DNA of 64,000 nucleotides from the IMG/VR virus record IMGVR_UViG_3300021399_000124; one strand, 5' to 3'. Of the stretch, positions 1-64,000 are shown in pieces. The DNA is from an uncultured virus (IMG/VR IMGVR_UViG_3300021399_000124) (lineage: Duplodnaviria; Heunggongvirae; Uroviricota; Caudoviricetes). Within the stretch, counting starts at the first letter, position 1. Every line of letters starts with the position of its first letter. The position numbers were made by a program, and so were the translations under genes. The notes under the pieces were generated by a model. The model did no database searches, was not told where the DNA came from, and saw only the letters and a program-made list of their open reading frames with translations.

Positions 1-1091
1 CGTGACGACATAAATAGTACGATTGCCTTATTAACAAAACGATTAACAGGGTATGCAAGAGTAGTTCTTTCATGATATGCATTTGATGCCCGCATATTAA
101 TAGGAATAAACCCTTTTGTATATCCTTTGCCCTTTAAAATATTCTGGCTGGATTTGAACGTAGTCCAGATAATATCGTCAGCCGGAGCGTTGATAATATT
201 TCGGAAATAATTTGTGATATTATTTTTCAGCTTTTGCATTGCAGCATTCCCGGCTTTTGCATTAGTTGTATGCCATGTGTAAGAAAGTGCGTATTTGGGA
301 TCTCCGATATTATTTAGCTTATCATTGTGTAGAATATTAATCAGTGATTGATAGTCATGTTTAGATTCCGCCGAAGGGGAATCTGTAAACTGATATGTTC
401 CTAAGCTATCGCCGGTCACACCAATCTTACTATAATTAACACCATAATATCTGTAATAGTAACTTTGCATCTGAGCATCAAACATATAAGTAAGGATGTA
501 AACTTTTTTAAATGCCAAGAAAGCACGGATAGGAAACATCCACATAAGAAGTTTATTATCTCCGTTTTCTGACTTATAGCAAACCAGACTTTCCAATTCA
601 CACAGCCGTTTCTCCTGGTCGAATTTACCATGATAATCCTGGTCAGTCCACTTAACAATACCGGACTCGGCATCAATGTCTACAAAATTATTCAACATTG
701 TGTTGAGATCTTTAGAAGTAATGTCATCGTATTCCGACACAACATCGGCGACCTCATCCATTATCAGTACATAATTACCGGCGAGGAGAAGATCAATTAC
801 TTCATTATCAAATAGTTTAAATAAAGCGTGGGTTGATACAATGTTATATTCATTGTTAAGTAGTACTTTCATATTCTCAAGCTTTGCACCACGGGCGCTG
901 GGCTGTTTAAATTTTCGATTAGGGCAGCTCTTAATGATTCTTTCAACCTCGCTCAGGTAGGGAGTGATATAAAGAAATCTTGTATCCTCGTCTGCTGAAT
1001 TCATGTAGTTGATCGCTGCGCTGGTCTTGCCAGTTCCCATCATGGAGTCTACAACAAGAATCTCTGGCATCTCGATGTTTGTCATTTCCAT
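1..1091 (-). CDS. SF2/DEAD-like helicase-domain protein (SPbeta YonV-like), runs off the left window edge
   Basis: Manual translation MEMTNIEMPEILVVDSMMGTGKTSAAINYM...LIMDEV...; Walker A (GTGKT) and Walker B-like (IMDE); AAGGAG RBS upstream; absent from the ORF track because no stop lies in the window. Confidence 0.7.
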   Translation of the reverse strand, partial: MEMTNIEMPEILVVDSMMGTGKTSAAINYMNSADEDTRFLYITPYLSEVERIIKSCPNRKFKQPSARGAKLENMKVLLNNEYNIVSTHALFKLFDNEVIDLLLAGNYVLIMDEVADVVSEYDDITSKDLNTMLNNFVDIDAESGIVKWTDQDYHGKFDQEKRLCELESLVCYKSENGDNKLLMWMFPIRAFLAFKKVYILTYMFDAQMQSYYYRYYGVNYSKIGVTGDSLGTYQFTDSPSAESKHDYQSLINILHNDKLNNIGDPKYALSYTWHTTNAKAGNAAMQKLKNNITNYFRNIINAPADDIIWTTFKSSQNILKGKGYTKGFIPINMRASNAYHERTTLAYPVNRFVNKAIVLFMSS

Positions 1092-1099
1092 AAGCAAGT

Positions 1100-3150
1100 C
1101 TCCTTTATAAAAAAATGTAGATTGTAAAACCTAAAAATGTAGAATGTAGATAACGGCTGCTCGAATCTTTATGTTGTCTACAATCCTAGTCTTTAAAGTA
1201 TCACTTTTTTTTTGAAAAAAGTAATTTTTAGTTTTGCTGTTTTATTGCAGTCTTTTGACTAATTTAGGTTTTCTGACTGGTTTAATGAAATACCACAAAA
1301 GTGATAAAATTGAAAAAAGAATACTGTAATTTCAGGGGTTTTTGAATGGTCTCCCTTAAAGGAAGAATATATAAAAAGTGATAAAAATATTTTAGGTTAT
1401 ATGGATTGTATCATAGATGAAATTTTAAGTCAAATAATTTAATATCTTATTAATAAAAATTGTTATACATATATAATGAAAAAATGCTCGTAACGAAGTG
1501 AGAGTATTTTTTTAGCTGGGGTGAGATTATCTGATTAGAATGAGTAACTATAATACTGGGGATGCTAAATCCCCAGAAGACCAACTAAAATAGAACGAGC
1601 ATTTTTTTTTAGAAAATTGGAGTTTATCATTCTAATAAAATTACGAAGAAGCGAAGCTTCGAGATAATTTTGAATAGGTTTCTGGAGACTAAGTAGAATG
1701 ATAATTTTAGTTATAGGGAAATCTGTTCCCTATATGTGTATTTGGTTAAGATAAGATTATTGAATATCTAAGTCTTTGTATTAAAAATTGAAGTTTAACA
1801 TACTAATTAGAATAAGTAATTTCAATTCGCTAAAGCTCTTGAAATTCCTAAAATCAACTCTCAGATAAATCTTCGAGATGATTTTCATTATAGAAGCATA
1901 AGATATTGGTAATGATCTGATTATTTCAAAACATATAACTTCGAGCTGCCGAGTAAATTTTTAGGAAAAATAGAGGATTTAGGATGCTTGAAACTTGTTT
2001 GTAACATATTACTCATATAAGTTTTCTGTTAATTACTTTACATAGAAGTTCACACTGTAGGTTTTGAGTTGCGCCACAGATTCAGGTAGTGGCTTCTCTT
2101 TAGGTGGTGGCTGTGGCAAATCTTCACTTCGCTCAGATTATCATGAGGATGTAAAGATAAAGGATCTCGCAGATTGTAGATTCCAGGTCGAGGAGTGGAG
2201 ATGGTTGTTTAGTTTAGATGACAACCGTCAGAGTCGGCAGCTTAGTGATACCTTCGGGTATTAACAGAGAATGTGAAGGAGTGGGCTTGGCGGGAGTGGT
2301 CTCCGGCGGAGTCGGTATACATACCCCTTCCTTTCTTGTTAATTCCTGGAAGGGTGGAGTGTGGACTTATGCTGCGTGGACTTGGCTAGGCTGGTATCTT
2401 GTGGTGTTGAATAGCTAGGATGGTTTCTGGGGCGAGGTCGAGAATTGGAGTGGATTTGGATTATCGGCAGAGATTGTTGTTATACCAACCACTGTCGACT
2501 ATAGTATACATTTTAAGGCAAGATATTTATTTATGGTTTATTTTGATCCGGTTTTTATATTAAAAGCCGGATTTTTTCTTTTAATAGGATTTGAGATTTG
2601 CAAGGCTACATTTTTATAGGAGATGATGCAGAGTTTTCGATTGGTAATTACCTGGTGATGCGAGTGACGATTGATTGCGATAATGATGGTTTTAACAAAC
2701 CCCGGGGGTGGTTCGGATTTGATGGTGAGTTTCATCTGGAGATGTTAGATGGCTCTGGCATCTTGGCTACATATAAGGTCTTATTTTTGAGGTGATTTCA
2801 AAACTGTTTCATTTTAAAAGATTTTTAAATAAAATCAGTTTGTTTTGTGAAGTTTTTGGCGAAAAATGGAATAAAACTTGGAATTTTTGTGGTGTTTTTT
2901 GGAGTGATTTTTCGGAGTTTTGTTGGGTGGAAGGGGGGGGTTGAATTTGAGGTGGTGTGTGGATGAATCGGCTGTGGGGAATATCCAAAAAACCCCGATA
3001 AATCGGGGTTTTAAGTGGGTCCGGGTCGATGATCCTCCGCCCCATCCAATTGTCGGACAAATCATCATTTTTCCGAAAAGACAAAAAAATTTTTTTGTGA
3101 TAAGGTGTGGATGTCAGCGATGACGTTAAACATCTTCACTCTATATCAAT
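1100..3150. other. ~2 kb non-coding region; candidate replication origin and/or packaging-terminus region between divergent transcription units
   Basis: No credible ORFs; AT-rich left part with short repeats and hairpins; G-rich skew on + strand in the right part; palindrome AAAACCCCGATAAATCGGGGTTTT at ~2989-3012. Confidence 0.5.
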
Positions 3151-3191
3151 TTCATAAGGTAGCGACCAATCGCTAGAAAGGAGCCTATATC

Positions 3192-3638
3192 ATGGCAAAC
3201 ATTACAATCAACGGATTCGCATTTGAGGTTAACGACGCATTCGCACTTACGCTCATGCAGATGTGTATGCAGGCAGGCGCACAGGCAAGCGTAAGCGCAC
3301 CCACGCCCACACCCACCCCCGCACCTACACCCGTAGTGAGCGCACCCACCCCCACGTACAAGGCATGTACTCGTACGGATGGCGAGTACACGTTCGCACT
3401 TAAGGACGTGAACGGCGGTGTCACTCCCGTAGGGAGTGACGGCAAGTTCATCCACTACTCGGCGATTCGCAAGGCGTGCAACGCACACATCAAGAGCGCG
3501 GGGTACACGTGGGACGCAGAGGCGAAGGCGTACAAGGGCGGACGTCGTGAGGACGTAGTCCTCACGGTCACACAGGAAGAGGTCAACCGCATGGCAGACC
3601 GCATCGACGCTCGCAACGCTCGCAAGTATGGCGCATGA
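3192..3638 (+). CDS. Hypothetical early protein with Pro/Thr-rich linker
   Basis: AGAAAGGAG RBS; 148 aa ORF; visibly more GC-rich than the rest of the window. Confidence 0.8.
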   Translation: MANITINGFAFEVNDAFALTLMQMCMQAGAQASVSAPTPTPTPAPTPVVSAPTPTYKACTRTDGEYTFALKDVNGGVTPVGSDGKFIHYSAIRKACNAHIKSAGYTWDAEAKAYKGGRREDVVLTVTQEEVNRMADRIDARNARKYGA

Positions 3639-3656
3639 CCCACGGGTCATGTGTCT

Positions 3657-3686
3657 CACCCCTCCTACGGGAGGGGTGCTTTTTTA
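3657..3686 (+). terminator. Rho-independent terminator
   Basis: CACCCCTCC-TACG-GGAGGGGTG hairpin followed by a T-tract. Confidence 0.8.
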
Positions 3687-3687
3687 T

Positions 3688-4795
3688 GCCTTGTGCGTCA
3701 GGCGCACGTATAGGTTCAAGTCCTATACAAGGCTTTAACCTCGCATGTAAAATGCGGGGCTAGATACGGACTGACTGCCCGTTTAGTAGTCGGTTTATGT
3801 GCGTTTGCCTTAAAAGTCGCACGGTAGGATTAACCGCCAGTATTCAAGCGGTTATACATATACGGACTGACCGCCCGTAGCGGTCTAAATAATGCGTGCT
3901 AAAGGGCACGACAAAGTAGTACACCTACGCTGAGGGTCTCGGCGATGGACGTATTCGGGCAGTCAGAGTACCAACGCCCTTGCATTGCAAGTAACACGTT
4001 AGTTACCGCCTTGGCGATGCTAATAAGCCTTGCAAAGCTAGGAAACGAGCGAATAAAGGTCAGCGAAAGAGCGGAAGCTATAACGAGAGTACGAGCGATG
4101 GAGCGCACGTACAAGTGGAAACTCTTGAGTAAAGCGTAGGGAATGCAGGCTATGGAGTCAAGTCTGATGCACGGGTGGAGCGTAGCCTCACCCGATGAAC
4201 GAATCAGAGATGCGCCAAGGCGTACAGTACGAGGAGAGAAGGGCAATTACCTGCCACCAAAACACACCAAGAGCTGACTGGGCAAGGCGAGGTGTCATAG
4301 TGACCCAACACGATTGAAAGTGGGAGTAGCGAAGATGATAAGCGGGCACAATCCCCCGTCGCGAACACAAAAAGCTGACCCTACAGGGCGGTGTCCTCGT
4401 GGAAGTCGAGGCTATAAATGCTGTAGCGAGTCGTGAAAGTCAGTTATAGGCTTTATCCGATGGTTAAATCAATATATGAGCGATTGAAAGGAACGTTCAT
4501 GAATAGTAGATTATCGGGTATTGCCTATGGGCAGATGCTCGATGAGACTTCTGGAAAAGCGCAGTACATTAAGGCATCCGAAGGAGGTATGTTACATGAT
4601 GCCAAAGCGTGAAGTAAGGCTTTCAAGTGCAAACAACAGTAGGGATTACGGTTAGTCAGAGTGACCGTAACTATACGGCTTAAGTCCACAACCCTTGCCT
4701 CACTAGCCCACTAGTGAAAAGGCTTTATAAGCGGGCTAAGGGTTTCTCGGTGAGTGCCGAGTTATATATCACGGTTGCCAACTACCGAGTGTTGG
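3688..4795 (+). ncRNA. Candidate large structured non-coding RNA region
   Basis: No RBS-led ORF; many local and long-range helices (CGCCTTGGCG/CGCCAAGGCG, CCTACGC/GCGTAGG, CTACAG/CTGTAG, CGGGTG/CACCCG); T-arm-like GGTTCAAGTCC. Confidence 0.55.
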
Positions 4796-4808
4796 AGAAG
4801 GAGAAAAC

Positions 4809-5087
4809 ATGTTGACGTATGAGTATTTTGACATCGAACCGAATGAAGATGGTATTTATGAAAATTTTGAAATCATCATTGGTACGGCTGAAGAAATCCG
4901 TAAAGTCTATAACCAAATGGTTGATAATTGCGACAATACCAACCTCTATCCGCTCTATGCAGATAAACCACTTTTTGCTAACAGAGAGTATGGACTCTCT
5001 GTTGACTATAACGAAAGATGGTTTCATGTAATATCGGCAGATGTTGCCAAGGAGATTATACAAGAATATGGCATGAATAGGAGGTGA
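4809..5087 (+). CDS. Hypothetical early protein
   Basis: GAAGGAG RBS, 92 aa ORF. Confidence 0.75.
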   Translation: MLTYEYFDIEPNEDGIYENFEIIIGTAEEIRKVYNQMVDNCDNTNLYPLYADKPLFANREYGLSVDYNERWFHVISADVAKEIIQEYGMNRR

Positions 5088-5252
5088 CAGATAATGTTGA
5101 CAATCGTTATCACGGTTGTACTTGGCTACGTCGGTCTGACAGCTATGGATGTAGTTATTGAGAAGGCGCAGTTATGATGACTGCGCTCTGGTATTTAGTA
5201 GTGATAGCTATGGTAGCACCGTTAATTATAGTACTCATTGAGGAGGAGCATC

Positions 5253-5519
5253 ATGTACGAACTGGAGGTTTATTTTAAGCAGCCAGGAGTGTATATTACT
5301 ATGGAGCAGTGCCATGAATGCGATGCGCTCTGCTCTGGAATGATTGAGCAGGTTCTTGAGGATATTGTGTTATGGCACAGTATCAAGAACATGCAGGATG
5401 TTGATACTGCTTATCGGTGGCTTCGGTCACACTTTAAGCAGGAGATGATCCTGTTATATCACAGCCATATAACTGGGAGTGTAGATACTCCCGAATTTCT
5501 GAAGAAGATGGAGGGATGA
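5253..5519 (+). CDS. Hypothetical early protein
   Basis: GAGGAGGAG RBS before ATG 5253. Confidence 0.7.
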   Translation: MYELEVYFKQPGVYITMEQCHECDALCSGMIEQVLEDIVLWHSIKNMQDVDTAYRWLRSHFKQEMILLYHSHITGSVDTPEFLKKMEG

Positions 5520-5755
5520 ACGTGTATAAAACCGGCATTACATTTATGATTGACGGACTAAGCGGTGAGCTTATCAAACGCTTAGATCATCACGTTTGGC
5601 GTATACTCCGCCGATACGATAACGGCGAACTTGAGTACGCCGACGAGGTCGACCAAATGGTGGTAGATGCCACCGAAGACGACGAGCTTATGTACATAGA
5701 CAATATGCTCGGACAGATTGAAGATGATACCTGCCGAGTGTACGCACTTGCATAA
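5516..5755 (+). CDS. Hypothetical early protein
   Basis: ATGA overlap with upstream ORF, GGAGG RBS. Confidence 0.7.
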   Translation: MNVYKTGITFMIDGLSGELIKRLDHHVWRILRRYDNGELEYADEVDQMVVDATEDDELMYIDNMLGQIEDDTCRVYALA

Positions 5756-5795
5756 CATAGTAAAACGTGATTAAATAAATTGGAGGAAAATACAT

Positions 5796-6149
5796 ATGAA
5801 GAACATGAAAATTAACGTAGTAGAGAATAACACAGTAGCAAGAGTCAATGGTAATCCCACTAGGGAAACAGTTGAAAAAATCCGTAAAATATATGGACTG
5901 TCTCAGAACGGAAACCCGAATAAGACAGACCGCATCAACGGAAACGACGGGGCGATATATAAAATCCGCCCGATGGACGACTTGGACGACCGCATTTATG
6001 TGAGATGGGACGGTGATTGCAAGGTTGTTGATACTTGCTATGCCGTTTTCAGAAGAGAAAACGGTTTTTGGAAACAGGTTACACGTTGGTATGGCTACTT
6101 CGGAGTAGCACAGAGACATATGTTGAGACTTGCGGGTTACATTCAGTAA
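5796..6149 (+). CDS. Hypothetical early protein
   Basis: GGAGG RBS, 117 aa. Confidence 0.75.
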   Translation: MKNMKINVVENNTVARVNGNPTRETVEKIRKIYGLSQNGNPNKTDRINGNDGAIYKIRPMDDLDDRIYVRWDGDCKVVDTCYAVFRRENGFWKQVTRWYGYFGVAQRHMLRLAGYIQ

Positions 6150-6181
6150 CCCGTTAATCACCAAGAGAAAGGAGTGGTGAT

Positions 6182-6415
6182 ATGCGAGTATATCACAACA
6201 GAAAACAGGTTAGAAAACTCATCGAAAAGGCGAAGCGGAGCGGTTATGAGCGGATATTCATTCAGCTTAACCGTACAATCCCGGAGTTGAGGCTCTATAA
6301 GGGGAATATCATAGAGGCTGACGAATACAACAAAGGGAATCAAAGCTATACAATTTATACGGGATACGGAAACGTGAAAATATGGAAGTCTAGCTGTAAA
6401 CAGATAAACCTGTAA
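6182..6415 (+). CDS. Hypothetical early protein
   Basis: AGAAAGGAG RBS. Confidence 0.7.
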   Translation: MRVYHNRKQVRKLIEKAKRSGYERIFIQLNRTIPELRLYKGNIIEADEYNKGNQSYTIYTGYGNVKIWKSSCKQINL

Positions 6416-6470
6416 CGGAAATGAATATTATACACCTACACGGCAACGGAAACGAGAAAGGAGATAATAC

Positions 6471-6692
6471 ATGAATTGGCTCGATATGTGGTTTTTAGTA
6501 TTAAGTGAAGGCGGAGCAAGGAAACTTGTTAGCGGACATCATGTTGGATGGTGTCTCACCAATATGTTCAAACCGCAGATTTTTGATGTGACAGATGTTA
6601 ATAAAATCGAGAGGCTTGAAGTAAGAGAAACGAGTAAAGGATTTGCTGTACATCGCTCAAGTGGTGAATTTTTGTTTGAAGTATGGTGGTAA
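6471..6692 (+). CDS. Hypothetical early protein
   Basis: AGAAAGGAG RBS. Confidence 0.7.
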   Translation: MNWLDMWFLVLSEGGARKLVSGHHVGWCLTNMFKPQIFDVTDVNKIERLEVRETSKGFAVHRSSGEFLFEVWW

Positions 6693-6709
6693 TAGAAAGG
6701 AGAAATATC

Positions 6710-6946
6710 ATGAAAGAGATGAAGAGATTAGTGGAAACCAAGAGAAACGGGAAATGGGAAGTTTCCTTCACAGAAACCGATAAAAACAAGATTTGGGAAA
6801 GTCTTGCAAAGGACTTAATCTCCAAAAAAATCCATAAGGCAACTTGGATTAAGAGCATCCGTGATAATTCCAACTATGACGGTACAAGGGATATCACGGT
6901 TACATACGATAACAATGTTAGGTCTATTTATACAGTCGAATATTGA
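6710..6946 (+). CDS. Hypothetical early protein
   Basis: AGAAAGGAG RBS before ATG 6710. Confidence 0.7.
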   Translation: MKEMKRLVETKRNGKWEVSFTETDKNKIWESLAKDLISKKIHKATWIKSIRDNSNYDGTRDITVTYDNNVRSIYTVEY

Positions 6947-6959
6947 AGGGGAGAGTTTT

Positions 6960-7130
6960 ATGAGCAAAACAGATTACATAGCTGTTGCAGAGTATTTGGC
7001 AACGCAAAAAGCACCAATGAGTGAGTTTAATGATTTATTCGAGAGCCTTGCATATGACGAATCGATTAACGACGATGAGTACTGTGAGATTTATGACAAA
7101 ATGATGCAAATATTTAAGGCAAGTTTCTAA
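6960..7130 (+). CDS. Hypothetical early protein
   Basis: AAGGGGAG RBS before ATG 6960. Confidence 0.65.
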   Translation: MSKTDYIAVAEYLATQKAPMSEFNDLFESLAYDESINDDEYCEIYDKMMQIFKASF

Positions 7131-7159
7131 GAGAAACGAATGCGAAAGGAGATTAAATT

Positions 7160-7783
7160 ATGATGACAAACAATGATATTAAGAGAATGTTAGAGTTTAT
7201 GGACAACTATACCGTAGCTAAAGAGAATCTTGTTATGAAGATTGTTAACAAGGTAAATATAATCCCAGTGGAATACAGTGTACCACTGGAAGACCTCTCT
7301 ATTGTATTCAGACTTAAGCTCGATGAGGGTAAGCTCATCAAGGTAAACAAAGCGATTGTTAACTCATGGAAAGTTGATGCAAAAACGCTAATTAACGATG
7401 CATTAGTGGCAACGAAAAAGAACGACCCGTTAATGCTTCAGACTCTGCCAGGCGTACTCGGCAGTATGTTTTGGGTATATGTAGAGGAAAACAGTAACGT
7501 GTATGTCGTCACAACGGAAAGCATGGTCGGCGGTGCTGTCGCACTGTTTTATCCCGAAACCATTATTAAGCTAATGACCAAGTTAAATACAAACAAGTTA
7601 CTGATAATTCCAAGCAGTATCCACGAGTTTCTTGTGATGCCGTTTGGCGATATTGATACAGATTATATTAATAACACAATCAAAGAGGTAAATGAAACGC
7701 AGGTTCTTCCAGAAGAGAGACTTGCGGATCATGCATATGTTTATGGCTTCGACGAGGGCAAACCGTTCTTTGTATCACTGTAA
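7160..7783 (+). CDS. DUF5688-like protein
   Basis: Motifs GAVALFYP, IIPSSIHEFLV, IKEVNETQVLPEERLADHAYVY. Confidence 0.7.
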   Translation: MMTNNDIKRMLEFMDNYTVAKENLVMKIVNKVNIIPVEYSVPLEDLSIVFRLKLDEGKLIKVNKAIVNSWKVDAKTLINDALVATKKNDPLMLQTLPGVLGSMFWVYVEENSNVYVVTTESMVGGAVALFYPETIIKLMTKLNTNKLLIIPSSIHEFLVMPFGDIDTDYINNTIKEVNETQVLPEERLADHAYVYGFDEGKPFFVSL

Positions 7784-7846
7784 AGTTCCCCGACGAGTCG
7801 CTGAAAATTGCGACGAAACGTAGGCAGAAATGCCTACGTCGGAACT
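7784..7846 (+). ncRNA. Type I hammerhead ribozyme (U4C core variant)
   Basis: Stem I AGTTCC/GGAACT; core CCGACGA; stem II GTCGC/GCGAC; GAAA; stem III CGTAGGCA/TGCCTACG; GTC cleavage triplet ending at 7840. Confidence 0.85.
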
Positions 7847-7882
7847 GTAAACCAAAACGCCAAAAGAAAAGGAGAATGTAAC

Positions 7883-8242
7883 ATGAAAAACACAAAGAGA
7901 AACGAGAAGGTAGCAACGGAAATCAGAAACTGGATGCTCGATAACGAGATTTGGGTTGATACCCGAATCTACTTTAACGGCAAGGCATACGGCACGAGTG
8001 ATGGAAATAATTTCTATTACAACGACAGAAACCACCTTGTTGTGTTAGAAAACATGAATCCGCTTGATTATTTCGAGTATGTTAATCCGGAAACCATTAG
8101 TATGAGCTTTGAGGGACCGTTGTATGACATCTTGAATTACAGTGGAGGTCGTCTCGAAAGGGAATTTAGTAAAATCCTTGAGAAATACGGGCTTTACTAT
8201 GAACTCGGCAATGCATGGAACTTAACTTGTGGTGAGCTGTAA
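7883..8242 (+). CDS. Hypothetical phage protein
   Basis: AAAGGAG RBS before ATG 7883; the longer track start overlaps the ribozyme. Confidence 0.75.
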   Translation: MKNTKRNEKVATEIRNWMLDNEIWVDTRIYFNGKAYGTSDGNNFYYNDRNHLVVLENMNPLDYFEYVNPETISMSFEGPLYDILNYSGGRLEREFSKILEKYGLYYELGNAWNLTCGEL

Positions 8243-8259
8243 GAGAAAGGAGATTTACC

Positions 8260-8568
8260 ATGGGAAACGGATATGTTGTTATTATGAATCACACGTTTGA
8301 CCCCGAAACGAAGGTAACTATTTTTGGGAGTCGTCCGCAAGCCGAGGCATATCTGCACTGGGCTTGGGAAGACTATTACAACACGGAAATCGCCGAGTGT
8401 CCGAACGGTATAGTTGAAAAGGAGACATACCACGAAGATGGTTATGCGGTAATCACATATACCGATGGAACAATGACGGAGTTTCGAGTGCTTGAGGGAG
8501 AAGAAATTCCAGAGGATTATAACAAGAACTGGAAACGCTATATCAATAAATACTATGAAGGGAGATAA
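8260..8568 (+). CDS. Hypothetical phage protein
   Basis: AGAAAGGAG RBS. Confidence 0.75.
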   Translation: MGNGYVVIMNHTFDPETKVTIFGSRPQAEAYLHWAWEDYYNTEIAECPNGIVEKETYHEDGYAVITYTDGTMTEFRVLEGEEIPEDYNKNWKRYINKYYEGR

Positions 8569-8571
8569 ATC

Positions 8572-8775
8572 ATGGAAAGAGAAATCAAAATCAGAGTAAT
8601 TGCAGCGATTATTTATGGAGTAATTGCAGGAGTACTTGCCATTATAGTTGCAGGATGCGTAGACGGCACGGCGACAGTTGGATTAACAAGTAAAGTGGCA
8701 CTTGCAGGAGTCTTGTTCGGAATTCTTGCAATAATGGAAATCGTAAAAGCCAAGAAATTAGCAGATGGAATGTAA
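8572..8775 (+). CDS. Small membrane protein (2 predicted TM helices)
   Basis: Two hydrophobic stretches; RBS. Confidence 0.7.
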   Translation: MEREIKIRVIAAIIYGVIAGVLAIIVAGCVDGTATVGLTSKVALAGVLFGILAIMEIVKAKKLADGM

Positions 8776-8788
8776 AGGAGAAATAAAT

Positions 8789-9103
8789 ATGACATACACA
8801 GTTAAAACATGGTTTGGAGAAGAGAAAGTAACACCGATTGTAACACAGTACGAAAACAACAAGACACTGGCAGTGCAGTTAATGTGTGATGACGGGCCTT
8901 TTGCGACGCTGACAGTAAATTTGCCAGAAAGTAAGAAATATTGCAACGGAAACCGTGCTTTTGTAGATGTTAATAATTGCCCTTGGGCAGAACAGTTCTT
9001 AGAAGAGAACGGAATTGCAAAACCGCTTGAGAGATATGGTTTTAGCGGTTTTTGCATATATCCGCTTTATGAATTCGATTTGGAGAAAATAAAAGGAGAA
9101 TAA
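8789..9103 (+). CDS. DUF4313-like protein
   Basis: Motifs PFATLTVNL, AFVDVNN, SGFCIYPLYEF. Confidence 0.7.
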   Translation: MTYTVKTWFGEEKVTPIVTQYENNKTLAVQLMCDDGPFATLTVNLPESKKYCNGNRAFVDVNNCPWAEQFLEENGIAKPLERYGFSGFCIYPLYEFDLEKIKGE

Positions 9104-9105
9104 AT

Positions 9106-9303
9106 ATGGGATATGAAGTTATAAGTTACATAGATAAAAATCCTGTAGTTGTACAGACATATAAGAGAGAGGGGTGGGCTTATAAAGCATTCGAGAAAAG
9201 AGAAGCAAGCGGAGTATACGACTGTGTAGAGTTTCGGATCATTAATGATGACGGTACGAAAGAACTCATGTTTTGGAGTGAGCCGAAGAGAAAGGAGAAT
9301 TAA
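9106..9303 (+). CDS. Hypothetical protein
   Basis: AAAGGAG RBS. Confidence 0.7.
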   Translation: MGYEVISYIDKNPVVVQTYKREGWAYKAFEKREASGVYDCVEFRIINDDGTKELMFWSEPKRKEN

Positions 9304-9305
9304 AC

Positions 9306-10178
9306 ATGGTATTTCATTACAGCAATGGAAACGAGAAATGTGAGTATTTCAATTGGGGATTACCTACAGGTACAACATGCCCAGGAGCAATCGCTTCTAA
9401 GTGTGGTTGTCCGCTTGAGTGTTATGCTAATAACTCCGAGAATCAGTATCCCGATGTGCTTAGACAGCACGAAGAGAACTTAAAGTTGTGGCTTGAAAAT
9501 CCGCAAGAATTCGAGCGACAGCTTGATGAAGCTCTTGATAGCTATGAGGCAGAATGCAAGAGAAACGGAGAGAAACCTTATGCGAGACCTTCACAGTCTG
9601 GTGATATGCCGAGCAAGGCATATGCAAGAATGCTCATGAGAGTATTTGATAAGCATCCGAACATCATGTTCTTCTTCTTCACAAAGAATTACATGATTTG
9701 GGATTTTATCGAGGAACTGCCGTTTTGGAAGATTCCAAATTGCAATCTGATGCTGTCTGAATGGGGATGTTTGAAACCCACAACGGAATTGAGAAAGTAT
9801 TATCAAGTCGCTAATGCGATTGATATTTATGATCTCGATAAAACCGAAAAGGCAGGATATCAACACTGCAACGGAAAATGCAGAGAATGTAATATCTGCA
9901 AGAGCAAGACGGGCGGTGACTGCTACTTTATCAAGCATGGTTGTCGAGTATCATTTAAGATTCCAGATACTTGCAAAAGAAAAGAGAAGGTTGATGTTAA
10001 TACTCCCGGATTTCATAAGTTCGGCGGTAAAACAATCAATGGAATCAATCTGAATTACTGCAAGGCAAATGGAATCAATACATACGACGGCAGAGTGAAG
10101 CAGATTACAGAAATCTGGAAGATGATGGAGAGCGGGCGGTTGGTCGTTTACAAGAACGGCTACGTAGTAACGGCATAA
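9306..10178 (+). CDS. Gp88-like Cys-rich (radical-SAM-related) phage protein
   Basis: TCPG..C...CYA, R...SGD, FFTK and CxxxCxxCxxC motifs. Confidence 0.6.
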   Translation: MVFHYSNGNEKCEYFNWGLPTGTTCPGAIASKCGCPLECYANNSENQYPDVLRQHEENLKLWLENPQEFERQLDEALDSYEAECKRNGEKPYARPSQSGDMPSKAYARMLMRVFDKHPNIMFFFFTKNYMIWDFIEELPFWKIPNCNLMLSEWGCLKPTTELRKYYQVANAIDIYDLDKTEKAGYQHCNGKCRECNICKSKTGGDCYFIKHGCRVSFKIPDTCKRKEKVDVNTPGFHKFGGKTINGINLNYCKANGINTYDGRVKQITEIWKMMESGRLVVYKNGYVVTA

Positions 10179-10183
10179 TAAAT

Positions 10184-10239
10184 ATTATCTCTAGATAGAG
10201 AGGTTCACAAAGCGTGGACTTCTCGATTGTGGAGATAAT
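10184..10239 (+). other. Long intergenic hairpin with internal loop (possible RNA-processing site)
   Basis: ATTATCTC..GAGAGGTTCAC-AAAGC-GTGGACTTCTC..GAGATAAT; no U-tract. Confidence 0.45.
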
Positions 10240-10274
10240 TCCACATATGTTCACAAGAGAAAGGAGAATACAAC

Positions 10275-12976
10275 ATGTTAAGAGACAGGGGAATGGAAAT
10301 CAATGGGTATGTAACAGACTATTTTGAAGAGAAACTGTATAGCCTCATTGAAGAAGAGTGCAACGATTTTTATATTGATGCCGACATTGATGACGAGGAG
10401 CTTTCTTCAGAACTCAATGACAAACTTACGGAAGCTTGCAATAATCTGATGAAAGTTATGAATGAAATCATGGAATGGCAGCTTAGTAATAACAGTAATA
10501 TGTATGCAAGTCTGACGCATGATTGACTTGATGTGTAATAACGGAAAGGAGAATGCAACATGACAAAGAAAGAGTTTATGGAAGCGTGGGACTGGGAAAA
10601 CGAAACTGATGAAGGTATCTACGACGCAAAAGAGGAAGTGTTTTATTTTCTCGATGTCTCTTACGGAGATGACGACTGCTTAAAGTTATATGGAGCGCAG
10701 TATAAAGAAAATACTACCATTGACGAGATAAAGGAACTTGTAATATCTGGAAGGCTTGAAAATGAATTCTATGGTAATTTTTGGGATTACGTTGCGATGA
10801 CTTGTCCTGCTCCGGGGACATGGTGTCAAGACAGATTAGGATTTTGGGACTTTGATAATGTTGAAAATGTTTGGAATGAATTCAAAAACCATGCAGATTA
10901 TTTGTATACGGAAACGGAAATTATCGAGATGATTAAGGGAGGAAAATTAGCATGAAACAGTATCGCGTAGTTGTAAAGTTTGAAATTAACAGGGACGGAA
11001 TTAATTACGAAGAAAGAACTTTTGGAATCTATGATTTAAAAGCGAAAGCGCTCGAAAGAGCGCAGCTTGCATCTGAACTTTGTAGAGATTGCGAGGTTAG
11101 AATCACACATAAGAACTGGAACACGGTAAAGGGAACGCCGATTTTCAAGAACGGAAAGGAGATGGTGTAATGTTAACGACAGAACGCAAAGCACGGCTGT
11201 TTGAAGGAATCATGGAATACTGGATGCGAAACGGATATGATAACGATGCTCTGTGTACTCTTCTTGAGTATGCAGGAGCTTCGTTTGAAGACATGGAAGC
11301 ACTTGGACTTGATGTAGACTCGTATGATGAAATTGAGCCGGACTGGGATGAGGAAGACGATTGGTAGAAAGGAGATTGATATTATGTTAAAGGGTAAAGT
11401 AAATAAACAGCAGATGATCGATTATTTACAGGCGATGTTGGACAAGTATAACAATGAATTATTTGACTATTCAATGGAAATGCTGAAAGTTAAAGCGTCG
11501 GAATTACAAGCGTGTAAAAAGATGGTTGAAGTTGTGTGCGATGTTGAGTTGCAGTTAGGTGATAAGGTATATGTAAAGGAGAATTAAAAATGGACGAGAA
11601 CACAAGAGAGTGGACGGAGTTTGCAGGATACGATGAAAATGGAATTCCAGTTTATGTAACCGTAAAAGGTGTTCCAGAAGGTAATTGAAAAGGAGAGCGA
11701 TGATATGTACGTAGCAATCATGAACAGTGAAAACTATGAATGGATTGGGTTCGGAAAAACAGAACTTAAAGCTAAAAAGGCAATCGCTAAAGAATGGAAT
11801 GACGGAACAAGAGAGACAATGACCGTTAATGAGCTTGATGAGTATTACGGAATCTATGTAACTGAATATGTTGATGGAAAATGTATTGTTTGGTAGAAAA
11901 GGAGAATAAAGATGATTATTGTCAACCAGTTCTTGAACATGTTGTTTTATGATGATATTCCTATTGAAGTTTATGATTTTGTAACACAGAAGACTGTTTT
12001 CAAAGGCAATGTAAACGATGTTTCGGAGCGATTTGGAGAGTATGAAGTTGATGGTTTTGATGTTTACGATAACCATACACTTTGTATCAACTTAACTATC
12101 AATAACTGCTAATAAGAGAAAGGAGAACGGAAATGATTGATATTTATACCTTTTTAGAGCTTTATACAACTGGTGATGATGTTGAGATTTATGATTTTGA
12201 AACAGAAGATACGGTATTTTTTGGTGATCCTTATGAGGCAATACAGGAGTTCGGTGATTACGAAGTCGAAAGCTTTGATATTGAGTCAAATGGAAAGCTG
12301 ATTATTAATACTGCAATCAATTAAAAGGAGTGATAAGATGAAAAACTTATATGGATTGACCAACATTATGGTGAAGGTAATTGATTGTAAGGGAGATGAT
12401 GTCGGGGAACTTAACAAGTTCCTCGACGAATACAACGGAAACGTTGTGGAGATTCAGACACAACAGATGATGTATGGAATAACAAGATACATTGTAATTT
12501 TTAAGGCAATGTGCGATTAAAAACAATTATAAGAAAGGAAATTAACTATGGTAAATTGGGATTATTTCTATAAATATCTGAATATTATTAATAAGTATAT
12601 GCCGGCTATGGGACAGGGCGAAACAATGGCGAGTCAGATTTGTACTGCCGTAAATAAATTAATTTATAAGTGGTACAACGATGGAGATGTATATGACAAT
12701 ACATTTCATCTTAAAGGATGGTTGAACGATTTAAGTAGTTATGCAAACTGGTTACAGTATTATACAAAAGATGCCTATAAGGTATTAACTAAAATCCAGG
12801 ATTGTCATGAAGATGGAGATTACGAAGATTTGCTTAAAGAATTAGCCGATTTATTGTTAGGAGATGAGCAGTATCTCGAAAAGATGAATGCAAACGAAAA
12901 AATCGGAGATATTTATAACTGTGATGGTTGTTATAAATATGGAGAACCAGAAGAAGACGACGATAATTGGTGGTAA
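10275..12976 (+). CDS. Run of short hypothetical early ORFs (10275-10526, 10560-10955, 10952-11170, 11170-11367, 11384-11587, 11705-11896, 11912-12112, 12133-12324, 12338-12520, 12548-12976)
   Basis: Tightly packed co-oriented ORFs, most with strong AAGGAG RBS; many acidic. Confidence 0.7.
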
Positions 12977-12992
12977 AAAGGAGTGATGCCAT

Positions 12993-13460
12993 ATGGCGCG
13001 AAGGTACAAGTTAAAAGAAGCTACTGTGAGATTGGTTCTTCGGGAAGGAAATGAGGCTCTGTATAACGCAGAGCCTTTAACTAACCCAGAACGTGCAATC
13101 AAAGTGGTAATGGATTTCATGAAGGATTTAGACAGAGAACATGTTGTGGTGATTAATTTGAATATTAGTAATAAGCCAATTAATTATCATATCGCTTCTA
13201 TTGGTGGCATTGATTCCTCAATAGTTGATGTTCGAAATATTTTCAAAACTGCGCTTTTGAGTAACGCAAAACAAATTATCATGCTTCACAACCATCCGAG
13301 CGGAGATACAGCACCTAGCGCAAATGATTTAGTCGCAACGACTAAAGTAGTATCCGCCGGCAGATTGCTTGATATTCCTTGTATCGATCACATCATTGTT
13401 GGTGGCGAGAGTGGTTTTTATAATTCATTAGCAGAAACAATGCCAAATTTATTTAATTAA
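12993..13460 (+). CDS. RadC-like JAB-domain protein
   Basis: E...HNHPSGDTAPSAND and DHIIVG motifs. Confidence 0.9.
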   Translation: MARRYKLKEATVRLVLREGNEALYNAEPLTNPERAIKVVMDFMKDLDREHVVVINLNISNKPINYHIASIGGIDSSIVDVRNIFKTALLSNAKQIIMLHNHPSGDTAPSANDLVATTKVVSAGRLLDIPCIDHIIVGGESGFYNSLAETMPNLFN

Positions 13461-13473
13461 AAGGAGAATAATT

Positions 13474-13854
13474 ATGATGAACACAAACACGGAATGGAAA
13501 GTAGCTTACAAGTTAATGAGACAGCTGAAAGACGGCACGGTGCATCCGCTCTTTATTAATAAGAAGGAAGAGACTCGGTTCGGGGTTGTGCTTCCTGCCG
13601 AATGCTATCCAACCAAGGGATTTGCAGTCCGTCAGGGATGGCATTGCTGTTTTACACCGTATGCTCCTCACTTAAAGCATGATTTGAGCAACGGAGAACA
13701 TCGAGTTTGGGTTGAAGTTTTAGTACGGAACTATGATACATATAATAGACCGGAATCACAGGGCGGTGCTTGGATTCTGGCACAGGAGATGATTGCGGAG
13801 CGAATTATTTCTGATGAGGAAATTCAGATGATACTTGCCGAGGCTATTGCATAA
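13474..13854 (+). CDS. Hypothetical phage protein
   Basis: RBS; motifs GFAVRQGWHC and RPESQGGAW. Confidence 0.75.
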   Translation: MMNTNTEWKVAYKLMRQLKDGTVHPLFINKKEETRFGVVLPAECYPTKGFAVRQGWHCCFTPYAPHLKHDLSNGEHRVWVEVLVRNYDTYNRPESQGGAWILAQEMIAERIISDEEIQMILAEAIA

Positions 13855-13873
13855 TAAAGAGAAATTAAATATA

Positions 13874-13902
13874 TTGACAATTAAATAAAGCTGATTTATA
13901 AT
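13874..13902 (+). promoter_or_regulatory. sigmaA-type promoter
   Basis: TTGACA-17-TATAAT. Confidence 0.8.
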
Positions 13903-13925
13903 GAAAACCGAAAGGAGAATGAGCT

Positions 13926-14363
13926 ATGACAGGATTTGTTGATTGGTTAATTAACATGGGTTATCTTGACAAAGAAGATGTTGAGGATTTCGGAGACAGA
14001 GAGGAAATTGAAAAGGATTTGTTGGTTGTTAAGCGCCATGCTCCGAGGATGTTTAATCTGTTAATGACTATCTGTGGCAGTGATGCGAGAGCATATCCCC
14101 ACGACAATATCAGTAAGGTAAATGCGATTGTAGATGACATTATAGAATTGCTTCCTAAAGAGCCTGGACGCCATGGACAGTATTGGGCAGACGGAAATGA
14201 GATTTTAGCAGACACTCAGTACGAGGCAGATACAATCGCAGATCTGTTTGACCAGCTGTATGGTGAGGGAACTGTTAATACAGGATATTATGATCCGGAA
14301 GAGGATGAAAGAATGAACGAAGTTGATAAATATACAGGTTGGTATTATGTCGACTTTGCATAA
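13926..14363 (+). CDS. Hypothetical protein
   Basis: GAAAGGAG RBS downstream of promoter. Confidence 0.75.
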   Translation: MTGFVDWLINMGYLDKEDVEDFGDREEIEKDLLVVKRHAPRMFNLLMTICGSDARAYPHDNISKVNAIVDDIIELLPKEPGRHGQYWADGNEILADTQYEADTIADLFDQLYGEGTVNTGYYDPEEDERMNEVDKYTGWYYVDFA

Positions 14364-14380
14364 GAGAAAGGAGAATGGTC

Positions 14381-14560
14381 ATGGCAAAATTCACAAGATT
14401 TAATAACCCTAATCGCAAGAGAAAAACACGGAAATCTCCGTATTCGCAGCAGTATATTAATGAACGTAGAAATGAAATGTATAAGTTGATGGCGAACGTG
14501 GAAACAGACGAGAAAAAGGATATTCTTCAGAAAGCATTTAGCATAACAATCAACCCGTAA
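14381..14560 (+). CDS. Small basic hypothetical protein
   Basis: AGAAAGGAG RBS before ATG 14381. Confidence 0.65.
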   Translation: MAKFTRFNNPNRKRKTRKSPYSQQYINERRNEMYKLMANVETDEKKDILQKAFSITINP

Positions 14561-14577
14561 GAGAAAGGAGAATTATT

Positions 14578-14805
14578 ATGGAAAGACTTTTGGAGGTAAC
14601 GCTCTCGATGGATGATAATGATGTTTGTGAAATTGGAATTCACGATGCAGAAACCGGCGATTGGACTCATAGAAGTTTTCCATTTATGGATGTCGGAAAT
14701 GGTTATAGTGAAGAATATTCAAGATGGGTAAACCGATTTGGAGAATGGATTGCTGAAGAAATTTACAGTTGGTTTAGTATTATGAAGGATGCAAAAGGAG
14801 AATAA
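14578..14805 (+). CDS. Hypothetical protein
   Basis: AGAAAGGAG RBS. Confidence 0.7.
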   Translation: MERLLEVTLSMDDNDVCEIGIHDAETGDWTHRSFPFMDVGNGYSEEYSRWVNRFGEWIAEEIYSWFSIMKDAKGE

Positions 14806-14807
14806 AT

Positions 14808-15740
14808 ATGCATAATGTAGAAATGATGTTCAGTGTAAGAGAAACCCCTTGGCATGGACTTGGACAGATTATCGTTGATGCTCCGACAAGCAAAGACGCA
14901 ATCATTCTTGCAGGACTTGATTGGAATGTAATTCAGAAACCTGTGTATACTTCAACGGGAATTATCCCCGGATACAAGGCAAACATCAGAGATATTGATG
15001 AAAAATTCCTTGGTCTTGTAACTGATAGATATAGAATTGTGCAGAATAGAGAAGCGTTTGAATTCACAGATGCTCTCCTTGGTGAAGGAGTTAAATATGA
15101 AACCGCCGGAAGCCTCGCATCTGGAAAGAGAGTTTGGATGCTTGCAAAAATGGAAACGGCAACTATTACAGATGAGAAAGTAGATCCTTATCTTGTATTT
15201 ACAAATTGTCATGATGGAACTGGTGCTATTAGAGTCGCAATCACTCCAGTCCGAGTTGTATGTCAGAACACCTTGAATCTTGCTATGAAAAAGGCATCAA
15301 GACATTGGTCGGCAGTTCATACTGGAAATATGGAAAGCAAATTAGAAGAAGCGAGAAATACTCTTCTGAATGCACATGAATACATGGATGTATTAGAAGA
15401 GGAGTTTGGGGAATTAAAGCTGAAGAAGTTAACAGATGATAAGTTAGACGAATATATTAAAATGCTTCTTCCGATGGACGAGTTAAATGATTCGCCAAGA
15501 AAAGTAAACAATATTAAGGATATGAGAGCAGAACTTAGATATCGTTACTTTAATGCACCAGACCTTCAGCCGATTGAAAAGTCAGCTTATAGATTTATTA
15601 ATGCAGTAAGTGATTTTGCAACTCACACAGAGCCGAAACGTAGAACAAAAAATTTCCAGGAGAACTTATTCATGAAAACAATTGATGGAAATGCTCTTAT
15701 TGATAAAGCATATGCAATTGGATTATCAATGGTTGCCTAA
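14808..15740 (+). CDS. DUF932/DUF945-family phage/plasmid protein
   Basis: ETPWHGLG, YETAGSL, HDG, TPVRVVCQNTL motifs. Confidence 0.85.
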   Translation: MHNVEMMFSVRETPWHGLGQIIVDAPTSKDAIILAGLDWNVIQKPVYTSTGIIPGYKANIRDIDEKFLGLVTDRYRIVQNREAFEFTDALLGEGVKYETAGSLASGKRVWMLAKMETATITDEKVDPYLVFTNCHDGTGAIRVAITPVRVVCQNTLNLAMKKASRHWSAVHTGNMESKLEEARNTLLNAHEYMDVLEEEFGELKLKKLTDDKLDEYIKMLLPMDELNDSPRKVNNIKDMRAELRYRYFNAPDLQPIEKSAYRFINAVSDFATHTEPKRRTKNFQENLFMKTIDGNALIDKAYAIGLSMVA

Positions 15741-15770
15741 TGAAGAATAAAAAAAGAAAGGAATTAAAGT

Positions 15771-16454
15771 ATGATTAAATTACTCAGCTTATTTAGTGGT
15801 ATTGGAGCATTTGAAAAAGCACTTGAGCGCAAGGGAATTGAATATGATTTAGTTGGGTATTGTGAGATTGATAAATATGCAGCTAAGGCTTATTCATTAA
15901 TCCATCATGTTCCAGAAAGTAAAAATTTCGTTGATGTAACAAAGATTGATGAAACAAAATTGCCAAAGGATATCGACATGATTACATACGGTTTTCCTTG
16001 TCAGTCATTATCCGTTGCAGGAAAACTGCATGGATTTGAACACAATGGAAAGAAGACGAGATCTGGACTCTTCTTTGATGCTCTTCGGATTATCGAAGGA
16101 ACAAAACCAAAGATTGCTATTTGCGAGAATGTAAAAAATCTTACTGGTAAAAGATTTACAAAAGAATTTAAGATTGTTTTGGACTCTCTTGAAGAAGCGG
16201 GATATAACAATTATTGGAAGGTGCTTGATGCTCAGGATTACGGAATTCCTCAGCATAGAGAAAGGGTGTTTATTATTAGTATCCGCAAAGATATCGATAA
16301 AGGGAATTTCAGTTTTCCTAATCCTATCGAACTTACAAAATGTATGGACGATTATCTTCTGCCGGATGATGAGGTAGATGAAAAATACTACAAGAAAACA
16401 GAAGGCGCATTAAATCTTATCGAAGAGTTTAAGGAGAGATTAAACAATGAATGA
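15771..16454 (+). CDS. DNA (cytosine-5) methyltransferase, N-terminal catalytic part (motifs I-VIII)
   Basis: LFSGIG (I), GFPCQ (IV), ENV (VI), PQHRERVF (VIII); ends before the TRD. Confidence 0.9.
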   Translation: MIKLLSLFSGIGAFEKALERKGIEYDLVGYCEIDKYAAKAYSLIHHVPESKNFVDVTKIDETKLPKDIDMITYGFPCQSLSVAGKLHGFEHNGKKTRSGLFFDALRIIEGTKPKIAICENVKNLTGKRFTKEFKIVLDSLEEAGYNNYWKVLDAQDYGIPQHRERVFIISIRKDIDKGNFSFPNPIELTKCMDDYLLPDDEVDEKYYKKTEGALNLIEEFKERLNNE

Positions 16455-16614
16455 GATATTAATAGGCGGTATGGGAAATAAAAAATTTAAAGACGCTGCG
16501 TTTTATAACAGAGATAAAGGGAGGGTGTGGTATCCAGAGGGTACTGCACCGACATTTCGAAGCACAGATTATAAAGACCCAGTTAAAATTATGGTTATAA
16601 GGAAGAAAAAATGA
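16447..16614 (+). CDS. Stand-alone C5-MTase TRD-like module 1 (55 aa)
   Basis: MNEILIGGMGN...GRVWYPEGTAPTFRSTDYKDPVKIMVIRKKK; overlaps upstream stop. Confidence 0.7.
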   Translation: MNEILIGGMGNKKFKDAAFYNRDKGRVWYPEGTAPTFRSTDYKDPVKIMVIRKKK

Positions 16615-16772
16615 ACAAAATGGCAATTATCGGTAGTATAAAGCCGTGGAGACCAATTGGAGACAGGTATAAAGTGGCTTCGGTGACAGGAAGCATACCA
16701 ACATTATTATCTAGTGATTATAAGGATGTAAAATGTGTGTTAGTAAAAAGAAAGAAACGGAAAACGGAATAG
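16611..16772 (+). CDS. Stand-alone TRD-like module 2 (53 aa)
   Basis: MNKMAIIGSIKPW...YKVASVTGSIPTLLSSDYKDVKCVLVKRKK; ATGA overlap. Confidence 0.7.
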   Translation: MNKMAIIGSIKPWRPIGDRYKVASVTGSIPTLLSSDYKDVKCVLVKRKKRKTE

Positions 16773-16930
16773 TAGTTGTGGGTAATTTAAAGCCGTGGAA
16801 AGAAATTAATAATAGGTATAGAGTACTTTTTGCGACTGGGATTTGATTGACATTGAATTCAAGCGATTACAAGGATGCGAGATGTGTAATTATAAAAAGG
16901 AGTGTGAATCATGGCAGAAAAGAAAGTTGA
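16757..16930 (+). pseudogene. Inactivated TRD-like module 3
   Basis: Paralog of module 2 (VVGNLKPW...YRVLFATGI*LTLNSSDYKDARCV); ACG at the start position and in-frame TGA at 16844-16846. Confidence 0.65.
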
Positions 16931-17093
16931 AAAACTTGGTAATTTATACGGATTCACCGGTGGATCATATGCAGGAAATGTATATGAAAAACACGGGCTT
17001 TGTCCTACATTAAATACTTCTGGCGGTGGCAATAGACAGGTTATGATTTTTGTAAAGAGGAAGGTAAAGAAAAATGAAAACAGTACATATTAA
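16911..17093 (+). CDS. Stand-alone TRD-like module 4 (60 aa)
   Basis: LGNLY...GNVYEKHGLCPTLNTSGGGNRQVMI; AAAGGAG RBS. Confidence 0.75.
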   Translation: MAEKKVEKLGNLYGFTGGSYAGNVYEKHGLCPTLNTSGGGNRQVMIFVKRKVKKNENSTY

Positions 17094-17514
17094 ACAGGCG
17101 ACAAAAACAGGTTTGATTGAATGCGCAGTTGGTGGAATATTTGATGGCAGTTATCTCAAAAGTAAAACTCGTCGTGGTAGAGTTCAGGGCGGTGGAATGA
17201 TAGCTCCTACTCTTACCGCGAGCAACCATGATATTTATAGAATTATTGATAAGAAAGGAAATGAAAATATGATGAATATGAAAGATTATTACAAGTGTGG
17301 AGAAGATGAAGAACTGGCAATTAGAGCTTTAACTCCGAAGGAGTATTTCAGATTGATGGGATTTGACGATGCAGATATTGATATTTTAATTGAGAATGGA
17401 ATTTCAAATACGCAGCTGTACAAGATGGCAGGAAATTCAATCGTTGTTGATGTGCTTGAATGCTTATATGATTCTCTTGAAAGCGCTGGATTTGACAAAT
17501 TTAGTGGAATGTGA
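17074..17514 (+). CDS. C5-MTase C-terminal part: TRD-like segment plus motifs IX-X
   Basis: RRGRVQ...APTLTA; RALTPKEYFRLMGF (IX); QLYKMAGNSIVV (X). Confidence 0.85.
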   Translation: MKTVHIKQATKTGLIECAVGGIFDGSYLKSKTRRGRVQGGGMIAPTLTASNHDIYRIIDKKGNENMMNMKDYYKCGEDEELAIRALTPKEYFRLMGFDDADIDILIENGISNTQLYKMAGNSIVVDVLECLYDSLESAGFDKFSGM

Positions 17515-17520
17515 TAAAAT
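17492..17520 (+). promoter_or_regulatory. sigmaA-type promoter (extended -10)
   Basis: TTGACA-17-TAAAAT with TG. Confidence 0.65.
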
Positions 17521-17548
17521 GCAAAAAAATATATTAAGAGGTAAAAAC

Positions 17549-18046
17549 ATGAATAATAAAACATATTATATTATAGTATGCGGAGAATTATCAGTTAAAA
17601 GAACAAACATTGATAAGTTCAAGAAAGGCGATGCCATTTGGGGAGCAGATGCAAAACCGAGGATCGTTGGGAAATATAATAATGATAGTGAGGCAAATAA
17701 AACTTTAGGAGAATATGAATGCTCTTATGCAAACATTGGGATTAGAGGAATGAAGATTAAAGAATATGCCCTTATTATTTGTATTGACAATGATAATAGT
17801 ATTATTTTCGACAAGGCAAACTATAAACTCGCCGAAGAAGAAATGCCTGGTTATGGCGGAGATGTTCATGTTTTTGAAAAATATATATTAGATGGTGAAC
17901 TAAAATCTCGTGAAGCAATTAATGTTGCAATACGCAACAAAACACATATTCTTGAAGATTATTTTGATGATTGGAGTGATTGGAAAGCTTTTGTAGAATA
18001 TCGTAATGGGAAAACAATTATTCTCGAAGAGTATATGTTAAACTAA
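17549..18046 (+). CDS. Hypothetical protein
   Basis: GAGGT RBS before ATG 17549. Confidence 0.65.
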   Translation: MNNKTYYIIVCGELSVKRTNIDKFKKGDAIWGADAKPRIVGKYNNDSEANKTLGEYECSYANIGIRGMKIKEYALIICIDNDNSIIFDKANYKLAEEEMPGYGGDVHVFEKYILDGELKSREAINVAIRNKTHILEDYFDDWSDWKAFVEYRNGKTIILEEYMLN

Positions 18047-18051
18047 TTACG

Positions 18052-19023
18052 ATGGAAAGGAGTCCTCGAATGAATGATAAAAAAGAATCATTGATTGTTG
18101 TTTTAATAGCTTGTATCGTTTTTACACCAATTCTGGCTTGTGCAGGAATCAAAGGTCTCGGAGGTTTGATTTTCTTTTGGGGACTCTTTTGTTTTCTTTG
18201 GTGGATTTTCTTTGGAAAAGATAAGTGGGAAATAGATAAATACAAAAGAGAAGAAGAAAAAAGAAAAAAGAAATACAAAACACAAGAGTCTATCTGGGAT
18301 AATGATGCAGGAAAACGAGATGCCAATATTGAAATAGAGCGCATGGAAAACAATCTTTTGACAGATTCTTCTTTTAAGGCATACATAGGAAAAAGAGGGT
18401 TTGTTGTTAATGGAATAATAGAAATTCCAAAACAGAGTTTTGCCGAGTATTATAATGGATATATTCCAAAGGCAAATCCTTCAAGAGTTTTAATTGAAAC
18501 TAACATGTCTATGAAACAATTAAGACAAATTGGTATTAATAATATTAGACAGTTACTCGGAGATTATCATAAATATTTTTATTACAAAATAAATAATGAA
18601 AACGGCGGATTTTTTGAAAAACCTATAATTGATTATGATAAAGATTTTAGAGAAATTGAAACTTCAAATCCAAATAATATGTGCGCAGAAATAACTTATT
18701 ATCCAGAATTAGATAAGAATTGTAATATAGTATGGAATGATAGTGACATATATCTTATAAAAAAAGAAATTAGTTTTAATAATGGAAATCAAAATAATAA
18801 GTATACTATTTATAGAGATAATGGAATTATTGTTAAAAATGGAAACGATTGTTTAACAGAACAAGAAATGAAATTCGTAATAAAAGGAGCCAACCAAATG
18901 ACAAAATATAATACATTTGGTGCGCTTGGAAAGCATAAAAGTGATGGAGTTATAGATGTTTTCACAAAAGAAGTATGCAGATATTATCAAGTAGATGTAT
19001 TTAATTTATCAAATAATAAATGA
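18052..19023 (+). CDS. AT-rich membrane-anchored hypothetical protein (moron-like)
   Basis: Two N-terminal TM stretches; AT-rich coding; likely start ATG 18070 after AAAGGAG. Confidence 0.7.
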   Translation: MERSPRMNDKKESLIVVLIACIVFTPILACAGIKGLGGLIFFWGLFCFLWWIFFGKDKWEIDKYKREEEKRKKKYKTQESIWDNDAGKRDANIEIERMENNLLTDSSFKAYIGKRGFVVNGIIEIPKQSFAEYYNGYIPKANPSRVLIETNMSMKQLRQIGINNIRQLLGDYHKYFYYKINNENGGFFEKPIIDYDKDFREIETSNPNNMCAEITYYPELDKNCNIVWNDSDIYLIKKEISFNNGNQNNKYTIYRDNGIIVKNGNDCLTEQEMKFVIKGANQMTKYNTFGALGKHKSDGVIDVFTKEVCRYYQVDVFNLSNNK

Positions 19024-19487
19024 GAGGTGATAATATGTTCATGGATAAAACAAAAACAAAATTTGCAATTATACAAAATCATTATTATAAAGGATATGAT
19101 TCCACGGCAGTTCGTGAAATGGTATTTGATAAAAAGACAAAAGAGTTGATTCGTTCTAACAGTATTATACTATATGATGGAGAGCCAAATATTAATGAAA
19201 CTTGGAAATGGTATGATTTAAGTTTAAACCTTAACGGTAAAGAAAATGATATTGAATATTTAACAGAGGATCAATACAAAAATTGTTGGACGCCTGAATG
19301 TGATATGTTTTATGGTAAATTTGAGCCTTATTTTCAAAAAAAATTTATGAAATATGAGCAAGATAAACATGGTATTAAAAGGAGGCCAGATTTGTTTACG
19401 GATATAGATGTTAATAATTTTGTACTGTTTGATATGGATATAAATGATAATAATTCTGATGATTCTGAAGATGATTTTGATTTTTAA
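19020..19487 (+). CDS. Hypothetical protein
   Basis: 155 aa ORF; GAGGTG RBS before the internal ATG. Confidence 0.65.
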   Translation: MRGDNMFMDKTKTKFAIIQNHYYKGYDSTAVREMVFDKKTKELIRSNSIILYDGEPNINETWKWYDLSLNLNGKENDIEYLTEDQYKNCWTPECDMFYGKFEPYFQKKFMKYEQDKHGIKRRPDLFTDIDVNNFVLFDMDINDNNSDDSEDDFDF

Positions 19488-19545
19488 TAATTATAATTGA
19501 CATCAGTATAATTGACATTAGAATAATATACAGGAGGGTTTTGAA

Positions 19546-20532
19546 ATGAATGGCAGAATGGAAAACAGAATTAAAACAGAAAACATTATTAAAGAAACTC
19601 TGAAAACATTGCCTGAATATGCAACAAATTATTATTACAATCTTTCAGTTTCGTTAGAACCAAAAACGTGTCTTGAGTATATTAGAGTTATTAAAAGGAT
19701 GTTAAACTATCTTGACAATAAAGATGTTAAGACTATCTCGGATGTAGATATCGCAAGATTTATGCATGCAATAGAGATTAAAACAAATAATCGGGGAGAA
19801 GTTTCACAAACCAGTTTTTCGTATCGCAAAACAGTTTATTCCACTCTAAACAATTTCTTTTCGTATATGATGAAATCAAAAATGATTGAGTCCAATCCTA
19901 TGGACTGTATTTCAAGACCAAAAAATTCTGATACTGTTACTAGACCACATTTAACTTCTGAAGACTTTAAGAAAATTCTGAACCAGGTTGAACTTGGCGG
20001 AGGATCAAAGCGGGCGACAAGTTATCAGAAAAAATGGAAGACTAGAGATTTCGCTATCTTTATGTTGTTTATGACAACCGGAATGAGAGAAACTGCATTA
20101 ACGGAAATCAATGTTGGAGATGTGGATTTTGAAAAAGGATTTATTACAGTTATAGACAAGAGATATAAAGTTCATGTTTACCATATGAAAGATAAAGTTG
20201 CCAATGCTTTGAGAGCATGGCTTTACGACAGGCAGAGGCTGCTTGGTGATGTAAAATCCGATGCCTTGTTTATCTCTAACCGTAAAGCGAGAATAAACGA
20301 AGACAGTGTAAGCGAAATCGTAAAGAAATACACGAAGGATGCATTAGGATATGCAATCAGTCCTCACAAGATTCGATCGGCATTCTGTACGATTCTTTAT
20401 GAACAGACTGGGGATATTGAATTTGTCCGAGATGCAGTTGGACATAGCAATGTAGCCACAACGCAGCGATATATTGTTAAAGATAATACTGCGAAAGATA
20501 AATCAGCAAGTATTATTGATTCATTGATTTAA
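19546..20532 (+). CDS. Tyrosine recombinase-family protein (SPbeta YopP-like)
   Basis: TGMR, HKIR, GH and RY catalytic residues; N-terminal SAM-like region. Confidence 0.85.
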   Translation: MNGRMENRIKTENIIKETLKTLPEYATNYYYNLSVSLEPKTCLEYIRVIKRMLNYLDNKDVKTISDVDIARFMHAIEIKTNNRGEVSQTSFSYRKTVYSTLNNFFSYMMKSKMIESNPMDCISRPKNSDTVTRPHLTSEDFKKILNQVELGGGSKRATSYQKKWKTRDFAIFMLFMTTGMRETALTEINVGDVDFEKGFITVIDKRYKVHVYHMKDKVANALRAWLYDRQRLLGDVKSDALFISNRKARINEDSVSEIVKKYTKDALGYAISPHKIRSAFCTILYEQTGDIEFVRDAVGHSNVATTQRYIVKDNTAKDKSASIIDSLI

Positions 20533-20548
20533 AAAAGGAGAAAAAAAT

Positions 20549-20790
20549 ATGGGACTTGATATGTATTTATACAGATATCCGAGGTATAAGAATTATAGAC
20601 CAGAAGACATTGATGCCGTACAGGATTATATGGAATATATGAATAATCCAGAGCTACAGGAGAAATACACTGTTAAACAGTAGAAATCGCCGAGGATAAT
20701 TACGGCTGGGAATATGACGGCGAAATCGAGGAACATTATAATCCTATTTTGATGCGTGGATGGGCAGAGTATGAAGAGAGAAGGAGAAAC
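20549..20790 (+). pseudogene. Truncated MGLDMYL-type phage gene remnant
   Basis: Strong RBS, MGLDMYLYRYP... stops after ~44 aa; remaining sequence is coding-like in another frame. Confidence 0.4.
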
Positions 20791-20794
20791 GTAA

Positions 20795-21187
20795 ATGAGT
20801 AATTGGACACATGTGGCTGGAATTATCAGAATTGATTCAATGAGAATATTTGATGAGAATATTGATTTTGACAAGAAAATCGGAAGAGAATGTCTCTGGG
20901 ATGACGATATTGAAGTATGGGATGAAATGGAAAAACATCCTAATAGATTCATGCCGATGGGAAGCGAGGGCAGTCTCCGCAAAGTTGTTTGGGATAATCC
21001 AAACAAAGACAGTGTTGCCGCATATACCGTTTCAATTTTCGGAGATCTTCGAGACCATGATGATCCGGATGAAATTATCAAATGGTTTAAGAAAATTTGT
21101 AAAAAATTTATCGTAAGGAGTGCAGTAATTACTGTAGATAATGAACTTAATGGAAACAGATTTTGGAATTATACTTATGGAGATTGA
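20795..21187 (+). CDS. Hypothetical phage protein
   Basis: RBS; motifs WTHV, PMGSEGSL, FGDLRD. Confidence 0.75.
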   Translation: MSNWTHVAGIIRIDSMRIFDENIDFDKKIGRECLWDDDIEVWDEMEKHPNRFMPMGSEGSLRKVVWDNPNKDSVAAYTVSIFGDLRDHDDPDEIIKWFKKICKKFIVRSAVITVDNELNGNRFWNYTYGD

Positions 21188-21190
21188 GAT

Positions 21191-21391
21191 ATGAGATATT
21201 ATAGCATTCACAGACCGGTAGCACCAGGAACATTTCCGAAAACAGTAAAGGTAAACGAGATTCATAACTGTCCGGCACTGACATATTTTCCAGAGATTGG
21301 AAGAGGAGCATGGGGATGGATCGATTATGCCGGTGAACTTGACGAGAAGGACGCCGATGCTTATGAACTTGTAAAATATGGAGAAAAATAA
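21191..21391 (+). CDS. Small DarA C-terminal-like (polyvalent-protein-associated) domain protein
   Basis: YYS..RP..PGTFPK...AWGWIDY...L......YEL pattern. Confidence 0.5.
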   Translation: MRYYSIHRPVAPGTFPKTVKVNEIHNCPALTYFPEIGRGAWGWIDYAGELDEKDADAYELVKYGEK

Positions 21392-21833
21392 AATGACAGA
21401 CGTTAAAAAAGGTGGTAATATGAATAAAGAGAGACAAATAAAAAATATTCAATGGACGATTAACTTACCCATGTCTTTTCCTGTTGATTGGAGTAATGAA
21501 TTAATAGAATTTCATTTAAATGAATCAAGTTGGTGCTGTGATAATTTGATTGATGATTTATTGAAATATAGTAAAGGACATGGTTGTATATGTTCAATTT
21601 GTAAAGCTAAAGTAAAAAATTCTTAAATATTATAATGAAGGAGAAGAGTGGTTATGAGAAAAGACAAAGAATATTGGTTTGATTTAGGAAACGGAAAGAA
21701 AGCTCGCCTAGAGTTCGAGGTTGACAGGTGGTTTACTTCTTATATTCATGATGGCTTGAGCCAGGATGAGTCTTTTAAAAACGAACTCGATGCATTGCGT
21801 GAGATTCTGTCTCATTGTGAGATTGATGAATAA
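21378..21833 (+). CDS. Two small hypothetical ORFs (21378-21626, 21648-21833)
   Basis: ORF track; RBS-like sequences. Confidence 0.55.
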
Positions 21834-21980
21834 TGAATGTCGGCATCATTGATGCGGATTTTATCGGAAGAGAACGTCATCGCTTCCCCAATTGTGTACA
21901 GCAATGAGATGCTTGGAATTATACGAAAAGGAATATCCTCAGATTGCTGATAAATATTTTTGACTTAAAGTATAATTAAA
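21833..21980 (+). pseudogene. Internally deleted gene remnant (N- and C-termini only)
   Basis: MNVGIIDADFIGRERHRFPN joined out of frame to AMRCLELYEKEYPQIADKYF/DLKY*. Confidence 0.5.
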
Positions 21981-22041
21981 ATTTGGTGATAAATATGAAA
22001 ACATTAATTAAAATTTGGTGATAAATATGAAAACATTAATT
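21975..22041 (+). repeat. 32-bp perfect tandem duplication
   Basis: ATTAAAATTTGGTGATAAATATGAAAACATTA at 21975 and 22007. Confidence 0.9.
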
Positions 22042-22257
22042 GACAAGAGAGATAATCATATTTGGTTTACAGAAGATGAGTTATTAGCTGCAATCAAATA
22101 TTATAAGTATTATGCAAGGGACATGAAGATTCCCAAACTGACAGATGGTCAGAAAGAATTTAACAAGAGAATCACAAAATGTAAGACGCTTTCAGAACTT
22201 GCGAATCTGTACAATCACGAGCATAATAGCCTTGAAATTTTAACGGTAAGACAATGA
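22015..22257 (+). CDS. Hypothetical protein
   Basis: ORF track; GGTG RBS before ATG 22027. Confidence 0.6.
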   Translation: MVINMKTLIDKRDNHIWFTEDELLAAIKYYKYYARDMKIPKLTDGQKEFNKRITKCKTLSELANLYNHEHNSLEILTVRQ

Positions 22258-22277
22258 GATAAAAAACACGAATCATA

Positions 22278-22306
22278 TTGACATAGTTTGTAAAATATAT
22301 TAAAAT
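22278..22306 (+). promoter_or_regulatory. sigmaA-type promoter for the DGQHR/repressor pair
   Basis: TTGACA-17-TAAAAT. Confidence 0.7.
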
Positions 22307-22349
22307 ATCGGTGATAAGATTACATATTCATATGAGGAGGGAAAATAAT

Positions 22350-23564
22350 ATGATCAATAGAGACAAATGCGAAAATCTTATCGTTGATACAATAGAAGCT
22401 AACGCTGGGAAGCGGGCGTTCAGACGTATAATAACCGACACCTTGATGCAGGATCATGGTGTAATGAAGGGAAAGACTCTTCAGTTGATTGGGAATAAAG
22501 AGCATTTAAAAGCAGCCTCAGTCGAGGAATTGTTGTGGCTGTGTGATGCTATTTCTCTTGCCCTAGACGGTTCTGTATCATTTAAAGAATTCTTTACTCC
22601 GAATGAAGTAGGAATGTATCGGAATTCTAAGACAAAGCGTGAGGATGAGTCTGCTTATCCAGTCGTATTTAAGAATGTATTACAAATCAATAATGACCAG
22701 TGGGTAACAACAATAAATATTGATGAATTATATGACTTATATAAAAAACAGCTCATCAATTACAATAAGAATACACAGAGACCTACTCGCAGAAGGGAAG
22801 TTAATGGTCTCGTAGAATATAAAATCAGCGTAAATAAACGTTCTATAAGAGAAATCACGCAGCTGATGAGAGACCATCTGTTCATTCCTAATGCACTGAC
22901 ATTTAATATTAACATTGATAATGTGGAGAATAGCTTCACGTATTCAAATGGAAGGTTGGAACTACTCTCTGGCGTGTTTGATATTATCGATGGATTTCAC
23001 AGATATAAATCGTTGATTGACTGCAAGATAGAAAACCCGGCATTTAACTATAATATGGTGTTGAATATCATGAACTTTACAGAAGAAAAAGCCGGAACAT
23101 ATATCGCCCAGGAAGACAAGAGAAACAAGATTTCAAAGTCCGTGGTCAAGACGATGGACGCCAATAATCCCGTCAACTTTGTCATCCAGAGACTTAATGA
23201 TGATGGCGGATCATATCTGCGGGGCGAGATTGGAAGAACAGGTAATTATTCTGTTAATTCCGCATGGCTATTTGAAGCGATTTCAAAGTGTTATAAGGTA
23301 GATGATAACAGAGATGGCATCGCTCTGGTGCGATATCTGCGAGAGGCTTTTAATGCAGTCATTGAGGATGGAACTTTTGAGAAGACATTCCTTGGCGTGG
23401 CAGTTGTTGTGATTGCCTCCAGCATGTATCGTGAAACTGAGGATATTAATAAGATAAAGACGATTGTTGGGGCAGCCAAATATTTACCTGAAGACATAAA
23501 AAAAGAAACAACAGTCACAAAGAAGCTGATATCGGCAGTAAACAATCTTGAGAGGTGGGGATAA
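22350..23564 (+). CDS. DGQHR/DndB-like (ParB-superfamily) protein, SPbeta YopQ-like
   Basis: YNKNTQR, FIPNALTFN and IIDGFHR motifs; GAGGAGG RBS. Confidence 0.75.
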   Translation: MINRDKCENLIVDTIEANAGKRAFRRIITDTLMQDHGVMKGKTLQLIGNKEHLKAASVEELLWLCDAISLALDGSVSFKEFFTPNEVGMYRNSKTKREDESAYPVVFKNVLQINNDQWVTTINIDELYDLYKKQLINYNKNTQRPTRRREVNGLVEYKISVNKRSIREITQLMRDHLFIPNALTFNINIDNVENSFTYSNGRLELLSGVFDIIDGFHRYKSLIDCKIENPAFNYNMVLNIMNFTEEKAGTYIAQEDKRNKISKSVVKTMDANNPVNFVIQRLNDDGGSYLRGEIGRTGNYSVNSAWLFEAISKCYKVDDNRDGIALVRYLREAFNAVIEDGTFEKTFLGVAVVVIASSMYRETEDINKIKTIVGAAKYLPEDIKKETTVTKKLISAVNNLERWG

Positions 23565-24490
23565 TGTATAACGAAGAAATTAAAAATGAATATTTAGGAC
23601 AGATGCAACTTCAAAATGCAAAGAAAATAGCGTTTAGTATTTTTAATAATAATCTTGGTTATGAAGAATATTTTGGAAAGGATTTTTGTAACTTCACAAA
23701 CCAGGAGATCCTTGAATATTTCACGGCATTGGATTCCGTGGCTTTTGAATCATTAAATACAAAATGTTCTCTGCTCAGAACGTATACTCAGTGGTGTATC
23801 GAGCATAATCTTTCGGCAGATAATATTAATCATTATGACTCTATTACAAGAGAGAATCTGCGAAGTTGTTTAGACAAGACATTATATCAATCCAAGTTTG
23901 TTTCACTTGATGAACTAAAAGAGATATGCAGTCAGTTTATCAATGTCAGCGACCGAGCAGTTTGTTATTGTATTTTCTTTGGTGTTTATGGTAAGAGTGG
24001 CGAAGAGTTAAGAGAATTGACAGCTAGTTGCATTAATACTAATACCGGTCATATTAAACTTCACAATGGGAGAGAACTTGATGTACCTGTTTGGGTGGCT
24101 AAAGAATTATATGACAGCTGCGAGACTTACGAATATACTGTTATTAGAGAAAATGGTGATTTGTTTGATGTTAGACTAAGAGACACAGATCCGACAGTAT
24201 TTAAAGCAAGAGATAATTCCAGTAGTGATTCACTTCATGCATTCTCAAAACGGATTTCAAGGCGTTTAGGTATGCTTGGGAAAGAGTCCGAAAGCGTAAC
24301 CATGACGACAAAGCGTCTCAAGAATTCTGGTATGATTTATAAAATAAAGAAGCTTATGGAAGAAAATGGACTGACTGTCGAGGAAACATACGAAAGGCAA
24401 GAGACAAAAGATATTTTTGCCGAGTACAAATTAAAATATCCAGTAAGTCTTGGATTATTTTTAGAAAGATACGAATCTTTCCTTCGGTAA
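23564..24490 (+). CDS. Degenerate integrase-fold protein, SPbeta YopR/MrpR-like repressor
   Basis: MYNEEIKNEYL start, GKDFCNF, SAM-like N-domain; catalytic R and HxxR absent; coupled to the YopQ-like gene. Confidence 0.7.
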   Translation: MYNEEIKNEYLGQMQLQNAKKIAFSIFNNNLGYEEYFGKDFCNFTNQEILEYFTALDSVAFESLNTKCSLLRTYTQWCIEHNLSADNINHYDSITRENLRSCLDKTLYQSKFVSLDELKEICSQFINVSDRAVCYCIFFGVYGKSGEELRELTASCINTNTGHIKLHNGRELDVPVWVAKELYDSCETYEYTVIRENGDLFDVRLRDTDPTVFKARDNSSSDSLHAFSKRISRRLGMLGKESESVTMTTKRLKNSGMIYKIKKLMEENGLTVEETYERQETKDIFAEYKLKYPVSLGLFLERYESFLR

Positions 24491-24493
24491 ATA

Positions 24494-24520
24494 TAGGCGA
24501 CCGGGCTTGCCCGGTTGTCT
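24494..24520 (+). terminator. Hairpin/terminator after repressor gene
   Basis: AGGCGACCGGG-CTTG-CCCGGTTGTCT stem; weak U-tract. Confidence 0.5.
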
Positions 24521-24549
24521 CATACATCATAAAGAGTAAATAAATATAT

Positions 24550-24578
24550 TTGACAAAATAATCATAAGGAGTTATAAT
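24550..24578 (+). promoter_or_regulatory. sigmaA-type promoter
   Basis: TTGACA-17-TATAAT. Confidence 0.75.
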
Positions 24579-24863
24579 ATATGAAGATGATAATTACTTC
24601 AGACTGTGAAGTTTGCAAGAACGGAATCCTGGAAGAAGAGAATGACAAACCGCTAAAAGTTTATTGTTGTAAACGAGACAAAAGCTATTACTTCGGGCAG
24701 TGCATCCCGTGTGATGACTTCATTTCAAAAACTCATAGAAAGGACTGATGCCTTTGTTCTTGTGGCTAATGTTATTGCCGATAGCAACTGTGGTGGCGAT
24801 AGTGTATATGTTTGCATTCCAGATGTTTGTATCGAGCGGAATCGATGAAACAATAAAAGCTAT

Positions 24864-25253
24864 TTGGAAATGGATAAGGAGTATCTTATGAGTCTTGATA
24901 AAGGAATTAAGCATGGCAAAGAAAAGCGAAAACAATATTATGGATCAAAAGCCATTGATAAATCCTGTCGGAATCATGGTAGTGATGACTGGGCGCTTGC
25001 AAACCGAAAGTATCGGGCTAACCGAGAAGAAGAGAGAACTGCTATTGAATTAAATGAATATAACAAAGGAGAAGATAATATGGGTCTTGTTTTAGCAGAA
25101 TTAAAAGAGAAATTAAAAAAACTTGAAGCACAGCAGTTTTATCATGAAATGAAGGATGGATGGGATAGCGCAGATTTTAGTTATGCCAATAAGCTGGAGG
25201 CAGAGATTGACGAATTAAAGTCATATATCAAGGAGTTGGAGAAAACTAGATGA
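24864..25253 (+). CDS. Hypothetical protein (possibly two in-frame ORFs)
   Basis: HGKEKRK..YGSKAIDKSCRNHG motif; internal RBS plus ATG at 25080. Confidence 0.6.
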   Translation: MEMDKEYLMSLDKGIKHGKEKRKQYYGSKAIDKSCRNHGSDDWALANRKYRANREEERTAIELNEYNKGEDNMGLVLAELKEKLKKLEAQQFYHEMKDGWDSADFSYANKLEAEIDELKSYIKELEKTR

Positions 25254-26005
25254 ATGTGCGGGGCAGGAAATTATTTCAAAGATTAAAGTTAAAACAAGAT
25301 ATGACAACAATCATTCTTCCAAGGATAATTATAGCAAAATGCGGTGATAAAGTAGATGTTTCTAACTATACGGCCAGTGGTACTATATGTGTAAACGCAT
25401 TGACAGAAGATGGTTCTGTAGGAGAGACCATAAAACGAACATTTAATATTAGTAAAAATTCTGATAAATGGTATCTCAACAAAGAAAGAAGCATTCAATT
25501 GCCAAACAAGCATGACAAATACATCATTAAATATGAGGGAACAACGTCTGATGGTTGTCTGCCTGGTAGATTAATATACGAATATAACTATGCTTATTTA
25601 AAAAACAAGCCTTTTAGATGTCCGGCAAATGGATCTTTTATTGGATATAAAATTGCTAGAACATATAGAACATATGAGGAAGATGATAGTGTTTTGCTGA
25701 ATTACGATTTCGTAATTATTAAACTTAAAATACCAGAGGATGCAAAAAGATCTTCTGTGAGTCCTGCATATGGGGCTAAATGCAGATGCGATAAGGCAAA
25801 AGTAATAGATATTTTTGATATTAACAATAAATCTAAAAAATATTGTGAAGCAAGAAGTGGCTATGATTATAATTTTTCATATAAGGTTGGTGAAACAGTG
25901 TCTGTCAATAATTTCTGTGATGATAGGTTTAAAGAATGCGCTCCTGGAATTCACTTTTTCATGAGTTCGTTTGAGGCGATGGCTTACGTGGCTGTAAGGT
26001 GTTAA
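25250..26005 (+). CDS. DUF5758-like domain protein
   Basis: KLKIPEDAKRSS, KCRCDKAKV, YKVGETV, ECAPGIHFF. Confidence 0.7.
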   Translation: MNVRGRKLFQRLKLKQDMTTIILPRIIIAKCGDKVDVSNYTASGTICVNALTEDGSVGETIKRTFNISKNSDKWYLNKERSIQLPNKHDKYIIKYEGTTSDGCLPGRLIYEYNYAYLKNKPFRCPANGSFIGYKIARTYRTYEEDDSVLLNYDFVIIKLKIPEDAKRSSVSPAYGAKCRCDKAKVIDIFDINNKSKKYCEARSGYDYNFSYKVGETVSVNNFCDDRFKECAPGIHFFMSSFEAMAYVAVRC

Positions 26006-26008
26006 AAA

Positions 26009-26683
26009 ATGGAGGTTAAAATAATGGCAACAATTGATTATGGCGCTGTTTTGTTTAAGAACGGAAAGCAGGTTAATCATGAAATGTTTATGGATATGTT
26101 CGACGCTGTTGGTTGGGTCGATGCCCCACGCATAAAGTATCCAGACTGCGACTATCTTGATAAGTGGGGATATTCTGACTGTAGCGATTGCCAAAAAGTG
26201 CATATGAAACAATATCATTCTGAAGAATATGGAGACTTTGAAGAAATCGATACAGATTGCAAAGGCAATGATTTATGGGATTTTAGACCAAAGATTGATA
26301 GAAACTATTATGTTTATGTCGGTGACGAACATTTAACTGTTGCAGCATATAAATATTCGTTTGTTGTATTATGTGATAAGAAGGTGGTCGCCAAGTATTG
26401 GGGAGTAAAAAAATGGGAGGAACAGGCCGGTTTGGAAAGAAGAAGTCGTCACTTCAAGATTGATGATGTAGATTTCTCCGTTAAAGCAATCCTTCCAGAT
26501 CAGGTTCATAAACTATCATTTAGATACAATGGAGATTATTATGACATTGTATATGGTTATTGTATAGATCCGGATATGAAGATTTGGGACGATGCAAAAA
26601 ATCGCTATCTTGGCAAGAGGGGCGCTCGAAAGGTTGATAACCTTTATCGAAGAATTCGGAAATCTAGAAAGTTCTATCATTAA
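26009..26683 (+). CDS. Hypothetical phage protein
   Basis: 224 aa ORF; GGAGG RBS before internal ATG. Confidence 0.7.
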   Translation: MEVKIMATIDYGAVLFKNGKQVNHEMFMDMFDAVGWVDAPRIKYPDCDYLDKWGYSDCSDCQKVHMKQYHSEEYGDFEEIDTDCKGNDLWDFRPKIDRNYYVYVGDEHLTVAAYKYSFVVLCDKKVVAKYWGVKKWEEQAGLERRSRHFKIDDVDFSVKAILPDQVHKLSFRYNGDYYDIVYGYCIDPDMKIWDDAKNRYLGKRGARKVDNLYRRIRKSRKFYH

Positions 26684-26703
26684 TATCTGATGGATGTATA
26701 AAT

Positions 26704-26973
26704 ATGACGGATATATTAATATATTTATTATTTCCGATTGGTTATGTTTTCGGAGTTTATATGTGCGCTATTGCTGAATACCACAGAAGGAGCAAGATTA
26801 CAATCGAACCGCTAAGTAAAAAAGAAATCCGAGAGCAGCTTGAGGACATCCAAAACATTGTAGAAAACGATGTGCATCCTGCCGTATCTCCGGATAATTG
26901 GTACATCTATTCGAATTTGCATGACGAAATCGAACAACTAGAAATACTCTTGAAGCAAAATAATGTGATTTAA
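26704..26973 (+). CDS. Small membrane-anchored hypothetical protein
   Basis: N-terminal TM; its stop lies inside the first cassette repeat. Confidence 0.65.
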   Translation: MTDILIYLLFPIGYVFGVYMCAIAEYHRRSKITIEPLSKKEIREQLEDIQNIVENDVHPAVSPDNWYIYSNLHDEIEQLEILLKQNNVI

Positions 26974-26995
26974 AGGAAACAAGGAGGACGCTAAC

Positions 26996-27124
26996 ATGGA
27001 TATTTGCATTGCGATATCAATTTTAATACCTCTCGCAATGGTGATTGGATGGCTGATTCACATCGCTGTTGTTTGGAAATGGGATTTTAATGCATGGTAT
27101 CATGACTCCGATGACGACATCTGA
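26996..27124 (+). CDS. Cassette ORF: 42-aa membrane peptide
   Basis: AAGGAGG RBS; MDICIAISILIPLAMVIGWLIHIAVVW...; stop abuts the repeat. Confidence 0.6.
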   Translation: MDICIAISILIPLAMVIGWLIHIAVVWKWDFNAWYHDSDDDI

Positions 27125-27148
27125 TTTAAAGAGAACGAGGTAACTGCC

Positions 27149-27367
27149 GTGGATGATAATGAACTTTTTGATCTTGTGCGAAAGAACTATACAGAAGCAA
27201 ACAAGGATTATATCAAAGAGCAAGTGAAAACTGTGCTTAAAGAACCTTCGATGACAAAGCAGGAAGTATTAGACGGTTTGATTGATTGGATAGTTGAAGC
27301 CGGATGCACAGGCATGAATGAGCATTACAGAAAGTTTGTGTTTTCGGCAATTGCTTATCTAACTTAA
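27149..27367 (+). CDS. Cassette ORF: hypothetical protein
   Basis: GAGGT RBS, GTG start; stop inside the repeat. Confidence 0.65.
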   Translation: MDDNELFDLVRKNYTEANKDYIKEQVKTVLKEPSMTKQEVLDGLIDWIVEAGCTGMNEHYRKFVFSAIAYLT

Positions 27368-27377
27368 AGGAGACAGT

Positions 27378-27566
27378 ATGCGTGAAAATAATAAAATTGA
27401 TATGCAGAAGAACCTATATGATATAACTAATCCAAACGAACTAAAAGTATATATTATGTCTATGCTTGAAGAGGTGTCAAAACTCCATCCTAATTATCCA
27501 CTTTATGGCTATGATTATAATGATGGAAAATTGATTTCCGTGCGAAGAACCAATGGAAGGTTATGA
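27378..27566 (+). CDS. Cassette ORF: hypothetical protein
   Basis: RBS supplied by the repeat (AAAGGAG); stop abuts the next repeat. Confidence 0.6.
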   Translation: MRENNKIDMQKNLYDITNPNELKVYIMSMLEEVSKLHPNYPLYGYDYNDGKLISVRRTNGRL

Positions 27567-27580
27567 TTTAAAGGAAACAT

Positions 27581-27661
27581 ATGAAAGAAACACTAACAGA
27601 ATTTTTTATCAAAGTATTTTTAGTGCTATTGATAATAAGCCTTATATACTGGCTAACTTAA
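27581..27661 (+). CDS. Cassette ORF: 26-aa hydrophobic peptide
   Basis: MKETLTEFFIKVFLVLLIISLIYWLT*; fills the inter-repeat interval. Confidence 0.45.
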   Translation: MKETLTEFFIKVFLVLLIISLIYWLT

Positions 27662-27783
27662 AGGGAACATTAACTGAGGAAGTTACGGAAGAATAAGCAG
27701 AGGTGACAGGATGAAAATTATAATCGCAACTCCCAACGGCGATTACATCGTTGAAAACGGAGTAGTAGGCAAGTGGTGACGGG

Positions 27784-27957
27784 ATGAACAAAAGGCCGAG
27801 CAAAGACCATTATCCGAAAGTGGTTAATGGACATTGGTATGTATACGATCCTTGCAAGGGTGGATTCGTAAGCACTGGAATCAAGACTACACATCTTGCA
27901 TATATCCTTGGAATCGTATGCGGAATGGTTCTGCGTGGGTGGATTTCAAGGATGTAG
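27784..27957 (+). CDS. Cassette ORF: 57-aa peptide with C-terminal hydrophobic helix
   Basis: MNKRPSKDHYPKVVNGHWYVYDP...; TAG abuts the repeat. Confidence 0.5.
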   Translation: MNKRPSKDHYPKVVNGHWYVYDPCKGGFVSTGIKTTHLAYILGIVCGMVLRGWISRM

Positions 27958-27982
27958 CGTAAAGGGAACAAAAGGAGGAATT

Positions 27983-28477
27983 ATGAGTCAGATAATTATA
28001 GCACCAAACGAAGACAAGTCGATTTTTCCTGTTTCAGTTTTTCTCGCAGGTGGAATTACGAACTGCGAGAATTGGCAAGAAAAGGTGTTGCGTGAATTGG
28101 AATGCGAAAATATCACGATTTTTAATCCAAGGCGCACATCTTTTAATATAGCGGATAAAAATGCTTCTGTTCAGCAAATTACATGGGAATATAATTGTTT
28201 GGAAAAAATGGATGTATTCAGTATGTATTTTTGCAATGGCGAATCAGACCAACCAATCTGCATGTACGAGTTAGGACGTAATATATTAAGGATGCAAAAT
28301 AGATTCCCTAGTGATTGGGAAAAGCGCATAGTAGTAGGCATTGAATCTGGCTATAAGCGCAAGCAGGATGTCATTGTTCAGATGGATTTATGCGCACCAA
28401 ATTTGTTTATTGAGTCCGATACTACGCCAGAACTACATGCGCAGTACATAAAAAAATGCGTTCGTAAATTTCTATAA
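27983..28477 (+). CDS. Cassette ORF: nucleoside 2-deoxyribosyltransferase-like protein
   Basis: VFLAGGI, WQ, FNPRR, QITWEY, PICMYELG motifs; AAGGAGG RBS. Confidence 0.8.
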   Translation: MSQIIIAPNEDKSIFPVSVFLAGGITNCENWQEKVLRELECENITIFNPRRTSFNIADKNASVQQITWEYNCLEKMDVFSMYFCNGESDQPICMYELGRNILRMQNRFPSDWEKRIVVGIESGYKRKQDVIVQMDLCAPNLFIESDTTPELHAQYIKKCVRKFL

Positions 28478-28492
28478 CAACTTAAAGAGAAC

Positions 28493-28586
28493 GTGCTATC
28501 GTGGCTCAGTGGGACGACACAAAGTCGATGTTGACTGCGATGGTTGATGGACAATCTCGTGCGGTTCGATTCCGCACCGATAGCAC
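28493..28586 (+). ncRNA. tRNA-like RNA filling one whole cassette
   Basis: 9-bp terminal stem GTGCTATCG/CGATAGCAC; T-arm GTGCGG-TTCGATT-CCGCAC; D-arm-like TGGCTCAGTGG; no canonical anticodon arm. Confidence 0.55.
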
Positions 28587-28604
28587 TAACTTAAAGAGAA
28601 CAGA

Positions 28605-28724
28605 ATGCTTAGATTAATTAAAAAAATACAGGTCTGGTTTTGGAATTTAGGCAACTGCAATCCTCCATACGATTGCCCGTTTTGTATGGACTGTTACGAC
28701 AATCCGCAAGACATTAAAGACTAA
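28605..28724 (+). CDS. Cassette ORF: 39-aa Cys-rich peptide
   Basis: ...GNCNPPYDCPFCMDCYD...; stop abuts the repeat. Confidence 0.5.
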   Translation: MLRLIKKIQVWFWNLGNCNPPYDCPFCMDCYDNPQDIKD

Positions 28725-28794
28725 TTTAAAGAGAACAATTCTTTCGAAAAATTTAGTATAATAGGTATATCAAATTGAGAAGGGAGAATGAATT

Positions 28795-29049
28795 ATGGCT
28801 TGCTATTATAAAAGAAGAACAGGCGAATCGCCAGATAATGATATGTGTACACGCCAAATGGCATACGGTGGATGCGTTTCTTGTCTTTATGGTGGTTCGG
28901 TAGAAGTGATAACGCACAGCGATCCTTTGGATGGTTTAGAACAGATGTTTGATCAAGATTCGCCATATGTGTTCTATGATGACAAACACGGTTTCTGTAT
29001 CAATACAGAAGATGCCATCAAACTTTTTAGAGAGTGCTTCTCTAACTAA
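28795..29049 (+). CDS. Hypothetical Cys-containing protein
   Basis: AAGGGAG RBS. Confidence 0.6.
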   Translation: MACYYKRRTGESPDNDMCTRQMAYGGCVSCLYGGSVEVITHSDPLDGLEQMFDQDSPYVFYDDKHGFCINTEDAIKLFRECFSN

Positions 29050-29406
29050 ACAAAAAACAAGATGCGTACAAGAGATTTTCTCCGAAGGAGTTTTGGATGG
29101 ACTACGTAATTATATTTATCATTGGCGTATACATTGGTACAGAAATACAGGCATGGTGGTGTCGAAAAGGTGCTAAAATGTTTGTTGAATGGCAGTTGTT
29201 CAGAAAGGAGTAATCATGAAATTTCTTATTATCACAAAATACGGTTAGTGTCAAATCGAAACAAGTGATTTTGATGATGCTGTAGGACAGACTTATGACA
29301 GCAAATTGTTGGGAAATAGTGCCAGATTAAAACGTGATTTAAATTTGCTACCTTATGACCAAAGAAGGAACAATAAATTATTTATTATAGAAAGGAATTA
29401 AATAAT

Positions 29407-30003
29407 ATGGATGTAGTAAACAATTTTAACAAGATGTTTGGAAAAGTGCAGAATGGAATGTGTAGACTTTCAATGAATGGGGAGATTGCCGTTAAGACAT
29501 CTAGCGGATATAAGACATATAATCCAAAGACAAATCGGCTGACAAATTGCTCCAATTTTGTTTTTGATATTGGAGAGGAATTCTTCTTTGTTGTTCCTAC
29601 AAATCATGTTAAAAATGGAGATATTATTCTGATTGGCGGTAAGCCAAAGTGTGTCATTAATAAAGACACAGAGACAATCACCGTAATTAATTACGAAGAT
29701 GCAACAGTAGAAACCATTCTTCCGGAACGCCATGTATTTCTCGGATCTACATATTTTTATGGTAAGATTGTGAGCATGTTTGGACGCAATATTTTTGGAG
29801 ACAAGAAGGGTACAAATAAAATGCTGACCTACATGATGATGTCTGAAATGATGAAGGGTGGTAATAATGGCGGCAGCAGCATGAATATGGTTCTTCCAAT
29901 GATGATGATGTCCGGCGGTAATATGAATGGTCTTTTCGATGGAATGTTTGAGTTTGACGAAGACGCTGAAGATATTGAAGAAACTGAGAACACGGAGGAA
30001 TAA
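29407..30003 (+). CDS. Hypothetical protein with Met/Gly-rich C-terminus
   Basis: RBS; first gene of the vWA/PurA-like triad. Confidence 0.75.
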   Translation: MDVVNNFNKMFGKVQNGMCRLSMNGEIAVKTSSGYKTYNPKTNRLTNCSNFVFDIGEEFFFVVPTNHVKNGDIILIGGKPKCVINKDTETITVINYEDATVETILPERHVFLGSTYFYGKIVSMFGRNIFGDKKGTNKMLTYMMMSEMMKGGNNGGSSMNMVLPMMMMSGGNMNGLFDGMFEFDEDAEDIEETENTEE

Positions 30004-30005
30004 AT

Positions 30006-30860
30006 ATGGGAAGTGGAAGTTGGACAAGTACGTCTTTTGCTGATTATACTACAACTACAAAAGGAGCGACATTAGATTCTTTTGGTGCAATTGATGCATC
30101 ATTGTCAAACCAGGAGTTATTTAAGGCAAGAAGATTAAATGAGGATTTAAATCCGTACAAAGTAATGAGAGAATGCCGAGACAGTGAAGAGCATCCAAAC
30201 ACAATTCCAATCATTCTTGGACTCGATGTAACAGGATCGATGGGACAAGCTGCGGTTGAGGTTGCAAAGAAGCTTAATGTTATTATGACAGAATTATATG
30301 ATGACATTAAAGATATCGAATTTTCAATCATGGGAATTGGAGATTTGTATTGCGACCATGTGCCAATTCAGATTTCACAGTTTGAGTCAGATATCCGCAT
30401 TGCGGAGCATCTTGACAAAGTATACTTCGAGTTTGGCGGTGGCGGTAATAATTTTGAATCATATACTGTGGCGTGGTATATGGGACTTAGGCATTGCGAT
30501 TTAGATTGTTGGAAACGGAACAAAAAAGGAATTATTATCACAATAGGCGACGAGCGTTGTAATCCTTATCTGGAAAAGAAAAAGATTAACGAGTTCGTAG
30601 GGGATACTGTTCAGGCGGATATTGAAACACCAGAACTCTACAAAGAGGTTGTTGAACATTTTGATGTTTATCATATCAATGTTGAACATGGCAGTAATTG
30701 GGATACATTAAATATTATAAAATCTTGGGAGTTTATGGGTGACCATTTCAGAACCTGTAACTTAGATGATATTTCAAATACAATTATAGACATTATTAAA
30801 ACAGCAAGTGTTGAATCAGAAACAAATTATTCAATGTCAAATAATGAAATTTCTTGGTAA
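30006..30860 (+). CDS. vWA-domain protein
   Basis: MIDAS-like DVTGSM; GGGGNNFESY; ITIGDE. Confidence 0.8.
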   Translation: MGSGSWTSTSFADYTTTTKGATLDSFGAIDASLSNQELFKARRLNEDLNPYKVMRECRDSEEHPNTIPIILGLDVTGSMGQAAVEVAKKLNVIMTELYDDIKDIEFSIMGIGDLYCDHVPIQISQFESDIRIAEHLDKVYFEFGGGGNNFESYTVAWYMGLRHCDLDCWKRNKKGIIITIGDERCNPYLEKKKINEFVGDTVQADIETPELYKEVVEHFDVYHINVEHGSNWDTLNIIKSWEFMGDHFRTCNLDDISNTIIDIIKTASVESETNYSMSNNEISW

Positions 30861-30874
30861 TGAGGGATTAAATA

Positions 30875-32089
30875 TTGTGTCATAACATTAAAGTGATTGT
30901 TGGTGCTAATTATGGAGATGAAGGAAAAGGTCTTGCTACTCATTATTTTTCCCGTTCCAAAGATTCCTGTTTAAATATTTTATACAACGGTGGTGGTCAG
31001 CGTGGCCACACCGTTGACTTTAAAGATGGAACAAAACATGTATTTCATCACTTTGGTTCCGGAACATTTGATGGGGCGAGTACTTTATTTCATGGAGATT
31101 TTATCTTAAATCCTATGGTGTTTTGCCAGGAGTGGAATGAGTTACCGAATCAGATAATTAACAATATAGTTATTTTTGGCGATTTGAGATGTAAATTTGT
31201 TACTCCATATGACATGATGATTAATCAGATTGTAGAGTTGAGCCGTGGGGCTACTCGTCATGGTAGTTGTGGGCATGGCATTTGGGAAACATTTTGTAGA
31301 TATAATAATAACAGAATGGCTTTCTCCATAGCAGATGCTATACATTTAAATAAAAATGAATTTATGAAATATATGTCAGAAATCGCCTTAACGTATGCAC
31401 CATCTAGATTAAAAAATGATTATGGAATTACTACAATTCCGACAGAGTACGAAACTCTTCTGCATGCATACGATTTAGCGGAAAAATATTATGAAGATTT
31501 CCGTTTTATGATTGATAATGTTGTTTGGCTTAATAAAAACGAAATAAAAAGTCTTTATAAAAACTACGATCAGATTATTTTTGAGGGCGGGCAAGGTTTG
31601 GCTCTAGATAAAGATAATATTGCCGAATATCCTCATGTAACTGCTAGTAATACAGGATCATATATCCCAATAAAAGATATTGTAGAATCTGAATTTGATT
31701 TAAATAAAATTGATATCGAAATCGTATATGTGAGCAGGACATATTTTACCAGGCACGGAGAAGGGCTTCTTCCCAGTGAATGTAGAAAAGAGGACATTTC
31801 TTCGCTTATTGAAATTGATATGACAAATCAACAAAATGAGTGGCAAGGATTTATTCGCTATGCTCCGTTTAGTGATAAACAGGTGGCGGAGCGTATAGGA
31901 AAAGATTTAAATTCAGTTAATGAATTAATAAGTACAAATAATTTGCATAAATCTTTATTCTTAACTCATTGTAATGAGTTGCCAAAAAATGGAATAAAAA
32001 TTGGTGAAATTCAAAAATATGTTGATTCCATATATTGTTCAAGTGACAAGAATGCGGAAATTGTTGTGAAGGAAAAGAAATATGACTAA
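30875..32089 (+). CDS. Adenylosuccinate-synthetase-like (PurA-family) protein
   Basis: GANYGDEGKG, GGGQRGHT, HGSCGHG, FEGGQG, TRHG motifs. Confidence 0.8.
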   Translation: MCHNIKVIVGANYGDEGKGLATHYFSRSKDSCLNILYNGGGQRGHTVDFKDGTKHVFHHFGSGTFDGASTLFHGDFILNPMVFCQEWNELPNQIINNIVIFGDLRCKFVTPYDMMINQIVELSRGATRHGSCGHGIWETFCRYNNNRMAFSIADAIHLNKNEFMKYMSEIALTYAPSRLKNDYGITTIPTEYETLLHAYDLAEKYYEDFRFMIDNVVWLNKNEIKSLYKNYDQIIFEGGQGLALDKDNIAEYPHVTASNTGSYIPIKDIVESEFDLNKIDIEIVYVSRTYFTRHGEGLLPSECRKEDISSLIEIDMTNQQNEWQGFIRYAPFSDKQVAERIGKDLNSVNELISTNNLHKSLFLTHCNELPKNGIKIGEIQKYVDSIYCSSDKNAEIVVKEKKYD

Positions 32090-32543
32090 AAAAGTAAAAT
32101 ATAAAAAGTTTTGGAAAGAGCATGAGTGCGAGTATTGTTTATATTACAAAGGAATCAAAAAAGGTTGTTCACTGGAAGAAGAAAACTGTATCTTAGACGA
32201 GGAGGATCTCGCCGACATTAAGAAATATAAGAACATTAAGTATGTCGCAGCGGATTTCATTGGTTGCCTTCAGCCGAACTCTACTGAAATGGAATATAGA
32301 AAGATGATGGGGATAAGATAGAAATTGAATAGTGTAGATAAACTTTATGAGATAATAGCAGACTACAAGCCGAGATCCAGTGATAATCCGAGATATTATG
32401 TTAAGGCGGCGACACAAGACCAAGCGAAGAAAATATTTTCCAGTAAAACTTCAAATCTTCATATTTATGGATGTAAAAGAATTAAAGATAAAGAATCTGT
32501 TGCAAATATTCTGGAGAATCCGGAACGCTACATAATTTTCTAA
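32082..32543 (+). CDS. Two small hypothetical ORFs (32082-32321, 32325-32543)
   Basis: ORF track; co-oriented and adjacent. Confidence 0.55.
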
Positions 32544-32562
32544 TGAGATAATAAACAAACAC

Positions 32563-32591
32563 TTGACAAGAGAAAAATAGTATGCTAAAAT
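32563..32591 (+). promoter_or_regulatory. sigmaA-type promoter (extended -10) of the MazF-like gene
   Basis: TTGACA-17-TAAAAT with TG. Confidence 0.7.
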
Positions 32592-32642
32592 CATAGTACA
32601 CTGAAAGGTGGTTAGGACACATAAAGAAGGGAGGGCGCATTA

Positions 32643-32993
32643 ATGATTGAGGTCAAGCGTGGAAACATTGTAATTGCAGATCTGGATGGAGCAACTGGCA
32701 GTGAACAGGGCAAGATGCGTCCTGTCGTTGTAATCCAAAATGACACCGGAAATAAACATAGTCCGACCACGATAATTGTTCCTTTAACTTCTAAAAAGAA
32801 AAAGAAGGGAATGAAAACTCATGTGTTGATTGAGAAGACGGCGGAAAATGGATTGTCTGAAGATTCCATTGCACTATGCGAACAGGTTCGGACGATTGAT
32901 AAAAAGAGAATAAAAATGAGTATTGGTCAAATCAATGACTATATTACAATGCAAAACATCTACAAAGGTTATATTGCAAACTTTGTAGGTTAA
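32643..32993 (+). CDS. PemK/MazF-family endoribonuclease
   Basis: KRGNIVIADL, GSEQGKMRPVVVIQND.GN, EQVRTIDKKR. Confidence 0.9.
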   Translation: MIEVKRGNIVIADLDGATGSEQGKMRPVVVIQNDTGNKHSPTTIIVPLTSKKKKKGMKTHVLIEKTAENGLSEDSIALCEQVRTIDKKRIKMSIGQINDYITMQNIYKGYIANFVG

Positions 32994-33024
32994 AACAAAG
33001 GCTAAAGCGTAGCCTGAAATCGAC

Positions 33025-33054
33025 TTGACAAGAACATATGTTCGGTAGTATAAT
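33025..33054 (+). promoter_or_regulatory. sigmaA promoter with a Gram-positive LexA (SOS) box in the spacer
   Basis: TTGACA-AGAACATATGTTCG-GTAG-TATAAT; the box fits GAAC-N4-GTTC. Confidence 0.75.
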
Positions 33055-33282
33055 CAAGTTGCTCAAACAAAAAGAGACGCCCCTCAAGCGGTGCTGCAAC
33101 ACCTTGGGGCGTCCCGTAGGATGCCGAGTATGAGAAAACCCAGCTATATTATTCATATCATAATTCCTATTCTGATGTCAATAATTATAGCTATTCTTTC
33201 TTATAATCTCCTAGATAAAATGCTCTTACTGCTGTGGGCAAAACAGCGGCGGAAACGGCACTGCCGATATAGTGCTAACCAA

Positions 33283-33354
33283 TGCCCGTTAGCCAAACGG
33301 AAAGGCACGTGGTTTTGATCCACGGATATACTGGTTCGATTCCAGTACGGGCAG
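33283..33354 (+). tRNA. tRNA-Gln (TTG), CCA not encoded
   Basis: Acceptor TGCCCGT/ACGGGCA; anticodon arm CGTGG-TTTTGAT-CCACG; T-arm ACTGG-TTCGATT-CCAGT. Confidence 0.9.
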
Positions 33355-33388
33355 CTTACCTATTAATAATGTTTTTAAGAAGGAGACA

Positions 33389-33904
33389 TTGCTTATGAAG
33401 ACATCAAGTAATTATGGAAACAAGCAGAATAATCTTGAGCTTTCCCCGCCGTGGGATGAATTCTTTTGCCAGGTTGATGCTCTTTTTGGAAAAGATTCTG
33501 ATGTTGATGTTGCGTTGGACGAGGATAATAAGGAAATTACTCTTCTTGTGGATAATACTGAAAAAGCCGAAGCGCTTATGTGTATCATGCCAACAACAAA
33601 AGAATTTGGCAATATCACTGTCCACATCCGTGTAATTCCGGCTAATGTAAATGCAGATAATTATCTCGCAGATTGCTTTGAAAAGGCATTTAGAGGCAAT
33701 GAAGCTTTCTCACATGTCAGGACAATTGAGGGAGACTTCGTGCCGACTCCAATTAATTTCTGTTCTTTCAAAAAGGAAGTTGTCCAGTATCCAAACGATA
33801 ATCCTTTTGATGAGAATGGAGTTCGGTCAACACTTTACCAGGAATTAGCAAAAGAAATCTTCGGAGATATTCGTGGCATTTTCTTTTGCACGGATAAAGA
33901 GTAA
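33389..33904 (+). CDS. Hypothetical phage protein
   Basis: LSPPW...FKKEVVQY..D...STLYQELAKEIF; RBS. Confidence 0.75.
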   Translation: MLMKTSSNYGNKQNNLELSPPWDEFFCQVDALFGKDSDVDVALDEDNKEITLLVDNTEKAEALMCIMPTTKEFGNITVHIRVIPANVNADNYLADCFEKAFRGNEAFSHVRTIEGDFVPTPINFCSFKKEVVQYPNDNPFDENGVRSTLYQELAKEIFGDIRGIFFCTDKE

Positions 33905-33916
33905 GGAGAGATTGTT

Positions 33917-35025
33917 ATGAGGGATGAGGCAACTTATATGGTCAATCGACAAAATAATGTCTGTACGGCAATCATTAAGGAATGTACGCTCGATGCGTTG
34001 AAAGAATTTTATAAGCAGACACAGTTCGCCGTGGCGATTGGCAAACAGTATCTGTTTTTAATGGATGATTCTTTTGTTGGGGTTGCAAAATGCAGTCCAG
34101 ATGATGAGTTTGACGAAAGAGTAGGTAAGAATATCGCTTTCCAGAGAGCTTATGAAAAATATCTGAAGCAGAAGAGAAGAGTTATGCTCGACATTGCTAA
34201 CTATGTGGAGAAGCGGGCGGACATTACGAGAAATTATTTAAAAGAAAATAAGCGATACAAGAATCTGTAAAGTGAGAGAGGTTAATAAGCATGGGAATAT
34301 ATAGGGATAAGATAACTTGTATGCAGGACATGGATGACATGGATGAATTGATTTGGAACAATGCTTGTCGATTCAATATTAATGAGTTCTGTCATTCCGG
34401 CAGATTTACATCAGAAGCACTTCAGGAATTTATTGATTTAGCTAAGGAAGGGTTTAAACATCGTGAAGAAAAGCAAGTATAAGAATACAGATAATCCTAA
34501 TAGAGCAAAGGATACGGAGTTTTCAATGTTCAGGTCTGTGATGGCGAAACTTGAGTACGAACTGGCGCAGCGTGAGAAGAATAAGAAAGCAAAAAAGGAG
34601 CAGAAAAACTTTGCTCCGAAAAGACACAAGAGAGACGATGACCATACTGAAGATTTGAAAGGGGCGAGGTAATGGCAGATTTTAAGACTAATTATAATTT
34701 GGAGGAGTGGTATGAGTATATTCGAGATAGAGTCTTTTTAGTGAGGCTCTATCGAAGAACTGGAGATTGGACACCTTATGAGATTGAAGCAAAAGATCCG
34801 AAACAGAGTCTGTTTGAAGCGGGTGACCAGAGTTTTCATTATTGTAGAATTGAGAACTTTGTAGAACTCCCGGATGGCGATGTACTTTTAGGTATTAGAT
34901 ATCTTAATCCAGAAACATTGGAAGAAGATACATTTGTAGATTATAGAAAACTGACAGATGTCTCTCTAATAATGCCAGATGAGGTTGATGGGAAGAAAAA
35001 CAAAGAAGAGGAAGCAAAAGAATGA
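33917..35025 (+). CDS. Four hypothetical ORFs (33917-34270, 34291-34482, 34463-34672, 34672-35025)
   Basis: ORF track; RBSs and overlaps; the first has a GVAKCSPDDEFDERVGKNIA motif. Confidence 0.65.
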
Positions 35026-36128
35026 TTTACCTAGACAACGCTGCAACAACACGCACAGCTCCAGAAGTGGTTAGGGCAATGATGCCATATCTAACTGACT
35101 TTTATGGTAATCCATCTGCTAGTTATGATTTTGGAAACCGAGCATGGCAAGCAGTGCAGGAAGCAAGAGAGATTGTAGCTGAATTTATTAACGCCGATCC
35201 GAGCGAGATTATCTTCACATCTGGCGGAACAGAAGCGGATAATATGGCGATCAAGAGTAAGATGAACAGTAAATTTGGTTATGTAAGAACATCAACGATT
35301 GAACATAAAGCGATATTAAATTCGATGAGTTGCGTAAATGCGATGCCGCCACTTTTAGTTGACAAAAATGGCATAGTAAAACTTTCTGGATATGCATTGC
35401 CGGGCATGAATGGTATGACATCTATTATGTATGCCAATAATGAAATCGGCACAATTCAACCAGTTAAAAGAATTGCATATTTGTGTCATCAAATGGGGTC
35501 AATATTTCACACAGATGCTGTTCAGGTGTTTGGGCATATACCAATTAATGTCAAAGAACTTGGTATTGATATGATGTCTGCAAGTGGTCATAAGATGGGC
35601 GCGCCAAAAGGAATTGGTTTTCTATATGTGTCTAAGGGAATAAGTATTCCACCATTTATTCACGGCGGTGGACAAGAAAACTTCATGAGATCTGGAACTG
35701 AAAATGTTCCGGCTATTGTTGGTCTTGGTCGAGCCGTAGAGATTGCCAAACAAAAGATGAACGACAGATTCTACAAAACAAAAGAACTTCGAGATAATTT
35801 TGAGAAGATGATTCTTGAGATTGGTGATGTGAAAATCAATGGATATAATGCCAATCGACTTCCTGGACATTCCAACATCACATTCTACGGCATTCGTGCT
35901 GAGGAGATGCTCGAATATCTTAATATGTATGGTATCTGCGCATCATCTGGCAGTGCTTGCAATACCGGTGATGAGAAACCTTCTCATGTGTTAAAGGCAA
36001 TTGGCTTGACTGATGCCGAGGCAAATGCCACACTTCGATTCACTTTAAACCATGAAAATACGATTGAGGAATTGAAGTTCACGGTGGATAAAATCAAAGA
36101 GTTTTTAGCTATAAAACGTCTGAGATAA
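35022..36128 (+). CDS. iscS: Cysteine desulfurase (IscS/NifS family)
   Basis: YLDNAATT, YGNPS, FTSGGTEADN, SGHKMGAPKG (PLP Lys), SSGSAC (catalytic Cys). Confidence 0.9.
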   Translation: MIYLDNAATTRTAPEVVRAMMPYLTDFYGNPSASYDFGNRAWQAVQEAREIVAEFINADPSEIIFTSGGTEADNMAIKSKMNSKFGYVRTSTIEHKAILNSMSCVNAMPPLLVDKNGIVKLSGYALPGMNGMTSIMYANNEIGTIQPVKRIAYLCHQMGSIFHTDAVQVFGHIPINVKELGIDMMSASGHKMGAPKGIGFLYVSKGISIPPFIHGGGQENFMRSGTENVPAIVGLGRAVEIAKQKMNDRFYKTKELRDNFEKMILEIGDVKINGYNANRLPGHSNITFYGIRAEEMLEYLNMYGICASSGSACNTGDEKPSHVLKAIGLTDAEANATLRFTLNHENTIEELKFTVDKIKEFLAIKRLR

Positions 36129-36216
36129 CCAGTGTTTTTAGAGTATTTTTAAATTTACATTGTAGTAATGAAAAAACGTATTCTACGTATGATTCCTTAA
36201 AAGGAGAAGTTTAACT

Positions 36217-36438
36217 ATGAGTATTGATTTACACGTATTTACAAGTGGTTATGCGCTGTCCTTTAAGATTGAAAATGTCTTATTTTATGTAGATGAGGAC
36301 GGCGATTTAACAAGTAATGTCAATAAAGCAGCAAGACTGGACGAATCAAAAGCGAAAGTTCTTGCAAGAATGTATCAACGTGAAGGTATTGATATTAATC
36401 CTGTTTTGATTGAAACAGTAAAAACGGTTACTATTTAA
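36217..36438 (+). CDS. Hypothetical protein
   Basis: AAAGGAG RBS. Confidence 0.6.
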   Translation: MSIDLHVFTSGYALSFKIENVLFYVDEDGDLTSNVNKAARLDESKAKVLARMYQREGIDINPVLIETVKTVTI

Positions 36439-36470
36439 TTTTATATATATTATTTTAAGGAGAAATGTGT

Positions 36471-37418
36471 ATGGCTTTTGTAGTTAAGAAAGCAAAACGA
36501 GAGAAGATTTATCCGAAGATTGCACTGATTGCCCCCAGTGGCGGCGGCAAAACGTATTCTGCCCTCAGACTTGCAACAGGCATGGCAGAAGAAATTAAGA
36601 AAACAACAGGCAAAGATGCTAAAATCCTCATGCTCAACACCGAGGCTGCCCGTGGCAGATATTATGCAAACGAATTTGAGTATGACATCGTTGATCTCGA
36701 AGCACCGTTTGAACCAGAGTTATTTGTAGACGCAATTGATTTTGCAGTATCAGAAGGATACGACATCCTTATTATCGATTCTACGTCTCCTGAGTGGGAT
36801 GGTAAAGGTGGATGCCTCGAACTTCAGCAGAAGGCTGGTGGAACATATCAAGCATGGCAGCGTGTCACTCCTCGCCACGAAAGATTTATCGGTGCAATGT
36901 CTACTTCGCCCATCGCTCTTATTGCTACTATGCGTGGCAAAGACCAGTACGAAGTAGAAAAGGATGAGCGTGGAAAGACAAGCGTTAAGAAGATTGGCGC
37001 AGGAGCAAAGCAGAGAGACGGCTTCGAGTATGAGTTCACTTGCACATTCATGATTGACCAGAAGACATCAACGGCAGAGGTTCAGAAAGATAATACTCAT
37101 ATTTTTGAAAAAGATCCACCTCAGAAGCTGACAGAAGCTCATGGTCGCAAGATTATGCAGTGGGCGAACACATCTGGTGATGAACCAGCCGAGACTGCAA
37201 AGTTCGGACAGGTCGTTGCAGAAACAACTGGTGCAGGACTTCCCGACATTAAAAAGGAAATCGTCCAGCTTTGTAAAGACCTCGGTGGCACAAAGAACAA
37301 AGACATGATGGCAGAGATTAAGAAGTATGTTCCTTCTGGTAATCCGAATGGACTCAAGGATGAGAAGGAAGCAATGGAACTGTTGAAGACACTTAAAACA
37401 ATGAAACCCGTTGAATAA
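36471..37418 (+). CDS. AAA_24/Sak4-like ssDNA-annealing ATPase
   Basis: APSGGGKTYSAL Walker A; IIDS; QRDGFEYEF; followed by ssb. Confidence 0.8.
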   Translation: MAFVVKKAKREKIYPKIALIAPSGGGKTYSALRLATGMAEEIKKTTGKDAKILMLNTEAARGRYYANEFEYDIVDLEAPFEPELFVDAIDFAVSEGYDILIIDSTSPEWDGKGGCLELQQKAGGTYQAWQRVTPRHERFIGAMSTSPIALIATMRGKDQYEVEKDERGKTSVKKIGAGAKQRDGFEYEFTCTFMIDQKTSTAEVQKDNTHIFEKDPPQKLTEAHGRKIMQWANTSGDEPAETAKFGQVVAETTGAGLPDIKKEIVQLCKDLGGTKNKDMMAEIKKYVPSGNPNGLKDEKEAMELLKTLKTMKPVE

Positions 37419-37433
37419 AAGGAGTTTAAAATT

Positions 37434-37850
37434 ATGAACGTTGTAATTATCAAAGGAAGATTAACCAGAGATCCTGATGTAAGAGAAACACAGGGTAGCA
37501 ATCCGCTGAAGGTAGCGAGATTTAGCGTAGCAGTCAACAGAAGATTCAAGCGTGAAGGTGAGCCTGATGCAGACTTCTTTAACGTAGTCGCTTTTGGCAA
37601 GTCTGCCGAGACGATTGAGAACTATATGCACAAAGGCAATGAGATTGCAGTCCGGGGACATCTCCAGACTGGCAGTTATCAGAATAAAGAAGGACAGACA
37701 GTCCGCACTACAGATATTGTACTTGAAGAATTTGATTTCTGTGGTGGTAAGAATGACAATGGTAGCACAGGCACAAAGAAGACTTCTTTTGGTGGCAATC
37801 CCTTCCAGAGAGTTGACGATGTGAATGACGAAGAACTGCCGTTTAATTAA
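37434..37850 (+). CDS. ssb: Single-stranded DNA-binding protein
   Basis: GRLTRDP, ADFF, acidic tail EELPFN. Confidence 0.95.
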   Translation: MNVVIIKGRLTRDPDVRETQGSNPLKVARFSVAVNRRFKREGEPDADFFNVVAFGKSAETIENYMHKGNEIAVRGHLQTGSYQNKEGQTVRTTDIVLEEFDFCGGKNDNGSTGTKKTSFGGNPFQRVDDVNDEELPFN

Positions 37851-37897
37851 AAAATAGGAACTTGTAAACTAGCATTTTATCAGCCCTCTAACTATAC

Positions 37898-37934
37898 TGC
37901 GGGCGGGGCTTCGGTCTCGTCCGCATTTATTTTC
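37898..37934 (+). terminator. Rho-independent terminator
   Basis: TGCGGGCGGGGC-TTCG-GTCTCGTCCGCA followed by a T-rich tail. Confidence 0.75.
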
Positions 37935-37950
37935 TAAAGGAGAGAATGCC

Positions 37951-38406
37951 ATGAATAAGAAATGCTCCTTAGTACATTGTTTACACGAGTCAAGGGAATT
38001 AACAGAAGAAGATGATGTTGTAACAGTTGGTAAAAAATCTTATCATGCAGACTGTTACGAGGTGGAGACACAAACGAAGAAAGTATGCGATTTGTTTTAT
38101 GAGAAAGTAAATCCGCATGCTGTATACTCTAACCTTCGCAAGATTGTAAATGAAATCGTTTATGAAAAAGGTATTTCGCCGGACGTTCTTTATTTTGGAA
38201 TCAATTATTATCTGAATAATCACATTCCTTTGAATTATCCTGCCGGGTTATTCTATGTGATTCAGAATAAGAAGATGATGGAAGCCTATAATAAAACAAA
38301 GGTGAAAAAGCTTAACTATAAATTTGAAGTAGAAACAGACAAGGATAATAAATATCAATATAATCCGAAGAATAATAACTCTGGGTTTAGCAGTATTTTA
38401 GGATGA
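37951..38406 (+). CDS. Zn-finger protein upstream of DnaB (possible helicase loader)
   Basis: Cys/His motifs (C....C...YHADC); position directly before the helicase. Confidence 0.5.
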   Translation: MNKKCSLVHCLHESRELTEEDDVVTVGKKSYHADCYEVETQTKKVCDLFYEKVNPHAVYSNLRKIVNEIVYEKGISPDVLYFGINYYLNNHIPLNYPAGLFYVIQNKKMMEAYNKTKVKKLNYKFEVETDKDNKYQYNPKNNNSGFSSILG

Positions 38407-38419
38407 AAGGAGTGATAGC

Positions 38420-39826
38420 TTGATTCAGAAAAGCTTGGCTGAGATATCAGATACTCAAGCAGAGGCAACTGTAATAGCAACACTACTTGCTCATCCTCAT
38501 ATGATTGTCCATATAGATCAAACACTGCGCCCAGGGTATTTTTACGGTCAAGATAACAGGTGTATGTTCTGGGCAATCAGAGAATTATATCATCGAGGTA
38601 TTGAGAATATTGATTCCATCAATCTCAGCAACATGATTAACTCAAATGCAGCTGTGGCGAGGAAGATGTCCGAGTATAATATTCCAAGTCTGCAAGGATA
38701 CATAGAGGACTCTAGATTCTACGTGAGAAATAGTCTTGAGGAATTGAAAGAAGTATCTAATAGGATTATAAGTCTCGCTTTTAAAAGAGAATTGTGCAAG
38801 GCTTGCGAAGAAGTTGAACGTGATTGTTTTAATGTTAATTATGACCTTGGGCAGCTGAATGATAAGTTCAATGCTAAGGTTGATAATCTTACCAAACAGT
38901 TTGTGATTGGTTCGGATATTACAGAGTTTGGAAATAAAGTTGATACACTTTGGGAGAATGTTGTGAGTCGAAGGACGAGCGGTGGCTACGGCATTCCGTC
39001 TAAGTTCTCTCTCCTCGGTAAATTCTTTAATTATGTGCCAACAAATCTGTATGTATTTAAGGCAAGATTAAAAGAAGGTAAAAGTGCATTATTAATGAAT
39101 GAGTGTATCAACATGCTCCAGAATGATGTTAGCTGTGTGTACTTTGACACCGAGATGGATGACGATTATTTCTTTACCAGAATGGTCGCCAACATCTCCG
39201 GTGTAGAATTGAACAGGATTGAGTCTGGTAATTACCAGGATGACGATGAAGAAAAGATTTATGCAGCGATTGACTGGATAAAGACAAGGAAGTTTGTCCA
39301 TATCTATATGACAGAGCCGAGGAAAGATGAAGTTTATGCGATTTGTAAAAGACTTACTTATAGCATGGATTTACAGGTTGTATTCTATGATTATCTGAAA
39401 TGCAATGATGGTGATGGTAATCTGACATCCAATATCCTTGGAGCGATGACAGATCATTTGAAAAATAAAGTATGTGGCGAACTTAATCTGATTGGCATAG
39501 CGGCGGCGCAGCTGAATAGAGGATTCGAGGTTGCCGACTCTGATAAGATTGAACGATATGCATCCGCAAGCATCTTCTGGGGAAGAAAGTCTCCAGAGTT
39601 GATACAGAAGGATGGTGTTGATGGCGGAAACTGCATGATGAGAGTAGATGCTAATCGCCGAGGGATGCGAATGGATGAGGATGAGAGGTTGAATTTTATC
39701 TTCGATGGAGCGAGGATGAGAATCGCTGAGGCTAGTAAACAGCCTAACGAGGACGATGAAAATCCGTTCCTTGTCGATGATAATTACATGAATGATAACT
39801 ATGGGATGCAGTTAGCGCCGACATAA
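38420..39826 (+). CDS. dnaB: DnaB-like replicative helicase
   Basis: AEATVIA N-domain; AR..EGKS Walker A; FDTEM; FYDY; AAQLNR; DSDKIER. Confidence 0.85.
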   Translation: MIQKSLAEISDTQAEATVIATLLAHPHMIVHIDQTLRPGYFYGQDNRCMFWAIRELYHRGIENIDSINLSNMINSNAAVARKMSEYNIPSLQGYIEDSRFYVRNSLEELKEVSNRIISLAFKRELCKACEEVERDCFNVNYDLGQLNDKFNAKVDNLTKQFVIGSDITEFGNKVDTLWENVVSRRTSGGYGIPSKFSLLGKFFNYVPTNLYVFKARLKEGKSALLMNECINMLQNDVSCVYFDTEMDDDYFFTRMVANISGVELNRIESGNYQDDDEEKIYAAIDWIKTRKFVHIYMTEPRKDEVYAICKRLTYSMDLQVVFYDYLKCNDGDGNLTSNILGAMTDHLKNKVCGELNLIGIAAAQLNRGFEVADSDKIERYASASIFWGRKSPELIQKDGVDGGNCMMRVDANRRGMRMDEDERLNFIFDGARMRIAEASKQPNEDDENPFLVDDNYMNDNYGMQLAPT

Positions 39827-39836
39827 GGAGAAACAT

Positions 39837-40400
39837 ATGAAGAAGATTATTGTTGTTATTATACTTTTGGCATTATTTATTTTAGCTGGAATTAAGATGG
39901 CTAATAAACCTGAGAAAGAATATGTGAGGAAGTACCCTCTCACGGTATACGAAGCTACAAAAGAGACTGAGACCGAGGAAGAGACTAAAAAAGAAACTGT
40001 AGAAATTAAAGAGACAACCCAAGAGGATATTAAAGAAACAGAAGCAGAAGTTGCGACAGAAGCCCCCGCAGAGGACGCTACAGAGCCGTCTGAGGACTTT
40101 GCAGAAGAGGCTGAAGAAGTTTACGTAGAAGATACTAACGGCTCTTATTTAGGCTATTACGAGCTTACAGCCTATACTCACACAGGCAACAACATGGCGA
40201 ACGGCGAGTATCCGTATGTCGGCGCTTGTGCTTGTAATTCGTTGGATCTCGGTACAGTAGTTTATATTGAAGGGTACGGAACATATACAGTCTGTGACCG
40301 TGGCGGGATGCCAGACAATGTTATTGATATCTTTATGGATACCTATGATGAGTGTGTAGAATTTGGTCGCCGTGGTGCGGATGTATATATTGTGGAGTGA
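39837..40400 (+). CDS. Membrane-anchored 3D-domain protein (cell-wall related)
   Basis: N-terminal TM, acidic linker, TAY...DRGG...IDIFM...FGRR. Confidence 0.8.
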   Translation: MKKIIVVIILLALFILAGIKMANKPEKEYVRKYPLTVYEATKETETEEETKKETVEIKETTQEDIKETEAEVATEAPAEDATEPSEDFAEEAEEVYVEDTNGSYLGYYELTAYTHTGNNMANGEYPYVGACACNSLDLGTVVYIEGYGTYTVCDRGGMPDNVIDIFMDTYDECVEFGRRGADVYIVE

Positions 40401-40405
40401 TTCAT

Positions 40406-40990
40406 ATGACAACAAAAGAAGATTTGCTTAAATGGGTAGAGGAAGAAAGCAATATGTATTTTGGCGGAGCAAAGCCGATTTATTCTATCATGCTTTTTGA
40501 ATATCCAAATAAAGAATATATGTTTCCTAAAGGTAGTAATTCTGGCTTTCCAGACCTTGGTGCTAATAGCGAACTTGGATTCTATTATTCACTGTCAGAA
40601 GCTATCGATGTCATGAATAACAATGCATTGGACATGAGAGAGTGTGTTTATAATGCTGGATTTATCCTTTGCAAATTTCCCGGACTTTATAATTTTGCAG
40701 GAAGTAATGTAAGAATGTATTTTGTTTGGGACGATGACAAACAAGGATTTTATCAACAGGAAGAACCGGAAATTTTTAAGCATGTTGCTTATTGAGGAGG
40801 AAAAAGTATGAGAGACCCGAATAGATTAGATGCGTTTTATGATGAATTAAAGAAAATCCATAAAGAGAAAGTGCCGGACTGGAGATTTGGACAGCTTATT
40901 GTAAATTTTCTCAGTTGGTACGGCAGAGATCCATTCTATCTCGAAGAAGATAAAATGATGGAATTAGTTAAAGAATTTTTCAAAGATTAA
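40406..40990 (+). CDS. Two hypothetical ORFs (40406-40795, 40808-40990)
   Basis: RBSs; the second has the MRDPNR...PDWRFGQL phage motif. Confidence 0.65.
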
Positions 40991-41007
40991 TGCGACATTA
41001 AACAACA

Positions 41008-41036
41008 TTGACACGAAATGATATATATGGTATAAT
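41008..41036 (+). promoter_or_regulatory. sigmaA promoter (extended -10) upstream of primase
   Basis: TTGACA-17-TATAAT with TG. Confidence 0.8.
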
Positions 41037-41053
41037 CAATAAGAGGTGAGGAA

Positions 41054-42073
41054 ATGGAAGATTATAAAAGAATCGATGAAGAAATACTTAATCAGATGAC
41101 GCAGTCGGTTGATTTACTAGAGTACATTTCAGAGAATTATGATGTACACAGAATAAATGATGACTCGTATGCCATTTCCTGCCCTCTTCATACTGACAAA
41201 ACACCGAGTCTGAAGATAACACCAAGCCTTAATATGTTTCACTGTTTTTCCTGCGGATTCTCCGGTACGATATTACAGTGGATGGTCAAGGTGGAAGGAT
41301 TGTCTTACAGACAGGCGATAGATAAATTATCTGCAATGACTGGAATTGATGCTAAGAAATATAAAAGTTCCAGTTCATTTAAGGCATTTAAAGAGATAAA
41401 AAACATATGGAGTAAAAAAGAAACTGATATCAGCAAACGCAAGCTTCTTCCTGCGGACGAGATAAACAAATACAGGAAAGACTATCCGCAGGAGTGGCTT
41501 GATGAGGGAATCACTAAAGAGGCGATGGATGAGTTTAACATCAGAATTGATGATGACTCAAACAGGATTGTTTATCCTATTTGGGATTCCGCTGGTAATA
41601 TCATCACAATAAAAGGACGCACAAGGTTTGAGAATTACAAGCAGATGAAGATTGCAAAGTATATTTCTTACAATAAAATTTATGGCTCGGATTTCCTTGT
41701 TGGACTTCGTGAAAACAAAGAACATATAAAAGAAAAGAATGAAGTCATCGTTGTGGAAGGGATTAAAAGCGTGATGAAGCTGTGGGGTTGGGGATATGAT
41801 AATGCAGTCGCCCTGGAAACAAAAAGTATGACTGATATGCAGATGAGATTGCTGATATCTCTTAATGTAAAAGATGTTGTGATTGCATTTGACTCGGATG
41901 TATTACCGAGTCAGATAAAGAATACAGTCAAGACATTAAAGAAATTTGTAAATGTTTATATGATTGATGATAGGAACAGGCTGCTTGGCGGAGTAAAAGC
42001 AAAGGCCAGTCCACCGGATCTCGGACGAGAGATTTGGGAGAGGCTTTATAGTGAGAGAACGAGGGTGATGTAA
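41054..42073 (+). CDS. dnaG: DNA primase (CHC2 zinc finger plus TOPRIM)
   Basis: CPLHTDKTPS...FHCFSCG; VVEG; AFDSD. Confidence 0.9.
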   Translation: MEDYKRIDEEILNQMTQSVDLLEYISENYDVHRINDDSYAISCPLHTDKTPSLKITPSLNMFHCFSCGFSGTILQWMVKVEGLSYRQAIDKLSAMTGIDAKKYKSSSSFKAFKEIKNIWSKKETDISKRKLLPADEINKYRKDYPQEWLDEGITKEAMDEFNIRIDDDSNRIVYPIWDSAGNIITIKGRTRFENYKQMKIAKYISYNKIYGSDFLVGLRENKEHIKEKNEVIVVEGIKSVMKLWGWGYDNAVALETKSMTDMQMRLLISLNVKDVVIAFDSDVLPSQIKNTVKTLKKFVNVYMIDDRNRLLGGVKAKASPPDLGREIWERLYSERTRVM

Positions 42074-42075
42074 AT

Positions 42076-42849
42076 ATGATTGACTTTGATAATATGCTCT
42101 GGAGCTTTTCCAGAATTAATTCGTTTAACACATGCCCTTATGCATGGTATTTACACTATGCAGAAGGAAAAACAGATGAAGGCTCTGCATTTTCTGAAAT
42201 TGGAATTTTTATGCATGAAATACTTGAAAAATACATTAAAGGAGAATTGTCTTATTTTGACCTTTCTTTATATTATGAGGAACATTTCGCAGAAGCGGTG
42301 CGTCATGCATTCCCGCCTGGAAGAGTTGATTTAAGACAAAAATATTATGATGATTGTCTTGAATATTTAAATAATATTAATTTGCATCTTGATAATTTTG
42401 ACATCCTTGGCGTCGAAAAAGAAATAAATTTTAAAATTGATAAATATAATCTTGTTGGATATATTGATTTACTTCTTCGCAGTAAAGAGACTGGTAAGAT
42501 TACTATATTAGATCACAAATCTGCGAATCTGAAGTTTAAGAAGAACGGCGATATATCCAAAACCGATTTGGAGCATTTTCAATCCTTCAAGAGACAGCTG
42601 TACTTGTATTCAAAAGCTGTGATTGAAGAGTATGGAGAAGAGCCGGAATATCTGGCATGGAATCTGTTCAGGCTTGGCAAGTTATACCAAATCCCATGGA
42701 CGAGAGAAGGGTATAACGAAGCATTAGAGTGGGCAAAAGAAACCATGGATACAATAACACAAGAAGAATTATGGCTTCCAGAAAACGGAGCAAAACATTT
42801 CTGTAATAATATCTGTGGGCAACGGATGATTTGCGATTACAAGGAGTAG
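42076..42849 (+). CDS. PD-(D/E)XK (Cas4/RecB-like) exonuclease
   Basis: SFSRINSF.TCP, H, GYIDL, LDHKS, QLYLY, C-terminal Cys cluster. Confidence 0.85.
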   Translation: MIDFDNMLWSFSRINSFNTCPYAWYLHYAEGKTDEGSAFSEIGIFMHEILEKYIKGELSYFDLSLYYEEHFAEAVRHAFPPGRVDLRQKYYDDCLEYLNNINLHLDNFDILGVEKEINFKIDKYNLVGYIDLLLRSKETGKITILDHKSANLKFKKNGDISKTDLEHFQSFKRQLYLYSKAVIEEYGEEPEYLAWNLFRLGKLYQIPWTREGYNEALEWAKETMDTITQEELWLPENGAKHFCNNICGQRMICDYKE

Positions 42850-42863
42850 AAAGGTGGGATATA

Positions 42864-45800
42864 GTGGATAATTATGTAATCTACCATCTGCATAGTATGT
42901 ATAGCAACGGTGTTACAAATATTGATAGTATCACTGGTTATCAGCAGTATGTAGATTTTGCAAAAGAGAATGGCATGAAAGCGATGGCGTTCTCAGAGCA
43001 TGGATCTGTATTTTCATGGCTTAAAAAGAAGGAAGCTATTGAAAAAGCTGGTATGAAATATATTCATGCTGAGGAATTTTATGTTACAGAAAAATTATAT
43101 GAATATCTAGACATCAACAATATCCCAGATGAATTTTATGAAGCATCTCTTGGAAGAGACCCCTTAGAAATTCAAAAAGAAATTGAGAATTTTTTAGAAT
43201 CGACAAAAAAGAGACTAAAAGATAACTATCATTGTGTGTTAATCGCCAAGAATTATGCCGGAGTAAAAGAGTTAAATAAATTATCCACTGTATCATTCAA
43301 CAGAGATGACGGACATTTCTATTACAGACCGAGAATTACATTTGATGAATTGTTTCATACTAGTGATAACATCATTATAACAACCGCTTGTCTGGCATCT
43401 GCTCTAAACAGAGGGACGGATGAAGCAAGAGAAAAATTTATCTGCTTTCTTCGCAAAAATAAACATAGATGTTTTCTTGAGATTCAGCATCATGATGTAG
43501 AAGACCAGAAAGAATATAATAAATATCTTTGGGAGCTTAGTAAAACTATTGATGTACCATTGATTGCCGGAACTGACACACACGCTCTTAATGAAGAACA
43601 TATGAAAGGGCGGGCGATAATGCAGAAAGCGAAGAATGTACATTTTGCCGAAGAAGACAGCTGGGATTTGACAGCTAAAACATTCGATGCTCTTGTAGCT
43701 GCTTACAAAAAACAGGATGCACTTCCGTCAGATGTCTTCATGGAAGCTATTGATAATACAAATAAGATGGCTGATATGATTGAAGAGTTTGAGGTGACTA
43801 GAGAATATAAGTATCCTCATTTATGGGAAGACCCAGAAGGATTAATTAGACAAAAGATTAAAGAAGGTATTATCCGCCGTGGAGTAGATAAATATCCAAA
43901 TTATCAAGAGTATCTAGATAGAATAGAGCATGAGATGGATGCATATATCCATAATGGAGCAATAGATTTCATGCTTCTCATGGAAGACATTATTGCTTGG
44001 ATGAGAGAGCATAACATAATGCCTGGATACGGCAGAGGATCATGTAATGGCTCAGTTATTGCTTGGCTTCTTGGTATTACAGAAATGGATTCAATTAAGC
44101 ATAATCTCAATTTCGAGCGCTTTATGAACGTAGAAAGAGTCAGCCTTTCAGATATTGATACAGACATCCCGCCATCAAAGATTGAAGATGTTAAGCAATA
44201 CATTATGTCGAAACACGGTTTATATTGTAGCGACATTATCACATTTAATACAGTGAGTGATAAAGGTGCAATAAGAGACGTTGGACGAGCATTAGAGATT
44301 CCGTTGTCTGAAGTTGGCGATATATGCGATTGTGTAGATAATGCCAAAGAATATGAAAAAGCTAGAAAAAAATATCCAGAATTATTTTATTATGTTGACC
44401 TTGTAAAAGGAGTCATTGTTAGCATCGGCACTCATCCGTGCGGAATGATTGTAAGTCCGCAAAGTCTCGATGATAATGTCGGGCTTTGTACTACATCGAC
44501 ATCGCCGTATCCAGTAAGTGAATTATACATGAAAGAAGTTGATTCTCTTAATTATGTAAAGCTTGACCTGTTAAAATTGGACACGATAGAGATTATCAAT
44601 AATACTTGTGAACTTGCAGGGATTGAAAGAGTAACGCCGGACAATGTAGATATTAACGATGACAATGTTTGGAATGCAATGAGAGAGGATACCGCAGGAA
44701 TATTCCAGTGGAATTCAAGCACCGGATCAGATTATATTAAAAAGCTTTTATCTGATTCAACCATTAAAAAATTCAAAAAGGTTATGCCGAACATTGATAA
44801 GATGACTCTTTTAAGTATCGGTAATTCTGCTATCAGACCAGCGGGCGAATCTTATAGAGAGGATTTAGCTAATGGTGTTGTAAGAACAACAGGTTCTAAA
44901 CCAATTGATGAATTCCTTAGTAATACATTTGGTTTTCTTGTATTTCAGGAACAGATTATCGCATTCCTTCATGAGTATTGTGGATTCACGATGGGTGAGG
45001 CTGATATTGTTAGAAGAGGTTTTGCGAAAAAGACAGGTACGGAAGCTATGATTCCAATCATTGTTAATGGTGGATATCTTAATGGTAATGAAAAACATTA
45101 TATCGATGGATATATTAAAACCATGAAAGATAGGTATGATATTAGCGAGAAAAAATCAGAGGAAGACATTATTGCTTTTATCAAGGTTATTGAGGATGCC
45201 AGTCGATATCTTTTTTCTTTAAATCACTCGCAGCCGTACTCCTACGAGGGTTATGTATGTGCCTGGTTACGAACATATTACCCGACAGAATTTTTAACAG
45301 TAAGCCTTAATGTAAATGCTGATAAGGAAGAAAAGACCAAAGAGTTGACAGCCTATGCGAAGAAGCGAGGAATTCGTATCGAATCTCCACGATATGGATA
45401 TTCTAAAAGCGGTTATCAATGTGATGCAAAGAATAAGGCTATTTATAAGGGAATCAAATCAATTAAATATATGAATGATAAGATTGCCGATGAACTCATG
45501 GAAGCTTCACATAAAACATTTGATAGCTTTATAGACTTGTTGTATTACATTGATAGAAACACATCTGTTGATAGTAGGCAGTTATCGATATTGATTAAGC
45601 TAGACTTTTTCTCAGACTTTGGCGATATTAATCAGCTTTTAAAAGAATGCGAATTGTTCAATGAATTTGGCGACAAGAAATTTATACAAAAAACAAAGCT
45701 TGAAAAATTCAATATTCCAGAAGAGGCAGTTAGAGAAATCGCCGAGAAGGAGACTCCGACCAGGTTTACTGTCGATATAAAAAAGTTCCTGCGGATGGTT

Positions 45801-46187
45801 GCCGATTGTATAAATACGCAGCCGTGTTCATTGTCAGATAAAATCAAATATCAGATTGAACTGCTTGGTTACGCAGATTATACAAATCCAGAAGCAGACC
45901 CTCGATGCGCATTTATCACAAACGTAGACACAAAGTATACACCGTGTGTAGATGCTTATTGTTTACAGAATGGTGAGGTCAGAAAATTTAAGATTCATAA
46001 GTCCAGAAATCCTAAAGAGCCGAGCGTGAAAATGACTTGGCGGGATCTTCCGCTTGAAGTTGGCGATGCCATCTATATTAAAAATTTTAAGAAGAAACCG
46101 GCGATGAAAAAAGTCAATGATAAGTGGGTAGTTGTTGATGGAAAATTCAACGTCTGGATTAATGATTATAACAAAATAAGTATTTAA
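42864..46187 (+). CDS. dnaE: DNA polymerase III alpha subunit (DnaE family)
   Basis: PHP domain (HLHSMYS, SEHG, DTH), GRGS, SDIDTD, HPCG, KLDLL, FSLNHS. Confidence 0.95.
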   Translation: MDNYVIYHLHSMYSNGVTNIDSITGYQQYVDFAKENGMKAMAFSEHGSVFSWLKKKEAIEKAGMKYIHAEEFYVTEKLYEYLDINNIPDEFYEASLGRDPLEIQKEIENFLESTKKRLKDNYHCVLIAKNYAGVKELNKLSTVSFNRDDGHFYYRPRITFDELFHTSDNIIITTACLASALNRGTDEAREKFICFLRKNKHRCFLEIQHHDVEDQKEYNKYLWELSKTIDVPLIAGTDTHALNEEHMKGRAIMQKAKNVHFAEEDSWDLTAKTFDALVAAYKKQDALPSDVFMEAIDNTNKMADMIEEFEVTREYKYPHLWEDPEGLIRQKIKEGIIRRGVDKYPNYQEYLDRIEHEMDAYIHNGAIDFMLLMEDIIAWMREHNIMPGYGRGSCNGSVIAWLLGITEMDSIKHNLNFERFMNVERVSLSDIDTDIPPSKIEDVKQYIMSKHGLYCSDIITFNTVSDKGAIRDVGRALEIPLSEVGDICDCVDNAKEYEKARKKYPELFYYVDLVKGVIVSIGTHPCGMIVSPQSLDDNVGLCTTSTSPYPVSELYMKEVDSLNYVKLDLLKLDTIEIINNTCELAGIERVTPDNVDINDDNVWNAMREDTAGIFQWNSSTGSDYIKKLLSDSTIKKFKKVMPNIDKMTLLSIGNSAIRPAGESYREDLANGVVRTTGSKPIDEFLSNTFGFLVFQEQIIAFLHEYCGFTMGEADIVRRGFAKKTGTEAMIPIIVNGGYLNGNEKHYIDGYIKTMKDRYDISEKKSEEDIIAFIKVIEDASRYLFSLNHSQPYSYEGYVCAWLRTYYPTEFLTVSLNVNADKEEKTKELTAYAKKRGIRIESPRYGYSKSGYQCDAKNKAIYKGIKSIKYMNDKIADELMEASHKTFDSFIDLLYYIDRNTSVDSRQLSILIKLDFFSDFGDINQLLKECELFNEFGDKKFIQKTKLEKFNIPEEAVREIAEKETPTRFTVDIKKFLRMVADCINTQPCSLSDKIKYQIELLGYADYTNPEADPRCAFITNVDTKYTPCVDAYCLQNGEVRKFKIHKSRNPKEPSVKMTWRDLPLEVGDAIYIKNFKKKPAMKKVNDKWVVVDGKFNVWINDYNKISI

Positions 46188-46193
46188 GGAGAA

Positions 46194-46415
46194 ATGAATA
46201 TGAACGAAGAAAGACCTATTTTAAGAAGTGTAACTGCATTTATTGAAAGAGGAAAAGAAAAGGTTGTTTTTGAACTTGCCAGAGATAGTGGTTGGCACAG
46301 CGACATCGTTCTTGAGAAAAAGTTTGATAGCACGGAGTCGTGGAAAGCGAATTGTGATTTGGAGTTATTAACGTATTGTCTTCTTGAATTCGCCAAACAG
46401 GTCGAAACGAAGTGA
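46194..46415 (+). CDS. Hypothetical protein
   Basis: AAGGAG RBS. Confidence 0.6.
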   Translation: MNMNEERPILRSVTAFIERGKEKVVFELARDSGWHSDIVLEKKFDSTESWKANCDLELLTYCLLEFAKQVETK

Positions 46416-46420
46416 TGTAG

Positions 46421-46951
46421 TTGCTGAAGTTTTATAAATTTACTGATAAAGAATCCAAGGAATTAATGAAGTCGATGACTATTCTAGTGGATACCCGTGA
46501 GAAAGAGAATCGAGTCATTTTAGATTATTTTGATAAGGCTAAAGTAAAATATGAAATCCGTAAACTGGACTATGGTGATTATTCCGTAAAGCTTGGTAAG
46601 AATGAAGACCTCGGAATCCTACGGGATTTATACTTTGATAAACAGGTTGTGATTGAAAGAAAGGGTTCTTTGGAAGAGCTGGCGACAAACCTCACGAAAG
46701 AGCGTGACAGGCTCAAGAAGGAGCTTTCTCTAGCACCAAAGGATAAAGTTATCATGATAGAGGGATGCTCCTACAGCGACCTCGTAGAGGGCAATTACCG
46801 TAGTCAGTTTGCTGTTAAATCTTTTCTCGGATCGCTTCATAGTCTTTGGTTTGCATACGATGCACCATTCTTCTTTGTGGATAATAAGAAATGGTCAGGC
46901 GCTTTCATTCAAGGATTCTTTACTTACTGGTTAAAAAATTATTTGAGGTAA
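46421..46951 (+). CDS. ERCC4-domain nuclease (resolvase-like)
   Basis: VDTREK, LDYGDYS, IERKGSLEEL. Confidence 0.85.
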   Translation: MLKFYKFTDKESKELMKSMTILVDTREKENRVILDYFDKAKVKYEIRKLDYGDYSVKLGKNEDLGILRDLYFDKQVVIERKGSLEELATNLTKERDRLKKELSLAPKDKVIMIEGCSYSDLVEGNYRSQFAVKSFLGSLHSLWFAYDAPFFFVDNKKWSGAFIQGFFTYWLKNYLR

Positions 46952-46955
46952 CAAG

Positions 46956-47282
46956 ATGGCGAGAAAACTATTGACCAACTGTCCCAACTGTGGAGCGCCA
47001 CTCCAAAGGGACGGAACTTGTGAGTATTGTGGTACTAAAGCAAGATATGCTAATGAATTAGATATTAATTTACTTAGTATGTACGAAGTAGAGCCGATTG
47101 AATTAGAATTACGGATGAATATGGACGATTCCATTGTGATTATGCCTATGGTTGGGACGATTGATTCAATCAACCTTCAATCAAATTCTGTTTATACGAC
47201 TGGTCATGCTGGTCAAACATTATCGGTGATATGTGGAGAAACAAATGTCGATTTTACGTTTAGTGGACATCTGATAAGATAG
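46956..47282 (+). CDS. Zinc-ribbon protein
   Basis: CPNCGAP...CEYCG. Confidence 0.7.
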   Translation: MARKLLTNCPNCGAPLQRDGTCEYCGTKARYANELDINLLSMYEVEPIELELRMNMDDSIVIMPMVGTIDSINLQSNSVYTTGHAGQTLSVICGETNVDFTFSGHLIR

Positions 47283-47290
47283 GAGATTAT

Positions 47291-48073
47291 ATGGATAAAA
47301 ATCAAAAAGAAAAGATTGTGGCTTTATTTACAGAAAACATGGAGACGCAGGAGTTTAAGGATTATCTGATGGATATTGGTATGTTAGTGCCGGACTACTG
47401 GTTTGAGATGCCCGCAAGCACAACATCAAAATATCATTCTGCACAGCAGTGTATTACGCCTGGCGGACAGGTTATTCATTGCCTCCTATTCGCAAGCATC
47501 CTTGAGCATCTGCTGAGGCTGAAGCATTTCAAGGAAGAGTTTGAAACGCCGGAGATTCGTGATTGTCTGCGCTGCGCTCCTTTGCTGCATGATTCATTCA
47601 AAAAGGGATTAAATAACTCGAAGTGGACAGTGCCTGATCATCCGAAGATTGCAGCGGAGTTTGTATTAAAAACAAAGGTTGAACATGATATCTCACCAAT
47701 GTGGAAGAAGTATATTGCAGGACTTTGCGAAGCGCACAGCGGAGAGTTTAACAAGGATCGAAGCGGTAAAGTTATCATGAAATATCCTGAAAATCGTGGC
47801 GAGTTACTGATTCATATGTGCGATATCCTTAGCAGTCGAAATGATATTGTATGGGATATTCCGAAAGCTGTTGAAGATTTATTATCTGGAGTTGAAGTTG
47901 AGGCTGCTCCACAAAAAGAGAAAACTCTCGATGTCGCCACCTTTAAGATGCCGTTTGGCAAATATAAAGGTATGACGCTCGGCGAAATCAAAGAAGAGAA
48001 CGCCGGTTATATTGATTGGATGAAAGAGAATATGAAGGACAGAGATTTTTATCCTCTTTTAGATGAGGTTTGA
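47291..48073 (+). CDS. HD-domain phosphohydrolase with C-terminal MPFGKYKG module
   Basis: PASTTSKYH, H, LLHD, AH, HMCD motifs. Confidence 0.8.
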   Translation: MDKNQKEKIVALFTENMETQEFKDYLMDIGMLVPDYWFEMPASTTSKYHSAQQCITPGGQVIHCLLFASILEHLLRLKHFKEEFETPEIRDCLRCAPLLHDSFKKGLNNSKWTVPDHPKIAAEFVLKTKVEHDISPMWKKYIAGLCEAHSGEFNKDRSGKVIMKYPENRGELLIHMCDILSSRNDIVWDIPKAVEDLLSGVEVEAAPQKEKTLDVATFKMPFGKYKGMTLGEIKEENAGYIDWMKENMKDRDFYPLLDEV

Positions 48074-48248
48074 TGTATGGCTAATTTAATAAACGAATTT
48101 GGCTTAACTGAAGAAGAACAAAAGATAATTGATGAAAGTATAAAATTAATTTTTACTGGTAATCTCGATGATGACCTTAGGCTTCATGTACTTCATGCAG
48201 TGCTTGGGTTTTTGGTAGATTGTATTAATAAAAGGGAGTGTGATTGTT

Positions 48249-48671
48249 ATGAGTGCTGTTAATATATACCTCGCCGGTGCATGTAGAGATGTGCCGGACG
48301 AGGGAACTGAATGGCGCAAGATGGCGACTGAAAGACTCGAAAAGATTGCCGAGTGGTGCGGACGGAGTGTTAAGGTTTTAAATCCGACCAAGTATTTTTC
48401 TTATAAAACTAAGAAGCACAGAACTAACAAACAGGTCAAAGAGTTTTATCTTAGTAAGTTAGCTAAGTGCGACATTGTGTTGTTAAATCTGAACGATACG
48501 AAGAATAGTGTCGGCACAGGACAGGAATGTCAGTTTGCCAGAGACCATGAGATTCCTATTATCGGATTTGGTTCTGAAGAAGTGTATCCGTGGCTTGAAG
48601 TTGATTGCCAAGTTGTATTTGAGGATATGACTTTAGCATTAGATTACATTAGAGATTATTATATTGCATAA
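48249..48671 (+). CDS. Nucleoside 2-deoxyribosyltransferase-like protein
   Basis: IYLAG, WR, LNP, SVGTGQE. Confidence 0.75.
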   Translation: MSAVNIYLAGACRDVPDEGTEWRKMATERLEKIAEWCGRSVKVLNPTKYFSYKTKKHRTNKQVKEFYLSKLAKCDIVLLNLNDTKNSVGTGQECQFARDHEIPIIGFGSEEVYPWLEVDCQVVFEDMTLALDYIRDYYIA

Positions 48672-50908
48672 TGTTTGGAGTGATGATGTTGGAAGTTATT
48701 AAAAGAGATGGAAGAGTTGTTGAGTTTGATGAGGGGAAAATTATTGCAGCTGTAACAAAAGCTTTTGCCGAGGTTGACATGAAAGAAACTGCCGAGGCTG
48801 AGAAAAAAGCTAAACAGATTGCGGAGTATGTAAAAGGACTTAATAAGACAATGACTGTCGAAGAAATCCAGAATATTGTCGAAGATAAACTTATGGCAAG
48901 TGCAAGAAAAGATGTTGCACGAGCATATATTAGATATCGGTATGCAAAAAGTCTTATCAGAGAAAGCAATACAACTGATAAAACCATAAAAGAACTTCTT
49001 TGTGGAGAAAATGAATACTGGAATACAGAGAATTCCAATAAGAATGCAAAACTTGTAACAACACAAAGAGATTATATAGCTGGTATTACAAGTACCGATA
49101 TTACAAGAAGATTTTTACTTCCAAAAGATGTTGTTAAAGCACACGATGAAGGTATTATTCATTTTCATGATGCCGACTATTTTGCCCAGGATGCACTTCA
49201 TAATTGTGATCTTGTTAATCTTGAAGATATGCTTCAGAACGGAACGGTCATTAGCGACACATTAATTGAAAAGCCTCACAGTTTTTCCACTGCTTGCACT
49301 ATTGCAACACAAATTATCGCACAGGTTGCCAGTTCACAGTATGGCGGACAGAGTATTAGCCTTGCACATCTTGCACCGTTCGTTGATGTCAGCAGACAAA
49401 AGATTAGAAAAGAAGTTGTCTCTGAAATGACGGAGATTCTTGGCATTAAAGATATCAATGAAGACAAGGTTTCTGCAATTGTTGAGGAAAGATTAAAAGA
49501 CGAAATTTCAAAGGGAATTCAGACCATCCAGTATCAAGTTGTTACATTAATGACAACAAATGGACAAGCACCTTTTATAACAGTCTTCCTTTATCTTGAT
49601 GAGGCTAAGAATCAGCGTGAAAAAGATGACCTTGCAATGTTAATTGAAGAGACGCTGAGACAGAGAATCCAGGGCGTTAAGAATGAACAAGGTGTTTATA
49701 TTACACCGGCGTTTCCGAAGTTAATTTATGTGCTTGACGAGGACAATATTACAGAAGATAGTCCTTATTGGTATTTAACAGAACTCGCAGCTGAATGTAC
49801 TACAAAGAGAATGGTGCCGGATTACATCTCGGCTAAGATGATGAGGGAATTAAAAGGTGATGTGTATACCTGTATGGGATGTCGCAGTTTCCTAACGGTG
49901 GATAGATTTACAGATAAAGGCATAGGAAATATTGCTAACGCCAAGAATTATGTCGAAGGACAACATAAATATTATGGAAGATTTAATCAAGGAGTTGTAA
50001 CGGTTAATCTTCCAGACATCGCTCTTTCATCTCATGGAGATATGGAAGAATTTTGGAAAATTTTTGAGGAAAGAATGGATATTTGCCACAAAGCGCTCAG
50101 ATGTAGACATGAAAGGTTGCTTGGAACATCTGCCGATGTCGCTCCAATCCTTTGGAGATACGGCGCACTTGCAAGACTCGACAAAGGCGAGAAAATTGAC
50201 AAACTGCTTTATAACGGATATTCCACAATTTCTCTTGGATACGCCGGACTTTATGAATGCGTCAAATACATGACCGGAGAATCTCATAGTTCAAAAAAAG
50301 GATATGAATTTGGTATTGAAGTAATGCAGAAACTTAATGAACATTGCTTTAAGTGGAAAGCGGAGGAAAATATTGATTACTCCCTCTACGGGACGCCCAT
50401 CGAGTCCGTAACACTTAAATTTGCAAAAGCTTTACAGGAGAGGTTTGGAGTAATTGAAGGGATTACAGATAGGGATTATGTGACAAATTCATATCATATT
50501 CCTGTATTTGAAGAAATAGATCCGTTTGATAAGCTTGAAATTGAATCTAAGTTCCAGGCGTTATCTCCGGGGGGAGCAATAAGCTACATAGAGACCAGTG
50601 ATTTATCAAAAAATAAAGAAGCCGTACTAGAAGTAATGAAATTTATCTATGATACGATTTTATATGCTGAGTTAAACACAAAATTAGACTATTGCCAGAA
50701 ATGTCACTACGATGGCGAGATTAAAATCATCGATGAAGGTGGTAAACTTATTTGGGAATGCCCGAACTGTGGTAATAGAGATCAGAATACAATGAATGTT
50801 GCAAGGAGAACCTGCGGTTACATTGGAACAAATTTCTGGAACGCAGGAAGAACACAAGAAATTAAAGAGAGATATGTCCATATGGATGACCACGAGGTGG
50901 TTATGTGA
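48671..50908 (+). CDS. nrdD: Anaerobic (class III) ribonucleotide reductase
   Basis: ATP-cone VIKRDG; MGCRS; CxxC...CPNCG; RRTCGYI glycyl-radical motif. Confidence 0.95.
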   Translation: MFGVMMLEVIKRDGRVVEFDEGKIIAAVTKAFAEVDMKETAEAEKKAKQIAEYVKGLNKTMTVEEIQNIVEDKLMASARKDVARAYIRYRYAKSLIRESNTTDKTIKELLCGENEYWNTENSNKNAKLVTTQRDYIAGITSTDITRRFLLPKDVVKAHDEGIIHFHDADYFAQDALHNCDLVNLEDMLQNGTVISDTLIEKPHSFSTACTIATQIIAQVASSQYGGQSISLAHLAPFVDVSRQKIRKEVVSEMTEILGIKDINEDKVSAIVEERLKDEISKGIQTIQYQVVTLMTTNGQAPFITVFLYLDEAKNQREKDDLAMLIEETLRQRIQGVKNEQGVYITPAFPKLIYVLDEDNITEDSPYWYLTELAAECTTKRMVPDYISAKMMRELKGDVYTCMGCRSFLTVDRFTDKGIGNIANAKNYVEGQHKYYGRFNQGVVTVNLPDIALSSHGDMEEFWKIFEERMDICHKALRCRHERLLGTSADVAPILWRYGALARLDKGEKIDKLLYNGYSTISLGYAGLYECVKYMTGESHSSKKGYEFGIEVMQKLNEHCFKWKAEENIDYSLYGTPIESVTLKFAKALQERFGVIEGITDRDYVTNSYHIPVFEEIDPFDKLEIESKFQALSPGGAISYIETSDLSKNKEAVLEVMKFIYDTILYAELNTKLDYCQKCHYDGEIKIIDEGGKLIWECPNCGNRDQNTMNVARRTCGYIGTNFWNAGRTQEIKERYVHMDDHEVVM

Positions 50909-51426
50909 GATATGCAAGTATAAGAAGAATGGATGTAACTAACGGTAAAGATATTGGCGTTTCATTATTTGTACAAGGATGTAGATTTCATTGCAAAGGT
51001 TGTTTTAATGAATCAACCTGGGACTTCAATGGCGGGAAAGAATGGACTGCTGATGTTGAAGATAAATTCATACATTTAATTGATAATCCACACGTTAAAA
51101 GAGTTAGTATTCTCGGCGGCGAACCTTTGGCATATGAAAATTTATCAAGTGTGTATGAAATCATCAAAAGAATAAAAGATAATTTTCCAGATAAAAAAGT
51201 ATGGTTATGGACTGGCAATGAATTATCTATTAATGATTTTGATAATTCGGATAACGGCTTGAAGAATAAGATTATTTCTCTCTGTGACTATGTTATTGAT
51301 GGTAGATTTATCGAGGAAAAAAGAAATCTTTCTTTAATGTTTCGAGGCAGTTCAAACCAGCGCATCATCGATGTGAAAAAATCTTTAAGAGAAGGGAAAG
51401 TTGTTGAGTACGACTTTAATAGGTAA
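50905..51426 (+). CDS. nrdG: Anaerobic RNR activase
   Basis: CRFHCKGCFN, GGEP, DGRF, RGSSNQR. Confidence 0.95.
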   Translation: MRYASIRRMDVTNGKDIGVSLFVQGCRFHCKGCFNESTWDFNGGKEWTADVEDKFIHLIDNPHVKRVSILGGEPLAYENLSSVYEIIKRIKDNFPDKKVWLWTGNELSINDFDNSDNGLKNKIISLCDYVIDGRFIEEKRNLSLMFRGSSNQRIIDVKKSLREGKVVEYDFNR

Positions 51427-51432
51427 TTAAAA

Positions 51433-52005
51433 ATGGATGATATATTTTACAAGAAATCTATTTTATCGGGAGCATTAATTGCCGTGGGAGATATAGCATT
51501 AATGCAAGTTGAGAGTAAATATCTTGGAGCATTGCTGTTCTCCCTGGCTTTGCTCTCAATCATACAGCTTGGACTTCCATTATATACTGGCAGAATCGGA
51601 GCGGTAATTCATAAACACAACTATAAAGAAATGACTGTAATGTTATTGATGAATGTCATTGGTGCTTGTGCAATCATATCATTTTATATGTTGATGAATG
51701 GCGAGTCTGCCATTGGGAATGTTGCAGACGTGTCAAATGTAAAATTTGAAAAAGATTATTTGACATTGTTTATCGCCGGTATTATGTGCAATATTCTAAT
51801 CCATATAGCTGTAACATGTAAAAATACAGTGATCACTATATTATGTATTATGTGTTTCATTCTTTGTGGATTTGAGCATTCTATTGCTGACGTTGGATAC
51901 GCAGTGTTCGGAGCAAACTTTATTTCGTATATTCCAAAATGGATTGTTGTATTACTTGGCAATACAGTCGGTGGAATCGTCACAGAGATATGTTTGTCTG
52001 ATTGA
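51433..52005 (+). CDS. Formate/nitrite transporter (FocA-family, short)
   Basis: SGALIAVG, LYTG, AGIMCNILI, FILCGFEHSIAD, LGNTVGG; multi-TM. Confidence 0.8.
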   Translation: MDDIFYKKSILSGALIAVGDIALMQVESKYLGALLFSLALLSIIQLGLPLYTGRIGAVIHKHNYKEMTVMLLMNVIGACAIISFYMLMNGESAIGNVADVSNVKFEKDYLTLFIAGIMCNILIHIAVTCKNTVITILCIMCFILCGFEHSIADVGYAVFGANFISYIPKWIVVLLGNTVGGIVTEICLSD

Positions 52006-52019
52006 GAGGAGATTGCTAA

Positions 52020-52211
52020 ATGAAATACATAATCATAATTATCCTCATCATTCTTTCTCTATTAGCTATAGTAGAATTCAGTTGTGTGATAGTAGCAAGC
52101 GAAGCAGATGATGAGTTGGAAGAGTGGAAGTACTCAAATAAGAAGTTTGATTTTAAGGAATTTGACAAGAAGAGATTAAATATTAAGGAGAAAACGGATA
52201 ATGGAAAATAG
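52020..52211 (+). CDS. Small membrane protein
   Basis: N-terminal TM; GAGGAG RBS. Confidence 0.55.
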   Translation: MKYIIIIILIILSLLAIVEFSCVIVASEADDELEEWKYSNKKFDFKEFDKKRLNIKEKTDNGK

Positions 52212-52716
52212 GATTGCAATGTTTAGAAAAGTATCATTTGAACAGTATTACAAGGATTATGTCAAGTGCTTCGGTGCAGCAAACAAAGAACTTGTTAAGT
52301 ATGTGTACGACCATATTAAGCTTCCTAAACGGGCTACAAGCGGATCTGGGGCTTATGATTTCTATGCACCGGAGACAATGTCTTTAAAGATTAATGGCAA
52401 TAAAACTATCCCTACTGGTATTTGTGCGGTAATCCAAGAAGGTTGGGCTTTATTACTTCTGCCTAGAAGCGGTCATGGATTTAAGTATGGAATTAGTTTA
52501 GGAAACAGCGTTGGGCTTATTGATAGTGATTTTTCCGGCTCAGATAACGAAGGACACATTCATGTTAAGTTTCTCAACGACTCCTGTATTGCCCAGGATA
52601 TGGTGATTCAGGCGAATGAAGCTATGTGCCAAGGCATGTTTGTACCATATGGATTAACTCTTGATGATAATGCAACAGAAAAACGTAACGGCGGATTTGG
52701 GAGTACAAGTAAATGA
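52201..52716 (+). CDS. dut: Trimeric dUTPase
   Basis: LPKRAT..AYDF, PRSG, GLIDSD, RNGGFGST. Confidence 0.9.
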   Translation: MENRIAMFRKVSFEQYYKDYVKCFGAANKELVKYVYDHIKLPKRATSGSGAYDFYAPETMSLKINGNKTIPTGICAVIQEGWALLLLPRSGHGFKYGISLGNSVGLIDSDFSGSDNEGHIHVKFLNDSCIAQDMVIQANEAMCQGMFVPYGLTLDDNATEKRNGGFGSTSK

Positions 52717-52868
52717 AAAAGCGAGTAACAATTGTTTTAGAAGTTGAAACAGATGATGATGTTATGATAACAGACAAGTTTATCAAAGAAGATTTAGAAA
52801 CAGAAATTCATTGTGCGTCTAATTGGTATGAATTTATTTCATTTAAAACAAAAGAAATCAAGGAGTGA
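52713..52868 (+). CDS. Small hypothetical protein (51 aa)
   Basis: ATGA overlap; MKKRVTIVLEVETDDD... Confidence 0.5.
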   Translation: MKKRVTIVLEVETDDDVMITDKFIKEDLETEIHCASNWYEFISFKTKEIKE

Positions 52869-52874
52869 CAAGAT

Positions 52875-53708
52875 ATGAAATTTGAACACGCAAGCGTATA
52901 TAATTTTGAGAATGTAGTAAGAGCAGTAAGACATCCTCTTGAATCTTATGATAAATCTGATTCTCATTGGAACGAGGATGGCAAGTTTGTTATCGGAGAA
53001 AAGGATCTCAAGCTAATGAAGAATCTTATCAATGCCGCCGTGCATGATAAGTCTAATTCTCATTCCAAGTTCCTTAGACAAATTATGGTCAGTGTGGATG
53101 TGACAGCGCCGATGTACTGGTTCTCAGAATTTGACACTTATAAGGTCGGAACTACAGCGAATAGCACCAGTAAAATGCACAAGCTTGCAAGTACACCAAT
53201 CACGATGGAATGCTTTGAACTGGATGATTATTCAGATATGCATAAGCCGAATTTTCTTCAGCCATTCATCGGCGCTCTTGAAGAACTCCGTCAGCTTTAT
53301 AATTCCAGTGGAGATAAGAAATATTGGAAAGCTTTAATTCGTTGGTTGCCGGAAGGATGGCTTCAGACCAGAACAGTCACACTTAATTACCAGGTTCTTC
53401 GTCAGATGTATTTTGACAGACGAAATCATAAGTTAACAGAGTGGGTGCAGTTCTGCGATTGGGTTAAAACGCTTCCTTATGCCGAGGAACTTATCACATA
53501 TGAACCGACATCTAATGGAGTGTTTACTGTATCTTATTTAGAAAAGGATAAAAACGAACCAATTATAACAACCTTTGACAACGAGGCGGCGGCAAGTAAA
53601 ATGTTTGAGTATATGGTAAATCATGGAACAAAAAATATATGGTTTGACCAAATGCCACTTTATAAGAACTACTATTATTATTCGGCAGAAGAAGGGGAAA
53701 TGAAATGA
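52875..53708 (+). CDS. ThyX-fold (flavin-dependent thymidylate synthase-like) protein, divergent
   Basis: HSKFLRQI, APMYWFSEFDTY, NSTSKMH, LPEGWLQ.R, RRNHKL.EW; canonical RHR motif absent. Confidence 0.65.
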   Translation: MKFEHASVYNFENVVRAVRHPLESYDKSDSHWNEDGKFVIGEKDLKLMKNLINAAVHDKSNSHSKFLRQIMVSVDVTAPMYWFSEFDTYKVGTTANSTSKMHKLASTPITMECFELDDYSDMHKPNFLQPFIGALEELRQLYNSSGDKKYWKALIRWLPEGWLQTRTVTLNYQVLRQMYFDRRNHKLTEWVQFCDWVKTLPYAEELITYEPTSNGVFTVSYLEKDKNEPIITTFDNEAAASKMFEYMVNHGTKNIWFDQMPLYKNYYYYSAEEGEMK

Positions 53709-54235
53709 TAGTACTTATTGGAGAGTCGGGATCTGGCAAGGACACCGTCCAGAAACAGCTTGTTGAGAATTTTGGTTATCGAAAAATCGTCACTTATACA
53801 ACCCGTCCGCCACGGGATGGTGAGGTTGACGGTGTAGACTATCACTTCATTTCTGAAAAAGAATTCAGAGAAAAGAAGTGCAGAAACGAATTTGGCGAGA
53901 CCGCCGAGTATCGAGGTTGGTTGTACGGTAGTGCTATTAAGGATTATGCTGTTAATACAGTCATCATTCTTACACCGTCTGGATTCCGGAAAATTAATAG
54001 GCTGATGCTTCCGACCCCAATCATGTCAGTTTATGTTCGTGTTCCTCGGCGGGAGAGACTTATCAGAATCCTCAAGCGGGGAGATGATATCGAGGAAGCT
54101 TACCGCCGAAGCCTGTCTGATGTAGGAATGTTTGATGGAATTGCTGATGAGGTTGATTTCGTGATTGATAATAGCGAGAAATATATGACACCTTATCTTG
54201 TAGCGCAGTCAATCAATTTACAATATGCGGGGTGA
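53705..54235 (+). CDS. gmk: Guanylate kinase-like NMP kinase
   Basis: GESGSGKDT, YTTRPPRDGEVDGVDYHF. Confidence 0.85.
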   Translation: MIVLIGESGSGKDTVQKQLVENFGYRKIVTYTTRPPRDGEVDGVDYHFISEKEFREKKCRNEFGETAEYRGWLYGSAIKDYAVNTVIILTPSGFRKINRLMLPTPIMSVYVRVPRRERLIRILKRGDDIEEAYRRSLSDVGMFDGIADEVDFVIDNSEKYMTPYLVAQSINLQYAG

Positions 54236-54651
54236 AGAGAATAATGGTAATAATAAACGATGAGCTTGTTGAGTATGAAATTCCTAAAGAAATAGATGAA
54301 AAAATCCCTGACTATTTCTATGCAGCTCTAGCGGGCGAACTATGTAGTATTTATGGAGTAGATATATTCCGAAAACATCCCAATATTGAATATGACAATG
54401 ATGGTAATGAAAAGATTGATTGGGAAAATTATTATTATGATTTAAATTCAGGTACTGGTGGTTGGATAAACGCAGTATTCGCCACTTGTGAAAGACTTAA
54501 TATGCAATGGCTTTCTGATTATTGGATAGGACTTGAATGGTATGATTCTGATATTTTAGATTCGATTATTGAAGCTAGGATTATTGAAAGATTCATTGAT
54601 AATAAAAGGAATCCGGGAGAAAGTTATTTTCAATACCTGATTAATAAGTAA
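54232..54651 (+). CDS. Hypothetical protein
   Basis: GTGA overlap; 139 aa. Confidence 0.6.
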   Translation: MKRIMVIINDELVEYEIPKEIDEKIPDYFYAALAGELCSIYGVDIFRKHPNIEYDNDGNEKIDWENYYYDLNSGTGGWINAVFATCERLNMQWLSDYWIGLEWYDSDILDSIIEARIIERFIDNKRNPGESYFQYLINK

Positions 54652-54665
54652 TGTAAAATTTAATA

Positions 54666-54695
54666 TTAGGGCAGTTCATTCTGCCCTAATTTTTT
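54666..54695 (+). terminator. Rho-independent terminator
   Basis: ATTAGGGCAG-TTCATT-CTGCCCTAAT followed by a T-tract. Confidence 0.75.
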
Positions 54696-54712
54696 GAGAA
54701 GGAGATGTACAT

Positions 54713-54895
54713 ATGAGAGATAAGTTTTTTTTGACCGTTACAGAGGCATCAAAATATTTTGGTATTGGTGTAAATAATTTCAGGGCATTCTTGAACAAGA
54801 ATAAGGACGCTGATTTTATCCTTATGAATGGAACAAAAATGTTAATTAAAAGAGAAATGTTAGAAGATTATTTTAGAAAAGCAAAAAGTATTTAG
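54713..54895 (+). CDS. xis: Excisionase (Tn916 Xis-like HTH)
   Basis: LTVTEASKYFGIG...NGTKMLIKR; directly upstream of the integrase. Confidence 0.85.
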   Translation: MRDKFFLTVTEASKYFGIGVNNFRAFLNKNKDADFILMNGTKMLIKREMLEDYFRKAKSI

Positions 54896-54968
54896 TGTGA
54901 TATTAGCCTCGATGTGGTATAATACATGCACCACACCGAGGCTTTATACTATAGGAAGGAGTGTCAAG

Positions 54969-56192
54969 ATGAAGTGTTGCAATTCGGCAACGGTGTATAA
55001 AGCTTCATATAAAAGCGGAGAAGAGTGGGCTATTCGGCTCAATATCTCTGAGTGGACGGAAGAAGGAGCGGTGTTTTCGCAAAAGAAGATCCGCACACAT
55101 CTCCCAGCCACGCCCAGAAACAAAACAAAAGCAAATATTATCGCCGAGCAGGAGATAGAGAAATATAATGATTCCCAGCGGTGCAAGAGTATGCTGAAAT
55201 TCTTTGATGAGTGGTTAGCGTGGAAGAAGGACTCAATTGAACTTAGCACTTATCAATCCTATGAATACCGCATCGCCTATATGAGGGATTACTTCAAACA
55301 TGTTAATGTTGAAGAGGTCACACCGGCGATGGTCAAAGACTTTTACAAGTCAGTTTTCAACAAAAAGAAGAAGAACGGCAACAGTTATATCAGTAACCGA
55401 GTGATAAAAGATGTCTTGAAGTTATTCCGAAATATCATGGATGATGCAGTGTATATGAAGTTAATACCGGAGAATCCGTGCGGAAAGCTGAAGATCCCGC
55501 AAAGACCAACGGCAGCAGGAGACAAGGCATTTATCGGTGCAGATGAGGTTGAGATATTCTTTGAGGAGATTAAAGGACATAAGCTTGAGGATATGTTCGT
55601 GCTTGCCATTTACTATGGACTTCGCCGTGAGGAATTATGTGCTTTAAAATGGGATGCAGTCCGAGGGGATGAAATCTTTATCGAGAGAACCATAGTTCAT
55701 GTTAAGACCGATATAGCCAAGGAGAGGACGAAGACGCAGTCTAGTTATAGGAGCTATCCAATAACCGAGTCTGTGAGGGAGATGCTTGACAGGATTAAAG
55801 AAAAGCAGGAGAGAGATAAAAAGTTCTTTGGGGACGAATATAAGGACTCTGGATATATCTTTACCTGGAATGATGGACATCCCTACAGCCCAGACTATCT
55901 GACGAAGAACTTTAAGAAGGTAGTAAAGAAGTCGGACAGGCTCGATGACTCACTCACGCTACACAGCCTCCGAGCGTCATGCGTTAGCATTCTAGTCCAC
56001 GGCGGTGCTGACATTAAAGACATCCAGAAATGGGTTGGACACGCCGACATTAAGACCACTTTGCAGATTTATGCGAGGACGAATAAGAAGCAACAGTGGG
56101 GAGTAGCTAATAAGATGGATGGCTTCATTTTTCAAGGGCAAGATGGCAAGAGTAAAAGTAAGAGTTTAGAAAAAATAAGAGTTGTGAGCTAA
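54969..56192 (+). CDS. int: Phage integrase (tyrosine recombinase)
   Basis: GLRREE, KT, HSLR, GH, IY; AGGAAGGAG RBS before ATG 54969. Confidence 0.9.
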   Translation: MKCCNSATVYKASYKSGEEWAIRLNISEWTEEGAVFSQKKIRTHLPATPRNKTKANIIAEQEIEKYNDSQRCKSMLKFFDEWLAWKKDSIELSTYQSYEYRIAYMRDYFKHVNVEEVTPAMVKDFYKSVFNKKKKNGNSYISNRVIKDVLKLFRNIMDDAVYMKLIPENPCGKLKIPQRPTAAGDKAFIGADEVEIFFEEIKGHKLEDMFVLAIYYGLRREELCALKWDAVRGDEIFIERTIVHVKTDIAKERTKTQSSYRSYPITESVREMLDRIKEKQERDKKFFGDEYKDSGYIFTWNDGHPYSPDYLTKNFKKVVKKSDRLDDSLTLHSLRASCVSILVHGGADIKDIQKWVGHADIKTTLQIYARTNKKQQWGVANKMDGFIFQGQDGKSKSKSLEKIRVVS

Positions 56193-56287
56193 TGATTTGT
56201 ATAATATATACGACATTTACTGTGCAACCTCAACAATAAAATAAAACATAACAAGTTATATTAAGTTATAAATGACGAATATAATAA

Positions 56288-56329
56288 TTCGGGACGTAGA
56301 GGCCGCTGGTTCGAATCCAGTCACGCCGA
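56288..56329 (+). mobile_element. attP-like core: 3' half of tRNA-Pro(CGG)
   Basis: TTCGGGA anticodon loop through GCTGGTTCGAATCCAGT and the acceptor strand; no 5' half; just downstream of int; GTAAGA(G/A)T repeats on both sides. Confidence 0.8.
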
Positions 56330-56551
56330 TTTTTAAAAAGTCCGCAAAGCCTTGATTTTAGCGGATTTCAGAGGATTCGACAAGTCACGGAAAATCAGAG
56401 TACGACAGTGCTTTTCAAAAAAGTAAGAATCCGGTAAGAGTCACCTTCATAATTGCCTTGGTGTGGTAAAAAGAAAATACAGTGTGAAACGAAGAAAATG
56501 AACGATATTTTCTCTGTTTCAGACTGTATTTTTTTTATAAAATTATTTGAC

Positions 56552-56585
56552 AAAAAAAATGGGAGAAGCAAAAGCCTCTCCCAAT
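56552..56585 (-). terminator. Rho-independent terminator for minus-strand genes
   Basis: TGGGAG...CTCCCA stem with an A-tract on the + strand. Confidence 0.65.
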
Positions 56586-56586
56586 A

Positions 56587-56778
56587 TTATTTAAGTATGT
56601 CTTCAATCATTGTCTTTAACTCTCCGAACATATTTTTCAAATCATTAAATTCTTCCCTAGACACACCATTATTATTTCCGTCCTGTGTGCTTTCGGGAAT
56701 CTGTTCTGCAAGTCTTTCTGAAAAATCAAATGTTCTCATTGGCATCGGCACACCGTTGGTATCCGTTGCTTTAATAGT
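56587..56778 (-). pseudogene. 5'-truncated phage gene remnant
   Basis: IKATDTNGVPMPMRTFDF...VSREEFNDLK...* with an in-frame stop upstream and no clear RBS. Confidence 0.4.
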
Positions 56779-56893
56779 CCTCTTCCATCAGTCCCGCAAT
56801 AAATATCATAATGATAATCACAGGGAATAAAATAATTGTTTTAAACATAAGATTCACCTTAGTATATAGTAATTGATAAAATTTAATAACTCG

Positions 56894-57895
56894 TTATACA
56901 ATATACTGCTGATATGAATTTTTTATTTTAGAATTATCCACATAAATATATTCCATCGTAGTGTTGATATTGCTATGTCCTAATAATTTTTGAATCTCTT
57001 GTATATCCATGCCACGCCGAGCCATCCCAGATGCAAATGTTCTTCTAAAGCGATGCGGATGCACATTATCTACTCCGGAATCTTTTTCAATAGTCTTTAA
57101 AATACTTCTTATCCCGCCAGGACTTAAAGGTGTATGATTCTTATTATAAAAAAGAGCAACACCTTGTTCTGGTCGAGATAATAAATATTTTTGCAAATGT
57201 GTCTTAGCAACATCGTTTATAAATGTTATTCGTTCTTTTCCACCTTTTCCGTATCTTACATGAACATTCATATCATCAATATCAGATATTCTCATAGAGG
57301 ATAATTCAGAAACTCTAACACCAGATGTAAGTAGAAATTCTACAATAGCACGTTTTTTGTAACTATTACAAGCTGAACGCAACCTATCAATTTCAACCTC
57401 GGAAAATGGTTTTCGTATTTCGTCTTTATATTTGAGTGGTTTAATATTCATACATGGATTTTTCGAAATGATTTCTTCTGTAGTCATCCACTGGAAGAAA
57501 GCGGATAGATTTGCTCTGATATTTTCACATGATCTATCTGATACTCCACGTTCTTTTTCACATGCAAGGTAATATCGTATATCATAAACGCCCATTTCTT
57601 TAAATGATTTACCAATAAAATTAGATAATTTCTCCGCTGTCCGCCTATATTGGTATATAGTATTTTTTGATTTTCCATCTACCATTAAACATGCGCAATA
57701 TCTTTTCATAATACGTTCGTTTTCATTATCGTACACTACGATATCTTTACAATATTCTGTTACTTCATAGTCATTTAATACTCGAATTATTTGAGAAACA
57801 ACAAGCTGCACGGTGCTTGTATCGACCTTTTCAATTAATGAGTTTTCTAGCGACCGAATAAGTTTTTCTTTACAATCTGTAGACATAAAAAACAT
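56894..57895 (-). CDS. Xer-type tyrosine recombinase with N-terminal SAM-like domain
   Basis: SGVRVSE, GKGGKER, HPHRFRRT, LGH, EY; all catalytic residues present; likely start ATG 57886. Confidence 0.9.
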   Translation of the reverse strand: MFFMSTDCKEKLIRSLENSLIEKVDTSTVQLVVSQIIRVLNDYEVTEYCKDIVVYDNENERIMKRYCACLMVDGKSKNTIYQYRRTAEKLSNFIGKSFKEMGVYDIRYYLACEKERGVSDRSCENIRANLSAFFQWMTTEEIISKNPCMNIKPLKYKDEIRKPFSEVEIDRLRSACNSYKKRAIVEFLLTSGVRVSELSSMRISDIDDMNVHVRYGKGGKERITFINDVAKTHLQKYLLSRPEQGVALFYNKNHTPLSPGGIRSILKTIEKDSGVDNVHPHRFRRTFASGMARRGMDIQEIQKLLGHSNINTTMEYIYVDNSKIKNSYQQYIV

Positions 57896-57980
57896 CCTCC
57901 GTTTTTAACAATAAAGAGCCGCACTCTAATTGATTGGTAGTCGAGCGAGTACGGCTCGATTTTTTTATTTGTCTACAGAT

Positions 57981-58009
57981 ATTATACATTATATAATACT
58001 ATGTGTCAA
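57981..58009 (-). promoter_or_regulatory. sigmaA promoter of the Xer-like gene
   Basis: Minus strand TTGACA-17-TATAAT; hairpin leader GAGCCG..CGGCTC at ~57917-57958. Confidence 0.75.
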
Positions 58010-58022
58010 TATTTAATATCTC

Positions 58023-58040
58023 TTTAAAGTTCCCTTTAAA
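58023..58040 (-). repeat. Candidate recombination site TTTAAA-GGGAAC-TTTAAA
   Basis: Palindromic arms with 6-bp spacer; directly after the tail-gene stop and upstream of the recombinase promoter; first 12 bp match the array repeat. Confidence 0.7.
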
Positions 58041-59777
58041 TTATATGCTATTTATTTTACTTATGATTTTCCATGCAAGCCGTTCAAACTGTGCTTTGCT
58101 CGGATGCAATTTATCAGAAGTCCATGCGTCAATGTTTATTTTATTAACACCACCGCAATGGAACATATCAAGGACAGGGAATCCGTATATTTCAGCCGTA
58201 GCAATCATGGCGTTTGCAAAATCTTCAAGCGTATGTCCTGTGGTCGGATTTTTCTTGAATCCCCTCGCATCCTCTTCCCATGTGTCTGTATTGGTAGTAG
58301 CCCGCTGCAAAGGTGTGATGAACAGTAATTTGCACCCAGGAAGGTTGGTTGATACTTCTTCGCAAACGTGCCGTAAGGCTCCGTAATACGTGTTTCTGTC
58401 CGTTCCTAAAAGTGTCCCGAGAGAAACGCCACCGTACCAGTCATTTGTTCCTGCCCATACAGTCATGACATCTGCCTCAGTTATGCTGTCTACAAATCCT
58501 GCAATAGCTGTCATGTTCCCACCGCTTTGTGCAGCTTTAAAGTATGACATACCTAACATTTGTGAAGTCATTTCTTGCCAGTATCCCATTTGGGTAAGGC
58601 TGTCACCTATCGTAACAAGGTGCTTGTCGTTCCACTCACCTTTAAGTGCCTTTCTTGGCTCGTTGTATGGAAAGTATTCTGACATACAAGGATGTTCGTT
58701 AGGGACGATCATCACCGTATCTATTTCTGTCGCAAGGAAGGAACACCTGATATAAGTCGCTTCTGAATCTGTTGTCGGGTCTATCGTTATGCTCCTTGCT
58801 TCTACACCTCTCACGAACGTTGTTCCGTCCGCTTTCCATAATGTCCAAGTCGGAACAGTGCTGATGTCCCTATTCATTGCAAAAATTGTATAATCCCCGA
58901 TTGGAATCAGCCCAGTAGAATGCTGATAGTTTGTAAGAACAAAAGCACCGTTTTTGTTGTACATACCTGTTGTTAGTGCCTTTTCTTTATCAAAAAGATT
59001 CAGCGTTGTATGATCTACAAGAAAATCATTTCCAACCGCATCCTCTGCCAATCTTTCAATGGCTGATTCATAGGATTCAGATGTTTCATAAAATGCGCTC
59101 CAACTTCCCACGGTAATCGTTCCGTTGCTTTCTAATGGGCTTGTGTTTGTTACCTTGAGAGATGCTACTAAGTATGTCGATGTAGCATCCTCGTTTATGG
59201 TCACATCAACAGTTACCTCACCGTTTTCCCACGTAGAGCTGTTAATGGTATACCCTGTGCCATTGATTACTATATTAGCACTTACTTTATCTGAAAGATT
59301 TTCACTGACCGCAAACGGACATACCACGCTAATCGTTTTGCCCTTTATTGATGTAAAATCTGCGCCCTGACATCTAACCCCTATATAGGATGTATTGCCA
59401 GTTGATCCAGACGGGATTGTCATTACTCCCGAACTTGTACTTGCTCCGTTTTTGTTATCTGCTACTCTTGCGAAAAGGTTTGAGATTCCGACAGGATCGG
59501 TTTTTCTAATTGATGCGATCTCGTTTAAATCTTCCTTTAAAGAAGATACCTGTCCCCTTACAGCATCACCTGCTGACGGATATGTCACACCATCAGCACC
59601 AACACGAATGTCAATCAGCTCCGCATCACCAGTTGTTGAACCTTCAGAGAGACTTGCAATGTTATCAATTCGTTTTCTCTCTACATCAATCTCTTTTTCT
59701 ATTTTATTTGATCGCTGTCCCCATGCAGCTACGATTTTTCTCAATTGAGACAAAGTAATATAATTTAAAACAGACAT
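58041..59777 (-). CDS. Tail/fibre-associated protein with C-terminal SGNH/GDSL hydrolase
   Basis: N-terminal DAELIDIRVGADGVTYPSAGDAVRGQ; C-terminal GDSLT, AGTND, DKLHP. Confidence 0.8.
   Translation of the reverse strand: MSVLNYITLSQLRKIVAAWGQRSNKIEKEIDVERKRIDNIASLSEGSTTGDAELIDIRVGADGVTYPSAGDAVRGQVSSLKEDLNEIASIRKTDPVGISNLFARVADNKNGASTSSGVMTIPSGSTGNTSYIGVRCQGADFTSIKGKTISVVCPFAVSENLSDKVSANIVINGTGYTINSSTWENGEVTVDVTINEDATSTYLVASLKVTNTSPLESNGTITVGSWSAFYETSESYESAIERLAEDAVGNDFLVDHTTLNLFDKEKALTTGMYNKNGAFVLTNYQHSTGLIPIGDYTIFAMNRDISTVPTWTLWKADGTTFVRGVEARSITIDPTTDSEATYIRCSFLATEIDTVMIVPNEHPCMSEYFPYNEPRKALKGEWNDKHLVTIGDSLTQMGYWQEMTSQMLGMSYFKAAQSGGNMTAIAGFVDSITEADVMTVWAGTNDWYGGVSLGTLLGTDRNTYYGALRHVCEEVSTNLPGCKLLFITPLQRATTNTDTWEEDARGFKKNPTTGHTLEDFANAMIATAEIYGFPVLDMFHCGGVNKINIDAWTSDKLHPSKAQFERLAWKIISKINSI
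59524..59541 (-). repeat. Candidate in-frame recombination site TTTAAA-GGAAGA-TTTAAA (encodes LKEDL)
   Basis: Same arm-6bp-arm architecture and orientation as the 58023 site; lies at the end of the conserved N-terminal segment. Confidence 0.6.
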
Positions 59778-59854
59778 TTTATCACCTTCCTTGTCTGTAA
59801 AAATTTATATATAAAGTAGATAACGCATATTATCTATAATAATATTTTAAGGTT

Positions 59855-60115
59855 TTAATTATTATCTTCCTGTACAGCCTCATGTCTATAGCACTGATTC
59901 ATGACAGGGAACCCTTCCTCGGAGAACAGGATGGCAGAATGCGTAGAATATGTCTCGCCGCTGACTGCGGCTCTGGACATAATCTCGTGGAATTTAGATT
60001 CAGCCTTGCATTGTGCTTTGTCAAGGTCTTCGTCCCAATGCCACTGAACATCGTGAGTAAGTTCTCCTCCATGAGTCTTTGTGATTTCTACTGTGTAAAA
60101 CTGATACATAAACAA
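59855..60115 (-). CDS. Small hypothetical protein (tail module)
   Basis: AAGGAGG RBS; AESKFHEIMSRAAVS...HSAILFSEEG. Confidence 0.7.
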   Translation of the reverse strand: MFMYQFYTVEITKTHGGELTHDVQWHWDEDLDKAQCKAESKFHEIMSRAAVSGETYSTHSAILFSEEGFPVMNQCYRHEAVQEDNN

Positions 60116-60121
60116 GCCTCC

Positions 60122-62041
60122 TTATGAATTAAGTTGATTGAGTGCATCCGCCAGTGAGATGACGGTACAGTTGGTGTTAGGTGTTATTGTTGCTCCTCTG
60201 GCGATTGCAACAGTGGAGTAATAAAGCGTATTGCCGATTGTGAAGAATGTATTAGCAGGAATATTATCATTCGCAACCATATCATCTTCAGTAGGTGATG
60301 TCAGTTTTTGTATGTAAAGCTGTACATCTGATTTATAGGTTACAGTAGTGTCTCCAGTATCTGCCCAGATGTTGTTTGTACCAAGCAGAGTGGCGACTTC
60401 AGTAGGAGTTAGGTAGTAGGTCTGTGGTTCGGCTAGTTCGTAGACAAGCTGAACGCCAGACATGGCGATTTTGAAATCGGCGGCAGTTAAATTCTGTTTC
60501 GCTGTGTCTTTTATTCGTATCTGTCCTGATAATGAGATATACACATAATTATCTCCTGCCGATGATAGTACGGTTTTATATACAGAACAGACGACGTTGG
60601 TATCGCCAATTTCAGATGGCATCTTGACTATATTATTTATATCGCTACTCAAAAACGTCTGCCAGTTTCCAACGTTTTTTGACCAATTCAATGCCCCCAG
60701 GTCAACCATCGCCCTATCCACCACCAACTCTCCACTCGTCACATCAAGTGTACCTCCATAGACAGTACCTGCTTCGGATGGGAATGAGATAGGGTAGGTT
60801 ATGCCTTGGTATGATTCGTAGGCGGTGGCGGTGGAGCCTAATTCAAGCTGTGGATAAACGTCTTCGTCAATAGTTACGTTTTGCTGAACAAACAAAAATG
60901 CACCATAATATTCAGCTTTGTCTGTATCAACAGTAAACGTTGAAGCAAAGTTACCTTGTCCATATAAATATATGGGTATCGAACATTTGCTTGTACGTCC
61001 ACTAACCACATAGGTAAGTCCATTTTTCAAATAACTCGGTAACGGAATTTTAGCAGATTCAAATCCACCTTCTATCGCATAATACGCATTTTTAGTAGCG
61101 GTGCCTTGTATATGGTATCCTCCGCCATCTATTGGCGTAAATACTATACCGTTAGTCGTTTGTTCTGTAGTCCTATGCGGAAGTAAATTTTTCCCAGCTC
61201 TTACAACCTCCGCTCCTGTCCATCCAGAGATAGGGCAGATGTTGGAGTAGGGAGCGTAGTCAGTGGCAGTGGAGCCTTCTTCAAGTTGAAAGTACGCAGA
61301 AATATTAACTGTAACACCAGCTTGACCAGTATTAAGATAAATATTAATTGTCGTTTCATTTTCAATTGTAAATGTTTTGTGATGTGTATGTTCTGCGGGC
61401 AAAATATCGCACAATCCGACTCTATTAACTGGGTCATAAATCTTAAAGACAAGCCCCGAAAAGTCATCGATAACAGATGCGGTATACGTTCCTGCTGTTA
61501 AGGTCATGTTCCTAACAAAGTGGAAATTTGTGCCTCTTTCAGTGGTTCCAGTTGCAGTTATTTTACCGTTTTCGTCAATCGTGTAAGTAATGCCGTCAGT
61601 CGTTCCCGATTTTGTTAAATACGGAAATGGTATTTTATTCTTCCCGCCACCTGCAGGCCACGGATGGTCGTATCCATGCAGGTCCTGTACAGGCTCGATG
61701 TTCACCTTAACACTTTTAGCAGGCAGTAAGTCACTTCCGTCATCAAATGATGCTATTGCTCCAGAGGCAGTGGAAGTTGGGAGGACTTTGTCGAATGTGT
61801 CTTTTATCTGTCCTCTAACTGCATCACCGACAGAAGGATATGTATAATTAACACCTTTCCTTGCATCAATCATTTCTTCTTCTATCGAGGCTAGTTGTTC
61901 GGCGGATAGCGCCTCATCATCAGTATTCACCATCTGTGTTAATAAAGCAGATACATTTTCATCTGTTTCGGGTTCTGGTACAATACCTTTTACTTTTCCC
62001 CATAATTTAGGCAATCCAATTTCATAATCTAAAAAGTTCAT
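60122..62041 (-). CDS. Tail fibre/receptor-binding-like protein
   Basis: YPSVGDAVRGQ, repeated QLE.GSTAT.Y, CPISGW, YELAEP, LLGTNNIWAD motifs. Confidence 0.7.
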   Translation of the reverse strand: MNFLDYEIGLPKLWGKVKGIVPEPETDENVSALLTQMVNTDDEALSAEQLASIEEEMIDARKGVNYTYPSVGDAVRGQIKDTFDKVLPTSTASGAIASFDDGSDLLPAKSVKVNIEPVQDLHGYDHPWPAGGGKNKIPFPYLTKSGTTDGITYTIDENGKITATGTTERGTNFHFVRNMTLTAGTYTASVIDDFSGLVFKIYDPVNRVGLCDILPAEHTHHKTFTIENETTINIYLNTGQAGVTVNISAYFQLEEGSTATDYAPYSNICPISGWTGAEVVRAGKNLLPHRTTEQTTNGIVFTPIDGGGYHIQGTATKNAYYAIEGGFESAKIPLPSYLKNGLTYVVSGRTSKCSIPIYLYGQGNFASTFTVDTDKAEYYGAFLFVQQNVTIDEDVYPQLELGSTATAYESYQGITYPISFPSEAGTVYGGTLDVTSGELVVDRAMVDLGALNWSKNVGNWQTFLSSDINNIVKMPSEIGDTNVVCSVYKTVLSSAGDNYVYISLSGQIRIKDTAKQNLTAADFKIAMSGVQLVYELAEPQTYYLTPTEVATLLGTNNIWADTGDTTVTYKSDVQLYIQKLTSPTEDDMVANDNIPANTFFTIGNTLYYSTVAIARGATITPNTNCTVISLADALNQLNS

Positions 62042-62059
62042 TTATAAATCACCTCCATT

Positions 62060-63503
<1,444 letters not shown>

Positions 63504-63511
<8 letters not shown>

Positions 63512-63869
63512 GCCATGTCACCTCGTCTGTTACTTTAAAAGGGGAATTCTCTATAAAAGTGAATACATCGCCAAATCCAGTCACAAGTTGAACATCATAA
63601 GCATATGTTCCAATATCTAATTCACGAGTATCTTCTGGCGAGATTCTCCATGTAAGAACTCCATTGTCATCAATATATATTTTTCCATTTTCTATAGAGG
63701 CATCTATAAGTAATTCTCCCGTGTTGGCAATTGTTCTAACCTGTGCTTGTATAGCATCGCCGTCCTGCAATACATAATCCGAGTCAGTCGCAGGATTCAT
63801 AATTCTGATGCCGATATAAGCCGAGTCACCACGGGTAATCGAAATTCTGTTTTTGTACACCTTAAACAT
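63504..63869 (-). CDS. BppU-N-like baseplate/tail adaptor protein
   Basis: ITRGDS, ISPEDT..L..GTYAYDVQL, EVT; GAGGTG RBS before ATG 63869. Confidence 0.65.
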
Positions 63870-64000
63870 TAGTTCACCTCTCTTTATAAAAAAAAATAGG
63901 GAGAGACCAGCCCTCCCTGTATAAAAAAAAGAAATCAGAAACAACGCCAGACACTAACCGTGCCTGTTTGTCTCTTACTAGAGCAAAGCTCTTTCAATCA

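Follow-up and report, generated by a model that had tools for sequence, protein, structure and literature searches.

A cassette array bounded by one-armed 16-bp repeats, the probable recombination sites of an Xer-like tyrosine recombinase, in an uncultured phage

The window analyzed here, 64,000 nucleotides of an uncultured virus of the Caudoviricetes (IMG/VR IMGVR_UViG_3300021399_000124), contains a run of small genes punctuated by a short repeat. The repeat is 16 bp long, NTRA-YTTAAA-GRRRAC, a 10-bp left arm followed by a 6-bp spacer; the 12-bp unit described in an earlier note is real but omits the preceding NTRA. All nine copies that the note had reported were located on the plus strand, in direct orientation, within 1.8 kb (eight match YTTAAAGRRRAC exactly and the copy at 27958 has one mismatch), at site-to-site intervals of 156, 238, 204, 90, 301, 523, 109, and 135 bp. 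As the note had it, eight lie at or within 3 nt of an ORF stop and one sits behind a tRNA-like fold.

All parts of the array are on the plus strand. The left-flank gene (26704..26973; 89 aa) ends in Val-Ile-stop, and these codons form the arm of site 1 (26965..26980), the one-armed left end of the array. Cassette 1 (26996..27124) encodes a 42-aa hydrophobic peptide with its own Shine-Dalgarno sequence and no Pfam or PHROG match; cassette 2 (27149..27367), past the one-armed site 2 (27121..27136), encodes a 72-aa protein for which there was no usable match and the ESM Atlas was blank, and its stop lies inside the arm of site 3. The latter (27359..27374) is one-armed, with its purine-rich spacer placed as a Shine-Dalgarno sequence and an ATG 3 nt later; it is followed by cassette 3 (27378..27566; 62 aa, no family match) and one-armed site 4 (27563..27578), which has an ATG 2 nt past the spacer and is also spanned by a contig of X6 covering 27560-27799. 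Cassette 4 (27581..27661) encodes a 26-aa hydrophobic peptide. Site 5 (27653..27678; repeat at 27657) has a near-complete right arm, with 7/10 inverted-repeat matches as against 1-4/10 at the other eight, and is followed by cassette 5 (27711..27957), with short, putatively coding ORFs of 22 and 57 aa. Site 6 (27954..27969), one-armed, is the copy with the mismatch, and cassette 6 (27983..28477) encodes a 164-aa nucleoside 2-deoxyribosyltransferase-like protein (PF15891, E 2.9e-17). The one-armed sites 7 (28477..28492) and 8 (28586..28601; ATG 3 nt past the spacer) bracket cassette 7 (28493..28586), an RNA that occupies the inter-site space exactly. Then come cassette 8 (28605..28724), a 39-aa Cys-rich peptide, one-armed site 9 (28721..28736), and a probable cassette 9 (28737..29333; 613 bp site to site) with an 84-aa ORF and a 38-aa hydrophobic ORF, followed by a tenth site (29334..29349) at the probable right end.

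The RNA has a 9-bp acceptor stem and a T-arm but no clear anticodon arm; its best match is tRNA-Sec (E 2.4), and its fold has a z of -1.98. The fold claimed earlier is thus seen, but the RNA is merely tRNA-like, falling below the ARAGORN and Rfam gathering thresholds; no other holders of it were listed.

Is the repeat more than a common ornament of gene ends? Exact matches in the whole window number nine, eight in the array and one at 58029-58040 (minus strand), against a chance expectation of 0.28 (mean of 100 dinucleotide shuffles; maximum 2), bearing out the enrichment that the note had proposed to look for. A scan of the window with a 16-bp profile scores above 20 at the array and at 58044 only. 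Outside the array the arm is found at 1 of 214 ORF ends, that of the tail gene beside the recombinase described below; frequent occurrence at ordinary gene ends, which the note had said would count against its reading, was therefore not observed. Folding of ten sites in two windows on both strands, compared with mononucleotide shuffles, gave no z below -1.9 in 40 DNA folds, and no second box was found. A promoter scan stayed at background level (12 found, 11.9 expected), in agreement with the description of the cargo as lacking obvious promoters. Stop codons lie in two frames of the arm, and the spacer, which is purine-rich, stands in a Shine-Dalgarno position, with an ATG 2-3 nt downstream at sites 3, 4, and 8; by this geometry, the site may act as a translation joint, and promoterless cargo would be read as part of the surrounding operon. 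Operon building could also profit from a site that brings both a stop codon and a ribosome-binding site.

The ninth exact match lies about 28 kb away, on the opposite strand, where the site is found in a different company. An Xer-like tyrosine recombinase of 333 aa (56894..57895, minus strand), which has no arm-binding domain, is the candidate enzyme; its catalytic residues are present and invariant in 51 homologs, in keeping with its being called intact. Just upstream of its promoter, at the stop of a tail-associated gene with an SGNH/GDSL domain (58041..59777, minus strand), is a two-armed terminal site (58023..58044, minus strand), so that the full site said to adjoin the recombinase is confirmed (58023-58040, minus strand). 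A second two-armed site (about 59524-59545, minus strand) lies in frame within the tail gene, read as S-L-K-E-D-L, and the protein's C-terminal portion is encoded between these two direct sites. No inverted site with a consensus spacer lies between the tail gene and the recombinase, and the window holds no spare tail tips. Such tail-gene module exchange, absent from the earlier note, is the commonest setting of the site: direct pairs, one in frame and one at the 3' end, are also present in tail genes of records L001, L073, L096, L099, L125, L317, and L318. At in-frame sites, 32 pairs are similar on the N-terminal side versus 9 on the C-terminal side, of 528, a weak contrast that includes about a dozen non-tail rows.

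The association between arm and enzyme extends to the relatives of the recombinase. With a profile built from the nine array arms alone, the 600 bp upstream contained an arm scoring at least 10 for 21 of the 36 recombinases that share at least 50% identity with the candidate enzyme, for 1/16 at 40-50% identity, and for 0/22 below 40%, leaving 15 of the 36 close recombinases with no arm at this threshold; the downstream control gave 0. These figures refer to the 74 loci that remained once duplicates and loci with less than 450 bp upstream were dropped, three being too short for the downstream control. Arm matches on the reverse strand (10/36) reflect the palindromic site. Since the profile derives from the array arms alone, weak sites with other spacers may escape it; a further enrichment figure (47 vs 12, 9, and 5) is not relied on because its profile was partly trained on the same sites. 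The two ends of the spacer, usually G-N4-C, are more conserved than its middle. No arm lies upstream of the two other recombinase genes of the window or of its MrpR-like gene (best scores 8.4, 5.0, and 5.7). The proposed link between the repeat and the 56894-57895 protein thus holds across the relatives of this protein and fails for the other recombinases of the window.

What happens at the repeats can be seen in one relative, X4, a related phage run from an independent study (P2). In X4 the array shows three junctions, whose six ends all fall inside sites: identity with the window extends through the left flank to 26975 (site 1), resumes at 28591 (site 8), leaves at 28732 (site 9) to land at 27966 (site 6), breaks at 28487 (site 7), and resumes at 29349, in the tenth site. 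Compared to the window, six cassettes are missing, two unmatched inserts are present, and two cassettes are in swapped order, with cassette 8 upstream of cassette 6. The probable cassette 9 is absent from X4. The 28732-to-27966 joint, which sits in a contig that runs on from the left flank, is the junction expected from excising 27964-28730 as a circle, and the swapped order is what a circular intermediate would predict; free circles were not observed. The X4 sequence comes as two separate contigs of equal depth, with a 7-bp gap inside cassette 6. Related phages had been suggested as the place to look for breakpoints at the repeat; X4 displays loss, replacement, and reordering with breakpoints inside sites. 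Away from the array, X4 also replaces 673 bp (25237-25911) in a stretch without a site in the arm scan.

Taken together, the sequence comparisons suggest that the repeats are quite probably recombination sites of the Xer-like tyrosine recombinase family of this phage and that cassettes are shuffled there. The full site consists of the 10-bp left arm, the 6-bp spacer, and a right arm in inverted orientation. It usually occurs as a direct pair flanking the variable C-terminal module of a tail gene, with the recombinase next in line. Standard Xer/Cre chemistry needs a right arm, and eight of the nine array sites are without one; we infer that the enzyme accepts partners with the left arm and spacer alone, so that short stretches of DNA with a left arm at their end could leave as circles and enter any site of this kind, and relatives would come to differ at the sites by loss, gain, and permutation of cassettes, as seen in X4. 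The earlier proposal was that a phage recombinase captures or shuffles cassettes: X4 supports the shuffling, whereas capture would be an extension of the model. Illegitimate recombination is the usual explanation for phage clusters of tiny orphan genes; with a 16-bp site defined and a candidate enzyme named, there is a testable route to them. If one-armed sites do recombine, (i) a tyrosine recombinase could loosen its site specificity by a second means in addition to attC hairpins; and (ii) receptor-binding variation and accessory-gene capture would be linked in one device.

If the enzyme is so distant, and most sites lack a second arm, is a dedicated recombinase needed at all? The recombinase could have laid the sites once, or the block could have been copied from a tail-adjacent array, with present shuffling due to short-homology recombination between the 12-16-bp repeats by general phage recombination proteins, the mechanism suggested for the PeSL cassettes in T4-type phages. 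Next to an SSB, the window has a gene for an AAA_24 ATPase that may resemble Sak4 annealases. In T4-type phages, according to the available part of the report, PeSL shuffling and the formation of mini-circles proceed without a dedicated recombinase (PMC2839356). This scenario is nonetheless unlikely: identity between sites is just 10-16 bp with a variable center, new cassettes would still require a site-bearing source, other phages, too, have one-armed sites next to full ones, and the conserved spacer ends suit strand exchange at fixed positions.

A purely regulatory role, as an operator of the MrpR-like repressor (23555-24490; PF22822) or as a stop-plus-Shine-Dalgarno coupling signal, has in its favor the presence of that gene, the stop codons, and the ATG within 2-3 nt at three sites; in SPbeta, MrpR binds a 15-bp repeated element (PMC10516654). 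In the accessible portion of that report, however, MrpR peaks lie in promoters of ten genes, whereas our motif occurs solely in the array and at the tail/recombinase locus (profile scores above 20 at the array and 58044 alone, a comparison made without the SPBRE sequence); it also tracks the 56894 family rather than MrpR, is read in frame within tail genes, and flanks an RNA that is non-coding. Already weakened by the X4 breakpoints mapping to the motif, a role without recombination is very improbable. Equally hard to sustain is the idea that the sites are targets of another enzyme (host Xer, the 19546-20532 recombinase, or a relative acting in trans from another phage): the 6-bp spacer and inverted arms are dif-like (as described in the part of PMC12907356 at hand), the window holds two other tyrosine recombinases, and record G017 (91% complete) has an array but no recombinase, yet the arm accompanies the 56894 family on its upstream side and is missing upstream of the other recombinases, and three ruminant Lachnospiraceae-type genome bins contain no long array (at most two exact matches each). 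The G017 array makes action in trans plausible, and supply in trans by a close member of the 56894 family is compatible with the favored reading, recombination by this family.

How does the array compare with systems already described? As in integrons, which combine IntI, attI, and attC cassettes (PMC8138268, excerpt), the cassettes are co-oriented, mostly promoterless, tightly trimmed, and single-gene, the recombinase is a simple tyrosine recombinase, and loss, gain, and reordering occur at a repeated site, here in one relative. The likeness to an integron with short dif-like sites, drawn earlier, thus holds for cassette behavior in X4 and for the absence of attC hairpins, but this is not an integron: the recombinase is not IntI (TIGR02249, 77.7 bits vs a cut-off of 265), its family profile is colinear with archaeal XerA (4a8e) with the integron-specific insertion absent, and in place of attI and a cassette promoter at the array head by the integrase, the array lies far from the enzyme on the other strand. 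Where the two are adjacent, phage cassettes lie upstream of a co-oriented recombinase, unlike in integrons. Tools that search for attC hairpins would miss such arrays.

The Rin shufflon of Bifidobacterium prophages (PMC6109161, in the text available) shares an armless Xer-like recombinase adjoining a receptor-binding gene and a short asymmetric site in a direct pair, one within the gene and one just past its 3' end. Rin inverts stored C-terminal variants via inverted sites, whereas the array sites are all direct; its site sequence differs, and here the same site bounds small non-tail cassettes, among them those of a 9-cassette array far from the enzyme. In pdif modules of Acinetobacter (PMC12907356, available portion), dif-like sites whose central region measures 6 bp likewise delimit the modules, but these sites are 28 bp long with two 11-bp arms and are served by host XerC and XerD, as opposed to mostly one arm and a single phage candidate enzyme that falls below the cut-offs of the XerC and XerD models. 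The rAID-1 arrays of Bacteroidales (10.1101/471110, partial text) share an XerD-family recombinase, co-directional gene arrays, and repeated intergenic motifs; they were described from bacterial genomes, have the recombinase upstream of them, and contain immunity genes as cargo, while the phage arrays are upstream or detached (compared without the rAID-1 motif sequence). T4-type PeSL cassettes also combine short repeats between non-essential genes with module shuffling and mini-circles, but PeSLs, as far as the available text goes, are promoter-terminator elements (PMC2839356), whereas the sites here have neither promoter nor hairpin and match a site associated with a single recombinase family. 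No description of this site or recombinase family was found in the literature searched, mostly outside subscription journals and main text alone.

Outside the window, a two-site pattern had 0 matches in viral contigs and 14 in metagenome contigs: one (L307) is a copy of the window's own DNA, two are true arrays (L304, identical with contig L041, and L309), and 11, labeled by reading their letters, were discarded as CRISPR-type, pentapeptide, or tandem repeats, or chance. Most of 45 single-site matches in viral contigs were likewise set aside as chance. No close relatives of the array were found in viral contigs via a 219-aa upstream gene or cassette 2, no other stand-alone arrays in 95 records or 80 flank-gene loci, and the 80 right-flank-gene loci (63-73% identical) showed background arm matches alone, amounting to 7 loose clusters whose spacers are random. 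Four other phage records (L041, L037, L309, and L099), one of them without the enzyme, have, behind tail genes, one-armed mini-cassettes next to a two-armed site; only L099 is unbiased because the others were fetched by the motif itself. A broader reading, possible but tentative, is an integron-like, hairpin-free gene-capture system of ruminant-gut Lachnospiraceae phages, in which one Xer-like enzyme may capture trimmed genes and RNAs at one-armed 16-bp sites, in trans; large SPbeta-like, mid-sized, and 18-kb phages might share a cassette pool of tail modules and accessory genes, with new arrays seeded at chance look-alike sites.

Where could the cassettes have come from? None of the cargo genes was found as a cassette elsewhere; homologs of cassette 6 (163-183 aa) are ordinary operon genes without sites (one partial locus of 33 left out). 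The likeliest route of first capture would be rare recombination at look-alike sites, followed by selection, and the array may have grown at a chance arm made by the last codons of the resident left-flank gene, 31 of whose 39 homologs end in VI. This family had no match in 80 records nor in cultured phages, and two members of its cluster, P0167 and P0170, proved to be unrelated proteins. The tenth site, whose 10-bp arm is identical to that of site 1 and whose spacer is off consensus, is probably the right end of the array, a remnant of the original target; it was defined post hoc, having been noticed through the X4 breakpoint and then also found by a regex scan. The two X4 inserts measure 147 and 364 bp; the shorter may be a diverged allele of cassette 1 since it would measure about 153 bp from site to site, close to the 156 bp of cassette 1.

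The repeat YTTAAAGRRRAC occurs within 26969-28736 (+ strand) in eight exact copies and a ninth with one mismatch, which bears out the nine co-oriented copies of the earlier note; the 12-bp core described there also stands, but the conserved stretch is longer, 16 bp (NTRA-YTTAAA-GRRRAC, that is, a 10-bp left arm and a 6-bp spacer, with NTRA added). Outside the array, the 64 kb hold a single exact copy (58029-58040, - strand), and shuffling predicts 0.28 exact matches. When the window is scanned with a 16-bp profile, the nine copies and the site at 58044 score 20-26 bits and the next match 14, so the suspected enrichment is real.

Do cassettes move at these sites? Contigs from four sequencing runs were compared over 24500-31500; X1 and X3, from a possible source study, are not independent of the window, X4 comes from another study and X6 from a third. 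One X4 contig follows the left flank to 26975, then has 147 unmatched letters, 28591-28732 (the Cys-rich cassette) and a return to 27966 (the deoxyribosyltransferase cassette); a second, of equal depth, runs through the deoxyribosyltransferase gene to 28487, has 364 unmatched letters and resumes at 29349. X4 lacks cassettes 1-5, cassette 7 and a 613-bp unit; it carries two inserts with no match and shows cassettes 8 and 6 in reversed order. All six ends of its three junctions lie inside 16-bp sites, five in sites originally noted and the sixth defining a tenth site (29334-29349) post hoc; sites make up ~6% of the region, and five such ends would coincide with them by chance about once in a million, if independent. 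Loss, apparent gain and reordering at the repeat, as anticipated, are thus found in one relative, represented by two unjoined contigs. Short-homology recombination at the repeats is an improbable alternative. The repeat is tied to one recombinase family, as described below. In X6, a 240-bp contig spans sites 4 and 5 in the window order. A public contig (L307) identical to 26852-28736 stops with the final base of site 9, possibly a branch point between variants; it is probably not independent of the window and was not counted. At 25238-25910, X4 has 394 other letters and no site, which is ordinary mosaicism beside the array.

Eight sites hold a stop codon or lie just after one, as had been noted, and the spacer-to-start-codon distances are, in order, 15, 12, 3, 2, 42, 13, 3 and 58 nt. 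The tRNA-like fold of cassette 7 starts at the first base past site 7 and stops at the first base of site 8. Outside the array, only one of 214 ORF ends (ORFs of at least 60 aa) carries the arm, and that end belongs to the tail gene next to the recombinase. Thus a signal common to gene ends, the reading that the earlier note had set against its own, does not account for the motif. A regulatory motif is very unlikely.

The 56894-57895 protein (- strand) is an Xer-like recombinase without an arm-binding domain, its catalytic residues invariant across 51 homologs; of the models and solved structures searched, archaeal XerA comes closest, and the score against the integron integrase model is far under its cut-off. 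With a profile trained on the nine array arms alone, an arm was found within 600 bp upstream in 21/36 relatives at ≥50% identity, 1/16 at 40-50% and 0/22 below 40%; the downstream control gave none. Among the 21 upstream sites, the spacer begins with G in 20 and ends with C in 14, its middle being variable, and most have a TTWAA-like right arm 3' of it. A full site beside this gene had been proposed, and the 58044 site, scoring with the array copies, upholds it. That another recombinase is responsible seems most doubtful: the arm scan found no such arm upstream of the window's other recombinases or MrpR-like gene. An arm match at 21960, before the 22311 gene, was rejected; it is without a spacer and overlaps promoter-like sequence.

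How might the X4 order arise? Its 28732-to-27966 joint is the junction that excision of 27964-28730 at sites 6 and 9 produces; both sites lack a right arm. If the 56894-57895 enzyme catalyses exchange at the sites, it would have to tolerate an absent arm and a mismatched spacer centre; cassettes would pass through circular intermediates, and the excised 27964-28730 circle would re-enter via another site, giving the permutation seen in X4. The recombinase may act in trans, and the arm could double as a stop codon and the spacer as a ribosome-binding site.

The site has a second role in tail genes, where it recurs both in frame, translated as D-L-K-E-D-L or near variants, and where the gene ends; in the window, the pair flanks the GDSL-containing part of the tail gene (58041-59777, - strand). 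The Rin shufflon (PMC6109161) has the same tail layout, whereas inverted sites, stored variants and inversion are Rin's alone. Short units also occur in other phages: three 3' of a tail gene in L041, the last closing in a full site; one after a tail gene in L037; a 56-aa gene in L099, its ATG directly after the spacer, with a full site and then the recombinase downstream; and, in L309, a full site with two one-armed sites after it, around genes of 85 and 40 aa. Three of these four loci were fetched by motif and show existence, not frequency. The recombinase is encoded in 3 of 13 site-bearing records searched, some of the 13 probably being chance matches, and is absent from the 18-kb L041 record (91% complete), pointing to its supply in trans or to its loss. 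One L041 unit (3320-3460, - strand) appears GC-rich and non-coding and may be a further RNA cassette. Neither 95 searched records nor the surroundings of 80 right-flank gene homologs yielded a further long detached array.

The earlier note called the array integron-like, which fits its manner of working; in tests for IntI, attC and attI, none was found. The dif-like spacer is shared with pdif modules (PMC12907356), but not their two arms. No account of the array system was found in the literature text searched; the papers compared were PMC6109161, PMC10516654, PMC8138268, 10.1101/471110, PMC12907356 and PMC2839356. The array is a real and probably active cassette system. It is a form of tyrosine-recombinase shuffling, new as a variant, and there is a fair chance that it is a gene-capture device in its own right.

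Where did the array and its cargo come from? The final codons of the flanking gene spell the arm of site 1, and 31/39 homologs likewise end in Val-Ile. The array may have started at a chance arm within a resident gene, or the flanking-gene family may itself be a cassette; the first reading agrees with the tenth site, which shares the site 1 arm and has an off-consensus spacer. Homologs of the 26704-26973 gene carry differing N-terminal extensions joined at one same point, and the gene looks like a hydrophobic N-terminus fused to a widespread 56-aa protein. Similar-length homologs of the deoxyribosyltransferase-like cargo are ordinary operon genes, and none of 32 homolog loci has an arm at either end; at least this cassette therefore probably derives from a site-free gene. 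An RNA-derived capture route, prompted by how precisely the tRNA-like RNA fits between sites, is speculation. That RNA (28493-28586) has a 9-bp acceptor stem and a T-arm, its anticodon arm is not clear, it matches tRNA-Sec weakly (E 2.4), and it is a possible decoy or relic.

The window comes from a large temperate Firmicute phage and encodes an MrpR-like protein, three tyrosine recombinases, DnaE, primase and NrdD; the nearest recombinase relatives in genome bins are from ruminant Lachnospiraceae and Clostridiales. At 19546-24490, Pfam places an Xer-like recombinase, a 417-aa gene and the MrpR-like gene consecutively, a row resembling the SPbeta repression module. Just 3' of the arm-bearing integrase (54897-56192), the 3' half of a tRNA-like sequence (56285-56330), found by eye, has the look of the site at which the phage attaches to a host tRNA gene. 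A PemK/MazF-like toxin gene lies at 32643-32993, and a DNA methyltransferase-like coding sequence (15771-17514) is, by eye, apparently split over at least two ORFs.

Follow-up and report, generated by a model that had tools for sequence, protein, structure and literature searches.

How phages exchange the tips of their tail proteins, a mosaicism usually ascribed to chance recombination, is the question raised by a locus in DNA of an uncultured virus, a gut phage (IMG/VR record IMGVR_UViG_3300021399_000124). In this 64,000-nucleotide stretch (the window), an Xer-like recombinase gene adjoins a probable tail gene whose C-terminal part is bracketed by two similar sites. An earlier note, made from the sequence alone, took that part to be a swappable cassette for host-range change. 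Here, the locus is compared with its relatives, and a spacer-matched exchange at the tail tip is proposed.

Locus organization

Coordinates are given in Table 1. The recombinase retains the full catalytic set (R194, K217, H281, R284, H307, and Y316; R-K-H-R-H-Y), which is invariant in a 40-sequence alignment. Its best PDB matches are XerA-like (4a8e and 5hxy), with IntI4 ranked below XerA and XerD, and it lies under every NCBIfam cut-off (XerA_Arch, 216 versus 220; XerC, 179 versus 335; XerD, 165 versus 330); the match to integron integrase TIGR02249 spans residues 266 to 322 only. The predicted promoter lies 14 nt from the end of the outer site. Both an Xer-like recombinase (PF00589 plus a SAM-like domain) and a promoter 14 bp past the second site (perfect consensus), as earlier described, were found. 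By its domain content, a separate arm-binding integrase (54897 to 56192; PF14659) is available for prophage integration, apart from the Xer-like recombinase.

Table 1. Features of the tail-tip locus and the distant array in the window
Feature	Position	Strand	Details
Array of 9 small units	26704..28736	+	Each ends in a left arm plus an outer-class spacer
Sole two-armed array site	27653..27678	+	Spacer as in outer tail site, from which it lies 30 kb away and inverted; matrix score, 24.6
Array unit, nucleoside 2-deoxyribosyltransferase-like protein	27983..28477	+	PF15891
Anchor-cassette-site-recombinase block	56857..59788		2.93 kb; circularly permuted versus relatives; runs X2 and X6 show the joint 59788->56857
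Xer-like tyrosine recombinase	56894..57895	-	333 aa; no arm-binding domain; Pfam PF00589/PF13495 (SAM-like)
Predicted sigma-70-type promoter of recombinase	57981..58009	-	TTGACA-17-TATAAT; 12/12 consensus match only
Outer (proximal) recombination-type site	58019..58044	-	Arms plus spacer GGGAAC (58034-58029); tail gene stop codon inside left arm
Exchangeable cassette	58041..59523	-	Residues ~85-578; two beta-rich domains plus SGNH esterase (SGNH ~58089-58619)
Inner (distal) in-frame site	59520..59545	-	Spacer GGAAGA (59535-59530); encodes LKEDL within predicted helix 69-90
Fixed N-terminal anchor of probable tail protein	59542..59777	-	79 aa; helical

The pattern TTTAAA-N6-TTTAAA occurs exactly twice in the window (58023 to 58040 and 59524 to 59541; 0.04 expected; two reached in 0/100 shuffles), in direct orientation; this sole pair is exactly the one that the earlier note had picked out. 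On the minus strand, the inner 18-mer supplies codons L80-K-E-D-L84 of a 578-aa open reading frame (58041 to 59777) and the outer 18-mer immediately follows its stop codon, again in agreement with that reading. Across relatives, the conserved site is longer than the reported 18-mer, at about 26 bp with palindromic arms (CTRAYTTAAA-N6-TTTAARTCAG). The two spacers agree at 3 of 6 positions. A matrix scan of the whole window found no further site from 30.2 kb to 58 kb or near the tail gene.

From its neighbours and family matches, the product of this reading frame is a probable virion (tail or baseplate) protein. The SGNH hydrolase claimed for its C-terminal part is present (residues 387 to 563; Pfam PF13472; 46 bits; cut-off, 32.9), is backed by fold matches, and keeps its Ser, Gly, Asn, and Asp-His catalytic blocks intact (GDSL 391, QSGG 417, GTND 443, and DKLHP 555); a precedent for SGNH esterase receptor-binding proteins in the virion that deacetylate a host surface polymer is described in PMC13123978. 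A PHROG tail-fibre match covers the SGNH part only, not the anchor. The cassette join falls in a linker helix ahead of the first beta domain, and third-codon-position GC is 0.39 in the cassette versus 0.23 in the anchor and 0.22 in the recombinase.

Comparison with related loci

Annotated phages searched with the window yielded no DNA relative, with best protein matches of at most 40%. Site counts among related loci are partly circular, because the matrix was trained on 56 sites taken from the same loci that it then scored, and are not independent events, because the loci are related to each other; read in this light, of 81 loci with ≥48% recombinase identity, 45 had the outer site directly ahead of the recombinase (controls, 0/81 and 0/70) and 36 had none that scored; of 36 loci, 29 had an in-frame inner site within the upstream gene and 7 did not. 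All 41 matches used the same frame, and a few of 37 in-frame matches were short or doubtful (L114 and L246). More distant recombinases had the outer site in 0/16 and 0/31 cases, and sites 3' of the recombinase on the plus strand occurred in only 1 of 50 related loci. Among 28 LKxD[LIF] motifs defined at the protein level, 23 used codons that preserve the site (1.7 expected). By this comparison, both sites are conserved within one family of recombinases from phages of the gut and rumen. Retrieval through the anchor domain gave 80 loci with 14 inner-type motifs and a recombinase within the fetched DNA in 4; the other anchor-retrieved loci diverge near the same boundary even so, and as judged from these alignments, a mosaic boundary occurs naturally at the anchor domain.

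Internal alignment ends fell within 12 nt of a site in 14 of 28 cases (1.0 expected) when restricted to recombinase loci at ≥85% identity, and in 20 of 389 in a broader count with anchor-only loci mixed in. In one pair (L083 and L084), identity breaks at both sites and the inner spacers differ by one base, and four loci (L091, L094, L096, and L121) share a common anchor and carry four different tips. One tip, related to that of the window, occurs in copies of 96 to 98% identity that are joined at LKED to three unrelated anchors (13 to 22% identity). Clustering of 37 tips returned 37 clusters, and tip domains across loci comprised SGNH, GDPD, metallophosphoesterase, CotH, and pectin-enzyme types (Pfam; 32 of 37 site-bearing proteins, 10 with no match). 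Swaps at LKED were also seen where the fetched DNA has no recombinase (L006 versus L003, L004, L007, and L011). The proposal of an exchangeable C-terminal cassette is upheld, in that relatives cease to be identical at the LKEDL codons and match again from the second site; related phages with different tips joined at the same sites point to a natural mechanism that would cut out and swap the parts used for host recognition.

The caveat that mismatched spacers could limit simple excision was well placed and extends family-wide: no inner spacer was the same as its outer partner (0/24 pairs, counted without a rule on spacer endings; 0/25 when inner sites were defined by a GA ending). Inner-class spacers usually end in GA, which is fixed by L-K-x-D-L, and outer-class spacers in AC or AA. 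One-armed sites also delimit small-gene inserts at the tail loci of relatives. In 5 of 17 cases with a small insert at the outer site, the nearest extra site carried a spacer equal to the outer one (0.90 expected; maximum of 4 in 10,000 permutations), and this duplication points to double-stranded, homology-dependent exchange.

Since exact searches of viral contigs for the two flanks of the window returned 0 and 0, its closest relatives are known only as contig pieces (4 of the 20 runs listed), and the evidence in these runs (X1, X2, X4, and X6) consists of contigs, not raw reads. In three other metagenomes (X2, X4, and X6), contigs of close relatives align along the recombinase side and stop matching at 58030 to 58043, in the outer site, and two X2 contigs stop at 59523. 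Contigs from X1 and X4 break at 58003/58032, within the outer spacer. An X1 contig is continuous across the inner site, and therefore that run shows neither a swap nor an empty slot there; among the contig joints listed, there was no empty slot and no strand-changing (inversion) joint. The second X1 branch at the outer site (depth, 40.4 versus 34.2) is a hint only, because its depth falls within the spread of neighbouring contigs (34 to 41). As its source, an inversion joining the outer site to a GAGAAC array site was considered and rejected: it fits the break position, but the cassette-side contig is unbroken. With regard to the permuted block, the recombinase precedes the tail gene in relatives, the block is joined at a shared ribosome-binding motif, and L109 has the same order.

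Distant array

The array lies 29 kb from the recombinase, with its sites (26965, 27121, 27359, 27563, 27653, 27954, 28477, 28586, and 28721) on the plus strand, opposite to the tail sites. Eight of the nine units carry an open reading frame whose stop is in the arm or within 2 nt of it, and the window has 8 copies of the pattern TTAAAG-R-R-AAC versus 0.32 expected. By inspection, the sites are one-armed 16-mers. Left arms score 8 to 13.7 on a matrix derived solely from tail-locus sites; the right arm is missing in 8 of 9 units (scores of −10 to −25, versus 4.7 at the 27653 site). Each of the nine spacers belongs to the outer class, and two are identical to the outer spacer of the window itself. 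The units are promoterless (0 of 9 plus-strand near-consensus promoters fall in the array), and three of them have an ATG no more than 3 nt past the spacer. Array reading frames other than the deoxyribosyltransferase-like one had no Pfam match, and the fetched loci contained no homologues of them. A tRNA-like unit received no call from ARAGORN or Rfam (folding z-score, −1.4), and Rfam gave no match across 26500 to 29500. Arrays were sought in 45 motif loci (maximum of 3 half-sites), 80 loci of related large phages, and 36 whole records (maximum of 3), and none was found; homologues of the deoxyribosyltransferase-like gene ended in a site in 0 of 32 (32 of 33 loci checked, one partial omitted).

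The array shares the left arm and the outer-class spacers with the tail locus. That one enzyme handles both, as had been suggested, is likely but unproven, because right arms are mostly absent and the array was found in no relative. The repeats could instead be operators or stop/ribosome-binding junction elements rather than recombination scars, for example sites of an MrpR-like repressor, the gene for which (23555 to 24490; PF22822, N-terminal domain) lies 2.2 kb upstream of the array; the SPbeta MrpR is reported to bind a repeated 15-bp element (PMC10516654). The MrpR-like protein gave no alignment to the recombinase profile. This reading, which we consider doubtful, draws on the degenerate right arms, the ATG close to three spacers, the lack of arrays in relatives, and the site-free homologues of the sole recognisable gene; against it stand the left-arm scores on a tail-locus-only matrix, the uniform spacer class with two copies of the window's outer spacer, the similar one-armed sites that bound inserts at the tail loci of relatives, and the lack of a plus-strand near-consensus promoter within the array.

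Proposed mechanism

We regard a spacer-matched double crossover between phage genomes, that is, a natural cassette exchange at a tail-tip slot, as the probable explanation. The Xer-like recombinase would bind the ~26-bp palindromic sites and join only those with matching or near-matching 6-bp spacers. The slot would be edged by two site classes with unlike spacers, one inner and in frame and the other outer, and since these differ, the tip would not simply be excised. Two phage genomes sharing a cell, by co-infection or superinfection of a lysogen, would undergo recombination between their inner sites to give a cointegrate, which would be resolved at the outer sites or through homology further along. 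The anchor would thereby gain a new in-frame tip, probably another surface-polysaccharide enzyme or binder, with a possible change of host range. The outer site may also take in small gene circles by single crossover, and the distant array would most likely be an accumulation of such units.

More tentatively, the system may amount to a natural heterospecific cassette exchange with an integron-like reservoir, a gene-trading platform in which one recombinase serves two orthogonal site classes. Through the translated class, unrelated phages would swap whole receptor-binding tips in frame; through the non-coding class, small accessory genes and even a tRNA-like RNA would be gathered (here, as the remote nine-unit array); and the recombinase and slot would themselves be mobile as a circle.

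A mismatch-tolerant recombinase could instead excise the tip as a circle by inner-by-outer recombination, with incoming circles filling the empty slot, in the manner of integrons or Tn916. The direct orientation of both sites fits such a route, as do the X1 and X4 branches inside the outer spacer rather than at its edge, the L083 and L084 inner spacers one base apart, and the permuted block, which suggests that circular intermediates exist. We consider it unlikely, given the class-specific spacers, the spacer duplication at inserts that homology-dependent exchange would give, the missed integron-integrase cut-off, and the contig joints listed, with no empty slot among them and X1 unbroken at the inner site. 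Very improbable is ordinary homologous or microhomology mosaicism at a conserved coiled-coil peptide, with the outer palindrome serving only as an operator for recombinase autoregulation: the closeness of that site to a perfect-consensus promoter, the divergence of site-less anchor homologues near the same boundary, and the swaps without an adjoining recombinase agree with it, but synonymous codons keep the DNA palindrome, breakpoints fall at the non-coding outer site as well, identical-spacer duplications flank inserts, and the catalytic residues are invariant.

If spacer-matched exchange is correct, tip exchange would be programmed and predictable, with a defined enzyme and a 26-bp site, across many gut and rumen Firmicutes phages, which would draw on a common pool of interchangeable enzyme tips. 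Changes of host recognition in such phages would become directly testable by plasmid assays, and the system would offer a small recombinase whose short sites are naturally orthogonal and include one that can be translated.

Comparison with known systems

No published description of this system was found in a search in which most subscription journals were not covered and supplements were unread. The Rin shufflon of Bifidobacterium and Eggerthella prophages, as reported in two accounts (PMC6109161 and PMC8778435), is alike, compared by description, in its armless Xer-like recombinase, distinct from the integrase and adjoining a receptor-binding gene, in its two direct sites, one in the gene and one just past its 3' end, and in its constant N terminus and variable C terminus. 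As described there, Rin holds several spare C termini (Rv) in cis that are swapped by inversion, and its repeats are identical, asymmetric, and 8 to 11 bp long; here, the sites are ~26-bp palindromes with deliberately different spacers, and the tips are enzyme modules of 400 to 800 aa that vary between genomes. The locus is not a Rin-type inversion shufflon, as it has neither spare tips nor inverted sites within the gene.

According to a report on Acinetobacter pdif/dif modules (PMC13141974), recombination requires spacers that are identical or match at 5 of 6 positions, and single modules are replaced via a cointegrate that is then resolved by recombination between another pair of sites. Xer-type sites, 6-bp spacers, and exchange limited to identical or near-identical spacers (here by comparison only) are common to both. 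The pdif system, as reported there, uses host XerC/XerD, asymmetric C/D arms, alternating orientation, and whole genes on plasmids, whereas the present locus has a phage-encoded recombinase under the XerC/XerD cut-offs, symmetric arms, and direct orientation. One of its sites is also translated, unlike in pdif, which yields fusion proteins.

In integrons, IntI is encoded beside the reception site attI, and cassettes form attC arrays. The likeness to integrons, a subgroup of which is described in PMC8138268, lies in a recombinase beside a reception site and in a promoterless small-gene array with the stop codon in the site. The differences are that the IntI cut-off is missed (77.7 versus 265 bits) and that the spacer duplication points to exchange between double-stranded sites. 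Inspection by eye showed no long attC-type hairpins in the array. In engineered cassette exchange with heterospecific lox or FRT sites, non-matching spacers block excision and permit double-crossover replacement. Papers listed in a literature search on heterospecific cassette exchange were all engineering work; compared with it, the natural counterpart proposed here would act inside a reading frame.

Paired sites beside the recombinase
The motif TTTAAA-N6-TTTAAA occurs exactly twice in the window (0.04 copies expected by chance; two or more in 0/100 shuffles), as the exact matching pair that the earlier note had described around the C-terminal part of a tail gene. The inner copy supplies codons L80-K-E-D-L84 of a 578-aa ORF, separating a fixed N-terminal anchor from the C-terminal tip, and the outer copy directly follows the stop. 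Beyond the outer site, where a recombinase promoter had been proposed, lies a 12/12 promoter match, and the catalytic residues of the recombinase are intact and invariant across 40 homologues (alignment numbering is one lower than in the window protein). Third-position GC was 0.39 in the cassette, 0.23 in the anchor, and 0.22 in the recombinase. In a structure model (mean pLDDT 84.7), the join falls within helix 69-90, before two beta domains and the SGNH domain. Virion location and a host-range role are putative for this protein, based on its neighbors, PHROG and fold matches, and a precedent for receptor-binding SGNH-type esterases in the available text of PMC13123978. The GDAVRGQ anchor motif recurs in the neighboring 639-aa gene, where no intact site follows it; in metagenome run X6, the start of this gene is joined to the outer site via 2407 other letters. 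A further two-armed site-like sequence (matrix score, 19.1) lies in a 126-aa early gene, where it is in frame and reads LKHDL; it may be a chance occurrence.

Features of the window and their coordinates
Feature	Position	Strand	Remarks
Two-armed site-like sequence	13667-13692	+	
MrpR-like (SPbeta-type) repressor	23555-24490	+	PF22822, tyrosine-recombinase-derived fold
Array, nine units	26704-28736	+	each unit ends in left arm (scores 8.0-13.7) plus outer-class spacer
Non-coding array unit	28494-28585	+	tRNA-like cloverleaf, acceptor-like stem, T-loop-like hairpin; site directly after
tRNA-Gln(TTG)	33283-33355	+	
Arm-binding integrase	54897-56192		
Probable attachment core	56288-56330		just after integrase
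Permuted block	56857-59788		
Xer-like recombinase	56894-57895	-	
Recombinase promoter	58009-57981		
Tail-type genes	58-64 kb	-	
Outer site	58023-58040		
Cassette (tip)	58041-59523		
Inner site	59524-59541		
639-aa gene	60122-62041	-	

Conservation of the sites
Loci were gathered by recombinase similarity and duplicates removed, leaving 110 at ≥48% identity, the window included. A site matrix (seeded with 31 outer and 25 inner sites; consensus CTRAYTTAAA-N6-TTTAARTCAG) found a site 66 to 266 nt upstream of the recombinase in 45/81 loci with enough DNA, a scoring outer site being absent from the other 36/81, and an in-frame site within an upstream ORF in 29/36 loci with ≥3.5 kb, the reading frame being identical for 41/41 matches; these matrix-derived counts are partly circular. 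Control scans gave 0/81 inside the recombinase gene and 0/70 downstream, and more distant recombinases had an upstream matrix site in 0/16 and 0/31. LKxD[LIF] motifs upstream of the recombinase were selected at the protein level, so that their codon test is free of this circularity: all three site-preserving codons were present in 23/28 (1.7 expected from local codon usage), compared with 1/7 elsewhere in the same loci and 0/3 in other loci. Judged from these sequences, the inner/outer architecture is a family trait of the recombinase loci.

Exchange of the tip
Half of the internal alignment ends among recombinase loci (14/28; alignments ≥100 nt, ≥85% identity) lay ≤12 nt from a site versus 1.0 expected, although the loci are related and these are not 14 independent events. 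Between loci L083 and L084, identity was 98% as far as the inner site and 93% from the outer site onward, and the intervening DNA was unrelated, which is the break at LKEDL and resumption after the second site anticipated for a swappable C-terminal cassette. One anchor carried four different tips (L091, L094, L096, and L121), and a tip 55 to 56% identical to that of the window was found at 96 to 98% identity on three anchors only 13 to 22% alike, joined at LKED. The 37 tips formed 37 clusters and their anchors 29. Domains among 32 tips scanned were SGNH-type esterase (7), metallophosphoesterase (5), GDPD (2), and single CotH, pectinesterase, pectate-lyase-like, and metallo-beta-lactamase folds, with no domain match for 10/32. 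Contigs of close relatives match the recombinase side, ending at 58030 in runs X2 and X4 and at 58043 in X6; a second end point in X2, 59523, is seen in two contigs. Contigs of X1, the likely source run, overlap by 30 nt (58003-58032) at a break inside the outer spacer, and the same overlap occurs in X4; an unbroken X1 contig spans the inner site. Taken together, the comparisons indicate cassette exchange at the sites.

The 80 loci retrieved by way of the anchor yielded only 14 inner-type motifs, and the recombinase lay within the fetched DNA in 4; the remaining loci diverge near the same boundary. The boundary therefore doubles as an ordinary mosaic point, and for some swaps an enzyme in trans or another route is needed. 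In the phage groups L003-L007, L011, L013, L016, and L018, which have an inner site and swap tips at LKED, the fetched DNA contains no recombinase; here, the enzyme may act in trans.

Spacers and a proposed mechanism
Within a locus, the inner spacer agrees with the outer one at 1 to 3 of 6 bases, and the two were identical in 0/24 pairs, so the spacer mismatch that could limit simple excision appears general. An extra site upstream of the outer one has the outer spacer in 5/17 loci (0.90 by permutation). DNA between same-spacer pairs is 85 to 920 nt, usually with a small gene (eight examples chosen by hand), and the paired junctions are often one-armed, with a good left arm only at one and a good right arm only at the other. 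These spacer rules suggest an exchange mechanism in which the recombinase would require spacer homology and the mismatch would guard the tip against excision; a circle inserted by a single crossover at a matching spacer would leave paired one-armed junctions, and tips would travel between genomes by two crossovers. Outer-site inserts of L085, L095, L098, L205, and L220 contain similar small antisense ORFs, presumably ribbon-helix-helix regulators, and look like related passengers in unrelated phages. For single dif-module replacement in Acinetobacter plasmids, the same logic is experimentally supported (PMC13141974).

The distant array
Array spacers were GAGAAC (four), GGAAAC (two), GGGAAC (two), and GGAGAC (one); a right arm is present only at 27653, and 8/8 ORF-bearing units have a stop in the arm or ≤2 nt from it. 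Since array sites resemble one-armed sites at relatives' tail loci, they are most likely the work of the same enzyme family, a reading that we consider reasonably probable. Against it count the lack of any array in 45 and 80 loci or in 36 records, the 0/32 homologues of one array gene ending in the site, and an MrpR-like repressor gene 2.2 kb upstream; SPbeta MrpR binds a repeated element, according to the accessible part of PMC10516654. The non-coding unit gave no ARAGORN or Rfam call (folding z-score, −1.4).

The phage and its gene order
The window comes from a large temperate phage, SPbeta-like given the MrpR-like gene with PF22822; replication genes, the integrase, and tail-type genes are all present, and the cluster record of the tail protein includes a 110-kb contig. 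The run that contains the window sequence is a gut metagenome, and the closest recombinases are in genome bins labeled Lachnospiraceae or Clostridiales. The probable attachment core, which looks like a tRNA gene's 3' half, gave no ARAGORN call; many contigs end loosely around it.

In X2 and X6, the recombinase is upstream of the tail-gene start, the 59788/56857 junction falling in a shared ribosome-binding motif, and L109 has the same order; the block in the window is therefore circularly permuted. It looks as though a circle formed between two outer sites had re-entered via microhomology, or as though decay had followed a tandem duplication. In L101, one recombinase has an inner-type site on either side, and a further outer-type match lies downstream.

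Comparison with known systems
The literature searched held no description of such a system; supplements, outside the search, could bear on novelty. The layout is like that of the Rin shufflon, which in the available text (PMC6109161 and PMC8778435) is defined by spare segments and inverted identical sites, neither found at the window locus. Its proposed working is closer to pdif module replacement or to cassette exchange engineered with heterospecific sites, and one aspect is integron-like. The observation in the window is real.
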